Part shown: one piece after another, positions 1 to 32,000 of the stretch
Numbering within the stretch: the stretch's first letter is position 1
Layout: each line of letters opens with the position of its first letter
Source of the DNA: Thermosulfurimonas dismutans
Lineage (GTDB): Bacteria > Desulfobacterota > Thermodesulfobacteria > Thermodesulfobacteriales > Thermodesulfobacteriaceae
DNA length: 32,000 nucleotides
Assembly: GCF_001652585.1 (NCBI RefSeq)
Contig: NZ_LWLG01000017.1
Location: 1 to 32,000, forward strand
Direction of reading: 5' to 3'
Program-made: the position numbers and the translations under genes
The notes under the pieces: model-generated
Seen by the model: only the letters and a program-made list of their open reading frames with translations
Told to the model about the DNA's origin: nothing
Databases searched by the model: none

Positions 1-664
1 CCCCCAGATAGTCCATTTCTAAAAGTTCCAAGGCCTTTCTCAAATTTTGGAGATCATCCTTCATTTCTTCCTCATTTTCTACCGTATACACTAGTTCCAT
101 CTTAAATTCCGTTCCTCTGGGAACCCTTTCTAATTGGCGGGGATTGGCGGAAGCGGTAACCCGATCTAGGCTATTTTCCCATTTCCATTCCGCATAAAGC
201 AGGCCGGTTTCTATGTTTTCAAGCTTTTCCCTTGACTCGTCGGTCATAAAAGCATCCCTTACGATAAGACGCGCCGGCCAGTTTCGGCCTCCTTTCTTAT
301 TTTTAGTAGCGCCAAATAAACGACATATAGGACAATATTTACTACCGGGAAAGTTTTTACTATCGTCTGGCTCCCAGTCGTCACATTCATGTCTTTTCGT
401 TCCACTTCCTCCAGAACGATTAGGAAAAATAGAATATGTTTGTCCGTTAACTTCGCAAAATGTGTATATTTTTTCCAACAAACTTCTTAACTTACCCTTA
501 AGCGAACTGCCCGGAATATAAGGTTCTCTAGTCAAAGGATCGCGAACCACCGGAGAATCTATAGCACCTATTTCCAAATGTTCCCTGGAAGCCCCTATAT
601 GAAGCCCTGTTTCGCAATGTATTATTCCTTCAATTGTTATTTTTCCGAGAACAGGCCTTTCCAT
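1..664 (-). CDS. csm3: Type III CRISPR backbone RAMP subunit Csm3 (Cas7 family); C-terminus lies beyond the window start
   Basis: Hand translation of the minus strand from ATG 664-662 (GGGGGA Shine-Dalgarno just upstream): MERPVLGKITIEGIIHCETGLHIGAS..IGAIDSPVVRDPLTREPYIPGSSLKGKLRSLLE..CPICRLFG..ARLIVRDA..ANPRQLERVPRGTEF. This matches the Csm3/Cmr4 RAMP signature. Gene order is cas10-csm2-csm3. It is absent from the supplied ORF track because it runs off the edge. Confidence 0.8.
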   Translation of the reverse strand, partial: MERPVLGKITIEGIIHCETGLHIGASREHLEIGAIDSPVVRDPLTREPYIPGSSLKGKLRSLLEKIYTFCEVNGQTYSIFPNRSGGSGTKRHECDDWEPDDSKNFPGSKYCPICRLFGATKNKKGGRNWPARLIVRDAFMTDESREKLENIETGLLYAEWKWENSLDRVTASANPRQLERVPRGTEFKMELVYTVENEEEMKDDLQNLRKALELLEMDYLG

Positions 665-681
665 TTTACATCCCCCTCATT

Positions 682-1077
682 TTAATCTTGCCCTCCGTAA
701 AACCGGTGATAAGCTACGATAGACTCTATGAAATAGACTAATCTCTGAAAGCTTTCCTTGCTTTGGGCTCCGGCTCTAATAGCAGGATCAAGAACTTCCA
801 TTAATGGTTTTAATTTTTCTTCTCTTCCAGCAAGATAAGCCAACTTAGGCCTTAATAAAATAACCTGATCCTTGTCAAATTTAGTTTGAATTTTTCTTAT
901 AGCATCTAAGAACTTCCTAATCTGTGTTGTTTTGATGTTGCAGTCTTTTAAAAACTTACCAATTCCTTCCCCTATTTCTACTATTCTTTCAGCGGATAAA
1001 ACATTTAAATTTTGAAGTTCTTTTTTATATTCGTTTAAATTATCTAATTTAACCTCTCTTTTTCTAGTTTTATTCAT
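682..1077 (-). CDS. csm2: Type III small subunit Csm2 (Cas11)
   Basis: 131-aa helical protein between cas10 and csm3, with an 8-nt overlap with the cas10 stop. Motifs TTQIRKFLDAIRKI, LRPKLAYLAGRE and IVAYHRFYGG resemble the Csm2 family. Confidence 0.65.
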   Translation of the reverse strand: MNKTRKREVKLDNLNEYKKELQNLNVLSAERIVEIGEGIGKFLKDCNIKTTQIRKFLDAIRKIQTKFDKDQVILLRPKLAYLAGREEKLKPLMEVLDPAIRAGAQSKESFQRLVYFIESIVAYHRFYGGQD

Positions 1078-3490
1078 TATCTTCCCTCCTCATGCTCATT
1101 ATTATCCATTGCATAGCTACATGCATTAGTTTCCAGTTCTTTTCAAAATCTAAAGAAAGCAGCCAGTTCTGAAGGGTTAAGTAATCCTTTTTAAGTTTTT
1201 CTCGGTCAAGACGGGATAAGAGATAGGCTATGCGAGGGAGGAAGATGGCTTTGTCTTTCTTATCATCCTCTCGAGTAAGCTCTTGAGCTATATTTAAAAT
1301 CCGATAAAGAAATGCTTTAGAAAAAGGCTCTTTTAAAATTAAAGAAGCTTTTTGAGTATCAGGCTCCAGATACTTTTGCCAGAAATTAAGCATTTCTTTT
1401 AAGTTTATAAGGCTTTCGTTAGGTATAACCTCACCGAGAATGAAAAGAGCGTTTTTTTTGGGGCGCAGATCCTTGGCCTTATCTTCTCCGGCTCCGGCAA
1501 GACGGGCAAACTGATAAACAGGCATTTTAATAGGCCCGAGAGCAATACCGCCCGACAAGGTCAATTCAGGATTGCCCGTATAAGAAGAAAAGGCTTTAAC
1601 AATATCTATTGCAGCTTCACATACATCAAGCCAGGCTCCCATGATAAAAAGATCGTCGCCTCCAGAGTAAATAATGGCTACTTTACGTCCATCTTGGTCT
1701 ATATCTCTCTTAGCCCAGTTAAACCTTTCCGGTGGTTTATAACCCGGCAGATGATTTCTTCCGCAAAGCAGGGTATTCAAATAATACTTAAAGAATAGAT
1801 TTAAACTTCTTGAAATAGCCGATATCCGGGAAAAAGTTTGATCTTCGGGTAATAAACCCTCCTTAAAAATTCGTCCCAGGTTATCCACATCCATCCGAAG
1901 AGCGGACAGCCTGGGAAGCCCAAAACCCTCTTCTTTTATTTTTTCAAATTCCCAAATTCCCTGATAATATCCGCAGGGTAGGAAAGCCTCCGCTCCGGGG
2001 GAAAAGTGGTTTACCGCAAAATAGGTATCATCTTGCGGTTTGCTGTCAAATTCATATCCTTTGTTTTCAATCGTAATAACGCCATGATTGTTTATATTTA
2101 GATAACTTGAAAATAAATTCTTGTTCTTTCCTGATTGTTGCTGAATGTTTTTACCTAAACGATATTCATCATAACAAGCATCACACAAAATTAAGTTTAC
2201 ATCATCAGACCGATTAGAAATATTTACTTCATCCCGAAAACACACTTCGCAGGCTCCGGGAGCCCCTTCCGCTTCAAGGCAGGAAGGGTGAATAGAAATA
2301 GGCTCAAACATGGAGGACAATTGTTCGGAAAACGGCTTTTTCTTGGATTTTTCGAGTTTTTCTGATACTTTTGCAAAAATATCTCCGGCTCTAATCCCCT
2401 TTTTTTGAGAGATAAAAACTTCTTCTCCGAAGGGTTCCCAAACAATATGAAGTTCCAGCAGAGCCTCAAACTTCCGCCAAAGCCAGTCATTAATTTTTCT
2501 TTTTGTGGTTTCGAGAATGCCCTCAGCGCTTTTGGTGTTAGGCAGAAGGAGATAAAAATGTCCGCCTCCGGAAAAAATGACATTGCAGCGATAAAGCCCC
2601 GCCTCGGAAAGGATCCGATTAATAGTGTGTTCCATAAGAAGTTCCAGGAAAAAGGAACGGCCCTTCAGCGAAAGAAGAGCCCCTTTAGAGGAGATGGTAT
2701 AGATGAAATTCTGAACCCCGGAGAGATCTCCACCCACAAGAATAAAAGGCTGTTGATTCCGGTTAGAGAGCTCTTCGATTACAAATTGATGTTTAATAAA
2801 ATCTGGCCCATACTTCTCCTCAAGCCATAGATAATAAACCGAACCGATGGCCGCCGTGAGCTTCAAATGATCGAAAAGGGAAATATCCGGCCAATCTTTA
2901 TATCCTTCTTTGGGCACACATGTTTCTGAAGGAACAAAAGAAAAATATTTTTCTAGAATTACCAGAAGTTTGTTGGGAGAGAGATCGCCATTTTTCGCTA
3001 TTTCTAAAAAATTTTTTTCAAAATTTTCCAAAAGTTCAGCGTATTTCTCAGGAGTAGTCCTGCTAGGACATTTGGCAGCCGAAGGTAAATCAGGAGAAAC
3101 CTCTTCCAAAGGCCAAAAAGCGGGATAGGGATCTTGAGGACGTGGATTTTTAAGAGAAATTCTACTGAAGGGAGTGGCCAGAGGCGCATACCAATCCCAT
3201 TTATAAGGGCCCGTACATTTTCCTTTAGAGGTTTCTCTTTCTCCCGCGGCCAGGTGATCGGCTTTTTGCAGAAGGGCTAAAAGCGGAATCTCTTCGGCTT
3301 CTTTTAAATTATGATGTAGTTCTACTAAATATATTATTTTATTTAATGAGTCTCTACCAATTTCTGAAAGCCTTTTTGAAAGCCATTTAGCCCCTTCTTC
3401 CGAATGATTTTTTCCGGAGTGCCCTTCTTTAGAACGTAAAATAATTTTACCTATGTCATGAAGAAAGCAGGCATTAACAAAGCCTTTCAT
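1070..3490 (-). CDS. cas10: Cas10/Csm1 large subunit with HD nuclease and GGDD cyclase motifs
   Basis: 806 aa. N-terminal HD (CFLHDIGK .. ELHHN), palm SGGGHFYLL, Zn-finger CEVC..CDAC, and cyclase motif IYSGGDDLF (GGDD encoded at nt 1652-1663). Confidence 0.9.
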   Translation of the reverse strand: MKGFVNACFLHDIGKIILRSKEGHSGKNHSEEGAKWLSKRLSEIGRDSLNKIIYLVELHHNLKEAEEIPLLALLQKADHLAAGERETSKGKCTGPYKWDWYAPLATPFSRISLKNPRPQDPYPAFWPLEEVSPDLPSAAKCPSRTTPEKYAELLENFEKNFLEIAKNGDLSPNKLLVILEKYFSFVPSETCVPKEGYKDWPDISLFDHLKLTAAIGSVYYLWLEEKYGPDFIKHQFVIEELSNRNQQPFILVGGDLSGVQNFIYTISSKGALLSLKGRSFFLELLMEHTINRILSEAGLYRCNVIFSGGGHFYLLLPNTKSAEGILETTKRKINDWLWRKFEALLELHIVWEPFGEEVFISQKKGIRAGDIFAKVSEKLEKSKKKPFSEQLSSMFEPISIHPSCLEAEGAPGACEVCFRDEVNISNRSDDVNLILCDACYDEYRLGKNIQQQSGKNKNLFSSYLNINNHGVITIENKGYEFDSKPQDDTYFAVNHFSPGAEAFLPCGYYQGIWEFEKIKEEGFGLPRLSALRMDVDNLGRIFKEGLLPEDQTFSRISAISRSLNLFFKYYLNTLLCGRNHLPGYKPPERFNWAKRDIDQDGRKVAIIYSGGDDLFIMGAWLDVCEAAIDIVKAFSSYTGNPELTLSGGIALGPIKMPVYQFARLAGAGEDKAKDLRPKKNALFILGEVIPNESLINLKEMLNFWQKYLEPDTQKASLILKEPFSKAFLYRILNIAQELTREDDKKDKAIFLPRIAYLLSRLDREKLKKDYLTLQNWLLSLDFEKNWKLMHVAMQWIIMSMRREDNE

Positions 3491-3786
3491 TTTTTCTCTA
3501 CCTATTTTTCCGGCTTACCAGCGTGAAAGGTTCCGGGCGCAAAGAGGTCCCCTGGCAGGCATCCCCCAGAAACATAGGCGTTACGATGCGGCAGGTGAGA
3601 GTAAGGTGAACTTGCTTCCCGAACCTTCGGTGGAGGATCTCGCCCCCCTTCGCCCCCATAATTTTTTTATTACTCGGTATTTCCTTGGAGTCAATAGAAC
3701 AAGCTTCCAGTTTTTCGCAATTCGAGTTTTTGCGGCCCTATCCGGGGAAAGGTAAAATCCATTTAAAAACTAAAGGAGCTACGGCC

Positions 3787-6700
3787 ATGGAGGATACACT
3801 GCTTTTACCCCTGGAGAGACTGGAGAAATGTCTCAGACATCCTAGCCCGGTGGTGAGGATCTGGGCCTGGGAGAGGCTGGAGACCATATATCCTGAACGG
3901 CTGTCGGAATTTGTCCCCCTGGCCTTAGAGGAAAAGGACCGGCTGGTGCTGGAGGAGGCCTTGAGGGCCTTCCGGGATAAGGCCTCTTCTATTTCTCCCG
4001 AAGATCGGGAAGCCCTGCAGGCAAACCTTCTTGAACGGCTGCAAGAGGAAAAAAGCCCTGATCTCCTTCTTGTGAGCCTTCAGCTCTTCGGAGTCCTTGG
4101 GGTCTTGACCACGGTATTATCGGAAAATCCTTGGCTTGTAGAAAGAATATTCGGTGACGAAAAATTCGCTCCTCTTTTCTTCCATAGGGTGCTATTCCAG
4201 CTTCCTCTCTCCGAAATAGAGGCCTTTCAGAGCCTTCTGGATCAGCCCATTCCGGAATGGGAGGCCTATCTTGCGGGGAACCGGATATGGAACACCGCGG
4301 ATCCCTCTCCGGTAAAAGAGGTTTATGCCCATCTCCGGGAGCATCTTCCCTATATCCTTCTGGGACTCCAAACTACCCTCACGAAAGAGGATTATTTTTT
4401 GGATATTCTTCCGGAAAAGGAACGCGAGAGCTTCAAAAACCTTGAGAATAAAAGAAATCGCCGTCGGGTGAGGGCCTTCATAGAGGAAGAGTTTGAGAAA
4501 TTGCGAGAGGAAGTGGTGAAGCGGCGAGGGGAGATCAATCTCCGGCGTCATCTGGAAAGACCCCGCAGCCTGGGAGTGGTCTTCCGCACGCTGGAAACCC
4601 TGCTCGCGATCTCGGATGGCGACCTCTCCGAACCGGTGGTAGAAAGCCTGGGACTCCTCTTCCTGACCCTCCTCTGGGGAAAACCTCTCCTCGGCCTTCC
4701 GGAAAACCTCTCCCGGGAGGAACTCCTGGATCTCTACTTTGAAGAGACGCACCCCATCTTTCCGGAGGACGAGGATCTGCGGAAGAAGATCCTGGCCCTT
4801 CTCGAAACCGATAAAGACCTTAAGGAAGTGCTGAGACAACGCCTTCGGAAGGTCTTTTCTGAAGATTCTTACGGAGCAGAACGGGGAGTGAACCTCGTAC
4901 GGGAATGCGGAAAGACCTTTCTCCCGGAGCTCCTGGACTTCTTTGAAAAGTCGGTAAAAGAAAATTTCCTGGACAGAGAATACATCGAAGAGGCCCTCGT
5001 GCCCTGGATTCGGGAAAAGGAGGTCCGCCGGAGACTCCTGGAGATGGCGGAAAAATACGGCGATCACACCATTTTCTTTATTCTCGAACACTATCCCACC
5101 TCCGAGGCGGCTCTTACCCTGGCTAGGGACTTTGAGACCTGGATCAAAAGAGATTTTGAGTCCCTGGGGTGGCTCTCCAGCTTCTTTCCCCATCCGGAGC
5201 TCTGGAAGAAGATGAAAGAAGCTCTGCATCCCTGGGTTCGCGATTGGAAAGAGACCTTCGTGATCTTTGCCCATCTATTCGAGCCCGAATTTCCGGGGCT
5301 CGAAGAACTGGAAAGAGAAACCTACCACGAAATGAAAGAAGACACGGCCATTCTCCTTGAGGAAAAGATTCCTCCTTCTTCACCAATGGTTCTTACTCTT
5401 GCCTGTGAGGTCTGCGGTTATTACTTCCCTTTTAAGCCCCGGGTGGTGCTGGTAGGAGGGGAGGAGCCGGACCTTCCGGAAAAGGTGGTGTGCCCCCGGT
5501 GCGGAGCGGAGGAAAGATTTTCTCTTCCGAAGAGGGAAAAGGCCCATCTGACCGCCCAAATGTGGCGTCTTCTTGAGGAGAAGCAGGAATTTGAGGAATG
5601 GAGGGACGGGATACTTCCCGTGGAAGGGTTGATAATAAACATAAAAGGGCAAAAACGAACCTTCAGCCGGTATCGTGAGGCCCTGGAGCATTATCGGCAC
5701 ATGGTGGAAACCCATGCCCGGGATCCGGAGGTCCTGAGCGGCTACATTCACCTGCTCCTTAAGGGAAGGCGGCTTGAGGAGGCAAGGGAGGCCCTGGAAC
5801 GACTCAAGGTCCTGGATCCCGCCTGTGTGGATCATGCCTATCTCTGGGCCATCTATTATCGTCTGCGAAACGAGCCCGAAAGGGCCCTTGAATTTTACCG
5901 AAAAGCCCTGGAGGCCCTGGCCCGAAGGGCTCCCTTCTATCGGTTCCATCCTCAAGATCCCGCCGAGACCTTAAGGGCCATCTTCTTCGAGGCCCGGGAC
6001 TATGCCAGGACCACAGGCAAGCCTTTCTCCATAGATGAAGATCTTCTTCGCGAAAGGAAAAAGGTGGGCCGCAACGATCCCTGCCCCTGTGGGAGCGGGA
6101 AAAAGTACAAAAAGTGCTGTATGAAAAAGCAAGAAGTCGCCCGCGAGAAACAGAGTGCCCAGAGTCCGGAGGAGAAGAGGGCCTTCCGGCTATACGAAGG
6201 TTTTGTAATCCGCAAATACAAGCAGGAGCTTCTGGCTTTTCTTGAGGAATGGATTCCGCGTCTTGAAGAAATAAGCCGGGAGCAGGATCCAGACCGGGAC
6301 TGGATTCCGTTTATAAGTGAAATGTTCCTTTTTCTGGGACGGGGTAGATCCGGAAAGCCTGTAGTGGAGGAATTTCTGGAGAGCAAGGGACGCAACCTTT
6401 CAGAGGCCGAAAAGGCCATCCTGGCCTCGCTTCGCAAGGCCTATCCCGGGCTCTATGAAGTCCTGGATGTGGACGAGGACAAGGGGTACCTCCTTCTCAG
6501 GGACCGAATCACGGAGACGAGTTTCCCGGTGCGGGACTATTCTTTGGCCAAACAACTTGCTCCGGGAGAAAAGATCTGGACCATGCTCTTTCGAGCCGGA
6601 GACCACTGGCGCCCCTCACGGGTTGCCCTCCCCGTTCCCGTTTTAAGTGAACCGCAGGTCTATCAGAAGGTGCGTGAGATGTTTGAAGCCTCCGGGGAGA

Positions 6701-7443
6701 AGGACTATCCCTCCTTCGCCAGAAAAAAGGCCCCGGAGATCTTCCTTGAGGTGGTGAAAATCCTCTTTGCTCCGCTGGAAATCCGTTTTATCACCCCCGA
6801 GGGCGACGAGGTGGTGCTGGTGCGGGCCCATTATGAGCTCCTGTCCCCCGAAGTGGAAGACCTTTTCCCCACCGGTGATTTCATTCGGGGAGAGGAACAC
6901 GAGTACATCCTGGTGGAGCCGGCGGAGGGAAGCGTATGGAGTGCCGGGAAGCTTTCATCCCGCAAGGAGGAGTTCCGGCCCGGCACCCTTGTGCTCCAGA
7001 GCCGTTATCTGGGGAAGTATCTGGAGATCGGGCGGGTGGAGTTTTTGCCGGAAAAGGGCCGGGTAAGGCTTGAGGCCCTCTCCCGTCCCCGAATGGAGCG
7101 TCTGCGGAAGGCCTTTGAGAAGGTGGCCGGAGAGGGGGTGCGTTTCCTCTTGGAAGAAATCTCCGATTTCGAGAAGTTCATGAAAGGTGTTCCCAGGGAA
7201 GGAAAAGAGATCCCCGACGAGGAGGCCGCGGAGCTTCGCTGGCTGGAGTATCTGGCCTGGCTGGACACCCCGGAGCCGGAGCTTGAAGGACGCACCCCAC
7301 GCGAAGCCTGGCAGGACCCGGATCTCAGACCCCGCGTAGAAGAAATGCTCCGGCGATTTGAGGCCCTGGAAAAACACCAGAAACGGGAAGGGCGCAAACA
7401 TCTCAATATCCGGAAACTTCGTCCGCTTCTGGAAAACGCGTAA
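3787..7443 (+). CDS. Large (1218 aa) multidomain protein: HEAT-like N-terminus, CxxC..CxxC zinc ribbon, TPR repeats, SEC-C metal-binding motif; function unknown
   Basis: Long uninterrupted ORF. The ATG at 3787 has an AAGGAG RBS 8 nt upstream, whereas the track start 3685 is a TTG without an RBS. Zinc ribbon CEVCGYYF..CPRCGAEE lies at nt 5404-5502. TPR-like helices span ~nt 5680-5960. SEC-C motif CPCGSGKKYKKCC lies at nt 6082-6120. Confidence 0.6.
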   Translation: MEDTLLLPLERLEKCLRHPSPVVRIWAWERLETIYPERLSEFVPLALEEKDRLVLEEALRAFRDKASSISPEDREALQANLLERLQEEKSPDLLLVSLQLFGVLGVLTTVLSENPWLVERIFGDEKFAPLFFHRVLFQLPLSEIEAFQSLLDQPIPEWEAYLAGNRIWNTADPSPVKEVYAHLREHLPYILLGLQTTLTKEDYFLDILPEKERESFKNLENKRNRRRVRAFIEEEFEKLREEVVKRRGEINLRRHLERPRSLGVVFRTLETLLAISDGDLSEPVVESLGLLFLTLLWGKPLLGLPENLSREELLDLYFEETHPIFPEDEDLRKKILALLETDKDLKEVLRQRLRKVFSEDSYGAERGVNLVRECGKTFLPELLDFFEKSVKENFLDREYIEEALVPWIREKEVRRRLLEMAEKYGDHTIFFILEHYPTSEAALTLARDFETWIKRDFESLGWLSSFFPHPELWKKMKEALHPWVRDWKETFVIFAHLFEPEFPGLEELERETYHEMKEDTAILLEEKIPPSSPMVLTLACEVCGYYFPFKPRVVLVGGEEPDLPEKVVCPRCGAEERFSLPKREKAHLTAQMWRLLEEKQEFEEWRDGILPVEGLIINIKGQKRTFSRYREALEHYRHMVETHARDPEVLSGYIHLLLKGRRLEEAREALERLKVLDPACVDHAYLWAIYYRLRNEPERALEFYRKALEALARRAPFYRFHPQDPAETLRAIFFEARDYARTTGKPFSIDEDLLRERKKVGRNDPCPCGSGKKYKKCCMKKQEVAREKQSAQSPEEKRAFRLYEGFVIRKYKQELLAFLEEWIPRLEEISREQDPDRDWIPFISEMFLFLGRGRSGKPVVEEFLESKGRNLSEAEKAILASLRKAYPGLYEVLDVDEDKGYLLLRDRITETSFPVRDYSLAKQLAPGEKIWTMLFRAGDHWRPSRVALPVPVLSEPQVYQKVREMFEASGEKDYPSFARKKAPEIFLEVVKILFAPLEIRFITPEGDEVVLVRAHYELLSPEVEDLFPTGDFIRGEEHEYILVEPAEGSVWSAGKLSSRKEEFRPGTLVLQSRYLGKYLEIGRVEFLPEKGRVRLEALSRPRMERLRKAFEKVAGEGVRFLLEEISDFEKFMKGVPREGKEIPDEEAAELRWLEYLAWLDTPEPELEGRTPREAWQDPDLRPRVEEMLRRFEALEKHQKREGRKHLNIRKLRPLLENA

Positions 7444-7563
7444 TACAGTATCCCATAGCCTGTGCAGATTGCTTTGCTCTGAGACCGGCCAGGCTCAAGA
7501 AGGCCAAAATCTTTACCGGGGGGCCGAAATTTGAAAAAGTCGGAAAAGAAAGAGTAAAAATAG

Positions 7564-7974
7564 ATGGTTGCAGGTAAAAGCGGCTTGAGGAAGGTCCTCC
7601 TCATTTTCTCCCATCACCTCACTCCGGATCAGGAGCGGGAACTGAGGGAGGAATGGAAGGTAGGGGAATTCGTGGAACTTCCCCCGGAACTCCAAAAGCT
7701 CTGGGCCGGGGTGCCTCCGGAGGCCGAAACTCTTGAGCCATATCTTGAGCCCCTTTTTTGCTGGATGGCCGGGGTTGCTCGCCCCGGAGACCTCGCCTTC
7801 ATCCAGGGAGAGTTCGGGGCGGTCTATCTCACGGTGAGGCGGGCGCTTAAGCTAGGCCTTACGCCCATATACGCCACCTCGCGCCGGGAGGTCCGGGAAA
7901 AGTACCTTCTTGACGGCTCGGTGATCCAGGAGAGGGTTTTCAAACACGTGCGCTTCAGGATCTACGGGAGATGA
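7564..7974 (+). CDS. csx20: Small CRISPR-associated-like protein, possibly Csx20 family
   Basis: 136 aa, translationally coupled (ATGA overlap) to cas6. The N-terminal pattern VLLIFSHHLTPDQERELREEWKVGEFVELPPELQKLWAGVPPE resembles my recollection of Csx20 proteins. Family assignment is from memory only. Confidence 0.4.
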   Translation: MVAGKSGLRKVLLIFSHHLTPDQERELREEWKVGEFVELPPELQKLWAGVPPEAETLEPYLEPLFCWMAGVARPGDLAFIQGEFGAVYLTVRRALKLGLTPIYATSRREVREKYLLDGSVIQERVFKHVRFRIYGR

Positions 7975-8882
7975 TCTGGCTTCCTTTGAATACTTTTTAT
8001 ATCTATTTCGAGGCTGAAGAACCGGAAGCCTTACCGGCAAGACTATTTTCTACCTTTCGGGGGGCCTTCGGCCGGGCCCTGAAGAGGCTCTCCTGCGTGG
8101 CGAGGAAGTACAAGACCTGTCTCGAATGTCCTCTATGTCTGGATTGCGCCTACGGGTACCTCTTTGAGACCCCGAGACCTCCCGAGGCCGAGCGCCTGCG
8201 GAAATATCCCTATATAGGGCATCCCTTCGCTTTTGCTCCGCCCTTTCCCTATGAAAAGAAAAATCCCTTACAGGTAAGGACGACTCTGGTGGGGCGTGCC
8301 CTGCGGTTCTTTCCGCATGTAGTTTTGGCGTTTGAGGCCCTTGCCAAAACCGGACTCGGGAGAAGAAGGGTGCGCCTTCGGTTAATTTCCGTAAAAGAAA
8401 AGGACACAGGGCGGATGCTTTATGGTGAGGGAAAAATCTGGAATCCAGAGCCGTTTCCGCCACCGAGAGAAAATCCCTCTGTTGAAAACCTTGCTATAAA
8501 GTTCCTTACCCCTACCTCCCTTCGATTTTCTCGAAGAATCGTAAGGCCGGAAGACCTTGAGTTTCACATCCTCATCCGCAACCTCCTGCGTCGGGTCTCC
8601 ATGCTCTCGTATTTTCACGCCGGGACCCCGCTTGAGGTGGACTTCAGGGGGCTCATCGCCCGGGCAGAAAGAATAAAGACCGTAAGCCGAAAGCTTTCCT
8701 GGGTGCGATTCAAAAGGCGTTCGGCCCGCACCGGAGAGACTCATCCCCTGGAGGGATTCGTGGGCGAGGTGGAGTTTACGGGAGATTTTGGCCCTTTTGC
8801 TGAACTACTTCACCTGGGAACCTACGTGCAGGTGGGCCGCCACACCAGTTTCGGATTTGGATGCTATGGAATTAGACAATAG
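7971..8882 (+). CDS. cas6: Cas6-type pre-crRNA endoribonuclease (cysteine-cluster/DUF2276-like RAMP)
   Basis: 303 aa. Cys cluster CVARKYKTCLECPLCLDCAYGYLFE. C-terminal glycine-rich RAMP loop GTYVQVGRHTSFGFGCY. Located within the cas locus. Confidence 0.75.
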   Translation: MIWLPLNTFYIYFEAEEPEALPARLFSTFRGAFGRALKRLSCVARKYKTCLECPLCLDCAYGYLFETPRPPEAERLRKYPYIGHPFAFAPPFPYEKKNPLQVRTTLVGRALRFFPHVVLAFEALAKTGLGRRRVRLRLISVKEKDTGRMLYGEGKIWNPEPFPPPRENPSVENLAIKFLTPTSLRFSRRIVRPEDLEFHILIRNLLRRVSMLSYFHAGTPLEVDFRGLIARAERIKTVSRKLSWVRFKRRSARTGETHPLEGFVGEVEFTGDFGPFAELLHLGTYVQVGRHTSFGFGCYGIRQ

Positions 8883-9036
8883 ATAATTACGTCTGAAGCT
8901 TTCCGGGAAGTTTAAGGGCTTTTCTTACGAAGGAGCCCTCAGGCTTACTATTGGTGAATCCATCAGGCTACCAGGTCAAAAATCGCCTCTAACCGGGAAT
9001 AAGTAGTTTCTAGGTCCGCAAGAAATCAATAAAAAA

Positions 9037-9114
9037 TGGCGTCCCCGGCGGGATTTGAACCCACGTTGCCGGCGTGAAAGGCCGGTGTCCTGGACCTGGC
9101 TAGACGACGGGGAC
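9037..9114 (-). tRNA. tRNA-Glu (anticodon UUC), CCA encoded
   Basis: The reverse complement folds as GTCCCCG/TC/GTC..GAC/A/CCGGC-CTTTCAC-GCCGG/CAAC/GTGGG-TTCAAAT-CCCGC/CGGGGAC/G/CCA. It is almost colinear with E. coli tRNA-Glu. Confidence 0.9.
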
Positions 9115-9155
9115 GCCGCCTTTTCCTTAAAAGCTTTTATGTCTCCTTTCTCAAG

Positions 9156-9195
9156 TGGGCCGAGCAGGATTCGAACCTACGCTTCTTAGCTTAAA
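9156..9195 (-). pseudogene. 3' fragment of a tRNA-Lys-like gene (T-arm plus acceptor 3' strand); candidate att repeat
   Basis: Positions 9150-9195 match 19482-19527 (the 3' part of intact tRNA-Lys plus 6 nt of flank) at 40/46 positions by hand alignment. No D-arm or 5' acceptor strand follows. Confidence 0.65.
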
Positions 9196-9260
9196 GCCCT
9201 GCCCGACACGTCCGAATCTTAATCAATCTTAGTATTTCTGTCAATATCTGAGGGAGGAAG

Positions 9261-9617
9261 TTAGGCCGCGGCCGGAACCTCGGAGGAAGAATTCGCGCGG
9301 GAGGCCAGCTTGCGGGCGTAGTAGTCCCTCACGGCGCGAAGCACCTCCACGAATGTGGCATCCTTCAGGCCCAGCTCCGGCACCTCGTAGCGCCCGGGAA
9401 TGTTGAGCCGACGGGCCTCGGAAAGACAAATATTGAGGTCATAAACCGGATCTTTAATGAAAGCTAAACTGTAACCCACAATACGCCCCTCAGCATCCTC
9501 GCTAATTTGATGCCCAATCTCTCCGGTAAGGGGGCTGTCTTCCCCTTCCTCGTCAGGGGAAAGGAGATGGAACCCTACAAAATCTTCTTTGAAATGGAGC
9601 CTGACGCGGTTTTTCAT
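9261..9617 (-). CDS. Hypothetical protein (118 aa)
   Basis: ORF with an AAGGAG RBS. Its GC content resembles the flanking chromosome, not the cassette array. No family recognised. Confidence 0.5.
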   Translation of the reverse strand: MKNRVRLHFKEDFVGFHLLSPDEEGEDSPLTGEIGHQISEDAEGRIVGYSLAFIKDPVYDLNICLSEARRLNIPGRYEVPELGLKDATFVEVLRAVRDYYARKLASRANSSSEVPAAA

Positions 9618-9775
9618 TTACGATAAAGCTCCTTGTTTTGAAAGATAATTCCTTTCCGCAAGACGGTAAAGATACGCCGATCCTTACGCCCCGCCACTAC
9701 ACATGAAGTGCCCCCCATTTTTGACACAACCTTTGTGTTAGGCGAAAATACTAGGAAAGGAGGGGGTCACTACAC

Positions 9776-9798
9776 GTCCGCTGAAGCGAATTGTTAGG
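9776..9798 (-). repeat. Truncated terminal attC (R''/L'' arm only)
   Basis: GTCCGCTGAAGCGAATTGTTAGG matches the right-hand arm of the other attC copies. The partner arm (CTAACGCC..CTCAGCGG) is missing at 9700-9775. Confidence 0.6.
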
Positions 9799-10045
9799 AC
9801 TTTATAATCTTTTCATATTCCGAATGTTTACCAATCCAAAACCAAACAATTCCTTCTTCTATTTCTATCCCTATGGCTCTATATTTTCTACCAATCCGCA
9901 CCGACTAGTAATTAGCAACTTTCTTCAAATGCAATGATGGATGGTACGGATCTTTCTTAAGGAGTTCAAAATTCTTATCGGCCAATCTTTTGACTTCTTC
10001 GGGTAACCTCTCATATTCTTTCCAAAAAGAGGGGCTGGCATATGC
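9794..10045 (-). pseudogene. Decayed RelE/ParE-family toxin (paralogue of 10861..11118)
   Basis: Hand translation gives ..YASPSFWKEYERLPEEVKRLADKNFELLKKDPYHPSLHLKKVANY*SVRIGRKYRAIGIEIEEGIVWFWIGKHSEYEKIIKS. It is colinear with the intact toxin but has an in-frame TAG (nt 9905-9907) where the paralogue has Trp, and no start codon. Confidence 0.7.
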
Positions 10046-10223
10046 CGGCCCGGAAATCTTTAATGGCTTGTTCTGCTAATTTTTCTAGTTTTCCTAGTTT
10101 TACATCTCTTTCGAATTCTTTATCCCAAAGTTCCTGTTCAAAATCTTCTATCCACTCTAAGAGGATTTTTAGATCATTTTCTGGCAATTTTTTAATGTTT
10201 TCGATAATTTCGTGGACTTGCAT
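10011..10223 (-). CDS. Antitoxin-like protein (paralogue of 11118..11318), C-terminally extended into the dead toxin gene
   Basis: MQVHEIIENIKKLPENDLKILLEWIEDFEQELWDKEFERDVKLGKLEKLAEQAIKDFRAG parallels MISVEEIKSIIEKLPEREFIELRKWILEKDWENWDKKIEEDSRKGLLDFLIEEALEE. The internal ATG at 10223 is preferred over the track start 10271. Confidence 0.5.
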   Translation of the reverse strand: MQVHEIIENIKKLPENDLKILLEWIEDFEQELWDKEFERDVKLGKLEKLAEQAIKDFRAGICQPLFLERI

Positions 10224-10303
10224 GAAATCGGCCCCCCAGAAAGATTCGATTCTATTTAAAATTTTAACCAATCAAGATAAAATAACCAAATATTTTAATT
10301 TCT

Positions 10304-10364
10304 CCTAACGCCCAAACTCAGCGGCGGCGCCAGTCGGCGCCGTCCGCTGAAACGAGTTGTTAGA
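10304..10364 (-). repeat. attC site (cassette 8/9 junction)
   Basis: Plus strand reads CCTAACGCCCAAACTCAGCGGC-GGCGCCAGTCGGCGCC-GTCCGCTGAAACGAGTTGTTAGA. Arms are inverted, the centre is palindromic, and the hicA stop codon lies in the core. Confidence 0.8.
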
Positions 10365-10572
10365 TTAAATTTTCTTTTTCTTCACCAATAATTTCAAATA
10401 ATTGCTTTACAATCTTAGGATGTAATATCTTTCCGCTATGGAAGGGTAAAACAAAACGTTTGTTTTCTTTCATGTAAATCCTATGACTTCCTTTACTCCT
10501 AATCAATTTAAAACCTGCTTGTAATAATAACTTTTCGGCTTCAACAGCAGTTAATCTTGGTAGTTTAGGCAA
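10360..10572 (-). CDS. hicA: HicA-family mRNA interferase toxin
   Basis: 70 aa. PKLPRLTAVEAEKLLLQAGFKLIRSKGSHRIYMKENKRFVLPFHSGKILHPKIVKQL is a typical HicA/YcfA pattern. It overlaps hicB by 8 nt and appears to use a TTG start. Confidence 0.8.
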   Translation of the reverse strand: MPKLPRLTAVEAEKLLLQAGFKLIRSKGSHRIYMKENKRFVLPFHSGKILHPKIVKQLFEIIGEEKENLI

Positions 10573-10783
10573 CCCTTACCTCTAAAGAAGTAGTCAAAAT
10601 CTCCTTGTTTAATAAAATTCTTTTTTCTTCTTCATCCAAAGTTTCTAAATATAATTCTACAGCTTCTTTAATATTTTCTAGAACTTCATCTAAAGTATCC
10701 CCCTGTGTATGACAACCTTTTAATTCAGGACAATAAGCATAGTATCCAAATTCATCTTTTTCTATTATTACTGTAACTTTCAT
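10565..10783 (-). CDS. hicB: HicB-family antitoxin (UPF0150 fold)
   Basis: 72 aa. MKVTVIIEKDEFGYYAYCPELKGCHTQGDTLDEVLENIKEAVELYLE is the canonical HicB N-terminal domain. Confidence 0.8.
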   Translation of the reverse strand: MKVTVIIEKDEFGYYAYCPELKGCHTQGDTLDEVLENIKEAVELYLETLDEEEKRILLNKEILTTSLEVRVA

Positions 10784-10806
10784 ATTCTACCTCGAATTTA
10801 TTTTTT

Positions 10807-10865
10807 TCTAACGCCTCAACTCAGCGGCTCGCTGTTAAGCGGGTCCGCTGAAGCGGGTTGTTAGG
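10807..10865 (-). repeat. attC site (cassette 7/8 junction)
   Basis: TCTAACGCCTCAACTCAGCGGCTCGCTGTTAAGCGGGTCCGCTGAAGCGGGTTGTTAGG. The toxin stop codon lies in the core. Confidence 0.8.
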
Positions 10866-11118
10866 TTCTTCTTATCATTTTCTCATAATCATCGTGTGTT
10901 CCGATCCAAACCCAAATGTAATCATTTCCGTCTTGGATTGCTAAGGCTCTGTAATAATCAGTTATTCTTACAGACCAAAATTTTCCAACCTTTTTAAAGT
11001 GCAGAGATGGATGATGTGGATTCTTTTTAAGTAATTCGAATTGTTCCTTTGCTCTCTGTTTAACTTTTTCAGGCAAGGCTTCAAAATATTTCCAAAATCT
11101 AGAAGTTGCTTTATGCAC
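10861..11118 (-). CDS. RelE/ParE-superfamily toxin
   Basis: 85 aa. FWKYFEALPEKVKQRAKEQFELLKKNPHHPSLHFKKVGKFWSVRITDYYRALAIQDGNDYIWVWIGTHDDYEKM matches the RelE/ParE-like toxin pattern. It has a 1-nt overlap with the upstream small ORF. Confidence 0.7.
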   Translation of the reverse strand: MHKATSRFWKYFEALPEKVKQRAKEQFELLKKNPHHPSLHFKKVGKFWSVRITDYYRALAIQDGNDYIWVWIGTHDDYEKMIRRT

Positions 11119-11318
11119 TAGATATCTTTTAACTTCCCTTCTCGCTTTTCCTCAAGGGCTTCTTCAATTAGAAAATCCAAGAGACCTTTTCGAGAGTCTT
11201 CTTCAATTTTTTTATCCCAGTTTTCCCAATCTTTTTCTAGAATCCATTTTCGGAGCTCGATAAATTCCCGTTCCGGCAACTTTTCAATTATGGATTTGAT
11301 TTCTTCTACCGAGATCAT
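11118..11318 (-). CDS. Cognate antitoxin (small acidic helical protein)
   Basis: 66 aa, directly upstream of and coupled to the toxin. The W..WD..IE.D...G.LD pattern is typical of partners of this toxin type. Confidence 0.55.
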   Translation of the reverse strand: MISVEEIKSIIEKLPEREFIELRKWILEKDWENWDKKIEEDSRKGLLDFLIEEALEEKREGKLKDI

Positions 11319-11378
11319 TTAACTTCTCTCCAAACTAGATTTATTTAAATTTTTAAGCTATTTTCAGAAATATTTCAA

Positions 11379-11432
11379 CTTAACGCTAATTTCAGCGGCG
11401 GCTATAGCCGTCCGCTGGAGAGGCTTGTTAGA
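11379..11432 (-). repeat. attC site (cassette 6/7 junction)
   Basis: CTTAACGCTAATTTCAGCGGCGGCTATAGCCGTCCGCTGGAGAGGCTTGTTAGA. The core variant is GTTAAGT on the cassette strand. Confidence 0.75.
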
Positions 11433-11478
11433 AGTTTTTATTCTTAAATCTCATGTTTAAGTCCTTTTATATTTTTAC

Positions 11479-12975
11479 TTAATTATATTTTACCTTGGAT
11501 TCTACATAAATTATTGCATTTTCTAATGATTTATTAAAATCATCCACCAACTGTTTATTTTCCTCTTTCCATCTTTTAAAAACTTTTGCACATCCTTTCC
11601 CCCAATATTTCTTTTGTTCACTAAACCACTTTTTCATTTTTTCACGATTATCAGTATTAGGTTTATTTGCAAGAAAAATTTCTTTTGTATATTGACCAAT
11701 TGTTCCCCAAAATTTATCTTCTGGAGATAATGATTTTAAAAAATCATAAATAACATTTTCCGGTCTTTTTTCACCAGGCAAATATACAACATTTTTATAT
11801 CTGCTTTTTTTCTTATCCCCATCTAAAACAATTATACTATAAGGAAATGTTGGAGCTTTATGTTTAAGAAGATTTAAATAATTTTCAGCACCTAAATTAA
11901 GATTAGAAATTTTAACTCGTTTTCTTAGCTTTGGATCTATTATATTTCGCAGAAATATTCTAGCTTCTTCGTCCTCTGTATATAAATTTATTTTAGGATT
12001 TTCATGTGTTGGACATATTTCATAGCGTAAAGCAGATATAATTTGTTTTAACTTATTTAAATTTTGATATGGAATTACTTTTTCACCTCGTTTTTCAAGG
12101 AAAAGAAAACTTATATCGCTTGAATTTGAAAACATTTTATCCTCTAACATTGTCAAAATATCAGTTGAGTGGGTTGTAAAAATAATTTGAATTTTAAATT
12201 CTTTCGAAAATTTTAAAAACACCTCTAATAATTTTCTTTGTGCTCCTGGAAATAAAGTAGCATCAACTTCATCTATTAATAATATTCCCCCTTTATATTT
12301 ATCTTTTAATCTATCCTTAAGTTTTTTAAAAGACAAAATAGCTGTAAGTATTTGACCTAAATTATCTTCTCCAGCAGAATTGCTGAAAGCATCATGTGTT
12401 TTATGAGAGGGCGAATAAAATCTTTTGTGCTGTGTCTTAAAATCTTCAATATTGATTAATTCTTCTGATGCAAAGATTAAGTTGTAATAATGCTCATACC
12501 ACTCTTTATCAGAATTCTCTATTTTTAATGGTTTAAGATTTATATCTTTATCTTTTTCACGAGCAATAGGAAACAACCTTTCTAATCCTAAATATATTAC
12601 AGGCAAATTGATTTTACCTTCACCAGCTGCTTTTTTACCAACATGAATTCTAAATCTTTTTTCTGTCTCATTGTATCCTCTAAAATATGCTTTACGAACT
12701 GTATTATCATCGAAAATCACTTCATAGTCATATTTACTGTTTTTCTCATGCTTGAGAGAGAAACGGAATATTTCGCTAAATTCTGTAGCAAATCTTCGAC
12801 CTAACAGAGTTCGTTGAGTACCTTTAAAATCGAAAATGTGACCTATTAATCCTAAAAGTGCTGATTTCCCCGTACCATTTCTTCCAGCAATAACTGTGAT
12901 TTTTTTACCCACTTCAAATTCAATATTTTTAAGATTTCTAAAGTGATGGATTTTTACACGTTTAATTCTCATCAA
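11479..12975 (-). CDS. ABC/AAA_15-21-type ATPase fused to a Toprim/DUF4435-like C-terminal region (OLD-like); candidate defence protein
   Basis: 498 aa. Walker A GRNGTGKS, signature-like SAGEDNLGQIL, Walker B ILLIDEVDATLFP, H-loop TTHS. The C-terminal region has acidic motifs NLYTEDEEARIFL and IIVLDGDKK, followed by YLPGEKRPENVIYDFL. Confidence 0.65.
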   Translation of the reverse strand: MMRIKRVKIHHFRNLKNIEFEVGKKITVIAGRNGTGKSALLGLIGHIFDFKGTQRTLLGRRFATEFSEIFRFSLKHEKNSKYDYEVIFDDNTVRKAYFRGYNETEKRFRIHVGKKAAGEGKINLPVIYLGLERLFPIAREKDKDINLKPLKIENSDKEWYEHYYNLIFASEELINIEDFKTQHKRFYSPSHKTHDAFSNSAGEDNLGQILTAILSFKKLKDRLKDKYKGGILLIDEVDATLFPGAQRKLLEVFLKFSKEFKIQIIFTTHSTDILTMLEDKMFSNSSDISFLFLEKRGEKVIPYQNLNKLKQIISALRYEICPTHENPKINLYTEDEEARIFLRNIIDPKLRKRVKISNLNLGAENYLNLLKHKAPTFPYSIIVLDGDKKKSRYKNVVYLPGEKRPENVIYDFLKSLSPEDKFWGTIGQYTKEIFLANKPNTDNREKMKKWFSEQKKYWGKGCAKVFKRWKEENKQLVDDFNKSLENAIIYVESKVKYN

Positions 12976-13050
12976 ATCCCCCCTTCTAATTATATTTCTT
13001 TTAAAGTTTCCTTGATTTTCTAAACAATTTTTTCAATTTCTGTTTTTTCT

Positions 13051-13109
13051 TCTAACGCCCAAACTCAGCGGCCGGCAGTCTCGCCGGTCCGCTGAAGCGG
13101 GTTGTTAGG
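13051..13109 (-). repeat. attC site (cassette 5/6 junction)
   Basis: TCTAACGCCCAAACTCAGCGGCCGGCAGTCTCGCCGGTCCGCTGAAGCGGGTTGTTAGG. Confidence 0.8.
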
Positions 13110-13115
13110 AATATT

Positions 13116-13448
13116 TTATTTAAAATCTTTATTTTCTACTAACCAACTATCGTCTGGTTTATAACCATTTTTTATTGCAGCATTATAAAACTGAGTAAAT
13201 CCAGATATGGCTTGGTTTAATGCTAAATCTTCAGTATCGTTCCATGGTCGGCTAGTAATATATGGTCCCGCTTGCAAAGGAGTATGAATAAAATGACTTT
13301 GATAGAATTCATAATATCCAGTTCTGATATTTTTGTATATTTTTATGGTAATAGTTTTCGAAATACCATCTAAAGAAAATTTATACTCTGATACTAATAC
13401 TTTAGCTTCATTAATTATTTCATCTTTAAAAATTTCTTCAATTTCCAT
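13116..13448 (-). CDS. Hypothetical cassette protein (110 aa)
   Basis: Single ORF filling the cassette, with an AGGAGG RBS inside the R' flank. No family recognised. Confidence 0.55.
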   Translation of the reverse strand: MEIEEIFKDEIINEAKVLVSEYKFSLDGISKTITIKIYKNIRTGYYEFYQSHFIHTPLQAGPYITSRPWNDTEDLALNQAISGFTQFYNAAIKNGYKPDDSWLVENKDFK

Positions 13449-13457
13449 AAAAAACCT

Positions 13458-13517
13458 CCTAACGCCTAAACTCAGCGGCCGGCGATTATCGCCGGTCCGC
13501 TGAAGAGGTTTGTTATG
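13458..13517 (-). repeat. attC site (cassette 4/5 junction)
   Basis: CCTAACGCCTAAACTCAGCGGCCGGCGATTATCGCCGGTCCGCTGAAGAGGTTTGTTATG. The ORF stop codon lies in the core. Confidence 0.8.
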
Positions 13518-14388
13518 ATTGCCTTTGTGATTTTTTCATTTCATCTGGAAACAAAATCTCAACTGGCATATCAATATATCCCGAAGCATTCCTTTCCCAA
13601 CAAAGTTTTATCTGTTTAAATTGATATTCAATATATTTATCATCACTTGCAGCTTTAGGTCCAACATATTCATTATACCTGCCAAACGTTTCCCATCTAA
13701 CTTTAATATTTTCTAATTCCATTGCTCCAACTTTTTTAGAAATAAACACAAATCCATCCCAATCAATTCTTAATTGATTTAAAATTCTATCATCTGCTTC
13801 AGAAAAAAGTTCTGCACATTTTTCTTTAGTAAAATCATTGATATGAAATTCTGGATAATGATATTTAAATAAATCTCTATAATCTAAAAATATAGTAGCA
13901 TAAGCTTCATTTCTTAGCTCTATAGGATAATCATTTTTAAGAGATACTAAAAATACTTTCACTTTTCCTCTCAATTTTTTTAAAATAGGAACAAAATCTC
14001 GATCACTAGATAATAAAATTAAAATTTCTACTTCCTTTGCGTAATCCTCTATTTTACTAGAGATAGTTGTATCAACTCCTTTTTCTGAAGAACCAGGAAG
14101 ATCCACTATATCAACATACACTCCTATTTCAGCTTTAAGTCTTTTTAACAATAATTCTTGCTCTTTTTCAGAAAATCTTTGACTCCTAGGACCGAATTTT
14201 TTTTTAGAACACACAAATTCAACAATTTCTGCCTTTTCCTTTACATCAAAATCAGCAAGTTTTTTATTAATGATTTCTCTTAAACTTTCTAAACTTAATT
14301 GTCTAGCAATATGATTTGGTTTAATTCCTAATTCAATAACACGATTAATATAATTAGGTCCATCAACAATAATCGGTATGCCTTGCAT
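13513..14388 (-). CDS. NYN/LabA-like (PIN-like) domain protein with an unknown ~110-aa C-terminal domain
   Basis: 291 aa. The IIVDGPNYINR, EKGVDTTISSKI and LLSSDRDFVPILKKL triad matches the acidic-residue layout of the NYN (DUF88) domain. Confidence 0.65.
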   Translation of the reverse strand: MQGIPIIVDGPNYINRVIELGIKPNHIARQLSLESLREIINKKLADFDVKEKAEIVEFVCSKKKFGPRSQRFSEKEQELLLKRLKAEIGVYVDIVDLPGSSEKGVDTTISSKIEDYAKEVEILILLSSDRDFVPILKKLRGKVKVFLVSLKNDYPIELRNEAYATIFLDYRDLFKYHYPEFHINDFTKEKCAELFSEADDRILNQLRIDWDGFVFISKKVGAMELENIKVRWETFGRYNEYVGPKAASDDKYIEYQFKQIKLCWERNASGYIDMPVEILFPDEMKKSQRQS

Positions 14389-14405
14389 ATTTTTTACCTT
14401 TACCT

Positions 14406-14464
14406 CCTAACGGCCAAATTCACTCGCCCGCCGTATGGCGGGTCGGGTGAAAAGGTTTGTTAGA
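14406..14464 (-). repeat. attC site, sequence-divergent but structure-conserving variant (cassette 3/4 junction)
   Basis: CCTAACGGCCAAATTCACTCGCCCGCCGTATGGCGGGTCGGGTGAAAAGGTTTGTTAGA. Both arms are changed relative to the consensus, yet they remain complementary. Confidence 0.75.
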
Positions 14465-15197
14465 TATTTTTTCTAATATAAAGTATCTCACTATCACTAA
14501 TTCTAGTTTTTATGTCCTCTTCTGAATAATCCAAAAGTTCTACGCATCTGTTGTAATATATTTCATACCATTCACCAAAATATTTATGAAAATCTGTTAC
14601 CATTTTATCAAAGGTCAGCTGTTCAAAATTCGGGCAGTCTTCATTACCTATAACTACTTTTGCTCCACCCAACATAATTCCTTGTTGAGTAAAACCGATA
14701 AGGTGCCCACAAAAATATTTAAGGGATGTAACCTGCATTGAACAGTTATCTTCTTTTTTCTTCGGAGAAGCAAAAGCCGTATGAGCGAAAATTTTATGTC
14801 TATATCTTCTATATTTTTTTATCGCATCTTCTCTCTGTTTTAAGATCTTTTTGTTTACTTCATCGCCAATCTTGTCATGCATATTCTTATATTCTTTTTT
14901 TAAAATATCTGTTAAATTTAAAGCAAAAACAATAAAGGAACCGATACGCCATATTTCTCTTGCTATGAAGGACTCTAATTTAGATTCTTTGACCCCAATA
15001 GCAGGAAATTTTTCTATTAATTTTTTGTTCATCTTAATATCACTTTTATAAGAATTATAAATTTCCAATAATATTCTTAAAATACTATCAATTGAAGAAA
15101 GTATATCTATTGAGGGAATAGTCATTATATAATTTTGAGAATTTCTTCTTAAAGATAGTACTAAATATGGCAAAGAACGAAATGAGTATTCTAACAT
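14460..15197 (-). CDS. Hypothetical cassette protein with a HEPN-like R-x5-H motif
   Basis: 245 aa. KKYRRYRHKIFAHTAF resembles the R[NH]xxxAH HEPN catalytic motif. The protein is otherwise unrecognised. Confidence 0.45.
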   Translation of the reverse strand: MLEYSFRSLPYLVLSLRRNSQNYIMTIPSIDILSSIDSILRILLEIYNSYKSDIKMNKKLIEKFPAIGVKESKLESFIAREIWRIGSFIVFALNLTDILKKEYKNMHDKIGDEVNKKILKQREDAIKKYRRYRHKIFAHTAFASPKKKEDNCSMQVTSLKYFCGHLIGFTQQGIMLGGAKVVIGNEDCPNFEQLTFDKMVTDFHKYFGEWYEIYYNRCVELLDYSEEDIKTRISDSEILYIRKNI

Positions 15198-15222
15198 TAT
15201 CCCTTCCTTTTTAGATTTATCA

Positions 15223-15281
15223 TCTAACGCCTAAACTCAGCAGCCGGCGTATACGCCGGTCCGCTGGAGCGAATTGTTAGA
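15223..15281 (-). repeat. attC site (cassette 2/3 junction)
   Basis: TCTAACGCCTAAACTCAGCAGCCGGCGTATACGCCGGTCCGCTGGAGCGAATTGTTAGA. Confidence 0.8.
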
Positions 15282-15455
15282 TTATTTTCATTTTCCTGTT
15301 CTTTTTCAGAAAAAACGTCCATTATCTTCTTGTTCTCTTCCTTTTAAACCTAAAATCCTGCGAAGCAGTATTCAATTTCTTTTTTATCCTGATTCGCCCG
15401 ACTCTTGAAGTGTATTTCTTACCGATTTATGCAATCAATTCTACGGACCGATCTC

Positions 15456-16103
15456 TCAATTTCTCCTTTTTGCAGAGCTGATTATTGAATTAATATAATC
15501 GTTGATCTCTTTAATTCTTGACCCAAGTATAATATTATAGCCCTTTAGTCTTTTATCCCATACTCTTTTTGCTAAGCGAACAAAATGTAAAAAATCATTT
15601 TTCATATCTTCTTGAAACTCTTCATCAATTATGACTCCAGAAACAGGACCAGTACCTGTGATCCGTTCTGTAAATGATTCTTTTTTATATGCAGTTTTCA
15701 TATCTAAATCGTATCTTACTCCTATACCCAGCTTATCTATCTTCTGGATCCTTTCAAAAGTTTGTTTGGTACATATTCTATATTTGCCATTCGCTCTTTC
15801 TTTGCATTCTGCAATAATTTTACTTAAATTGTGACTGCATTTTCTTGCTACTATATATGCCTCTTTAGCGGTTTCGTCTTTTTTAGATAATCCTATCAGT
15901 ATTGCTTTTAATATGCACTCGAGTGCCATTCTGAGCATAATGAACTGTTTAGTCATAATAGACATGTTGTGAACAGGGAAACTTTGACTGTGATGATATA
16001 GAGCAATCCAATCAGCTGCATCTCTGAAGAAATGGCCAAATAAAACAGCTTTTACATGTGACTCTAAGGAAAACCGTTTGCCAATCTTTTTTAATGTAGT
16101 CAT
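15456..16103 (-). CDS. HEPN-domain-like protein
   Basis: 215 aa. The helix pattern ALECILKAILIGL .. CSHNLSKIIAE .. LGIGVRYD resembles the classical HEPN domain (..E.aLKA.L.. / ..tHdL..L.. / ..RY..). A canonical Rx4-6H motif is not evident. Confidence 0.5.
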   Translation of the reverse strand: MTTLKKIGKRFSLESHVKAVLFGHFFRDAADWIALYHHSQSFPVHNMSIMTKQFIMLRMALECILKAILIGLSKKDETAKEAYIVARKCSHNLSKIIAECKERANGKYRICTKQTFERIQKIDKLGIGVRYDLDMKTAYKKESFTERITGTGPVSGVIIDEEFQEDMKNDFLHFVRLAKRVWDKRLKGYNIILGSRIKEINDYINSIISSAKRRN

Positions 16104-16115
16104 TTATTTATCGTG

Positions 16116-16172
16116 TCTAACGCCAAACTCAGCGGCGCCATGTAATGGCGTCCGCTGAAGAGATTTGTTAGG
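16116..16172 (-). repeat. attC site (cassette 1/2 junction)
   Basis: TCTAACGCCAAACTCAGCGGCGCCATGTAATGGCGTCCGCTGAAGAGATTTGTTAGG. The ORF stop codon lies in the core. Confidence 0.8.
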
Positions 16173-17010
16173 TCTTTTCATTAATAATCCTATTTGCAAA
16201 ATAATTATCAAAAAAGTTTAAAAAGTCTCGAAGTCCCAAAATAATAGAATTAAGTAGTTTCTCTACCTCAAATCTGTCTTGAATTATTGTAACTAAGTAA
16301 TGGTCTCCTCGTTCATAAAAAGAAATATCAATAGAACCAACATGAGTAACATAATCTCTTATATCGCGAACAATAAAAAACCATTCCATGTGATTTTTTA
16401 TGTATTGTTTCATAGTATCATCTGAAATTTCTCCCGATCTATGTTTATCTTTGCAAATATATTTTATATAATCAGAAAAACTACAGAATTGACGAGAACT
16501 AGGACCATACAAGAAATGGAGCATAGTAGCAATTGAATCCATAATACTTCTTACATTAAATAAAAGACCAGCGATCTCTGATTTTAATGCATAAACTTGG
16601 TCACCTATATTAAATGAAGGCTGTCCTGTTCTTGGAAGTATTTTCCGAGTTTTTTGGTAATAAACTTGGATGTCTTTAATTATTTTTTGTATCCTTTCAA
16701 TATTCAAAGTTAAAGAATAAAGCTTATCAGCTATGTATTTAAAGTTAAATACATAATATTGTCCTGCTAAAAAATATTGTCGAATATATCCATTTTTAGT
16801 TTCTATATAATATCCTATATGATGAAATCTTTCCCAATATCTAGTCTTTAAAATAGCTTTTCTAAGTTGTGGAAAAGGATCTTTTAAAGCAGGTATTGTA
16901 TAACTAACTAGTTTACCCCGGGAGGGAGATAAGCTTACTCTGTAAGTATTCCTTAATCTTTCTTGTATTTTCTCTTGCGCTTGTTTAGTTTTTATAATTT
17001 CAAAACGCAT
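16168..17010 (-). CDS. Hypothetical first-cassette protein with a possible HEPN R-x4-H motif
   Basis: 280 aa. The C-terminal half contains WFFIVRDIRDYVTHVGS (RDYVTH = Rx4H). No family recognised with certainty. Confidence 0.45.
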   Translation of the reverse strand: MRFEIIKTKQAQEKIQERLRNTYRVSLSPSRGKLVSYTIPALKDPFPQLRKAILKTRYWERFHHIGYYIETKNGYIRQYFLAGQYYVFNFKYIADKLYSLTLNIERIQKIIKDIQVYYQKTRKILPRTGQPSFNIGDQVYALKSEIAGLLFNVRSIMDSIATMLHFLYGPSSRQFCSFSDYIKYICKDKHRSGEISDDTMKQYIKNHMEWFFIVRDIRDYVTHVGSIDISFYERGDHYLVTIIQDRFEVEKLLNSIILGLRDFLNFFDNYFANRIINEKT

Positions 17011-17075
17011 TTTTATTTATCTAACATTACTTTTATACTTTCTTAGATTTAAAGCCTATTGCCAATATTTTTGGA

Positions 17076-17105
17076 ATGATAGCTTTTTACAATAAAAAAT
17101 GTCAA
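17076..17105 (-). promoter_or_regulatory. Candidate cassette promoter Pc (TTGACA-18 nt-TATCAT)
   Basis: On the minus strand, the -35 TTGACA is at 17105-17100 and the -10 TATCAT at 17081-17076. It points into the cassette array from within attI. Confidence 0.4.
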
Positions 17106-17222
17106 ACATTAAGATTAAATCTTATTACGAATCTCTTGAGATAATAGAGGATAAAAATGTTTATTTTTATTTTTATGTCTTAAAATTTCTTAAAATCTAA
17201 CTTTCTGGATAATACACAAAAT

Positions 17223-17251
17223 TTGCCTAATTTTGCAAAGTAAAATAAGAT
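17223..17251 (+). promoter_or_regulatory. Candidate intI promoter (TTGCCT-17 nt-TAAGAT)
   Basis: Hexamers at 17223-17228 and 17246-17251, about 40 nt upstream of the intI ATG. Confidence 0.3.
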
Positions 17252-17290
17252 GGCTTGCAGATAATATCTTTGCTGGCAAAAAGGATCAAA

Positions 17291-18358
17291 ATGGAATCGC
17301 AAGAAAAGTTGATGGAAAAATTTGGGGCCTTTCTCAAGAAGGTGGAAAAGCGAGAAAGGGTGGTCCCCTTCATGGTGCGGTGGGTGGTGCAGGCCCTGCA
17401 GGAATATGAACTGCCCCCCGGACAAAAGTTAGCCCCCGCTCAGAAAAAACAATTTCTCTTTAAATTATCCCAAAAATACGAGCCTTGGCAAGTAGAACAG
17501 GCTGATCGGGCCTTAAAGCTATATGAGTATTTCCTGAACACCTTATCCCAAAAATCTCCGACAGAGAGGACAGAGGCCGAATGGGCGGAGGCCTTGGAGA
17601 AGGCCAGAGAGGTCCTCAGGCGCAAACGGTACTCCTACCGCACCGAAAAATCTTACCTTGACTGGATAAGATGCCTGGCCGAATATCTGGACTACAAATC
17701 ACCGGAAGAAGTTTCCGGCGAGGATTTTCAGGATTTTCTCACCCATCTTGCCGTGGAAAGAAACGTAGCCCCTTCCACCCAGAATCAGGCTTTAAATGCC
17801 CTGGTGTTCTTTTATCGCCATGTGCTCGAAAAAGAAATTGATCCCTATATTGAGGCCGTAAAGGCCCGGGAGAGAAGAAGGCTTCCGGTGGTGCTAAGCC
17901 GGGAAGAGGTGGAGGCCGTGCTCTCGGTCTCGGAACTTGAGGAAACCTATTATCTAATCTGTGCCCTCATGTATGGAGGGGGCTTGAGAGTAAGTGAGAC
18001 GGTAAGACTCCGGGTAAAAGATCTGGATTTTGAACGAGGCTTGATCACGGTATTTTCCGGCAAGGGAGACAAAGACCGGGTAACCGTAGATCCGCGGACT
18101 GAGACCGTGCGTCGGCATCACATCCATCCCAGTGCGGTGCAACGGGCCTTCAAGAAGGCGCTACGGAAGGCCAGAGTGGAAAAACCCGCTACGGTGCATT
18201 CCCTGCGGCACAGCTTCGCTACCCACCTCCTTGAGGACGGCTACGATATTCGTACCATTCAGGAACTTCTGGGGCACAAGAGTCTGAGCACCACTATGAT
18301 TTACACTCATATCGTGGGACGGCGGGTCACCGGGGTGGTGAGTCCGCTTGACCGCTAA
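17291..18358 (+). CDS. intI: Integron integrase (IntI-type tyrosine recombinase), apparently lacking the IntI-specific insertion
   Basis: The sequence is colinear with IntI1 as I recall it. Matching blocks are RYSYRTEKSYLDWIRCLAEYL, STQNQALNALVFFYRHVL, RRLPVVLSREEV, GGLRVSETVRLRVKDLDFERGLITVFSGKGDKDR, DPRTETVRRHHIHPSAVQRAFKKA, HSLRHSFATHLLEDGYDIRTIQELLGH and TTMIYTH. The ATG at 17291 has an AAGGA RBS, whereas the track start 17255 is a TTG. Confidence 0.85.
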   Translation: MESQEKLMEKFGAFLKKVEKRERVVPFMVRWVVQALQEYELPPGQKLAPAQKKQFLFKLSQKYEPWQVEQADRALKLYEYFLNTLSQKSPTERTEAEWAEALEKAREVLRRKRYSYRTEKSYLDWIRCLAEYLDYKSPEEVSGEDFQDFLTHLAVERNVAPSTQNQALNALVFFYRHVLEKEIDPYIEAVKARERRRLPVVLSREEVEAVLSVSELEETYYLICALMYGGGLRVSETVRLRVKDLDFERGLITVFSGKGDKDRVTVDPRTETVRRHHIHPSAVQRAFKKALRKARVEKPATVHSLRHSFATHLLEDGYDIRTIQELLGHKSLSTTMIYTHIVGRRVTGVVSPLDR

Positions 18359-18374
18359 TTTAAAGGAGAAAAGT

Positions 18375-18701
18375 ATGCGTATACTAGCCACGATTCTGAT
18401 GGTGATCGGGTATCTTTTAATAGGGGCCCATTTTCTGCGGGCTGGGCATTCGTTGGTGGCCCTGGGGCTTGCCTTTGCGCCGGCTCTTCTCTTTCTCAAA
18501 CACCGGATGGTGCGCCTGATCCTTTCCGCAGGCCTGGGGCTGGCCCTTATTGAATGGGGCCGGACTTTCGTTTTCCTGAAACGGATCTATGAGGCTCACG
18601 GCCTTCCTTTCAGCAAGTCTGGTTTCATCCTGGGAGGAGTAATGGCCGTTACCTTTCTGGCCGTAGCCCTCAACCTGCGGGAGGATCTGCGGAACAAATG
18701 A
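18375..18701 (+). CDS. Small integral membrane protein (3-4 predicted TM helices)
   Basis: MRILATILMVIGYLLIGAHFL.. is hydrophobic throughout. AAAGGAG RBS at 18362-18368. ATGA coupling to the downstream ABC remnant. Confidence 0.55.
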   Translation: MRILATILMVIGYLLIGAHFLRAGHSLVALGLAFAPALLFLKHRMVRLILSAGLGLALIEWGRTFVFLKRIYEAHGLPFSKSGFILGGVMAVTFLAVALNLREDLRNK

Positions 18702-18968
18702 TCCGGGTCCGCCATCTGCACTATCGTTACCCGGAAGGAACTCGGGAGGCCCTTTCCGGGATCTCGCTTACGGTAAATCCGGGAGAGGTGCTGCTTCTTT
18801 CCGTCCTCTGCTGACTTATTCCTTCACAGGCCGGAGGTGAGTTTTCCGGAGAGGTGAAGGTTCTGGGGCGAAAGGCTCCCTTTTCTCCCGCGGAGGTCTT
18901 TCCCGAGGTGGCCTTCGGGCTTGAAAACCTGGGGTATCCGGAAAGGGAACTCGAAAATAAACTAAGCA
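18698..18968 (+). pseudogene. Decayed ABC transporter ATP-binding gene (EcfA/CbiO-like) remnant
   Basis: MIRVRHLHYRYPEGTREALSGISLTVNPGEVLLLSVLC* then, in the same frame, LIPSQAGGEFSGEVKVLGRK..EVAFGLENLGYPERELENKL. The Walker A segment is missing, there is an in-frame TGA at 18812-18814, and homology ends abruptly near 18968. Confidence 0.65.
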
Positions 18969-19295
18969 TCAACCCAAGCTATCGCCAACAAAAGTGGCGG
19001 ATAGTCGTCTACTCCCAACTTTAAGCTCAAATGCAAACGCAGGGACATGAACTATAAGGGAGTAAAGAGCATCCTTTAGTAAACGCGAATCGGCCTCTAC
19101 AGAAAGAAAAACGCCTAGAGGTAAGGAAAGAGACGAATTGGCAGCAGAAGAAACAAAACCTGTAAGACGGGTCTTGAAACCATCTGCTATTTCCACTAAT
19201 TCAAACTCGGGCATACGAACCTTTCCTACTACCTGCTTAGTATCCTTGTCTATTATATCAATAACCATATAAAAGGCCTCAAAGGATTCAAGCAC
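18969..19295 (-). CDS. Hypothetical protein (108 aa)
   Basis: ORF only; no recognisable motifs. It starts exactly where the ABC remnant ends. Confidence 0.3.
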   Translation of the reverse strand: MLESFEAFYMVIDIIDKDTKQVVGKVRMPEFELVEIADGFKTRLTGFVSSAANSSLSLPLGVFLSVEADSRLLKDALYSLIVHVPAFAFELKVGSRRLSATFVGDSLG

Positions 19296-19487
19296 TGGCT
19301 CTACCGAAGGCTTCCTTTTTTCCAGGTGGTTTATCCAGAAAGCTTGGCAAAGGAAATAGAAGAGGATCTTTCTTTTTTCCTAAGTAAGCTAAAGAAAGAT
19401 GATCTCCAATGATTTAATTGCCTATATCAAACAAATCCTTTCGGACACCTAAATTAAGGCGGAGGACTGAAACCCTTGATCCTCAAG

Positions 19488-19560
19488 TGGGCCGGGCAGG
19501 ATTCGAACCTGCGACTCCTGGCTTAAAAGGCCAGTACTCTGCCAGCTGAGTTACCGGCCC
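19488..19560 (-). tRNA. tRNA-Lys (anticodon UUU), CCA not encoded
   Basis: The reverse complement reads GGGCCGG/TA/ACTC-AGCTGGCA-GAGT/A/CTGGC-CTTTTAA-GCCAG/GAGTC/GCAGG-TTCGAAT-CCTGC/CCGGCCC/A. This is a perfect 73-nt cloverleaf. Confidence 0.9.
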
Positions 19561-19572
19561 GGTTATGGGCTT

Positions 19573-19601
19573 AAATTACCCTTGAACTCCAGGGCTGTCA
19601 A
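19573..19601 (-). promoter_or_regulatory. Candidate tRNA-Lys promoter (TTGACA-17 nt-TAATTT)
   Basis: On the minus strand, the -35 is at 19601-19596 and the -10 at 19578-19573, 12 nt before the tRNA 5' end. The IS target duplication begins at the first base of the -35. Confidence 0.45.
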
Positions 19602-19611
19602 GAATTATTAA

Positions 19612-20561
19612 GAGGGTGTTCGAAAAAACTAGATATTGACGTTGGGGGAGCCTAGAATTAACTCCCCCAACATGAGAAGAAGCAAACTGCGTCTCAAGAC
19701 CATCTTCAAAATAACCCGAGCCATAATAAATGAAAAGCCCCTGGCCTTTCGAGGTCGCCCAAAAACTTATTCCGATGCCTTCATTATCTCTATCTTCCTC
19801 TACCAAACCCTAAAAAATCTATCCTACCGAGAAGCACTAGAAGAGGCCTTCGATATATTGGGACGAAGACCCGCCCTTTCTACCTACCACTACCGAGTCT
19901 CAAAATTCCCTAAACAATCCCTGAAAATCCTTCTCCAAGAATTGGCCCGAAAACTTCTAGCAAAAGAACATCACCTCTTTTCCTTTATCTCTGATGGCAC
20001 CGGCTTTAGTTATCATGACCTCTACCCTTTAAAATTCTTAAGAGGCTCAGAAATCAGAAAAGTAAAAGCCCATATAAGAGTGGTCCCCATAATCGGAGTA
20101 ACTTCATCCGGAAAAAGAATCGTCATTACCGCTGAAACCGGAGGTCCCTATGCCAGCGAGGTAAAACTTCTCCTGGAAGCTCTGGCAGAAATTGATCCAG
20201 TCACTTTTAAAGCCGAATGTTTTATAGCAGATAAATGCTATGACAGTCTCAAGGTCATGGAAAAACTTGTAGAGCTTGGATTAAAACCGGCCATAAAAGT
20301 AAAAGAAACCTTCAGGCAGAAGGTAAAACATCCTCTGCGGAAAGATTCCAGAATTTTCTGGGAGAAATGGGGCCGAAATAGATATCTGATTGAAAGTTTG
20401 TTTGGTACGGTAAAACTGAAAATAGGCTCGCATTTTAGGGTAAGAAAGGAAGAAATAGCCCAGAAGAGAGGACTGGCCGCTTTTGTGCTCTATAATATGT
20501 ACCTCCTGGCTACCCTCCTCTATATCTCGTTGCTCCTTAAAAACTATTTTCGAACACTCTC
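19612..20561 (+). mobile_element. Insertion sequence (950 bp, IS4/IS5-superfamily DDE transposase)
   Basis: The terminal inverted repeats are GAGGGTGTTCGAAAA (19612-19626) and the complement of TTTTCGAACACTCTC (20547-20561), matching at 14/15 positions. They are flanked by a perfect 11-bp direct repeat AGAATTATTAA (19601-19611 and 20562-20572). Confidence 0.75.
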
Positions 20562-20592
20562 AGAATTATTAAAAGCCTTTTCATCCCAATAA
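19672..20592 (+). CDS. DDE transposase (IS4/IS5 superfamily)
   Basis: Acidic triad context FISDGTGFS / CFIADKCYDS / RYLIESLFGTVKLK (R-x3-E-x6-K). The ATG at 19672 is preferred over the TTG at 19636. The ORF reads through the right IR, and its stop (20590-20592) lies in flanking DNA. Confidence 0.7.
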   Translation: MRRSKLRLKTIFKITRAIINEKPLAFRGRPKTYSDAFIISIFLYQTLKNLSYREALEEAFDILGRRPALSTYHYRVSKFPKQSLKILLQELARKLLAKEHHLFSFISDGTGFSYHDLYPLKFLRGSEIRKVKAHIRVVPIIGVTSSGKRIVITAETGGPYASEVKLLLEALAEIDPVTFKAECFIADKCYDSLKVMEKLVELGLKPAIKVKETFRQKVKHPLRKDSRIFWEKWGRNRYLIESLFGTVKLKIGSHFRVRKEEIAQKRGLAAFVLYNMYLLATLLYISLLLKNYFRTLSELLKAFSSQ

Positions 20593-20614
20593 TAACCAAG
20601 GCAATTTAGTTTCC

Positions 20615-20643
20615 TTGACAAGCAACTCCAGCAATGTTAATAA
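20615..20643 (+). promoter_or_regulatory. Candidate promoter of the TonB-receptor operon (TTGACA-17 nt-TAATAA)
   Basis: Hexamers at 20615-20620 and 20638-20643, about 45 nt upstream of the ATG at 20688. Confidence 0.45.
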
Positions 20644-20670
20644 TTCGTGCTACGAATATAAAATTCGTAA
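20643..20670 (+). promoter_or_regulatory. Putative operator: palindrome ATTCG-TGCTA-CGAAT plus a third AATTCGTAA half-site
   Basis: Perfect 5+5 palindrome at 20643-20657 that begins at the last base of the -10 hexamer. A repeat of the half-site lies at 20662-20670. Confidence 0.3.
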
Positions 20671-20687
20671 TACTAAGGAGGTCGGAG

Positions 20688-22616
20688 ATGCCGAAAAGTT
20701 TTTCATGGTTTCTTCTGGTAGTCAGTATCTGGCTAGCTATGTCCTCCGGAGCCTTGGCCGGTGAAAAGTCCACGGAGGAGAGCACCTGGGGTCTCGGGGA
20801 GGTAGTAATAACAGCCACCAAAACCCCGCACCCCCTGAAAGATGTCCCAGTAGAGACGGTGGTAATAACCAAGGAGGAAATTGAACGTTCCAGCGCTCAG
20901 ACCGTAAGTGACCTCTTGCGTTACGTTCCCGGGATATTTGTCAGGGACGAAGATGCCCCCGGCATTTCGAGTTGGCGGGCAACTATAAGGGGCCTGAGCT
21001 TCAACGATGGCTACGGACTCATCCTGATTGATGGAGAACGGGTAAGAGGCGAGGGCATGGGGGATTCCGGGATAGGACTTAACCAGATACCGCCTCAGAT
21101 GATCGAAAAGATAGAGGTGGTCAAGGGCCCAAGTTCGGTCCTCTACGGAAGCGACGCCCTTGCGGGTGTAGTAAACATCATCACCAAACCTACTCCCGAC
21201 AGAACCATCTATGGTTTCGAGGGAGGTTACGGGAGTTACTGGACGAACATGGAGTATCTCTACTGGGGAACGAAGGCCGCCCCTTGGGGCGTGCTCTTTC
21301 AGGCCTCCCGTGAGGAATCAGAGATGGGACAGTACGGTGTAAGGACCTATCGAGACGAAACTTATAAAAGAGAAAGTTTCTTATCTAACTTCTCTTATGA
21401 GGTAAATCCAAATCTCGTCCTAGGACTCAAGTTTACGGCCCAGGAAGAGGAACGGAAGATCGAATACCTGACCCAGGACACCGTAGTAAACAGAAAGGGC
21501 TACAAATATCGCATCGCCCCTCACCTCAAAATGATCTTCGATGACGATTCGGAATTGATTGTGAAGGGATATTACTATGACTGGAAATTCGATGCAGACT
21601 CCTACGGCACGGATCCGTATCCCTACGCCCTCTATAAAGGAGATATGTACTATCGAGACCTTGAGGTCCGCTATACCAAACCCGTAAAAACGAGTCATCT
21701 GGTTACCCTGGGTGCCGAGTATCGGCAAGAGGAATTGGATTACACCTTCTCACAAAGAAAACTTGATATCACTAGTGCCTACTTCCAGGATGAAATCGAA
21801 TTCCATATGGGGTTTCCCATGGAGGTGGTGGCAGGTGCCCGTCTGGATCATCATTCCCGGTATGGCACGGAGTTTTGTCCCAAAGTAAGTCTCCTGGTGA
21901 AACTGGATGAGGCTACCAGAGTAAGGGCTTCCGTAGGAAGAGGCTTCAAATCTCCCACCATCAGACAGGCCTTCTATACCGAACCCTATCCCCACGGAGA
22001 TTATTTCTATGTTTCAAACCCGGACCTTGAGGCCGAAACCTCTTGGGGTTATTCCGTGGGAATTGAACGAAATATCGGCGATATCTTCTGGGGGAATATC
22101 ACTTTTTTCAGGAACGACATCGAAGATATGATTATAAGATATTACGACTATAAAGACATCAATAACGACGGCGTTGTCGAAAAAATAAGAACTTTTAGGA
22201 ATGCTAAGGAAGCCTACACGCAGGGTATAGAAGTAGCCCTGAAGTTAGCCTTAATTAAAGATGTCTTATGGTTTAATATAGCTTATACCTATTTAGATAC
22301 GGAAGACGAAGATACCGGTAAAGAACTCACCTTTATCCCTGACCATAATCTGGCAGGCCATATAGTTTTCAAGCATAAACCTCTGGGAATATCCTTTGAT
22401 ATCGGTATCCAATATGTCAGTGAAATGTATACCAATCCTACTAATACTGAGCAAACCAGCAGTTATTCCGTTGTGGATGTGAAACTCGTCAAGACAATCG
22501 GCAAGCACGCCTCCTTGTCCGTGGAAGGCAATAACATTTTTGACTCTGATTATGGTGAACCAGATCGTGAATGGTGGGGAGCCACTTGGCTGGCCCGCTT
22601 TAAGATGGATTTCTAA
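20688..22616 (+). CDS. TonB-dependent outer-membrane receptor
   Basis: Signal peptide MPKSFSWFLLVVSIWLAMSSGALA after an AAGGAGG RBS. TonB-box/plug motifs EVVITATKTP, VPGIFV and IEVVKGPSSVLYGSDALAGVVNIITK. C-terminal beta-barrel ending in an aromatic residue (..ARFKMDF). Confidence 0.85.
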   Translation: MPKSFSWFLLVVSIWLAMSSGALAGEKSTEESTWGLGEVVITATKTPHPLKDVPVETVVITKEEIERSSAQTVSDLLRYVPGIFVRDEDAPGISSWRATIRGLSFNDGYGLILIDGERVRGEGMGDSGIGLNQIPPQMIEKIEVVKGPSSVLYGSDALAGVVNIITKPTPDRTIYGFEGGYGSYWTNMEYLYWGTKAAPWGVLFQASREESEMGQYGVRTYRDETYKRESFLSNFSYEVNPNLVLGLKFTAQEEERKIEYLTQDTVVNRKGYKYRIAPHLKMIFDDDSELIVKGYYYDWKFDADSYGTDPYPYALYKGDMYYRDLEVRYTKPVKTSHLVTLGAEYRQEELDYTFSQRKLDITSAYFQDEIEFHMGFPMEVVAGARLDHHSRYGTEFCPKVSLLVKLDEATRVRASVGRGFKSPTIRQAFYTEPYPHGDYFYVSNPDLEAETSWGYSVGIERNIGDIFWGNITFFRNDIEDMIIRYYDYKDINNDGVVEKIRTFRNAKEAYTQGIEVALKLALIKDVLWFNIAYTYLDTEDEDTGKELTFIPDHNLAGHIVFKHKPLGISFDIGIQYVSEMYTNPTNTEQTSSYSVVDVKLVKTIGKHASLSVEGNNIFDSDYGEPDREWWGATWLARFKMDF

Positions 22617-22642
22617 ATCCTAATCGGTAAAGGAGGAAAAAC

Positions 22643-23113
22643 ATGAAAAAATTATTAATAGTACCCTTTAGTTTTATGTGTCTTTTAGTTTTCAGTAGTT
22701 TAGTCAAAGCTCACGATCTTTGGCTCCAAGCCCAAAATTATTATCTCGATTCTATGGAAAACATTGAAATAAAAGTTGTGTTTGGTCATAACTTTCCTTA
22801 TGAAGATATTTTAATACCAAAAAAAGATATAAGTGAATTTTCATATGTAACTCCTGAAGGAGTTAAAAAATCGGTTACAAATATTTGGGAAAGCATAAAG
22901 GGTAACAGGAAAAGAGAATACAAAAAAGGAAGTTTGATAGGAGAGATTGATTTATCTAAATGCACAAAATGCAAAGAGGGGACTTATATTATTGCTGCTT
23001 CTAGAGTTAGAAAAGGAGACAAGTTTCATGTACCTTCAGGAAAATATGGTAAAGCTATAATTATAGTAGGCCAAAAAGGTACGCAAAAAATAACTAAAGG
23101 GGGTGTCTTATGA
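22643..23113 (+). CDS. Short DUF4198 (CbiK-like periplasmic Co/Ni-binding) paralogue
   Basis: Signal peptide followed by AHDLWLQ..VVFGHNFP, which is the DUF4198 N-terminal signature. At only 156 aa it lacks the C-terminal half. The gene is visibly AT-rich. Confidence 0.55.
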   Translation: MKKLLIVPFSFMCLLVFSSLVKAHDLWLQAQNYYLDSMENIEIKVVFGHNFPYEDILIPKKDISEFSYVTPEGVKKSVTNIWESIKGNRKREYKKGSLIGEIDLSKCTKCKEGTYIIAASRVRKGDKFHVPSGKYGKAIIIVGQKGTQKITKGGVL

Positions 23114-23910
23114 AGATAAAGAAAAAATTTGTGATTGGTATTTTGACAAGTCTTTTTCTTCTGCTGGCCTTTATTCCTAAAACCTATGCTCACTTTCTGT
23201 GGTTAAACGTTGATGATTATACCCCTAAAAAAGGACAAGAGGTCCGCATCACCCTCGGTTGGGGACACAAGTTCCCCGAAACACCAACCCCTCCTAGAGA
23301 GGAGATGGTAAAGAAACTCTCCCTCTTTTTGATAGATCCTGATGGTCAAAAAATTCCTCTTAATATTCCCGTAAAAGACGGAAAACCACAGCCCGTTAGA
23401 GTAAAGGTAACCAAAAACGGCATTTATTTAGCCGTAGCTATCGCCAAACACTTTGTTTCCAAAACCACGGAAGGTTATTTCTATAAATCCAGAGACGAGT
23501 TAAAAGACAAAGAAATTATTTATTCCAAGTGGTCTGAAACTACTGCGATCGCTATTATAAGTGTGGGTAAATCTAAAAAATTTGATACTCCTAACAATCT
23601 AGACTCTAGCTTTTACATCCTTCCTCTGGTTAATCCCTCGGTTTTAAAAGAGGGAGAAACCTTTCAGGTAAAGGCAATATTTTACGGTAAACCCTATCGC
23701 ACCTGGGTGTATGCTACTTATGCGGGATTCAGTAAATTTAAAGATACCTATGCTTGGGCAACCAAAACAGACAAGAGGGGCATAGCTAATATTAAAATTT
23801 TGAAGAGTGGGGTAAACTGGTTGCTTAAAAGCGAGGTTGAGAAACACTATCCAGATCCAAAGAAAGCCGATATAGCAAGTTACAAATGTTCCGTAACATT
23901 TGGATTCTAG
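23110..23910 (+). CDS. DUF4198 (CbiK-like periplasmic Co/Ni-binding) protein
   Basis: Signal peptide followed by AHFLWLNVDDYTPKKGQEVRITLGWGHKFPE. Full length, 266 aa. Confidence 0.65.
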   Translation: MKIKKKFVIGILTSLFLLLAFIPKTYAHFLWLNVDDYTPKKGQEVRITLGWGHKFPETPTPPREEMVKKLSLFLIDPDGQKIPLNIPVKDGKPQPVRVKVTKNGIYLAVAIAKHFVSKTTEGYFYKSRDELKDKEIIYSKWSETTAIAIISVGKSKKFDTPNNLDSSFYILPLVNPSVLKEGETFQVKAIFYGKPYRTWVYATYAGFSKFKDTYAWATKTDKRGIANIKILKSGVNWLLKSEVEKHYPDPKKADIASYKCSVTFGF

Positions 23911-24401
23911 TTTTGATTTTATTTTTATTTCTAGCTTCGCGAGAAGTCCTTGCTCACGGAGTTGAAGGAGAAATTGAATATCTCCGTGGGGCGGTTGTTG
24001 TTACCGCCTGGTATGACACCGGAGAACCGATGAGTTATGCAAAAGTAGAGGTTTATGCCCCTGATAGTAATATCAAATTTCAATCTGGAAGAACAGACCG
24101 GAATGGTCGTATCGCTTTCGTACCCGATGTACCCGGAAAGTGGCGAGTAGTGATCTCGGATGAACTCGGACACAAGCTCGATCTTTCCGCAAATATAACA
24201 AGTATTTCTCCGGAGAAACCGGTAGAAAATACTCAAATCACCGAAGCTAGAAAAAGCACATTATTATCGCGCAAAATAAGTATTATTATAGGACTTTTGT
24301 TAATATTCGGCCTCTTCGGCTGGATAAAGGAAATTAAGCAATTTCGTCAAAAGGTTTACGGCGGAGACGATGAGGTAGGGCCAGGCGTTCGGCCACCCTG
24401 A
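23886..24401 (+). CDS. Exported beta-sandwich (transthyretin/CarboxypepD_reg-like) protein with a C-terminal membrane anchor
   Basis: Signal peptide, then AHGVEGE..AKVEVYAPDSN..GRTDRNGRIAFVPDVPGKWRVVISDELGHK, then a TM helix IIIGLLLIFGLFGW. The family assignment is tentative. Confidence 0.45.
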   Translation: MFRNIWILVLILFLFLASREVLAHGVEGEIEYLRGAVVVTAWYDTGEPMSYAKVEVYAPDSNIKFQSGRTDRNGRIAFVPDVPGKWRVVISDELGHKLDLSANITSISPEKPVENTQITEARKSTLLSRKISIIIGLLLIFGLFGWIKEIKQFRQKVYGGDDEVGPGVRPP

Positions 24402-25320
24402 GATCCTCCTCGGTGACCTCGGTCCTCCCGGAAAAGGCCGCGTGAGCCCTAGCCGCACGGGCCATGGTAAGATCGGCTCGGTGCCCGTCAACCCCCAGCG
24501 TTATGGTCTTTTTGGCGATGGCATAAAGCATCTCCTCTGGAAGCCTTACCTCCGGAAGCCTCTCCTTGGCTTCCACGATACGGGCGACCAAGGCTTCGGT
24601 TTCACTCTGAAATTTTTCTTTGAACCCTTCAGGATCCCGCGCAAATTCCTCCCAGCGCTCCATGATGAGCACCCTGGCCTTTGGGTCTTTTAAGCCCTCG
24701 ACCGTCACGCAGAGACCGAAACGATCAAGGAGTTGGGGACGAAGTTCTCCCTCTTCTGGATTCATGGTACCCACCAGGACGAAACGGGCGGCGTGAGAGA
24801 AACTTACCCCTTCCCTTTCCACGTAATTCATCCCCATAGCCGCCACATCGAGGAGGGTATCCACCAAGTGATCCGGTAAAAGATTTACCTCGTCCACATA
24901 GAGAAAACCCCGGTGGGCGGCGGCCAGAAGGCCGGGCTCAAAGCGTCTCTCTCCCCGGGTTAGGGCCGCTTCGAGGTCAATGCTTCCCACCAGGCGATCC
25001 TCGGTGGCTGAGAGCGGAAGCTCCACCACCCGCACCTTTCGCCTCGTGCGGGGAAGCCGGCCTTCCTTCTCAAGGCGCTCTTTACAGAAAGGACAGAGGC
25101 TTTCGGGTGAGTCCGGATCGCAGGAAAAAGGACAACCCTCCACTACCTCTATCTCCGGAAGGATGTCCGCTAGGGCCCGTACCACCGTAGATTTACCGGT
25201 GCCCTTTTCACCCCGAATGAGGACTCCCCCGATTCCGGGGTCAATCACGTTAAGAAGCAGAGCTAACTTCATGTCCTCCTGACCTACGATGGCGGTAAAA
25301 GGAAAAAGGTATCTCTTCAT
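24334..25320 (-). CDS. chlI: Mg-chelatase-type AAA+ subunit (ChlI/BchI family)
   Basis: FPFTAIVGQEDMKLALLLNVIDPGIGGVLIRGEKGTGKST, Walker B FLYVDEVNLL, and GTMNPEEGELRPQLLDRFGL are the canonical ChlI/BchI motifs. Confidence 0.85.
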   Translation of the reverse strand: MKRYLFPFTAIVGQEDMKLALLLNVIDPGIGGVLIRGEKGTGKSTVVRALADILPEIEVVEGCPFSCDPDSPESLCPFCKERLEKEGRLPRTRRKVRVVELPLSATEDRLVGSIDLEAALTRGERRFEPGLLAAAHRGFLYVDEVNLLPDHLVDTLLDVAAMGMNYVEREGVSFSHAARFVLVGTMNPEEGELRPQLLDRFGLCVTVEGLKDPKARVLIMERWEEFARDPEGFKEKFQSETEALVARIVEAKERLPEVRLPEEMLYAIAKKTITLGVDGHRADLTMARAARAHAAFSGRTEVTEEDLRVAERLALPHRLRRKPFDEIA

Positions 25321-27182
25321 GGTTCACCTCTCGCAATTTCGTAAAGTCTATCAGCCCGGAGGGCTTCAGGGGTAAAGTAACGGGCAGAAAGGAGTTCGGC
25401 GAGCCTCCGGGCCATTTCAAGTCTTAAGCCCCCTGTTTCGGTATCTACCACCACGAATTCGGTCTGCGGAAAGTTCGCCGAAAGTCTTCCGGCCAAGACC
25501 TCGATTTCCTCCCGCGGTGGTTTCCCGGTAAGGCTAACATTACCTCGGCCGTCAGTGATTAGAATGACGGTAGTGAGGAGCCGAGAATCTTTTCGACGTA
25601 TCTCTTCAAGCAATCGGTAAAGTTCGCTAAGGGCGGCGGGAAGCGGGGTTGAGCCTCCTACCGCAAGCTCCGAAAGGACCCTTGCGGCCCGATCCACAGA
25701 ATTGGTAGGCGGGAGAACAATCCGGGCCTTATCCCCGCGGAACACCATAAGGGCCACTCGGTCCCGCCTCTGATAGGCCGAAAGGAGGAGACTCATAATA
25801 GCACCCTTGGTTTCCCTCATGCGGGCCTCGGCGGCCATGGAACCCGAGCCGTCCACACAGAAGACCACGAGGCGAGAGCTTCTCACCAGCTTGAGCTTGG
25901 CCCGCAGATCCTCCTTACGGATTACAAACCTTCCGGGACCACCACCGCGGATCTTCTGTTTTAAGGCCGCCGAAAGAAAGGTGGGGATAAGGGCTATCTC
26001 CCCCTCCCCCTTATAGGGAACAGCCCTTACGAAATATCCCCTTCCGGTAAGAGAAAATCCCTTAGATCTCTTACCGAAAATCTTGACCTGCTGTGGCCGT
26101 TCGCGATGACCGCTAAACTCCCTCACCCGGAAGATCTCTCCCACGGAAAAGACTTTGTCCTCGCCCTCTTCGGGCCTTACCTCCTCGGGTTCGGCAAATT
26201 TTGTATCGGTACGACTGTTCTCTCCTCTATCTTGCCCCTCCGTCGGCGTTTCGTGAGAACGACCTCTAGGGGCCTCTTTTTCCCTCGGGGAGGAATTCTC
26301 TTCAGGAGGCTTGCGGTCTTCTTTGTTTTCTTCCCCGGGCTTACTTTCGGGCTGAGGTTTAGGTCTGCCCCGTGATCTCTCCCGTCTCCGGTGGGCGAGA
26401 ACCAGTTCGGCCACGGACTCCACATCCTCGGGGGTGGCCTCGGAGCGGCCCTTTAGGGCCGCGTGGGCCCGAACGGCCTCTAAAAGAAAAATTTCCGCCC
26501 GGTGACCAGCCGCGGCGGCCTCAAGCGCAAGCCGTGCTATGAGGGCACGAAGGTAGCCAGAAATCCTGACCCCGGGAAGCAAGCTTCTGGCCTTTAAGAT
26601 TTCCTCACGGAGCCCCCTTTCCTCCTCCGCAAAGGTCTCCTCAAAACCCTCGGGATCCATCTCCCAGAAGAGGCGTCGTCTCAGGATCTCAACCCGCAGG
26701 CTCGGGTCCCTTTCGGCAGAGACCTCCACATAGAGACCGAAACGGTCAAGGAGTTGCGGTGAAAGGGGACCCTCCTCGGGATTCATGGAACCGATCAAGA
26801 GGAATCGCCCGGACTCCGAGGCGGAAAGCAAGAGGGAAACGATGGATGGAGGCAAAAGATTTATCTCGTCCACATAAAGCACTCCGCCCTCGGCCTGAGC
26901 GAAAAGGCCAGGGACAAAGACCCTTCGACCGTGCTTTAAGGCCTCCTCCAGGCAAAGATGACCGGTCAATCGTTCCTCCGTTACTGAAAGGGGAAGATTC
27001 ACAAAAGGGCCTTCGATGAGGCGAGCTAAGGCCCGGCCTGCGGTGGACTTGCCCGTGCCCTTTTCTCCGGAAAGGAGCACCCCCGAAAGCCGCGGGTTTA
27101 TCGCGCAGAGCATAAGGGCAAGCTTCATTTCTTCCTGCCCTACAATGGCCGAAAGGGGATAGAGCCTCTTGGTCATTTCCAT
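25317..27182 (-). CDS. chlD: Chelatase ChlD/BchD-type subunit (AAA+ N-domain, Pro/acidic linker, vWA domain)
   Basis: N-domain SAIVGQEEMKLAL..GEKGTGKST..VLYVDEINLL. Charged/Pro-rich linker. vWA MIDAS VFCVDGSGSM. The start is at 27182 or 27176 (ATGA overlap with the cobN stop); the track start 27227 is unlikely. Confidence 0.8.
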   Translation of the reverse strand: MEMTKRLYPLSAIVGQEEMKLALMLCAINPRLSGVLLSGEKGTGKSTAGRALARLIEGPFVNLPLSVTEERLTGHLCLEEALKHGRRVFVPGLFAQAEGGVLYVDEINLLPPSIVSLLLSASESGRFLLIGSMNPEEGPLSPQLLDRFGLYVEVSAERDPSLRVEILRRRLFWEMDPEGFEETFAEEERGLREEILKARSLLPGVRISGYLRALIARLALEAAAAGHRAEIFLLEAVRAHAALKGRSEATPEDVESVAELVLAHRRRERSRGRPKPQPESKPGEENKEDRKPPEENSSPREKEAPRGRSHETPTEGQDRGENSRTDTKFAEPEEVRPEEGEDKVFSVGEIFRVREFSGHRERPQQVKIFGKRSKGFSLTGRGYFVRAVPYKGEGEIALIPTFLSAALKQKIRGGGPGRFVIRKEDLRAKLKLVRSSRLVVFCVDGSGSMAAEARMRETKGAIMSLLLSAYQRRDRVALMVFRGDKARIVLPPTNSVDRAARVLSELAVGGSTPLPAALSELYRLLEEIRRKDSRLLTTVILITDGRGNVSLTGKPPREEIEVLAGRLSANFPQTEFVVVDTETGGLRLEMARRLAELLSARYFTPEALRADRLYEIARGEP

Positions 27183-30100
27183 ATCTCTCCGATTTCCTTG
27201 CGGAGATCCTTCATTCTCGCCTGCCATTCAGCTACCTCATCTACGGAATACATATCCACGGCCCCGCCCTGAAAACCGCCTTCGGTCTCTCCTATCGCAT
27301 CCTCGAGTCGTCCTTCGAGCTCAAGGTAAGCGTCTCTCAATTTTTCAAGTAAACCAGCCTCCGGCCTCCAGAGACCTCTCTTCTCGGCCTCAAGTAGCCT
27401 TCGGGCGATTTCTTCCAGGGCGTAAGGGTTGTGTTTCATAAAGAAATCCCGATTTTCTTTGTCTACGACAAATTTACGGGTAATTTCGTCGAAGATCCAG
27501 TCGTCAACCTCGCCGGTGGTGGCCTGCCAGCCGAATAGGCGTCCGATGCGTTTGGAGATCTCCGCCGCTCCCTTGTAGCCGTGTTGCTTCATGCCTTCTA
27601 TCCAGCGCGGATTCAAGAGTTTAGCCCTTGCCACCCGCCGGATTTCATCGGCAAGGTCACGAACCGCAACCGCCGCCCTCTCCCTGGTATCACCGTAGTA
27701 GGCCTTTACCTTTTTCCCGGAGAGTTCCCTTGCGGCCACCGTAAGTCCGCCGTGGGTACCGAAGTAGCAGCAGCAACCGAAAAGATCGTATTCATCGGTG
27801 AAGGAATTGTTGAAGGTCGCCTCTACCGTGCGCAGGCCTTCGGCAAATTCCCGGTGGGCCTTCTCTCCGAAGACGCCTTTTCCGTAGGCGTAGCCGTTCC
27901 AGTATAGGAAGACCTCGGCGAGATCCTTCTCAGTCTTCCAGGCCGAGGCGTAAACCGCAAGGTTCACCCCGGACTGGTAGGTACCCGGAGGAGAGGCGAA
28001 GATCCGAAAGGTGGCCCTGCGGAAGGCGTCCTTTTTGCCTCCCAACTTTTCAAGCCGTTCCAGGGTGTGCTTGCGCACAAAGTTCATCTCCAGGGGTTCC
28101 TCAAGCTCCGCCACCAGGCACACAGCCTCGTCCACCAGCTCCAGACATCGAGAAAAATTGTCCCGGGTGATTCCGGAAACCCTTACCGTGACATCTATGC
28201 GGGGGCGACCGAGTTCGTGAAGCGGGATGACCTCAAGCCCTTTTACCCGGCCGTTGGGGAGCCATACCGGTCTTACCCCCAGTAAGTAAAGTATCTGGCT
28301 CATGACCTCCCCTTCGCTCCACATGATGTCCGTGCACATCCAGTAAAAAGCTACGTTTTCGGGGAGCCGCCCCTCGTCTTTCCGGAATTTCTCAAGGAGG
28401 GCCTCGGCCAGCTTGACGCCCACGGCGTAGGCCGCTTTCGTGGGAACCCTTTCAGGATCAAGGGAGTAAAAATTTCTTCCGGTAGGAAGAATGTCATCCC
28501 GGCCGCGGGTTATGAGCCCGGAGGGCCCGGGAGGGATGTAGCCTCCGGAAATCCCGTAAAGTAAAGCCCCCATCTCGTCCGAGGCCTCTATGCGGCTTCT
28601 AAGATCCTTTATCCGGGAGGCCAGCTTTTCCAGGTGTTCCATAGGAACCCTCTCTACAGCCTCCTTTCCGCAGAGACGGACGAGAACTTCTCTGGCCTTT
28701 TCCCCCTCAAGGACGCCGCGGACGAATTTTCCGGATAGTTTCTCCACCCGCTCAAGGAGCCGACCTTTGGTGGGATCATTCAGGAGATCCTCCAGCCGAA
28801 AACCCAGAGCCCGGGCCATTACCCGCCGAAGATCCGAAGGCTCCCCAGAATCGTAGCGCAGAACGGCTCGTATAAATTCGGCCAGTTTTTCGCCTCGGGG
28901 AATCTCTCCAAAGATGTGCATACCTTTGGGCACCTGGGTACTTCGCAGGCGGGTTAGGGCCTCGTGAATGCGGCGGATAAACTCCTCCGGCTCAGTCTCC
29001 TTCGAGGGTTTCACCTCTCGGTCAAGACCGGTTTTCCGAACAAGGTCAACCAGACGGTGAAGTATCTCGTGGGCCCGTGCTGGACTTCCGGCAGCCGCCT
29101 TTTCGTATTCCTCAAGGAGTCGATCCAGCTCAAGATAACCCTCATAAAGCTCTCCGGCCTCAAGTACCGTCTGCAGGTGATCTACCAGAACGGCATAACT
29201 TCGCCGTTTGGCGATAGTGCCCTCCGGGGGGTTATCAGAATTATAAATGTAAAGATGGGGCCGTTCGTGAATGGAGAGATCCGGAAAACAGGCCGCAGAG
29301 AGCCCTACCCCCTTTCCCGGAAGAAATTCCAGATTGCCGTGGGTGCCCACATGGATGATCACATCCGCCCCGAAGACCCTCTCGAGCCAGCGGTAGGTGG
29401 CCACATACTGGTGGGGAGGGGGAACCTCGGGGTCGTGGAGGATCTTGCATACCTTCCCATCACAACGCGGCCCGGCACAGCCCCGCTTGGGTTGAACGCA
29501 GACCACCGCGTTTCCGAAACGAAGCCCGGTAACCACGATCTTTCCATCATGGACCATGGCCGCGGGTACACCGTTCTTCTCCTCCCCCGGAGGGTCTCCC
29601 CAAGCCTCTCTCATCCGCAGGCGAACTCCTTCCGGGAATTCCTCCCACCAGGGGAGGTATTCCTCAAGCGGGACCATAGCCAGGGCGCCTCCCTTTTTCA
29701 CAATTTCCTCCACCGTGGTCCACCGGAACTCCGAAATAGCCTTCCTTTTGAGGATCAGATCAATCAATTCCTTTCCGTTTTCGGGCTCTCCCTCAACACG
29801 ATAGCCCTCCAGTTTGAGACGTTTCAGGATCCGGGCCACACTCTCAAGGGTATCCAAATGGGCCCCGGACCCCACCGTGGCCTCCACCGAGGCACAGGGG
29901 TTATTGTGCAACACGAAGACCACCCGGCGTTCCGCAGGAGGTTTGCGACGAAGTTCAATCCAGGCCTTGACCCTCTTTACCAGCCTCTGAACCCTCTCCC
30001 TCACCGGGACTCGACGTTCCAAAACGGCCCCGGTCAAGGGATCCTCTTCCCTTTTCATAGCACCAATGAAAAGGGGCTCTATGACTCCCTCAAATTCCGG

Positions 30101-31030
30101 AAGGGCTACCGACCAGGCGACCTCTGCTGAAAGTCCCTGGGGATCCTCTTCCCACTCGCTCACCGTGCGATAGTAAGCCACTACCGGCTGAAATACCGGA
30201 ACTCCAAGCCGGCGAAGGACCTCCACCCCGGAGGTAGAAACCGAAGGATCCGAAAGGTCCTTCTCCCGGGTACTTCCCAGGAAGAAAAGGATAAGTTTGA
30301 TCAGGGCCTCTATTCGGGGAAGCCCATCGGCCAGCAGAAATTTTCTTATCGCCTCCCCCGGACCCTCGCTTCCGAGACTCTCGTCCTTTACGCTATAGCT
30401 GAACACCGGTACAACCCCAAGCCCCTGAGCCTCAAATTCCTCTATCAAAGCCCTCTCCACCTCCATTTCCCCGTTTACCCAGTTGTGACGAGAGTAAAGG
30501 ATCCCTACAAGGGGAGTTTTCGGGGAGGGCCGGTACCACGCGAGGTATTCCCCGGTGTCGGTAAAGACTTTAGGGGCCCGAGGGTGATATATACCGGCCA
30601 TAGGAAGGGGCTCGGGGTCCCGATGGGAAACATCGAGGCCCCCGAGCCCGGAGGCTAGATATAGGAGGAGGTTGGCAAAGTTTTCTTCCCCTCCATAGAT
30701 AACATAGCGCAGGGCCTTCTGGACCACCTCCGGAGAGACATTAGAAAGTGTTAAATAAGTGGGATCGTATCCCAGGGATACCAGGGGACGGGTTTTCCCC
30801 AGCTCGGCAAGGCGAGGAAGCATCTCCTCCCAGAAAGAATCCCCGGAGCGGTAAAGGAGGATAATATCCGCCTGGGCAAGCTCGAGAAGGGCCTCCTCCC
30901 TCTTTTCGGGATGGGTCTCGAGGGTGCGGGAAGAGAAAATCCTGACCTCAAGGCCCAGATCCCTGAGTCTTGCAGCGGCTCTTACAAGGACGGGAACATA
31001 ACTAGCCCATAAAATGGCCCCGATTTTCAT
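27173..31030 (-). CDS. cobN: CobN/ChlH-family large chelatase subunit
   Basis: ~1285 aa. Family blocks HVGTHGNLEFLPGK, DNPPEGTIAKRRSYAVLVDHL, GGYIPPGPSG and NPRWIEGMKQHGYKGAAE. The ATG at 31030 has a GGAGGTG RBS, and the track start 31123 overlaps the upstream gene. Confidence 0.85.
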   Translation of the reverse strand: MKIGAILWASYVPVLVRAAARLRDLGLEVRIFSSRTLETHPEKREEALLELAQADIILLYRSGDSFWEEMLPRLAELGKTRPLVSLGYDPTYLTLSNVSPEVVQKALRYVIYGGEENFANLLLYLASGLGGLDVSHRDPEPLPMAGIYHPRAPKVFTDTGEYLAWYRPSPKTPLVGILYSRHNWVNGEMEVERALIEEFEAQGLGVVPVFSYSVKDESLGSEGPGEAIRKFLLADGLPRIEALIKLILFFLGSTREKDLSDPSVSTSGVEVLRRLGVPVFQPVVAYYRTVSEWEEDPQGLSAEVAWSVALPEFEGVIEPLFIGAMKREEDPLTGAVLERRVPVRERVQRLVKRVKAWIELRRKPPAERRVVFVLHNNPCASVEATVGSGAHLDTLESVARILKRLKLEGYRVEGEPENGKELIDLILKRKAISEFRWTTVEEIVKKGGALAMVPLEEYLPWWEEFPEGVRLRMREAWGDPPGEEKNGVPAAMVHDGKIVVTGLRFGNAVVCVQPKRGCAGPRCDGKVCKILHDPEVPPPHQYVATYRWLERVFGADVIIHVGTHGNLEFLPGKGVGLSAACFPDLSIHERPHLYIYNSDNPPEGTIAKRRSYAVLVDHLQTVLEAGELYEGYLELDRLLEEYEKAAAGSPARAHEILHRLVDLVRKTGLDREVKPSKETEPEEFIRRIHEALTRLRSTQVPKGMHIFGEIPRGEKLAEFIRAVLRYDSGEPSDLRRVMARALGFRLEDLLNDPTKGRLLERVEKLSGKFVRGVLEGEKAREVLVRLCGKEAVERVPMEHLEKLASRIKDLRSRIEASDEMGALLYGISGGYIPPGPSGLITRGRDDILPTGRNFYSLDPERVPTKAAYAVGVKLAEALLEKFRKDEGRLPENVAFYWMCTDIMWSEGEVMSQILYLLGVRPVWLPNGRVKGLEVIPLHELGRPRIDVTVRVSGITRDNFSRCLELVDEAVCLVAELEEPLEMNFVRKHTLERLEKLGGKKDAFRRATFRIFASPPGTYQSGVNLAVYASAWKTEKDLAEVFLYWNGYAYGKGVFGEKAHREFAEGLRTVEATFNNSFTDEYDLFGCCCYFGTHGGLTVAARELSGKKVKAYYGDTRERAAVAVRDLADEIRRVARAKLLNPRWIEGMKQHGYKGAAEISKRIGRLFGWQATTGEVDDWIFDEITRKFVVDKENRDFFMKHNPYALEEIARRLLEAEKRGLWRPEAGLLEKLRDAYLELEGRLEDAIGETEGGFQGGAVDMYSVDEVAEWQARMKDLRKEIGEIWK

Positions 31031-31817
31031 GGTTTTCACCTCCGAGAGGATTTCCCGGGAAGGCTCCAGTGAGGGATACCAAGGGATAGCCACGAAAATA
31101 GAGGATCTCAAGGGGAATCTCATAGAGTTCTTCTAAAAGTTCCTGAGCCCTAGGATGTTTCCGGGGGTTCATCTCCGCAAGTATCCGTCCCTTTTTGATA
31201 AGGACTACCCGATCGGCAAAACCGAAGGCCAGATTTGGGTCGTGAAGGGTGGCTACCACTGTAAGCCCCCTTTCTCCGGCGAGTCTGTGGACGGTGGTGA
31301 GGACTTCGATCTGGTGTTTCAGGTCCAGATTGGCGGTAGGTTCGTCAAGAAGAAAGATCGGAGCCTCCTGAAGTAGGGCCCTCGCGAAAAGCACCAGCTG
31401 GCGCTCACCGCCGGAAAGATCCGTAAGGCGACGGCGGACAAGGGCCTCAAGTCCTAGACTTCGGAGCACTTCCCGGGCCTTGATCTCATCCCTTTTTCCA
31501 GGACGAGAGAGAAATCCGAGATGAGGAGTGCGTCCCAGCAGGACAAATTCTAGCACGGTATAGGGAAAGACCGGATGATAGGACTGGGGAACATAGGCCA
31601 GGAGACGGGCCCTCTCTTTGTAGGTAAGGTGTTTCAGGGGCCGCCCGCAAACGAGAACCTCGCCCCTCGTCGGGGTATAGAGCCCCAGAAGGCATTTCAA
31701 CAAAGTAGTTTTCCCGGCTCCATTAGGTCCGAGAAGGACCACAAATTCCCCCTTGTGCAGGGTCAAATTCACTTCCTGAAGAATCTGGGCGAAGGAGAGG
31801 TCACGGACCTCAAGCAT
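31002..31817 (-). CDS. ABC transporter ATP-binding protein (FepC/BtuD/HmuV-type)
   Basis: Walker A GPNGAGKTT, signature LSGGERQ, Walker B FLLDEPTANLD. Coupled to the upstream FecCD permease. Confidence 0.85.
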   Translation of the reverse strand: MLEVRDLSFAQILQEVNLTLHKGEFVVLLGPNGAGKTTLLKCLLGLYTPTRGEVLVCGRPLKHLTYKERARLLAYVPQSYHPVFPYTVLEFVLLGRTPHLGFLSRPGKRDEIKAREVLRSLGLEALVRRRLTDLSGGERQLVLFARALLQEAPIFLLDEPTANLDLKHQIEVLTTVHRLAGERGLTVVATLHDPNLAFGFADRVVLIKKGRILAEMNPRKHPRAQELLEELYEIPLEILYFRGYPLVSLTGAFPGNPLGGENHENRGHFMG

Positions 31818-32000
31818 ACTCCCAGCCCCCGGTCCGTTGTTGTTTGAGGAGATAGATAAAAAAAGGAATACCGGTGAGAGAGGTAATGATGCCTACCGGG
31901 AGATCAAAGGCGGTAAGCGTACGGGCCAGAGTGTCAGAAACCACCAAGAGGCCTGCTCCGGTACACATGGAAAGGGGAATCAGCCGTCGATGGTCCGGTC
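31810..32000 (-). CDS. FecCD/BtuC-family ABC permease, N-terminus beyond the window end
   Basis: Hand translation gives ..DHRRLIPLSMCTGAGLLVVSDTLARTLTAFDLPVGIITSLTGIPFFIYLLKQQR.., the canonical FecCD C-terminus. The stop overlaps the ATPase ATG. Confidence 0.8.
   Translation of the reverse strand, partial: PDHRRLIPLSMCTGAGLLVVSDTLARTLTAFDLPVGIITSLTGIPFFIYLLKQQRTGGWEYA

Follow-up and report, generated by a model that had tools for sequence, protein, structure and literature searches.

Between positions 9150 and 19527 of a 32,000-nt stretch of the Thermosulfurimonas dismutans genome (hereafter the window), two direct copies of the 3' half of a tRNA-Lys gene enclose an integron. This arrangement raises the question of whether the integron was brought in by an element that targets tRNA-Lys, as an earlier note on this DNA had proposed, or whether the repeat and the integron have separate histories.

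The tRNA-Lys repeat and its flanks

The ends of the interval are defined by the following features.

19487..19560, minus strand: intact tRNA-Lys(UUU), no encoded CCA (ARAGORN; Rfam RF00005, 73.3 bits)
19482..19527, minus strand: right repeat copy, tRNA-Lys from the anticodon loop through its 3' end and 5 nt further
9150..9195, minus strand: left repeat copy, an orphan tRNA-Lys 3'-half fragment, 40/46 identical
19443..19486, minus strand: 3' trailer following the intact tRNA-Lys, conserved in register (alignment to three relatives, L004, L006 and L007)
19561..19612, minus strand: conserved upstream promoter region of tRNA-Lys, TTGACAG...TAATTT (comparison with relatives)
9216..9244, minus strand: predicted promoter-like site, TTGACA-17-TAAGAT, reading into the fragment and tRNA-Glu (consensus match 10/12)
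9037..9114, minus strand: tRNA-Glu(UUC), CCA encoded, 35 nt downstream of the fragment (ARAGORN, Rfam)

As previously described, the two copies share their orientation and agree at 40 of 46 positions (13% divergence), and both identical blocks quoted at the time are present. The runner-up 46-mer match within the window reaches 25/46 and the chance expectation for a 40/46 match is ~1e-13; the repeat is real and chance is excluded as its source. The copies lie 10,332 nt apart (start to start), both on the minus strand, with the fragment downstream of the intact gene. ARAGORN, whose use the earlier note had advised, and Rfam recovered both tRNA-Lys(UUU) and tRNA-Glu(UUC). The right copy had been read as T-arm and acceptor plus 6 nt of flank. 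It does comprise the tRNA-Lys 3' end, but its first bases are TTTAA in the anticodon loop, and it extends only 5 nt (TTGAG) beyond the tRNA. Similarly, a 41-nt gap to tRNA-Glu is correct when counted from the pseudo-3' end of the fragment, whereas the end of the repeat lies 35 nt away. Upstream of the orphan fragment, no similarity to a tRNA 5' half was detected (score 5 versus a null mean of 5.7).

The intact tRNA-Lys is identical at 73/73 positions to those of L005, L006 and L007, and at 72/73 to that of L004. With the state common to the intact gene and all four relatives as the reference, five of the six differences in the fragment are changes from G:C to A:T. Because the intact gene has the state of all four relatives, it is the orphan fragment that has decayed. 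At the anticodon loop, where the integrases of tyrosine-integrase islands cross over most often, homology breaks off abruptly. An att-type scar is therefore the best reading of this boundary, and the 46-nt orphan copy was most likely left behind when a mobile element inserted here long ago.

In tDNA islands, native flanking sequence is generally expected after the displaced fragment, and element DNA after the regenerated gene. Here, the family-typical trailer adjoins the intact tRNA-Lys and not the fragment, which is the reverse of a simple attL/attR event. Against L004, the trailer reaches a local score of 20, matched by 0/300 shuffles, and its anchored z values over 45 nt are about 7.3 (L004), 4.0 (L006) and 3.7 (L007; range 3.5-7.3). 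The orphan fragment's flank shows no match to the relatives' trailer past ~8 nt. Of the attL/attR footprint that had been claimed, the shape therefore stands, namely a cognate, co-oriented, downstream 3' fragment starting in the anticodon loop, while the simple polarity does not. On the other side of tRNA-Lys, homology to the relatives stops at ~19612.

An ancestral tRNA-Lys-tRNA-Glu tandem, which the insertion was thought to have split, found no support. In L006 and L007, the two relatives with enough downstream DNA, other genes follow tRNA-Lys, and the tandem pattern had 0 matches in 185,579 species reference genomes and none in JGI metagenomes. An exact 43-mer of tRNA-Glu did not occur in JGI metagenome contigs, and the tRNA-Lys pattern matched a single locus in each of four relatives. 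The F29 locus is not syntenic. Two contigs of related MAGs stop 7 and 285 nt past tRNA-Lys, no more than a hint of a live hotspot. The locus has also been rearranged by an IS and by inserted gene clusters. Among the genomes compared, none of the same species, we recovered no empty site, second occupied site or integrase-bearing related element, and an integrase origin is therefore deduced from the shape of the scar alone.

The integron and its neighbours

Within the interval, the following features were annotated.

17291..18358, plus strand: intI with an in-frame 56-codon deletion, joint at ~18084-18098
17012..17290, plus strand: candidate attI and promoter region, 23% GC
9806..17011, minus strand: cassette array, 9 cassettes with 8 complete attC sites, 27-35% GC
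9770..9805, minus strand: half attC at the distal array end, R''/L'' arm only
9623..9700, minus strand: C-terminal remnant of a truncated 164-aa partner gene (tblastn against the L012 partner)
9261..9617, minus strand: non-cassette gene for a 118-aa protein, 56% GC, from a small family that lacks a Pfam domain
18375..18701, plus strand: gene for a small membrane protein, from an ordinary family of wide distribution (187 family representatives)
18969..19295, minus strand: orphan ORF of 108 aa beside the intact tRNA-Lys

IntI matches TIGR02249 with 310.7 bits (cutoff 265), aligned as two pieces, and its best PDB match is VchIntIA (2A3V, E 1.6e-59), whose residues 168-227 have no counterpart here. 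The protein measures 355 aa, compared with 407-414 aa in relatives. The deletion amounts to 56 codons relative to L008 and 60 relative to L002, includes ALERKYP...WSWFWLFPS and has CCGT(G) microhomology at its joint. The catalytic residues R, K, HxxR, H and Y are still present, and the protein has an N-terminal extension of ~100 aa. IntI is a true integron integrase that has lost the integron-specific domain (I2 helix region); the segment from the beta-hairpin lysine to HxxR is presumably now shorter than in XerD. Located 1.1 kb from tRNA-Lys, intI encodes the sole PF00589 protein between the repeats, in agreement with the earlier statement that it is the only recombinase there.

Homology to the integron platforms of relatives begins at 17012, right after the first cassette, with 87% identity to L008. 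This start fits an attI junction at that position, which we regard as a candidate attI. In all five related platforms homology spans 17012-18358 only and ends exactly at the intI stop and attI. These attI-intI units occupy five other sites, 0 of them near tRNA-Lys; four neighbourhoods are known, at the cca locus (L001, L009), RHH/PIN (L002) and RF1/L31 (L003), while the L008 platform lies on a short contig and differs in its downstream flank too.

The cassettes encode HicAB, a ParE-like toxin, a 498-aa defence-type ATPase-Toprim protein and an NYN-domain protein, and their GC content is ~25 points below that of the host. Complete attC hairpins fold with z values of -4.5 and -5.2, and the attC sites are homologous to those in the array of Thermosulfurimonas sp. 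F29. The F29 integron likewise has AT-rich cassettes and homologous attC sites, which makes this a lineage-resident type of integron. The half attC at the distal end is unfolded (-2.4 kcal/mol, z +1.4). Its fusion at ~9770 to a truncated foreign gene is the scar of a deletion. The repeats had been said to bracket an entire integron; in fact its array is truncated in the last attC and its intI internally deleted. The integron is thus a crippled, truncated resident, and there is no evidence that it drove or rode the insertion. The ABC remnant listed earlier could not be found either, the only ABC-like match being the 498-aa ATPase cassette.

Beside the fragment, the 118-aa gene has 15 homologues and adjoins prophage-like genes in L010 (91% nt identity over 152 nt) and a CRISPR array in L012. 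The partner remnant retains its relative position and is identical to the L012 protein at 12/26 and similar at 19/26 residues (E 4e-6). The closest homologue of the membrane protein (68%) is encoded next to reverse gyrase, among different neighbours, in a related MAG. The spot beside the intact tRNA is the expected place for an island integrase. The 108-aa ORF found there has 0 homologues among 5.8 billion proteins and no Pfam or PHROG match up to E 10. No remnant of an island-type integrase was detected in 18359-19486 up to E 10, and Pfam, NCBIfam and PHROGs revealed no island int/xis or mobilisation genes in 9196-19481. With neither an island-type integrase nor its remnant, a deletion scar inside and the trailer beside the intact gene, the interval does not bear out the coherent island that had been proposed.

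Origin of the repeat

The repeat is probably, though far from certainly, the integration scar of a lost element within a patchwork interval, with the integron not its simple cargo. An old site-specific integration into tRNA-Lys(UUU) would have left the 46-nt repeat, the element contributing a tyrosine integrase, an att site centred on the anticodon loop and its own copy of the tRNA 3' half. Its integrase and most of its body would since have been lost, and the orphan copy would then have accumulated six substitutions, all but one being changes from G:C to A:T. What is now found between the copies would be a patchwork of a foreign two-gene module of a few hundred bases beside the fragment, a chromosomal-type integron typical of the Thermosulfurimonas lineage, its array cut inside an attC by deletion and its intI without the integron-specific domain, and, for the remainder, one ordinary membrane-protein gene and orphan DNA. 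The sequences themselves show the repeat with its abrupt boundary, the damage to intI and to the array, the deletion scar, the differing locations of the integron platform in relatives and the trailer polarity. From these we infer that the scar goes back to an integrase since lost, and that the element responsible did not simply carry the integron as cargo; on balance, a role as cargo of the insertion is unlikely.

Against this explanation, a single island still in situ would predict exactly what is seen here, a co-oriented cognate fragment just 10 kb downstream. Such a 10.3-kb, integron-carrying island would have entered the tRNA-Lys 3' half, split a Lys-Glu operon and later lost its integrase, and all DNA of the interval, the integron included, would be cargo or later insertion. 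The anticodon-loop start of the fragment and the usual island size agree with this, and the same integron platform at several loci in relatives implies that something moves it. The promoter-like site at the distal end could keep an orphaned tRNA-Glu expressed, the 35-nt spacer being too short for a promoter of its own. A promoter-like site upstream of the fragment fits a tRNA-Glu once dependent on the upstream tRNA-Lys and in this respect favours the proposed tandem. We nevertheless consider the single island unlikely. The tandem that it presupposes was not found in L006, L007, the 185,579 reference genomes or the JGI metagenomes, and with the trailer following the intact gene, attP would have to mimic at least 44 nt of it. 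Moreover, there is no integrase remnant, the interval is heterogeneous with a deletion scar, and related integrons share no island backbone, their homology ending at the intI stop and attI. The trailer polarity is explained without extra assumptions if, as a variant of our preferred explanation, the att scar is not cognate to this tRNA-Lys but stems from the 3' half of a second tRNA-Lys or from a stranded attP. A displaced 3' half would come from a second tRNA-Lys once in front of tRNA-Glu; in either case, the ~9770 deletion would have brought the fragment to the array and taken away the distal cassettes together with the integrase and the regenerated tRNA. This variant accounts for the missing integrase, for the fusion of a truncated attC to a truncated element-type gene, for the promoter-like site before the fragment, and for a chromosomal-type membrane-protein gene and a lineage-typical integron directly downstream of an undisturbed tRNA-Lys unit. 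It can be entertained only tentatively, as it requires a second tRNA-Lys(UUU) or a non-att element insertion, whereas the four relatives have one matching locus each, and it makes the closeness and shared orientation of fragment and intact gene partly a coincidence.

Origins without a dedicated island integrase fare worse. A duplicated tRNA-Lys might have lost its 5' half by an unrelated deletion ending in the anticodon loop, at a locus that is rearranged (IS, inserted gene clusters, deletion scar) and whose fragment has decayed. However, a random breakpoint would fall in the 7-nt loop in roughly one case in 10, and yet this is the commonest integrase crossover site; the copy also ends just 5-8 nt past the tRNA, and a second copy was seen in no relative, which makes this origin very unlikely. 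The integron integrase, or its derivative without I2 acting as a classical double-strand recombinase, might also have made the tRNA-Lys junctions. It is the sole tyrosine recombinase of the interval, retains its catalytic residues and lies at the usual distance of an island integrase from the tRNA; moreover, IntI1 retains ancestral double-strand activity on attI x attI (PMC4792948). Against this, no GTT/AAC crossover triplet and no attI/attC-like site is found at either end of the repeat, the ~56 deleted residues comprise more than the I2 helix, and full-length IntI relatives never lie beside tRNA-Lys. Islander, too, excludes integron integrases as island integrases by design and finds that they do not mobilise canonical islands (PMC4383910). 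We regard such an origin as extremely improbable, and the best explanation is that the integron integrase did not make the repeat.

Significance and comparison with known systems

That an integrative element targeting tRNA-Lys carried a sedentary-type integron platform from one chromosomal site to another, this locus being a decayed example of the vehicle, is in our view distinctly doubtful. If true, it would explain the same attI-intI unit at five or more sites in Thermosulfurimonas relatives. A coherent island would likewise reveal how integrons of the chromosomal type relocate and spread; beyond the transposon-borne clinical classes, little is understood of this process. The supported picture is more ordinary, that of a tRNA hotspot in which a degenerating integron, inserted gene clusters and an IS have gathered together with an old scar; we conclude that the locus preserves, in decayed form, the trace of an old integration into a hotspot that has been remodelled. 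It is of some value as a record of a Thermodesulfobacteriota integron lineage whose cassettes are strongly AT-biased, and of a natural IntI variant whose integron-specific domain is cleanly lost.

Like the tDNA islands catalogued by Islander, the locus combines an intact tRNA with a cognate, co-oriented downstream 3' fragment, and its 10.3-kb interval fits their size range of 2-200 kb. The fragment, which begins in the anticodon loop and extends a few nt beyond the tRNA, resembles those of class A (anticodon-centred attP), which comprises 2083 of the 3919 mapped islands, 3' fragments being present in 3760 (PMC4383910). Unlike these islands, the interval contains an integron integrase but no non-Xer, non-integron tyrosine integrase, the trailer is beside the intact gene, no empty site is known and the repeat is 13% diverged.

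Class 1 integrons on site-specific islands are well known, for example from SGI1, and the suggestion that such carriage would be an uncommon mobilisation route is not supported. SGI1-type islands encode int/xis and mobilisation genes themselves, and the integrons on them are mobile class 1 integrons with transposon backbones (PMC2297512, PMC9035990). Here, as in SGI1, an integron lies between direct repeats, which in SGI1 arise when the island integrates site-specifically into a conserved gene at its 3' end. In contrast to SGI1, the present interval has neither an island integrase nor a mobilisation gene, and its integron is of the lineage-resident chromosomal type.

In sedentary chromosomal integrons with an inactivated intI, a damaged integrase gene accompanies a persisting array. 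The T. dismutans integron shares with sedentary chromosomal integrons an intI divergent from the array, homogeneous attC sites and a cargo of toxin-antitoxin and defence genes. It differs from them in its Thermodesulfobacteriota host, in cassettes ~25 GC points under the host, in the ~100-aa N-terminal extension and clean in-frame loss of the integron-specific domain of IntI, and in an array cut inside attC.

The tRNA-Lys repeat

The interval is bracketed by a 46-nt direct repeat, in which the earlier note had recognised the 3′ end of a tRNA-Lys gene. ARAGORN, Rfam and a repeat finder confirmed this and slightly corrected the extent of the tRNA match. The tRNA genes and repeat copies are:

9037-9114, minus strand: tRNA-Glu(UUC), found by ARAGORN and Rfam
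9150-9195: left copy, an orphan fragment, with tRNA-Glu downstream across a 35-nt spacer
19482-19527: right copy, part of the intact tRNA-Lys
19487-19560, minus strand: tRNA-Lys(UUU), found by ARAGORN and Rfam

The two copies are identical at 40 of 46 positions. The second-best match of the 46-mer on both strands of the whole window reaches 25/46, and the chance expectation of a 40/46 match at the window's sequence length is about 1e-13. In tRNA orientation the repeat block reads TTTAAGC...GGCCCACTTGAG, and the right copy covers the stretch from the anticodon loop (TTTAA) to 5 nt past the gene (TTGAG), taking in the variable loop, T-arm and acceptor strand. Upstream of the orphan, similarity to the tRNA-Lys 5′ half is at chance level (score 5, against a mean of 5.7 for shuffled sequence). 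Homology thus stops sharply within the anticodon loop, which rules out a complete tRNA gene that decayed into a pseudogene. The Islander survey of tDNA-integrated genomic islands describes such a sharp anticodon-loop end as a signature of tyrosine-integrase integration (PMC4383910).

The repeat block of the intact copy is identical in all four related tRNA-Lys genes recovered (Thermosulfurimonas sp., T. dismutans, a Thermodesulfobacteriaceae MAG and Thermodesulfatator sp.), which makes the orphan copy the derived state. Of the six positions at which it differs, five are changes from G:C to A:T, a pattern expected of a remnant not under selection; the 13% divergence between the copies indicates that the event is old. 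The CCA end is encoded in tRNA-Glu (9037-9114) and not in tRNA-Lys (19487-19560). The window's tRNA-Lys is identical across three genera of reference genomes; an exact tRNA-Glu 43-mer gave 0 matches in JGI metagenome contigs.

The integron and its surroundings

The recombinase encoded at 17291-18358 can be assigned as a true integron integrase, with a TIGR02249 score of 310.7 bits (cutoff 265) and VchIntIA as its best PDB match. The TIGR02249 match falls in two pieces, VchIntIA residues 168-227 have no counterpart, and the protein measures 355 aa versus 407-414 aa in relatives. In DNA alignments to two related platforms (L002 and L008), 56-60 codons prove to be deleted in frame at about 18084-18098, between CCGT(G) microhomologies. 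The deletion takes out FPRK...ALERKYPEAGKEWSWFWLFPSKDLS, the integron-specific domain, which reads extrahelical bases of attC (PMC4792948, PMC7790495). Judged from sequence, the integron is disabled by the loss of this domain, and its array is truncated too. The clean loss of exactly this domain, with all catalytic residues kept, amounts to a natural 'I2-less' IntI. In the IntI lineage (17291-17600; also L001, L002, L003, L008 and L009, the related platforms), the SAM-like domain is preceded by an N-terminal extension of about 100 aa.

The remaining DNA of the interval holds:

9261-9617, minus strand: intact 118-aa partner gene, after the 164-aa remnant
9623-9700, minus strand: truncated C-terminus of a 164-aa gene, directly beyond the half attC
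9806-17011: cassette array, nine cassettes and eight complete attC sites
Between intI and tRNA-Lys: small membrane-protein gene of a widespread family; GC-rich DNA without a convincing gene; orphan ORF

Complete attC sites fold as imperfect hairpins (z -4.5 and -5.2); the last site (9770-9805) consists of the R''/L'' half only and gives no fold. In other genomes, the pair of 164-aa and 118-aa genes adjoins a prophage-like region or a CRISPR array. The fusion of a truncated attC to a truncated gene marks a deletion scar at about 9770. The segments differ strongly in GC content, which is 0.27-0.35 in the cassettes, 0.23 in attI, 0.52 in intI and 0.56 in the 118-aa gene. Between intI and tRNA-Lys, no integrase remnant was detected, even at E up to 10.

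Several further features of this DNA were recorded. The two-gene module (164 aa and 118 aa, no Pfam domain) adjoins a CRISPR array in one locus (L012, 283-1123), and the 118-aa gene alone adjoins prophage-like genes in another (L010, 287-643). Between the window and L010, the 118-aa gene is 91% identical over its last 152 nt but diverged in its 5′ half, a contrast suggestive of a 3′ segment that recombines or is mobile. No relatives of the 118-aa family were found in IMG/VR. Cassettes and attI (9806-17290) have 23-35% GC against about 55% in the host; the stems of the attC sites are GC-rich. As cargo, the cassettes carry defence- or addiction-like genes (11479-12975 on the minus strand, also 10360-11118 and 13513-14388), including a 498-aa, PtuA/GajA/AriA-like ATPase-Toprim protein that matches PADLOC ATPase-Toprim_I-B over its full length, HicA/HicB, a ParE-like toxin and an NYN-domain protein. 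Elsewhere, a type III CRISPR-Cas module (682-8882; Csm2, Cas10, Csx20, Cas6) also encodes a 1252-aa protein with TPR/SEC-C motifs (3685-7443), whose SEC-C region matches the PADLOC candidate families PDC-S12 and E2; there is no CRISPR array within the window.

Five related platforms were recovered, with IntI 67-90% identical to the window's. Their homology to the window is limited to attI and intI (17012-18358) and ends exactly at the intI stop codon. Their neighbours are:

L001 (Thermosulfurimonas sp. F29) and L009: CCA-adding enzyme gene
L002: RHH/PIN pair
L003: DUF498/RF1/L31
L008: short contig; downstream flank different too

None of the five has a tRNA-Lys nearby, and no island backbone common to them travels with the platform. 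In F29, the array (L001, 1-10000) has attC sites homologous to the window's and cassettes of 30-38% GC versus a 52% backbone; the window integron is thus the lineage's own chromosomal type, which evidently changes location. Among relatives, the attI-intI unit lies at five different sites, two of which share a cca/ABC-transporter locus.

Flanking DNA and comparison with related loci

When an element integrates in situ, element DNA follows the regenerated gene and the native flank follows the displaced fragment. The trailer polarity in the window is the reverse. The 30-45 nt after the intact tRNA-Lys match, in register, the trailers of three related tRNA-Lys loci (L004, L006 and L007), with anchored z scores of 6.0, 5.3 and 3.5 over 30 nt and 7.3, 4.0 and 3.7 over 45 nt, reached by at most 0.25% of shuffles. 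An anchored shuffle test was used here, gapped global identity being an inflated measure for trailers. The fragment's flank matches over the first ~8 nt only, and over 45 nt is at shuffle level versus L004 and L007. Either the attP may have mimicked a family-type trailer of at least 44 nt, the host's own trailer being atypical, or the fragment may not be the displaced half of the window's tRNA-Lys copy. In the latter case, it could stem from a second target before tRNA-Glu, or be a stranded attP, and have been placed beside the array by the ~9770 deletion.

A promoter-like site (TTGACA-17-TAAGAT, 10/12 consensus; 9216-9244, minus strand) lies ~20 nt ahead of the fragment, through which it reads into tRNA-Glu. 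This position favours a tRNA-Glu that once stood behind a tRNA-Lys; the 35-nt spacer is too short for a promoter. The site would put the fragment in the tRNA-Glu leader transcript.

The ancestral tRNA-Lys-tRNA-Glu tandem that the earlier note had assumed did not emerge from comparison. Neither of the two related loci with enough downstream DNA has a tRNA-Glu after tRNA-Lys; in L007, whose tRNA-Lys is identical to the window's (73/73), ACT-domain and PaaK-like genes lie downstream. A strict tRNA-Lys...tRNA-Glu pattern, built to match the empty tandem or the occupied fragment-tRNA-Glu junction, gave 0 matches in 185,579 species genomes or JGI metagenomes; the window's own contig was not returned either, and is therefore absent or masked in the searched sets. 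Exact look-ups of Cas6, the TonB receptor and IntI for sister contigs returned no record.

Other candidate comparisons were rejected. The locus of the ChlI-like orthologue in F29 (L015, a well-assembled relative reached via a 90% cluster), examined for an empty site, lacks synteny with the window, and the surrounding 10 kb contain no tRNA; the closest homologue of the membrane-protein gene has other neighbours. Synteny with L004 on the 5′ side was dropped, as all that L004 has of ChlI is a 43-codon remnant, fused to an MBL-fold ORF. Both flanks of tRNA-Lys are variable. On its 5′ side (19613-24330), the window has an IS4/IS5-type transposase gene (19636-20592) and a lower-GC TonB-receptor/DUF4198 cluster ahead of ChlI-ChlD-CobN genes; the ChlI remnant/MBL-fold ORF adjoins tRNA-Lys in L004 (654-1664), and gap-pgk-luxR is found there in L005 and L006. 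In two related MAGs, the contig ends 7 nt (L005, 4219-4299) and 285 nt (L004, 1-360) past the tRNA-Lys 3′ end. The L005 break falls almost exactly at the repeat-block end, as expected if the population's strains differ there.

Searches for the element itself yielded no attP-like copy of the fragment variant in IMG/VR, where a T-arm/acceptor pattern matched only tRNA-Met genes or tRNA-Met 3′ halves. Orphan 3′ halves of tRNA-Met whose T-arm and acceptor sequence equals that of the window's tRNA-Lys occur on two viral contigs (L018, 3145-3169; L019, 385-409), where they are probably attP sites of unrelated phages. Neither bracket end matched any of 50,697 phage records, and the trailer motif TAGGTGTCC, a possible arm-type site, has no second copy near either repeat. 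A 410-aa ORF beside the L006 tRNA-Lys was rejected as a cryptic integrase (no family match at E up to 10; implausible composition). The literature search found no paper linking Thermosulfurimonas with integrons.

Origin of the locus

With its boundary inside the anticodon loop, the repeat is very probably an integrase scar. A non-integrase origin is improbable given that boundary, and IntI itself, the recombinase that the interval does contain, is a most implausible agent. The earlier note took the whole interval for one in-situ island that had brought the integron. The promoter-like site speaks for this in favouring a tRNA-Glu once behind tRNA-Lys; however, the family-type trailer follows the intact gene and not the fragment, and we consider this origin unlikely.

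The repeat and its boundary, the defects of intI and the array, the deletion scar, the platform's variable location and the trailer polarity are shown by the data. As to their origin, we lean towards a remodelled patchwork. An element with an anticodon-loop attP would have recombined with tRNA-Lys(UUU) via an island- or phage-type tyrosine integrase, leaving a regenerated tRNA-Lys and a displaced 3′ half. The integrase and most of the element's body would later have disappeared, and at least one deletion would have reshaped the locus. The integron itself is resident in the lineage. We infer three steps here: the loss of the integrase, the order of events and that the integron was no cargo. Included in the patchwork is the variant, tentative in itself, in which fragment and intact gene are not cognate.

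Compared with an Islander class A (anticodon-loop-centred) island end, the window scar is alike in working but lacks the integrase. Compared with the definition of an integron, the window's has the integrase subfamily and the attC sites but not the additional domain. The earlier note considered an island-borne integron an uncommon mobilisation route. Integrons on site-specific islands are well known for class 1 integrons, e.g. SGI1 (PMC2297512, PMC9035990), and only with an integron of chromosomal type would such a route be new.

What the first reader, a model, noticed from the sequence alone, without database searches (positions are those of the whole stretch)
9776..18358. Complete nine-cassette integron with a single homogeneous attC family
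Eight ~55-61-bp elements lie at 10304-10364, 10807-10865, 11379-11432, 13051-13109, 13458-13517, 14406-14464, 15223-15281 and 16116-16172, plus a half-site at 9776-9798. They share the plus-strand pattern YCTAAC-GCC-AAACTCAGCGGC-[variable centre]-GTCCGCTGAAG-nnn-TTGTTAGR. On the cassette (minus) strand this reads R'' (CCTAAC) - L'' ... L' - R' (GTTAGA/GTTAAG, fitting GTTRRRY). The two arms are complementary except for one unpaired T (GG-T-CCGCTGA) on the strand that would be the recombinogenic bottom strand. Each centre differs in sequence but is itself palindromic. The copy at 14406 has both arms altered in a compensatory way. Conserved structure with divergent sequence is the attC hallmark. 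Each interval holds one ORF or one TA operon, all on the minus strand. Six ORFs (five intact, one pseudogene) use the TAA inside R'' as their stop codon. A divergent IntI-type recombinase and an attI-like core complete the platform. By eye the array is far more AT-rich than the GC-richer flanks. If the host is a thermophile, as the protein composition hints, this would be an unusual setting for an integron.
Basis: partly seen in the sequence, partly recalled or inferred. Interest (0 to 1): 0.8.

Follow-up and report, generated by a model that had tools for sequence, protein, structure and literature searches.

The report
Thermophile integron with a crippled integrase
This is a genuine chromosomal integron (a gene-cassette capture system) in the 74 °C deep-sea vent bacterium Thermosulfurimonas dismutans, but its integrase gene has lost the 61 amino acids that define integron integrases, so the array is probably frozen.

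Summary
Eight full repeats of 56-63 bp and one half-repeat lie at the stated coordinates. All are in one orientation and none occurs elsewhere in the 32 kb. They fit canonical attC geometry on the + strand: RYYYAAC/GTTRRRY boxes, a 6-7-nt unpaired spacer, a purine bulge, a 6-bp stem, a T bulge and a GC-rich terminal hairpin, with compensatory changes. The attI crossover (17019-17025) is pinned by comparison from both sides. Cassettes 7, 8 and 9 recur at 80-95% nucleotide identity in metagenome arrays, in other contexts. The array is 31% GC and the flanks are 54-56%. The host is T. dismutans (growth optimum 74 °C).

"Complete" is not supported. IntI scores above the integron-integrase cut-off (TIGR02249, 311 bits against 265). 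It nevertheless carries a clean 183-bp in-frame deletion at a CCGT microhomology. This removes the IntI-specific domain, equivalent to VchIntIA residues 168-227, which all 55 aligned homologues keep. The last attC is cut in half and the last cassette's toxin gene has a stop codon.

The best reading is a sedentary chromosomal integron caught early in decay, as seen in Xanthomonas. It is a new member of a known kind and of moderate interest.

The parts
17291..18358 (+). intI with an in-frame deletion (355 aa). The catalytic residues R233, K258, H303, R306, H329 and Y338 are retained, but the IntI-specific domain is missing.
   Evidence: TIGR02249 scores 310.9 bits against a cut-off of 265. XerC and XerD score far below their cut-offs. 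The best solved structure is VchIntIA 2a3v at 1.4e-59, matched in two blocks that skip chain residues 168-227. The protein is 100% identical to a T. dismutans protein.
18084..18087 (+). Junction of the 183-bp (61-codon) deletion, at a CCGT microhomology.
   Evidence: blastn against L001 and L002 gives two blocks that overlap in the window but lie 183 bp apart in the homologues. The sequences at both deletion endpoints are shown.
17291..17590 (+). N-terminal extension of IntI, about 100 aa, absent from the IntI1/VchIntIA type and conserved across a clade of about 410-aa IntIs.
   Evidence: It lies outside the TIGR02249 and Pfam matches. W66, Q67, Q70, A71 and A74 are invariant in 56 sequences. 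AlphaFold2 predicts four helices with pLDDT of about 72-91 over residues 1-80 and about 67 over 81-90. Its weak fold matches are to recombinase core-binding domains.
17019..17045 (-). attI. The core reads GTTAGAT on the minus strand (17025 down to 17019). It is followed by a conserved block, 17021-17045 on the + strand.
   Evidence: Platform homology with L002 and L217 runs from intI to about 17011, and the identical block ends at CTAAC. Homologues of cassette 1 in L200, L207 and L210 match 16826-17025 and there abut an attC instead.
17076..17105 (-). Candidate cassette promoter Pc, TTGACA-18 nt-TATCAT, facing the array.
   Evidence: It matches the consensus at 11 of 12 positions. The -10 element is conserved in L002 but the -35 is not. 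This is a consensus match only.
16121..17024 (-). Cassette 1: ORF 16168-17010 (280 aa, unknown function) plus attC1.
   Evidence: No Pfam or PADLOC hit. The first 200 bp are 88-90% identical to metagenome cassettes.
16115..16173 (+). attC1 (59 nt; the + strand is the bottom strand).
   Evidence: 66.3 bits with the covariance model. Fold.
15228..16120 (-). Cassette 2: ORF 15456-16103 (215 aa, unknown function), a 173-nt non-coding tail (15283-15455) and attC2.
   Evidence: No attC remnant is detected in the tail with filters off.
15222..15282 (+). attC2 (61 nt).
   Evidence: 82.4 bits.
14411..15227 (-). Cassette 3: ORF 14460-15197 (245 aa, unknown function; faint HEPN_AbiU2 similarity at E=0.05) plus attC3.
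14405..14465 (+). attC3 (61 nt), with compensatory changes in the L stem.
   Evidence: 77.9 bits. Pair counts.
13463..14410 (-). Cassette 4: ORF 13513-14388 (291 aa, NYN-domain nuclease-like) plus attC4.
   Evidence: PF01936 at 4.5e-8.
13457..13518 (+). attC4 (62 nt). Its R'' box is the variant GTTATGA.
   Evidence: 80.5 bits. Sequence.
13056..13462 (-). Cassette 5: ORF 13116-13448 (110 aa, unknown function) plus attC5. The cassette's 5' end, TTAGGAGG, supplies the ribosome-binding site.
13050..13110 (+). attC5 (61 nt).
   Evidence: 85.5 bits.
11384..13055 (-). Cassette 6: ORF 11479-12972 (497 aa, ABC/OLD-type ATPase; candidate anti-phage defence gene) plus attC6.
   Evidence: AAA_15 and AAA_21. 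PADLOC gives a full-length match to ATPase-Toprim_I-B, and also matches PtuA, GajA and AriA.
11378..11433 (+). attC6 (56 nt). It is the most divergent site, with R' reading ACTTAAC.
   Evidence: 57.7 bits.
10812..11383 (-). Cassette 7: antitoxin (11118-11318, 66 aa) and ParE-like toxin (10861-11118, 85 aa) plus attC7.
   Evidence: PF24732 at 8e-10. The cassette is 87% identical at nucleotide level to L226 and L228 over 10798-11433.
10806..10866 (+). attC7 (61 nt).
   Evidence: 83.4 bits.
10309..10811 (-). Cassette 8: HicB antitoxin (10565-10783) and HicA toxin (10360-10572) plus attC8.
   Evidence: HicB_lk_antitox at 3.8e-10 and HicA_toxin at 1.8e-13. The cassette is 94% identical to L140 and 95% identical to L217, where it is the fourth cassette from attI.
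10303..10365 (+). attC8 (63 nt).
   Evidence: 72.2 bits.
9776..10308 (-). Cassette 9 (decayed): a paralogue of cassette 7. The antitoxin-like ORF is 10011-10271. The toxin pseudogene has an in-frame stop where the cassette-7 paralogue has Trp.
   Evidence: tblastn gives 54% identity to the cassette-7 toxin, with '*' in 'KKVANY*SVRI'. The cassette is 80% identical at nucleotide level to L134.
9776..9799 (+). Truncated terminal attC. Only the L''-R'' half survives, and the break is at 9775|9776.
   Evidence: L134 and L196 carry full attC sites at the homologous place. Homology to the window starts exactly at 9775/9776.

Best explanation
The region 9776-18358 is a sedentary chromosomal integron of Thermosulfurimonas dismutans. 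In relatives with an intact integrase, the likely mechanism is as follows. The + strand of each attC folds into a hairpin made of an R stem, a 6-7-nt unpaired spacer, an L stem with an extrahelical purine and an extrahelical T six base pairs apart, and a GC-rich terminal stem. IntI binds this bottom strand and cuts between A and C of the 5' AAC. It then excises cassettes as circles (attC x attC) or inserts them at attI (core at 17019-17025). Cassettes are read leftwards from a promoter between intI and attI. In this strain a 183-bp in-frame deletion at a CCGT microhomology has removed the IntI-specific domain, which carries the I2 helix that docks the extrahelical bases. The integrase can therefore very probably no longer recombine attC hairpins. 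The array is frozen and starting to erode: the terminal attC is truncated and the cassette-9 toxin carries a stop codon. Three toxin-antitoxin cassettes at the distal end probably help to retain the array.

Shown here: the attC structure and its covariation, the attI boundary, cassette sharing with other arrays, the deletion, and the host identity. Inferred: the loss of integrase activity, promoter use, and stabilisation of the array by the toxin-antitoxin cassettes.
For: attC sites. There are eight full sites in one orientation, all inside the array. Across 30 sites from 5 sources, 94% of cells are paired, the covariation score is 0.41 against 0.12 in shuffles, and slid controls pair at 30-57%. 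With the purine at position 16 left unpaired, the next pair is U-A in 30 of 30 sites and the pair after it covaries (UA 15, CG 9). This matches the published geometry of G16, a 6-bp stem and T23/24 (PMC5027507).

IntI identity. TIGR02249 is above its cut-off, the best solved structure is VchIntIA, and the Xer models fall below their cut-offs.

Deletion.. The motif K-Y-P-x-A-G-K-x-W-x-W-F-W-x-F-P is nearly invariant in the homologues and absent here. The I2 helix docks the extrahelical bases, and the domain was reported as necessary for activity (PMC7790495, which cites Messier & Roy 2001 and MacDonald 2006).

attI. The boundary is pinned from both sides.

Mobility of the same cassettes. HicAB is 94-95% identical in L140 and L217 at a different array position. 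Cassette 7 is 87% identical in L226 and L228.

Related intact platform. Thermosulfurimonas sp. F29 has a full-length intI next to attC sites of the same family.

Decay..

Precedent. Lineage-specific intI inactivation with stable arrays is documented in Xanthomonas (10.1101/2025.06.18.660453).
Against: Loss of activity is inferred, not measured. The shortened gene has no further lesion. Its lineage-specific changes (20 synonymous, 4 non-synonymous) equal those of the intact L002 gene. The deletion is therefore either very recent or the gene is still under selection. A second intI elsewhere in the 2.1-Mb draft genome could act in trans, and I could not search for one. IntegronFinder's attC model and its intI_Cterm profile were not run. 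My covariance model was built from these same sites, so it is independent evidence only for the sites found in other loci. The genome is a 454 draft (PMC4911364), so the deletion has not been confirmed by a second method.
Confidence: 0.82

Rival explanations
1. This is a fully functional, complete integron. The shortened IntI would still recombine attC hairpins despite lacking the I2-containing domain.
For: The reading frame is intact and all six catalytic residues are kept. There is no excess of non-synonymous change on this lineage. Some attC sites recombine efficiently without extrahelical bases (PMC5027507).
Against: All other 55 aligned members of this IntI clade keep the domain, including sequences that are 82-86% identical over the aligned N-terminal region. 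The domain docks the extrahelical bases and was reported as necessary for activity. The array shows decay at its distal end.
Confidence: 0.08
2. This is not an integron. The repeats would be generic REP-like or terminator-like palindromes, and the recombinase a Xer or phage integrase.
For: The inner palindrome TCAGCGG...CCGCTGA is common. A loose pattern hit at least 120 unrelated genomes.
Against: The full 67-position model hits nothing outside the array in the 32 kb. Every interval holds one ORF or one toxin-antitoxin pair on one strand. The same sites lie beside intact intI and attI in L001 and L217. Homology blocks with other arrays begin and end at attC cores. NCBIfam XerC and XerD score 164 and 156 bits against cut-offs of 335 and 330.
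Confidence: 0.01
3. The 183-bp deletion is an assembly or sequencing artefact, and the real gene is full length.
For: The genome is a 61-contig 454/Newbler draft. The breakpoints share only a short microhomology.
Against: A 4-nt microhomology plus a weak 13-nt similarity is far too short to collapse 635-nt reads. The junction is clean and in frame. The same 355-aa protein is in NCBI and UniRef.
Confidence: 0.05
4. The I2-less IntI has been kept because it has a different job. It would act as a Xer-like recombinase on double-stranded DNA, for example moving the whole 10.3-kb segment that is bracketed by copies of the tRNA-Lys 3' half.
For: There is no sign of relaxed selection. A 47-nt copy of the tRNA-Lys 3' half at 9150-9197 is 87% identical to 19482-19530, in direct orientation, and the two copies bracket the integron. 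IntI retains ancestral double-strand activity that I2 mutations raise (PMC7790495). The intI flank differs in F29 and L002 immediately after the stop codon.
Against: There is no direct evidence. The deletion removes 61 aa, far more than the I2 helix. The repeat may be the scar of an unrelated, older element. The segment between the repeats also holds GC-rich, host-like DNA.
Confidence: 0.04

Closest known systems
Sedentary chromosomal integrons, for example the Vibrio cholerae superintegron (VchIntIA and VCR sites; PDB 2a3v)
   Same: intI and the array are divergent. One homogeneous attC family is present (76% mean column identity). The bottom-strand hairpin has R and L boxes, an unpaired spacer, two extrahelical bases on the arm opposite AAC, and a terminal stem. 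Most cassettes carry a single ORF of unknown function, and toxin-antitoxin cassettes are present. The location is chromosomal.
   Different: There are only 8-9 cassettes. The IntI belongs to a clade of about 410 aa with an extra N-terminal four-helix domain. The IntI-specific domain is deleted. The first extrahelical base is A in 6 of 8 sites rather than the usual G. Cassettes are about 20 GC points below the platform and genome. The host grows at 74 °C.
Xanthomonas chromosomal integrons with lineage-specific intI inactivation (Gillings et al. 2005; 10.1101/2025.06.18.660453)
   Same: An ancestral platform has had intI disabled by a deletion. The cassette array is then stable, while relatives keep full-length intI.
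   Different: Here the lesion is a clean in-frame loss of exactly the signature domain, leaving an otherwise intact ORF. The phylum and the temperature regime are different.
CALIN elements (clusters of attC sites lacking an integron integrase; Cury et al. 2016, PMC4889954)
   Same: This is probably how IntegronFinder would label the locus, because a recombinase lacking intI_Cterm does not count as IntI.
   Different: An IntI-derived gene and attI are still adjacent to the array. The locus is therefore a decaying complete integron, not an orphan array.
XerC/XerD/XerA tyrosine recombinases
   Same: They share the catalytic fold and the SAM-like N-terminal domain. After the deletion the protein lacks the insertion that distinguishes IntI from Xer.
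   Different: Sequence places the protein firmly within IntI (TIGR02249 above its cut-off; VchIntIA at 1e-59 against XerA at 5e-33). The conserved IntI motif DPxxxxxRRHH is retained.

Membership tests
Integron (platform plus cassettes) | intI: a tyrosine recombinase of the IntI clade | tested here: met
   TIGR02249 scores 310.9 bits against a cut-off of 265. The Xer models fall below their cut-offs. The best solved structure is VchIntIA. The nearest homologues are annotated as integron integrases.
Integron (platform plus cassettes) | IntI-specific additional domain near patch III (the I2 helix; IntegronFinder's intI_Cterm) | tested here: not met
   61 aa are absent, equivalent to VchIntIA 168-227. 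The domain is present in all 55 aligned homologues. A 183-bp deletion is seen at the DNA level. The intI_Cterm profile itself was not run.
Integron (platform plus cassettes) | attI next to intI, with a GTTRRRY core at the boundary between platform and first cassette | tested here: met
   GTTAGAT lies at 17025 down to 17019. Platform homology and cassette homology meet there.
Integron (platform plus cassettes) | Pc promoter reading into the array | tested here: inconclusive
   TTGACA-18 nt-TATCAT at 17105 down to 17076 matches 11 of 12 positions. This is a consensus match only, and the -35 is not conserved in L002.
attC recombination site | R' is 5'-RYYYAAC and R'' is 5'-GTTRRRY on the bottom strand, and they pair with each other | tested here: met
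   AAC and GTT are present in 8 of 8 sites. The full purine/pyrimidine consensus is met only loosely; for example R' reads TCCTAAC or TTCTAAC, attC4 has GTTATGA and attC6 has ACTTAAC. The R stem is 91-93% paired.
attC recombination site | Extrahelical bases on the arm opposite the AAC triplet: the first in L'' (position 16, usually G), then a 6-bp stem, then T at position 23/24 | tested here: met
   The bulged T is at position 23 by my count and is predicted in 7 of 8 MFE folds; in attC2 it lies within a small internal loop. The 6-bp stem CCGCTG/CAGCGG is present. Position 16 is a purine (A in 6 sites, G in 2), and leaving it unpaired gives U-A in 30 of 30 sites plus a covarying pair. The definition is from PMC5027507.
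attC recombination site | Unpaired central spacer of about 5-6 nt per arm, and a variable terminal structure | tested here: met
   The spacer is 6-7 nt on the 5' arm and 6 nt on the 3' arm. The terminal stems differ in sequence but pair, and all 5 pairs of the terminal stem show changes on both sides.
attC recombination site | Scored by IntegronFinder's attC covariance model | not testable with these tools
   That model is not available here. My own model (R2) is circular for the window sites but is independent evidence for sites in L001, L021, L041, L217 and at least 80 metagenome contigs.
Gene cassette | A discrete unit (ORF plus its own attC), bounded at G|TT and found in different contexts | tested here: met
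   Cassettes 7, 8 and 9 and the 5' end of cassette 1 match other arrays, with the matching blocks ending at attC or attI cores. HicAB is the 8th cassette here and the 4th in L217.
Integron (platform plus cassettes) | Integrase-dependent excision and insertion of cassettes | not testable with these tools
   This needs recombination assays. I predict activity is lost in this strain.
XerC/XerD | Score above the curated equivalog cut-off | tested here: not met
   XerC scores 164 bits against 335, XerD 156 against 330 and XerA 178 against 220.

The most novel reading that the evidence does not exclude
The clean, in-frame loss of exactly the I2-bearing domain is not simple decay. It would be a natural 'atavistic' IntI, kept under selection, that has reverted towards Xer-like recombination of double-stranded DNA. 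It might be connected with the tRNA-Lys half-site repeats (9150-9197 and 19482-19530) that bracket the whole 10.3-kb segment carrying the integron. A weaker but more probable version (about 0.6) concerns the lineage rather than this strain. The intact integrons of this lineage (F29 and metagenome relatives) would carry out single-strand hairpin recombination at about 74 °C, using GC-rich attC hairpins embedded in a cassette pool of about 30% GC.
Probability: 0.05. Interest if true: 0.8.

Novelty: new member of a known kind. Interest (0 to 1): 0.42.

Why it matters
Integron recombination depends on a folded single DNA strand, so a well-formed integron lineage in bacteria growing at about 74 °C is a useful natural test of how that mechanism copes with heat. 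A rough nearest-neighbour estimate puts the melting point of the inner attC hairpins at 78-90 °C. This strain also offers a natural allele that removes the domain believed to have turned a Xer-like enzyme into an integron integrase. That allele can be compared directly with intact relatives that are 82-93% identical. The 20-point GC gap between cassettes and platform, seen in several related arrays, suggests that the cassette pool evolves separately from any one host genome. None of this changes what an integron is. Neither the T. dismutans genome paper nor the F29 genome paper mentions the element.

Tried and rejected
- Exact-sequence look-ups of the window's IntI and of a flanking 660-aa protein found nothing on record. 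The host was identified instead through the homology search.
- The first covariance model (R1) was built with a mis-typed structure that omitted the T bulge. I discarded it and used R2.
- The only genome-contig scan used too loose a pattern (TCAGCGG N10-26 GTCCGCTGR). I therefore could not list all copies in the T. dismutans genome or test whether the repeats occur genome-wide. The scan did show the same attC type in Endozoicomonas, Nitrospinae and Thermodesulfobacteriota MAGs.
- ViennaRNA folding with DNA parameters at 74-85 °C gave non-physical results, with energies falling again and isolated pairs appearing. I replaced it with a rough SantaLucia-type hairpin estimate.
- Rfam has no match in the array.
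- Pfam and PADLOC give nothing convincing for cassette proteins 1, 2, 3 and 5 or for the flanking 118-aa and 108-aa ORFs.
- My by-eye reading of 18698-18970 as the remnant of an ABC ATPase gene got no Pfam support.
- I looked for a decayed attC in the 173-nt tail of cassette 2 and found none.
- The second ATCTAAC at 17205-17211 was rejected as the attI core because it is not conserved in L002.
- Messier & Roy 2001 is not held, so it is cited through PMC7790495.
- The L217 intI alignment is unreliable because that gene has a stop codon and a frameshift, and I ignored it.

Full report

Yes. All are in the same orientation. Refined coordinates are given in the parts list.

The right-arm motif GTCCGCTGRAG occurs exactly seven times, all inside the array on the + strand. 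With two mismatches allowed, no shuffle reaches the observed count. A covariance model built from the eight sites (R2) finds only those eight. This holds with default filters over the whole 32-kb window and with filters off over 9400-17400. Scores are 58-85 bits on the + strand and at most 25 bits on the - strand.

Each interval holds one ORF or one two-gene toxin-antitoxin pair on the minus strand. Five intact ORFs and one pseudogene stop at the TAA inside R''. Composition also agrees. The array is 31.2% GC with GC3 of 13-39%. The flanks are 54-56% GC with GC3 of 57-63%. intI is 52% GC and the attC sites are 56% GC.

**2. Are the repeats attC sites?**

I could not run IntegronFinder's model, so I tested the defining features one by one against the published description (PMC5027507).

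- *R boxes.* On the + strand each site starts with an RYYYAAC-type box and ends with a GTTRRRY-type box. AAC and GTT are invariant, though the full purine/pyrimidine consensus is met only loosely (for example TCCTAAC, TTCTAAC). The two boxes pair with each other.
- *Spacer and stems.* A 6-7-nt unpaired spacer follows on each arm. Next come a stem (CAGCGG/CCGCTG), a bulged T on the 3' arm, and a GC-rich terminal stem-loop whose sequence differs from site to site.
- *Position of the T.* Counting from the outer end of R'', the T is at position 23. The literature places the conserved distal extrahelical T at position 23/24.
- *A second extrahelical base.* The canonical site also has an extrahelical base at position 16, separated from the T by a 6-bp stem. 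Here position 16 is a purine (A in six sites, G in two). In an alignment of 30 sites from five sources, leaving it unpaired turns the adjacent pair into U-A in 30 of 30 sites. It also adds a pair that covaries (UA 15, CG 9, UG 2). The geometry is the canonical one: purine 16, a 6-bp stem, then T23.
- *Overall pairing.* 94% of cells pair, against 77% in shuffles and 30-57% when partners are slid. The covariation score is 0.41 against 0.12-0.13. All five pairs of the terminal stem show changes on both sides. That alignment is fitted to the model, so it leans towards the structure, but the slid controls do not share that bias. The compensatory changes in the 14406 copy are real.
- *Strand.* Both extrahelical bases lie on the arm opposite the AAC of the + strand.

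**3. The integrase**

The ORF 17291-18358 (355 aa) scores 310.9 bits on NCBIfam TIGR02249 "integron integrase" (cut-off 265). It falls far below the cut-offs for XerC, XerD and XerA. Its best solved relative is VchIntIA (2a3v, 1.4e-59), ahead of XerA at 4.8e-33. It is 100% identical to a Thermosulfurimonas dismutans protein that NCBI calls a tyrosine recombinase and UniRef calls an integron integrase.

The match to VchIntIA comes in two blocks: query 102-265 with chain 6-167, and query 264-355 with chain 228-319. Sixty residues of VchIntIA have no counterpart. Aligned with its closest relatives (about 74-93% identical over aligned columns; for example 90% by BLASTP for P0002) the window protein lacks 61 residues. 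These are VFPRKLTPELEVHLAKIRKIYHQDRRAGVAGVYLPYALERKYPEAGKEWSWFWLFPSKDLS in P0002. The K-Y-P-x-A-G-K-x-W-x-W-F-W-x-F-P motif in this segment is nearly invariant across the 55 homologues.

At the DNA level the deletion is 183 bp. The junction sits in a shared CCGT, and the sequences following each endpoint are weakly similar. This is the signature of a slippage or illegitimate-recombination deletion.

The lost segment is the IntI-specific region near patch III. IntegronFinder uses this region (intI_Cterm) to tell IntI from other tyrosine recombinases (PMC4889954). It carries the I2 helix that docks the extrahelical bases, and Messier & Roy (2001) reported it as necessary for activity (cited in PMC7790495). 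The six catalytic residues are all kept.

I infer that the enzyme can no longer handle attC hairpins. This is an inference, not a measurement. A parsimony count gives 20 synonymous and 4 non-synonymous changes specific to the T. dismutans gene. The intact L002 gene gives exactly the same numbers. The deletion is therefore either recent or the shortened gene is still constrained.

**4. attI and promoter**

The intergenic region is 24% GC. Compared with a metagenome relative (L002, intact intI), conservation runs from intI to a fully identical block, CTAACATTACTTTTATACTTTCTTA (17021-17045). It is lost on the cassette side of CTAAC.

The evidence from the other side agrees. Three metagenome contigs carry a homologue of the first 200 bp of cassette 1. 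Their match to the window ends at 17025, and in those contigs that point lies in the R' box of an attC. The crossover site is therefore GTTAGAT (17025 down to 17019 on the minus strand).

A second ATCTAAC at 17205-17211 is not conserved, so I rejected it. A strong sigma-70-like match (TTGACA-18 nt-TATCAT, 17105 down to 17076) faces the array. It is a candidate Pc only.

**5. Cassettes**

- Cassettes 1, 2, 3 and 5 encode proteins with no family match.
- Cassette 4 encodes a NYN-domain protein.
- Cassette 6 encodes a 497-aa ABC/OLD-type ATPase with a full-length PADLOC match (ATPase-Toprim_I-B). It also matches PtuA, GajA and AriA models. This fits recent reports that integron cassettes carry phage defence genes (10.1101/2024.07.02.601719).
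- Cassette 7 is a ParE-like toxin-antitoxin pair, and cassette 8 is HicAB.
- Cassette 9 is a paralogue of cassette 7. Its toxin gene has an in-frame stop where the paralogue has Trp, and its attC is cut in half. A metagenome homologue (L134, 80% identity) has a full attC at the homologous place, and its match to the window begins exactly at 9775/9776.

The count is therefore eight complete cassettes plus one decayed terminal cassette.

**6. Relatives and mobility**

Thermosulfurimonas sp. F29 has a full-length intI followed by six or seven attC sites of the same family and two IS elements. Its flank beyond the intI stop codon is unrelated to the window.

My model scored 121 sites in the first 80 contigs, often several per contig in one orientation.

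Whole cassettes are shared between arrays. HicAB is 94% identical in L140. It is 95% identical in L217, where it is the fourth cassette from a related attI rather than the eighth. Cassette 7 is 87% identical in L226 and L228. The matching blocks end at attC cores. This is direct comparative evidence that these units move as cassettes.

The same attC archetype also appears in an Endozoicomonas MAG (12 sites in 8 kb), a Nitrospinae MAG and a Thermodesulfobacteriota MAG.

In every related platform examined, intI is 49-52% GC. The cassette side is 29-30% GC in L002 and L217 and 37% in F29 (L001). The compositional gap thus belongs to the lineage and not to this strain alone.

**7. Host and literature**

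T. dismutans S95 is a deep-sea vent bacterium with a growth optimum of 74 °C and a genome of 50.1% GC, sequenced as a 61-contig 454 draft (PMC4911364, PMC9676032). Neither that genome paper nor the F29 genome paper mentions an integron or an integrase. No paper in the searched library combines "Thermosulfurimonas" and "integron". A survey of vent microbes with IntegronFinder lists mainly CALINs and a few complete integrons in other taxa (PMC10295459).

A rough nearest-neighbour estimate puts the melting temperature of the inner hairpins at 78-90 °C in 1 M NaCl, with free energy at 74 °C of -0.8 to -5.3 kcal/mol. The core hairpin could therefore form at growth temperature. The 5-bp AT-rich R stem would probably need the protein. 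This is an estimate only, because the ViennaRNA high-temperature runs were unusable.

**8. Verdict**

The element is a real integron with textbook attC geometry, a mapped attI, and cassettes shared with other arrays. It is not "complete" in the functional or the IntegronFinder sense. The integrase has lost its signature domain, the distal end of the array is eroding, and the most likely state is a recently frozen sedentary chromosomal integron. The closest precedent is repeated intI inactivation in Xanthomonas.

I rate it a new member of a known kind, with moderate interest. That interest rests on four things:

- the thermophilic setting;
- the natural deletion of the I2-bearing domain, with intact close relatives available for comparison;
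- the decoupling of cassette and platform composition;
- an undescribed N-terminal domain in this IntI clade.

**9. Limits**

- No activity data exist.
- IntegronFinder's attC model and intI_Cterm profile were not run.
- The rest of the T. dismutans genome was not searched for a second intI or for other attC copies.
- The environments of the metagenome contigs are unknown to me.

Noticed in passing
window 9150-9197 and 19482-19530: A 47-nt copy of the 3' half of tRNA-Lys, 87% identical, lies 36 nt from tRNA-Glu. Its last 29 nt have one mismatch, and it includes 5 nt beyond the tRNA end. It is in direct orientation with the intact tRNA-Lys (19487-19560). The two copies bracket 10.3 kb that contain the whole integron, a 118-aa ORF, a 108-aa membrane ORF and AT-rich DNA. 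This looks like the att scars of a tRNA-integrated island, but no dedicated island integrase is present.
   Followed up: partly
window 17291-17590 (IntI residues 1-100): IntI has an N-terminal extension of about 100 aa that IntI1 and VchIntIA lack. Most of the 120 best hits are about 410 aa long and cover about 98% of the query, and the 56 aligned sequences share the extension. W66, Q67, Q70, A71 and A74 are invariant. It has no Pfam or PDB sequence match. AlphaFold2 predicts a four-helix domain (pLDDT about 72-91 over residues 1-80). Its weak fold matches (TM 0.55-0.58, E 0.3-5) are to the core-binding domains of VchIntIA, XerA and lambda Int, which suggests a duplicated core-binding domain.
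   Followed up: partly
window 682-3490 and 7971-8882: Type III-A CRISPR-Cas genes (Csm2 and Cas10/Csm1 with an HD domain) and a Cas6 gene lie left of the integron. A 1252-aa SEC-C/TPR protein (3685-7443) lies between them. The integron therefore sits in a region rich in defence genes.
   Followed up: no
window 11479-12972: The cassette-6 ATPase gives a full-length match to the PADLOC model ATPase-Toprim_I-B and matches to PtuA, GajA and AriA. It is a candidate single-gene anti-phage cassette.
   Followed up: partly
window 15283-15455: A 173-nt non-coding tail lies between the stop codon of cassette 2 and attC2. The other cassettes end within about 50 nt of their attC or inside it. One stretch (15371-15399) weakly resembles the sequence upstream of attC5, but no attC remnant is detected.
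   Followed up: partly
window 18375-19480 and 19636-20592: To the right of intI lie a 108-aa membrane ORF and a stretch that by eye looks like a broken ABC-ATPase gene (18698-18970), which Pfam does not support. AT-rich DNA with a 108-aa ORF of no known family follows, then tRNA-Lys and an IS transposase (DDE_Tnp_1).
   Followed up: partly
L001 (Thermosulfurimonas sp. F29) 1-11146: The F29 integron has an intact intI but its array is interrupted by two transposase genes (DDE_Tnp_1 and DDE_3). One attC (4193-4261) is inverted next to them. The gene after intI is a CCA-adding enzyme, so the platform sits in a different genomic context from T. dismutans.
   Followed up: partly
L217 2822-3785 (metagenome contig): A related platform keeps the segment deleted in T. 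dismutans, but its intI has an internal stop codon and a frameshift. It may be a second, independent case of intI decay in this lineage, or a sequencing error.
   Followed up: no
L021 (Endozoicomonas MAG) 1025-7702: Twelve attC sites of the same sequence type (TAACGCCAAATTCAGCGGC...GTCCGCTGGAAT...TTGTTA) lie within 8 kb of a gammaproteobacterial MAG. This attC archetype therefore crosses phyla.
   Followed up: partly
window 13449-13466: The 5' end of cassette 5 (TTAGGAGG, the part of the R' box that travels with the downstream cassette) doubles as the ribosome-binding site, 6 nt upstream of the ATG.
   Followed up: no

Follow-up and report, generated by a model that had tools for sequence, protein, structure and literature searches.

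Three single-gene integron cassettes of Thermosulfurimonas dismutans encode solitary proteins with probable HEPN affinity

The three cassettes closest to the integrase gene of a chromosomal integron in the 32,000-nucleotide stretch of Thermosulfurimonas dismutans DNA analysed here (the window) each encode one protein, and we are inclined to place these proteins (C1, C2 and C3) in the HEPN superfamily, as members of three unrelated families that would act as gated abortive-infection RNases. HEPN RNases cleave RNA independently of metal, as dimers with a composite R/H active site, and they fold as an up-down bundle of four helices, the third of which ends in the motif. The most likely function of all three proteins would be that of a latent abortive-infection RNase. 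The RNase activity, dimerisation, trigger and defence phenotype that we infer would fit together as follows. Each protein would be expressed from the attI-proximal promoter and would form a homodimer that is harmless in uninfected cells, until a phage cue activated it to cut host or phage RNA; this cleavage would stop translation and the infection would be aborted. Such a scheme agrees with other solitary HEPN Abi proteins, which do without an antitoxin because their activity is gated and not neutralised.

Integron cassettes are promoterless units bounded by attC sites (RYYYAAC...GTTRRRY, folded into a hairpin) and lined up in an array beside intI and attI. The corresponding features of the window are:

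17255..18358, plus strand: intI integron integrase (TIGR02249, 310.7 bits against a cut-off of 265; Phage_integrase and SAM_4 domains)
17076..17105, minus strand: candidate Pc, TTGACA-18-TATCAT, with 11 of 12 consensus matches
17019..17025, minus strand: attI core GTTAGAT, found by direct reading; it delimits cassette 1 and precedes the C1 start codon by 8 nt
16168..17010, minus strand: C1, 280 aa, an ORF call and the sole gene of cassette 1
16115..16173, minus strand: attC of cassette 1, member of the repeat family (ssDNA hairpin -16.6 kcal/mol, z -5.96)
15456..16103, minus strand: C2, 215 aa, an ORF call and the sole gene of cassette 2
15283..15455, minus strand: 173-nt ORF-less stretch between the C2 stop codon and the attC of cassette 2
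15222..15282, minus strand: attC of cassette 2, member of the repeat family (ssDNA hairpin z -3.72)
14460..15197, minus strand: C3, 245 aa, an ORF call and the sole gene of cassette 3
14405..14465, minus strand: attC of cassette 3, member of the repeat family (ssDNA hairpin z -3.35)

Transcription of intI is directed away from the cassette array, and the candidate Pc, which by consensus match alone is the best-scoring promoter-like site in 14300-17600, lies between intI and the attI core and points into the array. The array contains nine related attC sites, spread between about 16173 and about 9750; together with intI and the folded hairpins, they identify cassettes 1, 2 and 3 (904, 893 and 817 bp) as integron gene cassettes. 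An attC detector of our own, which recovered six of the nine window sites but failed to find any in the homologous loci and there fell short of shuffled controls, was dropped; the attC calls thus rest on direct reading and ssDNA folding. The original prediction, which described three ORFs of 280, 215 and 245 aa as promoter-proximal single-gene cassettes and quoted peptides from each, was correct on all of these points. As to base composition, the flanks have 55% GC and the cassettes are strikingly AT-rich, and gene GC was below flank GC in every homologous locus checked.

Taken one at a time, none of the three proteins reaches a curated threshold in Pfam, NCBIfam or PADLOC. In single-sequence searches of Pfam, NCBIfam, PHROGs and PADLOC, C1 and C2 gave no match and C3 gave a 13.5-bit AbiU2 match only; a PADLOC search, which had been put forward as a check on the defence hypothesis, came back empty for all three at E<=1 with the PADLOC-DB 2.0 models. 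Profiles of all families, searched against PDB, retrieved nothing except noise from coiled-coil and designed proteins, and hhalign detected no relationship among the C1, C2 and C3 families. Viral contigs, when scanned, yielded no relatives of either C1 or C3, tblastn against plasmids gave no match for C1 or C3 and a single unannotated Hymenobacter match for C2, and a metagenome scan for C2 found no relatives. The proteins are nevertheless not the "orphans" they had been taken for, with 80 homologues for C1, 132 representative clusters for C2 and about 16 homologues for C3; most of these are nameless, and wherever a source name or annotation exists it reads "hypothetical protein". Since an Rx4-6H string turns up in proteins of this size at about the frequency expected by chance, it counts as evidence only where homologues conserve it. 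Judged in this way, the HEPN reading proposed at the outset is supported in part and unevenly: it gains from the PF18730 matches of C1 homologues and from the conserved C3 motif, but not from the window proteins individually, none of which attains a Pfam gathering score.

In C1, a conserved N-terminal stretch of some 120 aa precedes a Cthe_2314-like HEPN domain that carries R218-x4-H223 (motif R218-DYVT-H223, within the peptide VRDIRDYVTHVGS, residues 214-226). An Rx4-6H motif as expected of the HEPN superfamily is largely conserved across its homologues: H223 is kept in 77 of 80 and R218 in 65 of 80, with histidine at the latter position in 14 of 80. PF18730 (HEPN_Cthe2314) matches 13 of 41 homologues at E<1, and one of them, P0016, is alone in exceeding the gathering score (27.7 bits against 27.1, E 3.2e-6, residues 146-241); eight homologues match HEPN_Apea and three, weakly, the Cas13b HEPN1 region. 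All of these HEPN-profile matches span the motif region, and the HEPN assignment of C1 appears to be supported at the family level. A survey of homologue context, also suggested in the original prediction, favoured a defence setting in part. The closest homologues of C2 and C3 are themselves single-gene integron cassettes, and C1 homologues have as neighbours Mrr together with a helicase-methylase, or a TIR gene or, in one locus (L002), an AbiU2 gene. A large clade of C1 homologues from high-GC soil bacteria, on the other hand, occupies a stable place in the chromosome on its own, flanked by response-regulator, TetR and stress-type genes, a setting that looks less like defence.

C2 contains the peptides ALECILKAILIGL / CSHNLSKIIAE / GVRYD, which had been read as the classical HEPN helix pattern. 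This pattern is real and conserved, but it comes without a conserved Rx4-6H motif: C2 itself holds a single instance, R10-H16, and this one is not conserved. The residues that are conserved are D28, K52, E62, K66, H91, R130, Y131 and D/E134; across 93 diverse relatives (15-30% identity) E62, K66 and Y131 never vary, H91 and R130 hardly do, and R130 is followed by Y-D-L-D-M-K. PF05168 matches seven of these 93 distant relatives (best E 9.8e-5), whereas C2 and its four close homologues gave no match to it, staying below the gathering threshold. The AF2 model of C2 is all-alpha (pLDDT 78), and the highest Foldseek probabilities went to HEPN domains (3o10 0.89, 1wol 0.69, 2hsb 0.51, 7bxo_G 0.44), with the HEPN toxin structures 7bxo, 7ae6 and 7ae8 among the weak matches. 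These top matches are weak themselves (E 0.5-2.4, TM 0.44-0.64 on the target) and nothing fell below E 0.1, so that the proposed structural comparison yielded, for C2, an enrichment in HEPN domains at low significance. On sequence and model, C2 resembles the non-canonical HEPN-T/AbiV type.

Because C2 lacks Rx4-6H, the RNase label is at its weakest here, and catalysis by C2 is uncertain. C2, and possibly the arginine-less variants of C1, might instead be non-catalytic HEPN-like proteins that serve as nucleotide or RNA binders, adaptors or regulators and not as RNase toxins. This would agree with the absence of the motif, as HEPN versions without it may be non-catalytic (PMC3710099), and with the fact that the best Foldseek probability belongs to the human sacsin HEPN domain (3o10), for which such a role has been proposed. 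However, the polar set D28, K52, E62, K66, H91, R130 and Y131 looks like an active site across the 93 relatives, an alternative histidine of the AF0298/AbiV type has been argued to be able to supply activity (PMC3710099), and AbiV-type genes are real defences that rank among the commonest known ones in chromosomal integrons. We therefore regard a purely non-catalytic role as unlikely, though as the most serious of the competing explanations, and retain the latent RNase as the favoured reading of C2.

C3 has an invariant motif, R133-H-K-I-F-A-H139-T-A (peptide YRHKIFAHT at 132-140), plus a conserved REIWRIGSFIVFALN helix. Its homologues comprise 10 close and 6 distant genomic ones, the closest genomic relative being from a Syntrophales MAG. 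R133, K135, F137, A138, H139 and T140 are invariant in the 10 close homologues, distant relatives, which span five phyla and share 21-29% identity, keep RN[KR]VFAHT, and the motif of the whole family can be written as R-[NHD]-K-x-F-A-H-T; R133-x5-H139, an Rx4-6H motif, is thus present in the 10 homologues and in the 6 distant genomic relatives. Sub-threshold matches to PF18734 (HEPN_AbiU2) occur in 7 of the 10 close and 3 of the 6 distant relatives, the score being 13.5 bits for C3 and 20.3 bits (E 4.2e-4) for the best relative against a gathering score of 26.8. The AF2 model (pLDDT 77) has long helices and places the motif, in a loop of low confidence, where a helix ends and a loop starts.

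It could be argued that at least one of the three proteins, with C3 as the likeliest candidate, falls outside the HEPN superfamily altogether, and that the motif and the weak profile matches reflect convergence in a generic helical protein of unrelated function. In keeping with this, the AbiU2 matches are all sub-threshold and confined to some 50 residues around the motif, hhalign of C3 against a bona fide AbiU2 protein was null (probability 0.3), and Foldseek matched the C3 model, with its low-confidence motif loop, to nothing in either PDB or BFVD, so that for this protein the structural check gave nothing. Yet AbiU2 recurs in 10 of 16 family members and the second most frequent Pfam family among C3 relatives, DZIP3, is also a HEPN family; the R and H of the motif are the most conserved residues, even at 21% identity; and the motif lies where HEPN proteins have it (PMC3710099), at a helix terminus that passes into a loop. 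Convergence of this kind seems to us improbable, and an AbiU2-like HEPN protein, a putative RNase, is the identity that we prefer for C3.

Beyond C3, the array continues with the following cassettes:

13513..14388, minus strand: cassette 4, encoding a solitary NYN-domain protein of 291 aa (PF01936 NYN, E 4.5e-8)
11479..12975, minus strand: cassette of a 498-aa ABC-type ATPase (AAA_15, AAA_21; PADLOC ATPase-Toprim_I-B over its full length, E 3.9e-20)
10861..11318, minus strand: cassette of a ParE-like toxin and a small upstream ORF (ParE_like, E 8e-10)
10360..10783, minus strand: HicB-HicA cassette (HicA_toxin, E 1.8e-13; HicB, E 3.8e-10)

The 498-aa ATPase resembles the defence ATPases PtuA, AriA, GajA and ATPase-Toprim, and the profile matches bear out the original statement that NYN, HicA (here with HicB) and RelE/ParE-like genes share this array. 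A linkage between C3 and NYN genes was considered and rejected: the gene after the C3 homologue is a sugar kinase in one locus (L012) and an unrelated gene in another (L014).

In both toxin-antitoxin cassettes a second small gene lies directly upstream of the toxin (HicB, or a 66-aa ORF in the case of the ParE-like toxin). Unlike them, C1, C2 and C3 are accompanied by no adjacent cognate antitoxin gene such as defines a toxin-antitoxin pair: there is one ORF per cassette, and no conserved partner gene emerged from the about 55 homologous loci examined, so that the earlier assertion of missing partners stands. The only spare stretch, 15283..15455, holds no plausible ORF of >=20 aa and hence no hidden antitoxin ORF, nor did we find in it a tandem RNA repeat in the style of type III systems or a structured RNA; with its weak resemblance to attC and a fold z of -1.66, it may represent a degenerate attC or what is left of a cassette.

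Two further ideas deserve mention. It is conceivable that the C2 family, for which there is no curated model, forms a distinct enzyme clade, in which Rx4-6H has been replaced by D28/K52/E62/K66/H91/R130/Y131 and which would have a new chemistry or target, or else that C1-type and AbiU2-type proteins constitute a two-HEPN system assembled from separate cassettes; C1-type and AbiU2-type genes adjoin in L002, and C1 co-occurs with the AbiU2-like C3 in the present array, but we give either version little credence. Least of all do we believe that C1, C2 and C3 stem from two-gene systems (HEPN-MNT or other toxin-antitoxin pairs) as toxins that shed their partner on becoming cassettes and are now inactive, attenuated or silenced passengers, for although MNT pairing is frequent among classical HEPN proteins, 21 relatives in the C2 superfamily weakly match PADLOC PDC-M28A, the "A" component of a multi-gene candidate system, and the toxin-antitoxin cassettes of this very array each retain their small upstream gene, the ORFs of C1-C3 are intact with catalytic-type residues conserved, the closest C2 and C3 homologues are cassettes of one gene, and partners are missing from the about 55 homologous loci examined as well as from the Cthe_2314 entry (PMC3710099).

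If the gated RNases that we favour are indeed active, they would carry the view of integrons as reservoirs of small anti-phage genes past Vibrio, to what appears to be a high-GC environmental bacterium, and would provide three small, uncharacterised HEPN families, two of them captured by no curated profile, that are easy to test. In the array as a whole, two classic toxin-antitoxin cassettes are preceded by at least five solitary effectors of the nuclease type or ATPase type, namely the three HEPN-like proteins, the NYN protein and an OLD/Gabija-like ATPase, and the array thereby offers a handy natural panel on which to study how toxins that look ungated can be tolerated where integron expression is highest.

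Among known systems, C1 comes closest to the Cthe_2314-like HEPN proteins (PF18730), a profile to which members of the C1 family align with their C-terminal half, across the Rx4H region. That family is described as solitary and without a conserved operon, Cthe_2314 having no operon partner listed (PMC3710099, Anantharaman et al. 2013), and the same applies to C1; C1 differs in having its extra N-terminal region and in giving no match to PF18730 itself, and just one homologue passes the gathering score of that profile. The C1 homologue that adjoins an AbiU2 gene recalls a separate family, "Bxe_C0808", published as being in an operon with AbiU2 (PMC3710099). C2 fits the AF0298-like subtype of HEPN-T/AbiV proteins, in which D replaces H and an alternative H is found elsewhere, AF0298 (2hsb) being the exemplar for which activity from that histidine has been argued (PMC3710099): it has a conserved acidic residue, E62, in an early helix, a conserved histidine, H91, in the insertion that precedes the motif helix, and, after R130, an acidic residue in place of histidine. 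It departs from this type in showing no Pfam or PADLOC AbiV/HEPN match, PF05168 being touched only by its few distant relatives. C3 shares the R-[NH]-K-x-x-A-H motif of AbiU2 and is likewise encoded alone, the similarity being restricted to the motif region; the V. mimicus cassette HNPBCG_15845, which encodes an AbiU2 domain and protects against T4 and T7, is a single-gene integron cassette just as C3 is.

Classical HEPN proteins are often paired with MNT antitoxins (PMC3710099), and C1-C3 would have the HEPN fold class in common with these type VII systems but lack an MNT or other partner, both in the cassettes and in homologous loci; their regulatory logic must therefore differ from that of HEPN-MNT. 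The suggestion in the original prediction that such proteins could be undescribed goes too far. A HEPN family of integron cassettes (PDB 3jrt) has been on record since 2013 (PMC3710099), although 3jrt is absent from the PDB profile searches of all three families (E<=10) and from the listed Foldseek matches of C2 and C3, and Esos and Taranis of V. cholerae are single-gene HEPN integron cassettes with proven anti-phage activity; AbiV, too, acts in integrons as a defence of one gene. What 3jrt, Esos and Taranis share with C1-C3 is the combination of a HEPN-type protein, in C1-C3 a probable one, with a single-gene integron cassette. The host is a point of difference, since the 55% GC of the flanks and the Syntrophales origin of the closest genomic relative of C3 speak against a Vibrio here. 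Since solitary HEPN cassettes, some of them anti-phage, have thus already been published along with their role in defence, C1, C2 and C3 extend a known kind of integron cargo, to which they add new members.

The window contains a complete integron, and the three cassettes nearest its candidate promoter encode proteins (C1, C2 and C3) that, in the reading we somewhat favor, would together be solitary effectors of the HEPN superfamily of defensive RNA-cutting enzymes, acting by abortive infection.

Features of the integron and its cassettes, in window coordinates
17255..18358, plus strand: integron integrase gene, intI (TIGR02249, 310.7 bits against a cut-off of 265; Phage_integrase and SAM_4 domains)
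17105..17076, minus strand: promoter-like site TTGACA-18-TATCAT, top-scoring in the region and directed into the array
17025..17019, minus strand: attI core GTTAGAT, 8 nt 5' of the first start codon
~16173 leftwards to ~9750, minus strand: nine related attC sites of ~60 nt each, a repeat family
16168..17010, minus strand: C1, 280 aa
15456..16103, minus strand: C2, 215 aa
15283-15455, minus strand: ORF-free stretch of 173 nt from the C2 stop codon to attC2
14460..15197, minus strand: C3, 245 aa
13513-14388, minus strand: NYN-domain protein, solitary in its cassette, with a C-terminal extension of ~120 aa without assigned function
13116-13448, minus strand: 110-aa protein in the cassette after NYN, no family match
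11479-12975, minus strand: ABC-type ATPase, 498 aa, single-gene cassette (PADLOC ATPase-Toprim_I-B over its full length; also PtuA, AriA and GajA models)

The intI ORF as listed begins at a TTG codon, and ~110 residues precede its first match to the integrase profile (window 17180-17425). Translation probably starts at a later codon, in which case the intergenic region between intI and attI, where the promoter-like sites lie, would be wider. Cassettes 1, 2 and 3 (904, 893 and 817 bp) end in attC sites predicted to form single-stranded DNA hairpins with bulged bases (z -6.0, -3.7 and -3.4), and each is filled by one ORF, exactly as originally described. The array (9700-17050) has a GC content of ~30% vs ~55% in its flanks, and its nine attC sites form a single homogeneous family; the AT-rich cargo looks foreign, the recombination sites local. 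intI is closely followed by genes for a tRNA and a DDE transposase (window 19488-20592), and the last attC by a second tRNA gene (window 9040-9114), so that the integron is bracketed by tRNA genes. The window's left edge (682-3490, minus strand) carries genes for Cas10/Csm1 (806 aa, HD and palm domains) and Csm2 of a type III-A CRISPR-Cas system. The NYN, HicA and ParE-like genes ascribed to the same array are indeed present further down, HicA together with HicB, and the profile matches of the 498-aa ATPase suggest that it is probably a further compact defense gene.

The original prediction called C1-C3 HEPN-like on the strength of short motifs, a reading that is supported in part and to different degrees for the three proteins. 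Since strings matching Rx4-6H, the canonical HEPN motif, occur at about chance level in proteins of this size (C1 has two, C2 one), only conservation across homologues was counted as informative. None of the three proteins itself scored above a curated cut-off in searches of Pfam, NCBIfam, PHROGs and PADLOC. Their family profiles found no solved structure by sequence, and hhalign detected no relationship among the three families.

The assignment is good at the family level for C1. R218 is kept in 65 of 80 homologues (histidine replaces it in 14) and H223 in 77, with K143, R154, W210, S226 and D268 invariant. PF18730 (HEPN_Cthe2314) is matched by 13/41 homologues, HEPN_Apea by eight and the N-terminal HEPN1 region of a Cas13b model by three; the top PF18730 scorer, P0016, exceeds the Pfam gathering score (27.7 vs 27.1 bits, residues 146-241). 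All of these matches lie over the motif region, and we therefore place a predicted HEPN domain at about residues 120-270, preceded by a conserved ~120-aa N-terminal region without assignment.

For C3 the assignment is moderate. R133, K135, F137, A138, H139 and T140 show no variation among 10 homologues, and the block RN[KR]VFAHT is kept at 21-29% identity in relatives from Syntrophales, Dehalococcoidales, Planctomycetota, Polyangiaceae and Parcubacteria. PF18734 (HEPN_AbiU2) recurs in 7/10 close and 3/6 distant relatives, below the gathering score (best E 4.2e-4, 20.3 vs 26.8 bits); the second commonest family, DZIP3, is also HEPN. The AF2 model (pLDDT 77) puts the motif where HEPN proteins carry it, at a helix end passing into a loop (PMC3710099), albeit a loop of low confidence, and Foldseek searches of PDB and BFVD with this model returned no match. 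Less probably, C3 is not a HEPN protein at all.

C2 appears HEPN-like but non-canonical. A HMMER search across the full set of 1.8 billion representatives enlarged its family to 132 clusters, from 4 relatives initially, without revealing a conserved Rx4-6H, which renders the sole such string in C2 irrelevant. Among 93 relatives, K52, E62, K66 and Y131 never vary, D28, H91 and R130 hardly do, and D or E occupies position 134 in 77; seven match the classical HEPN family PF05168 (best E 9.8e-5) and 21 the PADLOC candidate model PDC-M28A. Foldseek with the all-alpha AF2 model (pLDDT 78) gave no significant match, although those top by probability were all HEPN domains (sacsin 3o10, 0.89; ST0689 1wol, 0.69; AF0298 2hsb, 0.51; the 7bxo HEPN toxin, 0.44). 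In AF0298-like proteins and AbiV, an insert between helices 2 and 3 supplies an alternative histidine (PMC3710099), a description that C2 fits with E62 in helix 47-71, H91 within the insert, and both R130 and D/E134 following helix 113-124. Less probably, C2 is instead a non-catalytic HEPN-like binder.

The absence of an antitoxin was borne out: no second ORF was found in cassettes 1-3, and the 173-nt tail of cassette 2 yielded no plausible ORF, tandem repeat or significant fold. Its faint attC resemblance suggests that cassette 2 may have fused with a decayed empty cassette. Other copies of the C2 and C3 families are solitary beside unrelated genes, and no neighbor recurred across C1 clades among the homologous loci compared; that the genes are toxins orphaned from lost partners is an unlikely alternative to solitary effectors.

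Some C1 homologues lie beside a ResIII helicase-methyltransferase and Mrr endonuclease (L011), beside a TIR protein gene (L010) and, as P0006 in L002 (5001-6583), directly 5' of a genuine AbiU2 gene (PF18734), in a locus that also carries transposases and a caspase; this pair resembles Bxe_C0808 in operon with AbiU2 (PMC3710099 Table 1). C1-type and AbiU2-type genes also occur together in the window's array. However, a large high-GC soil clade of C1 homologues is solitary in stable, stress-type neighborhoods (response-regulator, TetR, DUF892-like and iron-permease genes), which warns against assuming defense for the entire family. The closest C2 homologues (63-65% identity; L006 330-1107, L060 27-798) have attC-like sites on their flanks (hairpin z -2.6 to -3.7), with core sequences adjoining start and stop codons, as has the closest genomic homologue of C3 (L014 5880-6830, a Syntrophales MAG; z -3.7 and -3.95). 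The hairpins are of different sequence types; C2- and C3-type genes therefore circulate in cassette pools of several lineages. Gene GC was below its surroundings in every homologous locus checked, and scans of viral contigs found no C1 or C3 relatives.

The analysis itself establishes the anatomy, the family relationships and the conserved residues; from the HEPN families concerned (PMC3710099) and experimental precedents in integrons, we infer RNase activity, dimerization, trigger and phenotype. The attI-proximal promoter would drive expression of C1-C3; the proteins would be kept inactive in uninfected cells and, on infection, cut RNA via a dimeric R/H site, replaced in C2 by the E62/H91/R130 set. 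In chromosomal integrons AbiV ranks among the most frequent known systems, and protection against T4 and T7 is conferred by a V. mimicus cassette encoding an AbiU2-domain protein.

"Undescribed" stand-alone RNases, as originally suggested, proved too strong a term, since an "Integron cassette HEPN" family (PDB 3jrt) and Cthe_2314, a solitary family without operon partners, are already listed (PMC3710099). None of C1, C2 and C3 matches 3jrt, and the C2 and C3 families are captured by no curated model at threshold, a modest family-level novelty. C1-C3 are best regarded as divergent new representatives of known HEPN families on a known vehicle.

What the first reader, a model, noticed from the sequence alone, without database searches (positions are those of the whole stretch)
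18071..18121. IntI ORF appears to carry an in-frame deletion of the IntI-specific domain
The protein aligns block by block with class 1 IntI as I recall it, up to GKGDKDR (IntI1: GKGSKDR). It resumes at DPRTETVRRHHIHPSAVQRAFKKA (IntI1: [24 protein letters not shown]). In IntI1 these two blocks are separated by roughly 55-65 residues that include the integron-specific helix contacting the extrahelical attC bases. Here only VTV separates them (nt 18080-18088). The catalytic residues (R in GGLRVSE, HSLRHS, GH, IYTH Tyr) and the reading frame are intact. The enzyme is therefore either a fossilised integrase, leaving the array immobile, or a natural minimal IntI variant with altered substrate recognition.
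Basis: partly seen in the sequence, partly recalled or inferred. Interest (0 to 1): 0.65.

Follow-up and report, generated by a model that had tools for sequence, protein, structure and literature searches.

The report
Integron integrase gene with internal deletion
The recombinase gene of a chromosomal integron in a hot-vent sulfur bacterium has lost 61 codons from its catalytic domain without breaking the reading frame, so it is most likely a recently disabled gene of a common kind that automatic annotation would still call an intact integron integrase.

Summary
The intI ORF (17291-18358, +) lacks exactly 183 nt (61 codons) between 18084 and 18085. Only V-T-V joins GKGDKDR to DPRTETVRRHH. The lost segment equals VchIntIA residues 168-227. 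All 119 nearest homologues carry it.

The deletion removes the IntI-specific I2 helix and ALERKYP patch. It also removes about 24-30 residues of the core shared by all tyrosine recombinases. The result is therefore a gutted catalytic domain, not a minimal, Xer-like IntI.

No conserved family carries this deletion. The one close parallel (P0148) is an isolated allele among full-length relatives, with its own independent 183-nt deletion and an added stop codon. A 95%-identical relative (L039) has a differently truncated intI.

The window lineage shows 26 synonymous and 7 non-synonymous changes. This gives no sign of relaxed selection, so the deletion is recent. The attI site, a Pc-like promoter and 8 intact attC sites (9 cassettes) remain.

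Best reading: a recently inactivated integrase, which freezes the array unless another IntI acts in trans. Inactivated intI genes are common (about one third), so interest is low.

The parts
17291..18358 (+). intI with the internal deletion. 355 aa from ATG 17291, with AAGGA 6 nt upstream; the ORF is open from TTG 17255. It has an N-terminal extension of about 100 aa, then the SAM-like domain, then an interrupted catalytic domain.
   Evidence: TIGR02249 scores 310.7 bits (cutoff 265); PF13495 and PF00589 both match.
18083..18086 (+). Junction of the 183-nt (61-codon) deletion, inside codon T277. GGGTAA(C)|CGTAG, with 1 nt of microhomology.
   Evidence: DNA alignment with L001.
17922..17933 (+). 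Perfect tandem duplication TCTCGG x2. It inserts Val-Ser (LSVSELEE versus LSELEE) and is absent from all 8 aligned relatives.
17011..17290 (.). attI region between intI and the first cassette. GTTAG on the minus strand lies at 17025-17021, just before the first cassette ATG (17010). The region is 77% identical to the region upstream of intI in L001.
17076..17105 (-). Pc-like promoter pointing into the array (TTGACA-18-TATCAT, 11 of 12 matches).
   Evidence: a consensus match only.
9798..17020 (-). Cassette array of 9 cassettes, 31% G+C. Complete attC sites (the + strand is the bottom strand) lie at 16117-16171, 15224-15280, 14407-14463, 13459-13516, 13052-13108, 11380-11431, 10808-10864 and 10305-10363.
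   Evidence: Each attC folds as a CTAAC/GTTAG stem with an unpaired spacer and a bulged base.
9770..9797 (-). Terminal half attC. Only the ...GTCCGCTGAAGCGAATTGTTAG half is present, so the distal end of the array is truncated.
10360..11318 (-). Toxin-antitoxin cassettes: HicA (10360-10572) with HicB-like (10565-10783), and a ParE-like toxin (10861-11118) with an upstream small ORF (11118-11318).
11479..12975 (-). Cassette encoding a 498-aa AAA_15/AAA_21 ATPase. It matches defence-system ATPase models (PtuA, AriA, GajA, ATPase-Toprim).

Best explanation
This is the intI gene of a chromosomal integron in a Thermosulfurimonas-like member of the Thermodesulfobacteriota. A single 183-bp illegitimate deletion has recently disabled it. 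The deletion lies between two similar short motifs: the beta3 motif ...KDRVTV(FPR) and the later ...KDLSV(DPR). Because both endpoints are in the same codon register, the reading frame survives and a 355-aa protein can still be made. That protein keeps the N-terminal DNA-binding half and every catalytic residue. It lacks the end of beta3, the long helix behind the active site, the integron-specific I2 helix with the ALERKYP patch, and the Trp-rich loop and strand that hold the flipped-out attC bases. It should therefore be unable to fold a working catalytic domain or to recognise folded attC hairpins. Cassette excision and insertion by this enzyme are lost. The nine-cassette array, whose attC sites are still intact, is frozen unless another IntI acts in trans. 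Shown here: the deletion, its extent, its uniqueness, its recency and the intact substrates. Inferred: loss of activity.
For: The gap equals VchIntIA 168-227. It is a clean 183-nt gap relative to the roughly 95% nt-identical orthologue on L001. The segment is present in 119 of 120 nearest homologues, whose median length is 411 aa. It contains 12 columns that are invariant across 40 homologues: R288, G294, P298, L301, K304, Y305, A308, W312, W314, W316, F318, P319. In the AlphaFold model of the intact orthologue the segment forms strand 261-264, helix 267-289, helix 299-304 and strand 319-326. In the model of the deleted protein, confidence falls to pLDDT 43-54 at the junction and is lower across the catalytic domain. 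XerA alignments show that core residues beyond the IntI insertion are lost. Published work describes I2 as the element that docks the extrahelical attC bases and as necessary for activity (PMC7790495; PMC2095811, citing Messier & Roy 2001 and MacDonald 2006). No conserved family carries the deletion. Among the best 150 of 1.84 billion representatives, only three other proteins cross this junction in a single matched stretch. The closest parallel, P0148, is an isolated 325-aa allele among 437-aa relatives. It has its own independent 183-nt deletion at a GGAYCGG pseudo-repeat and an in-frame stop codon upstream. L039, a 95% nt-identical relative, has intI cut off after ...IYHQD. Recency: the window branch has 26 synonymous and 7 non-synonymous changes, and a neutral phase longer than about 10% of the branch is rejected. 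The 8 attC sites keep their canonical structure. About one third of intI genes are reported to be inactivated, and active IntI is costly to the host (PMC2426708, PMC3510236).
Against: Activity was not measured. The ORF has no stop codon or frameshift. All catalytic residues survive, as do P232/H240/H241-equivalent residues (DPRTETVRRHH). No excess of non-synonymous change is visible, which also fits a protein that is still under selection. The source appears to be a draft or metagenome-derived contig, and no reads were available to confirm the junction. Neither the junction nor a second lineage-specific marker was found in the metagenome collection.
Confidence: 0.8

Rival explanations
1. The deleted protein is kept for a new, non-canonical role. 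It might be a catalytically inert attI or DNA-binding regulator, a dominant-negative subunit that damps recombination, or a recombinase with altered substrate choice.
For: The frame and all catalytic residues are intact. The window branch shows 26 synonymous and 7 non-synonymous changes, so no relaxation is detectable. An unrelated lineage (P0148) independently lost the same 61-codon module in frame, and that allele occurs on 8 contigs. The N-terminal domains are modelled with high confidence.
Against: The deletion removes about 24-30 residues of the universal catalytic core, not only I2. It also removes 12 invariant columns. Each deleted allele is a singleton nested among full-length relatives. 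The P0148 gene also carries a premature stop codon. The low dN/dS is explained equally well by a recent deletion. The shared module boundary is explained by the conserved pseudo-repeat, and by searching with a deleted query.
Confidence: 0.07
2. The deletion is not in the organism's main genome. It could be an assembly or consensus artefact, or a minority allele in a mixed population captured in a metagenome-assembled contig.
For: The protein is known from a single contig of 45 kb. The exact protein is not on record in the contig index. The junction 24-mer and a second lineage marker have no match in the metagenome collection. No reads could be inspected.
Against: The gap is a clean multiple of three, with unique sequence on both sides and no long repeat that could collapse an assembly. 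Deletions of the same type are confirmed in independent assemblies of another lineage: P0148 on 8 contigs from NCBI and Logan.
Confidence: 0.08
3. The integrase is an ancient fossil that has been dead for a long time, and the array has been immobile through much of the lineage's history.
For: The distal attC is truncated. The locus lies next to an IS and a duplicated half-tRNA, which suggests past rearrangement.
Against: If the gene had been neutral for more than about 10% of the branch since the split from L001, at least 13 non-synonymous changes would be expected against 7 observed (P<0.05). There are no stop codons or frameshifts. Eight attC sites keep the canonical stem, spacer and bulge.
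Confidence: 0.05

Closest known systems
Full-length integron integrases of Thermosulfurimonas and related Thermodesulfobacteriota (P0002 on JGI contig Ga0256840_1023041; Thermosulfurimonas sp. F29, GCA_019688735.1; MAG S012_5)
   Same: They are orthologues, 87-93% identical over aligned residues. They share the roughly 100-aa N-terminal extension and a homologous attI region. Their cassette arrays are likewise low in G+C and have CTAAC...GTTAG attC sites.
   Different: They are 407-414 aa and contain the 61-residue segment FPRKLTPELEVHL...ALERKYP...WSWFWLFPSKDLSV. They lack the Val-Ser duplication.
VchIntIA (IntI4) bound to attC, PDB 2A3V
   Same: It is the best match both by sequence (E 1.6e-59) and by fold (Foldseek E 3e-12). 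The catalytic residues are conserved, as are the P232/H240/H241 equivalents.
   Different: Residues 168-227 have no counterpart. These include the I2 helix and, from my recollection of MacDonald et al. 2006, W219, which contacts the extrahelical bases. The window protein also has about 100 extra N-terminal residues.
Inactivated intI genes of chromosomal integrons (Nemergut et al. 2008, PMC2426708; Xanthomonas integrons; intI2 with its internal stop; Starikova et al. 2012, PMC3510236)
   Same: A disabled integrase sits next to a still recognisable cassette array. The lesion is lineage-specific while close relatives are intact.
   Different: Most described cases are frameshifts, stop codons or insertions. 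Here a single in-frame deletion leaves a clean ORF that still scores above the TIGR02249 cutoff, so it would not be flagged as a pseudogene.
P0148, 'tyrosine-type recombinase/integrase [bacterium]' (MAG GCA_049472315.1)
   Same: It is an independent 183-nt, 61-codon in-frame deletion of the same module, joining GKGQK to DRLSVDPRS. It also lies next to a divergent set of small cassette-like genes.
   Different: It is only 43% identical and belongs to another IntI clade, whose relatives are 437 aa. Its junction is 3-4 codons earlier, at a GGAYCGG repeat. It also has a premature stop codon near the 5' end.
Xer-type recombinases (XerA 5HXY, 4A8E), the I2-less ancestors of IntI
   Same: They have no I2 helix, and they share the SAM-like N-terminal domain and the catalytic motifs.
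   Different: Xer proteins keep the roughly 30 residues between beta3 and the strand before the HxxR helix. The window protein lacks them, so it is not a reversion to a Xer-like architecture.

Membership tests
Integron integrase (IntI) | Tyrosine-recombinase catalytic domain (PF00589) with the residues R-K-H-x-x-R-H/W-Y | tested here: met
   PF00589 scores 115 bits, but in two stretches. R245, K270/K273, H315, R318, H341 and Y350 are present.
Integron integrase (IntI) | IntI-specific additional domain: the I2 helix and ALER(K)YP patch, which is the region modelled by the IntegronFinder intI_Cterm profile | tested here: not met
   The region is absent: VchIntIA 168-227 has no counterpart, there is a 61-aa gap in alignment A1, and a phmmer search with the segment fails only for this protein. 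The intI_Cterm HMM itself was not available.
Integron integrase (IntI) | Score above the curated cutoff of NCBIfam TIGR02249 (integrase_gron) | tested here: met
   310.7 bits against a cutoff of 265, in two stretches. The IntI1 equivalog NF011946 scores 233.6 against 435, which is not met and is expected for a distant class.
Integron integrase (IntI) | Orthology to full-length IntI proteins | tested here: met
   The nearest homologues are 407-415 aa, and sources name many of them 'integron integrase'. The protein is colinear with them apart from the gap.
Integron integrase (IntI) | Adjacent attI and a divergently oriented array of attC-bounded cassettes | tested here: met
   GTTAG lies at 17025-17021 next to the first cassette. 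There are 8 complete attC sites and 1 half site on the opposite strand.
Integron integrase (IntI) | Catalyses attI x attC and attC x attC recombination | not testable with these tools
   This needs an in vivo or in vitro recombination assay.
Complete integron versus CALIN (IntegronFinder classes, PMC4889954) | A complete integron has a protein that matches both PF00589 and intI_Cterm within reach of attC sites | tested here: inconclusive
   PF00589 matches. The region on which intI_Cterm is built is deleted, so the locus would probably be classed as a CALIN next to a generic recombinase. The program and its profile were not run.
Xer-like, I2-less tyrosine recombinase (the 'minimal IntI' reading) | An intact catalytic core between the beta2-beta3 hairpin and the HxxR helix, lacking only the IntI insertion | tested here: not met
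   XerA residues 204-233 (5hxy) and 168-196 (4a8e) fall in the gap. Residues 264-277 of the intact orthologue align to XerA 168-181.

The most novel reading that the evidence does not exclude
The 61-codon in-frame loss is a recurrent, selected way of converting an integron integrase into a stable non-recombining protein. Such a protein could bind attI as a repressor, or poison tetramers made with an IntI acting in trans, and so lock a cassette array while keeping the gene. Two observations hint at this. The same 183-nt module was lost independently in two unrelated IntI clades. The window allele also shows no excess of non-synonymous change.
Probability: 0.06. Interest if true: 0.6.

Novelty: new member of a known kind. 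Interest (0 to 1): 0.22.

Why it matters
There are three main consequences.

- **Annotation caveat.** An integron integrase can be disabled by an in-frame deletion and still pass the curated family threshold (TIGR02249, 310.7 against 265). Pipelines will name it 'integron integrase'. Tools that require the IntI-specific profile will instead call the array an orphan (CALIN).
- **Activity estimates.** The case adds a thermophilic Thermodesulfobacteriota example to the well-known pattern of frequent, lineage-specific intI inactivation. For estimates of integron activity in environmental genomes, such alleles should be counted as inactive.
- **Possible deletion hot spot.** An unrelated clade shows the same 183-nt loss. 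This suggests a small hot spot between two similar strand motifs, which could be looked for systematically.

None of this changes the current understanding of integron biology.

Tried and rejected
- **Contig look-up.** Looking up the exact window protein in the contig index found no record.
- **Metagenome scans.** Scans for the deletion junction 24-mer and for the lineage-specific TCTCGG-duplication 25-mer both found nothing. The allele could not be confirmed or dated in other samples.
- **GTDB species representatives.** The scan did not return the window's own genome. The best hit was Thermosulfurimonas MAG S012_5, which is full length.
- **IntI-mediated secondary-site deletion.** The left junction reads GTTAC on the minus strand, but the right junction has no GTT core, so I rejected this.
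- **Long direct repeats at the breakpoints.** There are none. There is only 1 nt of microhomology plus an imperfect motif.
- **Reversion to a Xer-like enzyme.** Rejected, because core residues are also missing.
- **Low model confidence around the catalytic Tyr.** This is seen in the intact orthologue too, so it is not a consequence of the deletion.
- **Broken ABC ATPase downstream.** By eye, 18690-18980 looked like a broken ABC ATPase gene. Pfam and BLASTP gave no support.
- **Messier & Roy 2001 (PMC95504).** The paper is not held. Its result is cited only through papers that quote it.
- **Rfam.** It gave only the two tRNAs.

Full report
**1. The observation**

The window holds an ORF at 17255..18358 (+), 367 aa from the first TTG. 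The protein database records it as 355 aa from ATG 17291 (P0001), and AAGGA lies 6 nt upstream of that ATG.

Pfam finds the SAM-like N-terminal domain PF13495 and the tyrosine-recombinase domain PF00589. NCBIfam TIGR02249 'integron integrase' scores 310.7 bits against a cutoff of 265, but in two stretches, the first ending at profile position 163 of 315.

Against the crystal-structure sequence of VchIntIA (2A3V), residues 114-277 align to chain 6-167 and residues 276-367 align to chain 228-319. Sixty residues of VchIntIA (168-227) therefore have no counterpart. The catalytic Arg, Lys, His-x-x-Arg, His and Tyr are all in place.

**2. It is a deletion, and it is specific to this sequence**

- The 119 best database homologues are mostly 407-415 aa, with a median of 411.
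- An alignment with eight of them shows a single 61-column gap in the window protein only.
- A phmmer search with the 61-residue segment of the closest full-length orthologue finds it in 119 of 120 proteins. The exception is the window's own product. That orthologue is P0002, and the segment is residues 265-325: FPRKLTPELEVHLAKIRKIYHQDRRAGVAGVYLPYALERKYPEAGKEWSWFWLFPSKDLSV.
- At the DNA level, the orthologue on a JGI metagenome contig (L001) is about 95% identical on both sides. The window differs by one clean 183-nt gap. The window reads GGGTAA(C)CGTAG, where L001 reads GGGTAAC|TGTG...183 nt...TTTC|CGTAG. This leaves one ambiguous C at 18084.
- The flanking protein motifs resemble each other: ...KDRVTV-FPR and ...KDLSV-DPR. 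The breakpoints therefore sit in an imperfect in-register pseudo-repeat, which explains why the frame is preserved.
- A second lineage-specific in-frame change is a perfect TCTCGG tandem duplication at 17922-17933. It adds Val-Ser in a variable loop.

**3. What was lost**

P0002 aligns colinearly with VchIntIA 8-319 in one stretch, so the intact relatives have the complete IntI architecture. In the AlphaFold model of P0002 (mean pLDDT 84.7), the deleted residues form four elements:

- the end of strand 261-264;
- a long helix, 267-289;
- a short helix, 299-304 (ALERKY, the I2 region);
- most of strand 319-326.

Twelve columns that are invariant across 40 homologues lie in the segment: R288, G294, P298, L301, K304, Y305, A308, W312, W314, W316, F318 and P319.

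The IntI-specific insertion is described as about 25 residues carrying helix I2 (PMC2095811). I2 docks the extrahelical attC bases (PMC7790495, citing MacDonald 2006 and Messier & Roy 2001). The deletion is more than twice that size.

Alignments to archaeal XerA, which has no I2, show that XerA residues 204-233 (5hxy) and 168-196 (4a8e) fall in the gap. P0002 residues 264-277 align to XerA 168-181. About 24-30 residues of the core common to all tyrosine recombinases are therefore gone too.

The model of the deleted protein has pLDDT 43-54 around the junction and lower confidence across the catalytic domain. Its N-terminal domains stay confident. Its best structural match is still 2A3V. Low confidence near the catalytic Tyr also occurs in the intact model, so it carries no information about the deletion.

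**4. Is there a natural family of short IntI proteins?**

An exhaustive HMMER search of 1.84 billion representatives used the deleted protein as the query. Almost all of the best 150 hits match in two or three stretches, which means they carry the segment. Four match in one stretch:

- P0135 is a C-terminally aberrant fragment.
- P0201 and P0210 have other, differently bounded gaps.
- P0148 reads GKGQK-DRLSVDPRS and so lacks the same module.

P0148 is itself isolated. Its nearest relatives (69% and 62% identity) are 437 aa and full length. Its DNA shows an independent 183-nt deletion at a GGAYCGG pseudo-repeat. Its gene has an in-frame stop codon where relatives read EKRTPEDV, which is why only 325 aa are called. 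It occurs on 8 contigs from different sources, so deletions of this kind are real alleles rather than assembly errors.

In addition, a Thermodesulfobacteriales MAG contig (L039) carries an intI that is 95% identical to the window's at the nucleotide level. It breaks off after ...IYHQD and continues into unrelated genes.

Together these results show repeated, independent decay of intI, not a conserved short variant.

**5. Age of the lesion**

I used L001 as the sister sequence and three further orthologues as outgroups. The window branch carries 26 synonymous and 7 non-synonymous polarised changes. Pairwise dN/dS values in the clade are 0.05-0.12.

With about 3.25 non-synonymous sites per synonymous site, a neutral phase covering 10% of the branch would give 13-17 non-synonymous changes. 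The probability of seeing 7 or fewer is then 0.005-0.05, depending on the baseline. The gene was therefore under purifying selection for nearly all of the branch. Either the deletion is recent or the shortened protein is still constrained.

**6. The surroundings**

intI is transcribed divergently from a cassette array on the minus strand.

- **attI.** The intergenic region ends in GTTAG (17025-17021), directly before the first cassette ATG. It is 77% identical to the corresponding region of L001. It contains a strong Pc-like promoter match pointing into the array.
- **attC sites.** Eight complete attC sites lie between 10305 and 16171. Each has the CTAAC/GTTAG outer stem, an unpaired central spacer, an inner stem and a bulged base. 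A ninth, terminal site at 9770-9797 is only a half site.
- **Cassettes.** The nine cassettes include HicA/HicB and a ParE-like toxin pair, a 498-aa AAA_15/AAA_21 ATPase with matches to defence-system ATPases, an NYN-domain protein, and several ORFs with no family.
- **Composition.** The array has 31% G+C, against 52% for intI and about 55% for the flanks. The same contrast is seen in the integrons of Thermosulfurimonas sp. F29 and of L001.

The substrates for recombination are therefore intact, and only the enzyme is damaged.

**7. Mechanism and rivals**

The best-supported reading (confidence about 0.8) is a recent illegitimate deletion that inactivates the integrase and freezes the array unless another IntI is present elsewhere in the genome. 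Loss of activity is inferred from three things: the loss of invariant residues and core secondary structure, the published requirement for the I2 domain, and the behaviour of parallel alleles. It has not been measured.

The rivals are:

- a retained non-catalytic or dominant-negative role (about 0.07);
- an assembly or minority-allele artefact (about 0.08);
- an ancient fossil (about 0.05), which the substitution pattern contradicts.

**8. Comparison with what is known**

About one third of intI genes in genomes are reported as inactivated by stop codons, frameshifts or large indels (PMC2426708). Active IntI carries a fitness cost that is quickly relieved by inactivating mutations (PMC3510236). 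Arrays without a recognisable IntI (CALIN) are abundant (PMC4889954).

This locus is one more example. Its particular feature is that the lesion is in frame and the ORF still passes the curated integron-integrase threshold. By descent the gene is an intI. By the defining IntI-specific domain it no longer qualifies as a functional member. It is also not a Xer-like minimal enzyme.

Novelty: a new member of a known kind. Interest is low (0.22). The recurrence of the same 183-nt loss in an unrelated clade is a small point that may deserve a systematic survey.

Noticed in passing
window 9150-9195 and 19482-19527; tRNA-Lys(UUU) 19487-19560 (-); tRNA-Glu 9037-9114 (-): There is a 46-nt direct repeat (87% identical) of the 3' half of tRNA-Lys, running from the anticodon loop to 5 nt past the 3' end. 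It brackets the whole integron (intI plus array, about 10.3 kb). This looks like the att sites of an island integrated into tRNA-Lys, but no integrase other than the damaged intI lies inside. In relatives, intI sits in other contexts: next to a CCA-adding enzyme gene in F29 and L004, and next to RHH/PIN genes in L003. No tRNA gene was found in the flanks held for those loci.
   Followed up: partly
L039:1-402 (MAG Thermodesulfobacteriales JALSKZ010000084.1): A close relative's intI (95% nt identity to window 17765-18084) is truncated after ...IYHQD and runs into unrelated genes. This is an independent lesion inside the same region that the window has lost.
   Followed up: yes
L085:7848-8978 (MAG GCA_049472315.1) compared with L087:1001-2314: An IntI from an unrelated clade (P0148) has its own 183-nt in-frame deletion of the same module, at a GGAYCGG pseudo-repeat, and a premature stop codon. 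NCBI names it only 'tyrosine-type recombinase/integrase'. It is seen on 8 contigs.
   Followed up: yes
window 9798-17020 compared with the flanks; L002, L001: The cassette arrays of this clade have 28-37% G+C. Their intI genes and host flanks have 50-57%. That is a large compositional gap for a chromosomal integron.
   Followed up: partly
window 17291-17620 (residues 1 to about 110 of IntI): An N-terminal extension of about 100 residues lies ahead of the SAM-like domain. It is predicted to be helical with high confidence and is shared by the whole 407-415 aa clade. Nemergut et al. 2008 mention an IntI clade about 120 aa longer than usual (PMC2426708). Its function is unknown.
   Followed up: no
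window 9770-9797: The last attC of the array is only a half site. The array ends abruptly, followed by a G+C-rich 118-aa ORF (9261-9617, no family) and the half-tRNA.
   Followed up: partly
window 18690-18980 (+): By eye this reading frame resembles the N-terminus of an ABC-transporter ATPase with the Walker A region missing and an in-frame TGA. Pfam and BLASTP gave no support, so this is unverified.
   Followed up: yes
window 682-8882: Type III-A CRISPR-Cas genes are present: Csm2 (682-1077), Cas10/Csm1 with an HD domain (1070-3490) and Cas6 (7971-8882). A 1252-aa protein with TPR and SEC-C motifs lies between them (3685-7443) and gives weak PADLOC matches through the SEC-C motif only.
   Followed up: no
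window 19636-20592 (+): A DDE_Tnp_1 transposase (IS) lies immediately beside the 5' side of tRNA-Lys. It is followed by a TonB-dependent receptor, DUF4198 proteins and a CobN/ChlI/ChlD-type chelatase cluster (20634-31123).
   Followed up: no
window 11479-12975 (-): One integron cassette encodes a 498-aa AAA_15/AAA_21 ATPase. It matches many defence-system ATPase models, including PtuA, AriA, GajA, AbiLi and ATPase-Toprim I-B across nearly its full length. It may be a single-gene defence cassette.
   Followed up: partly
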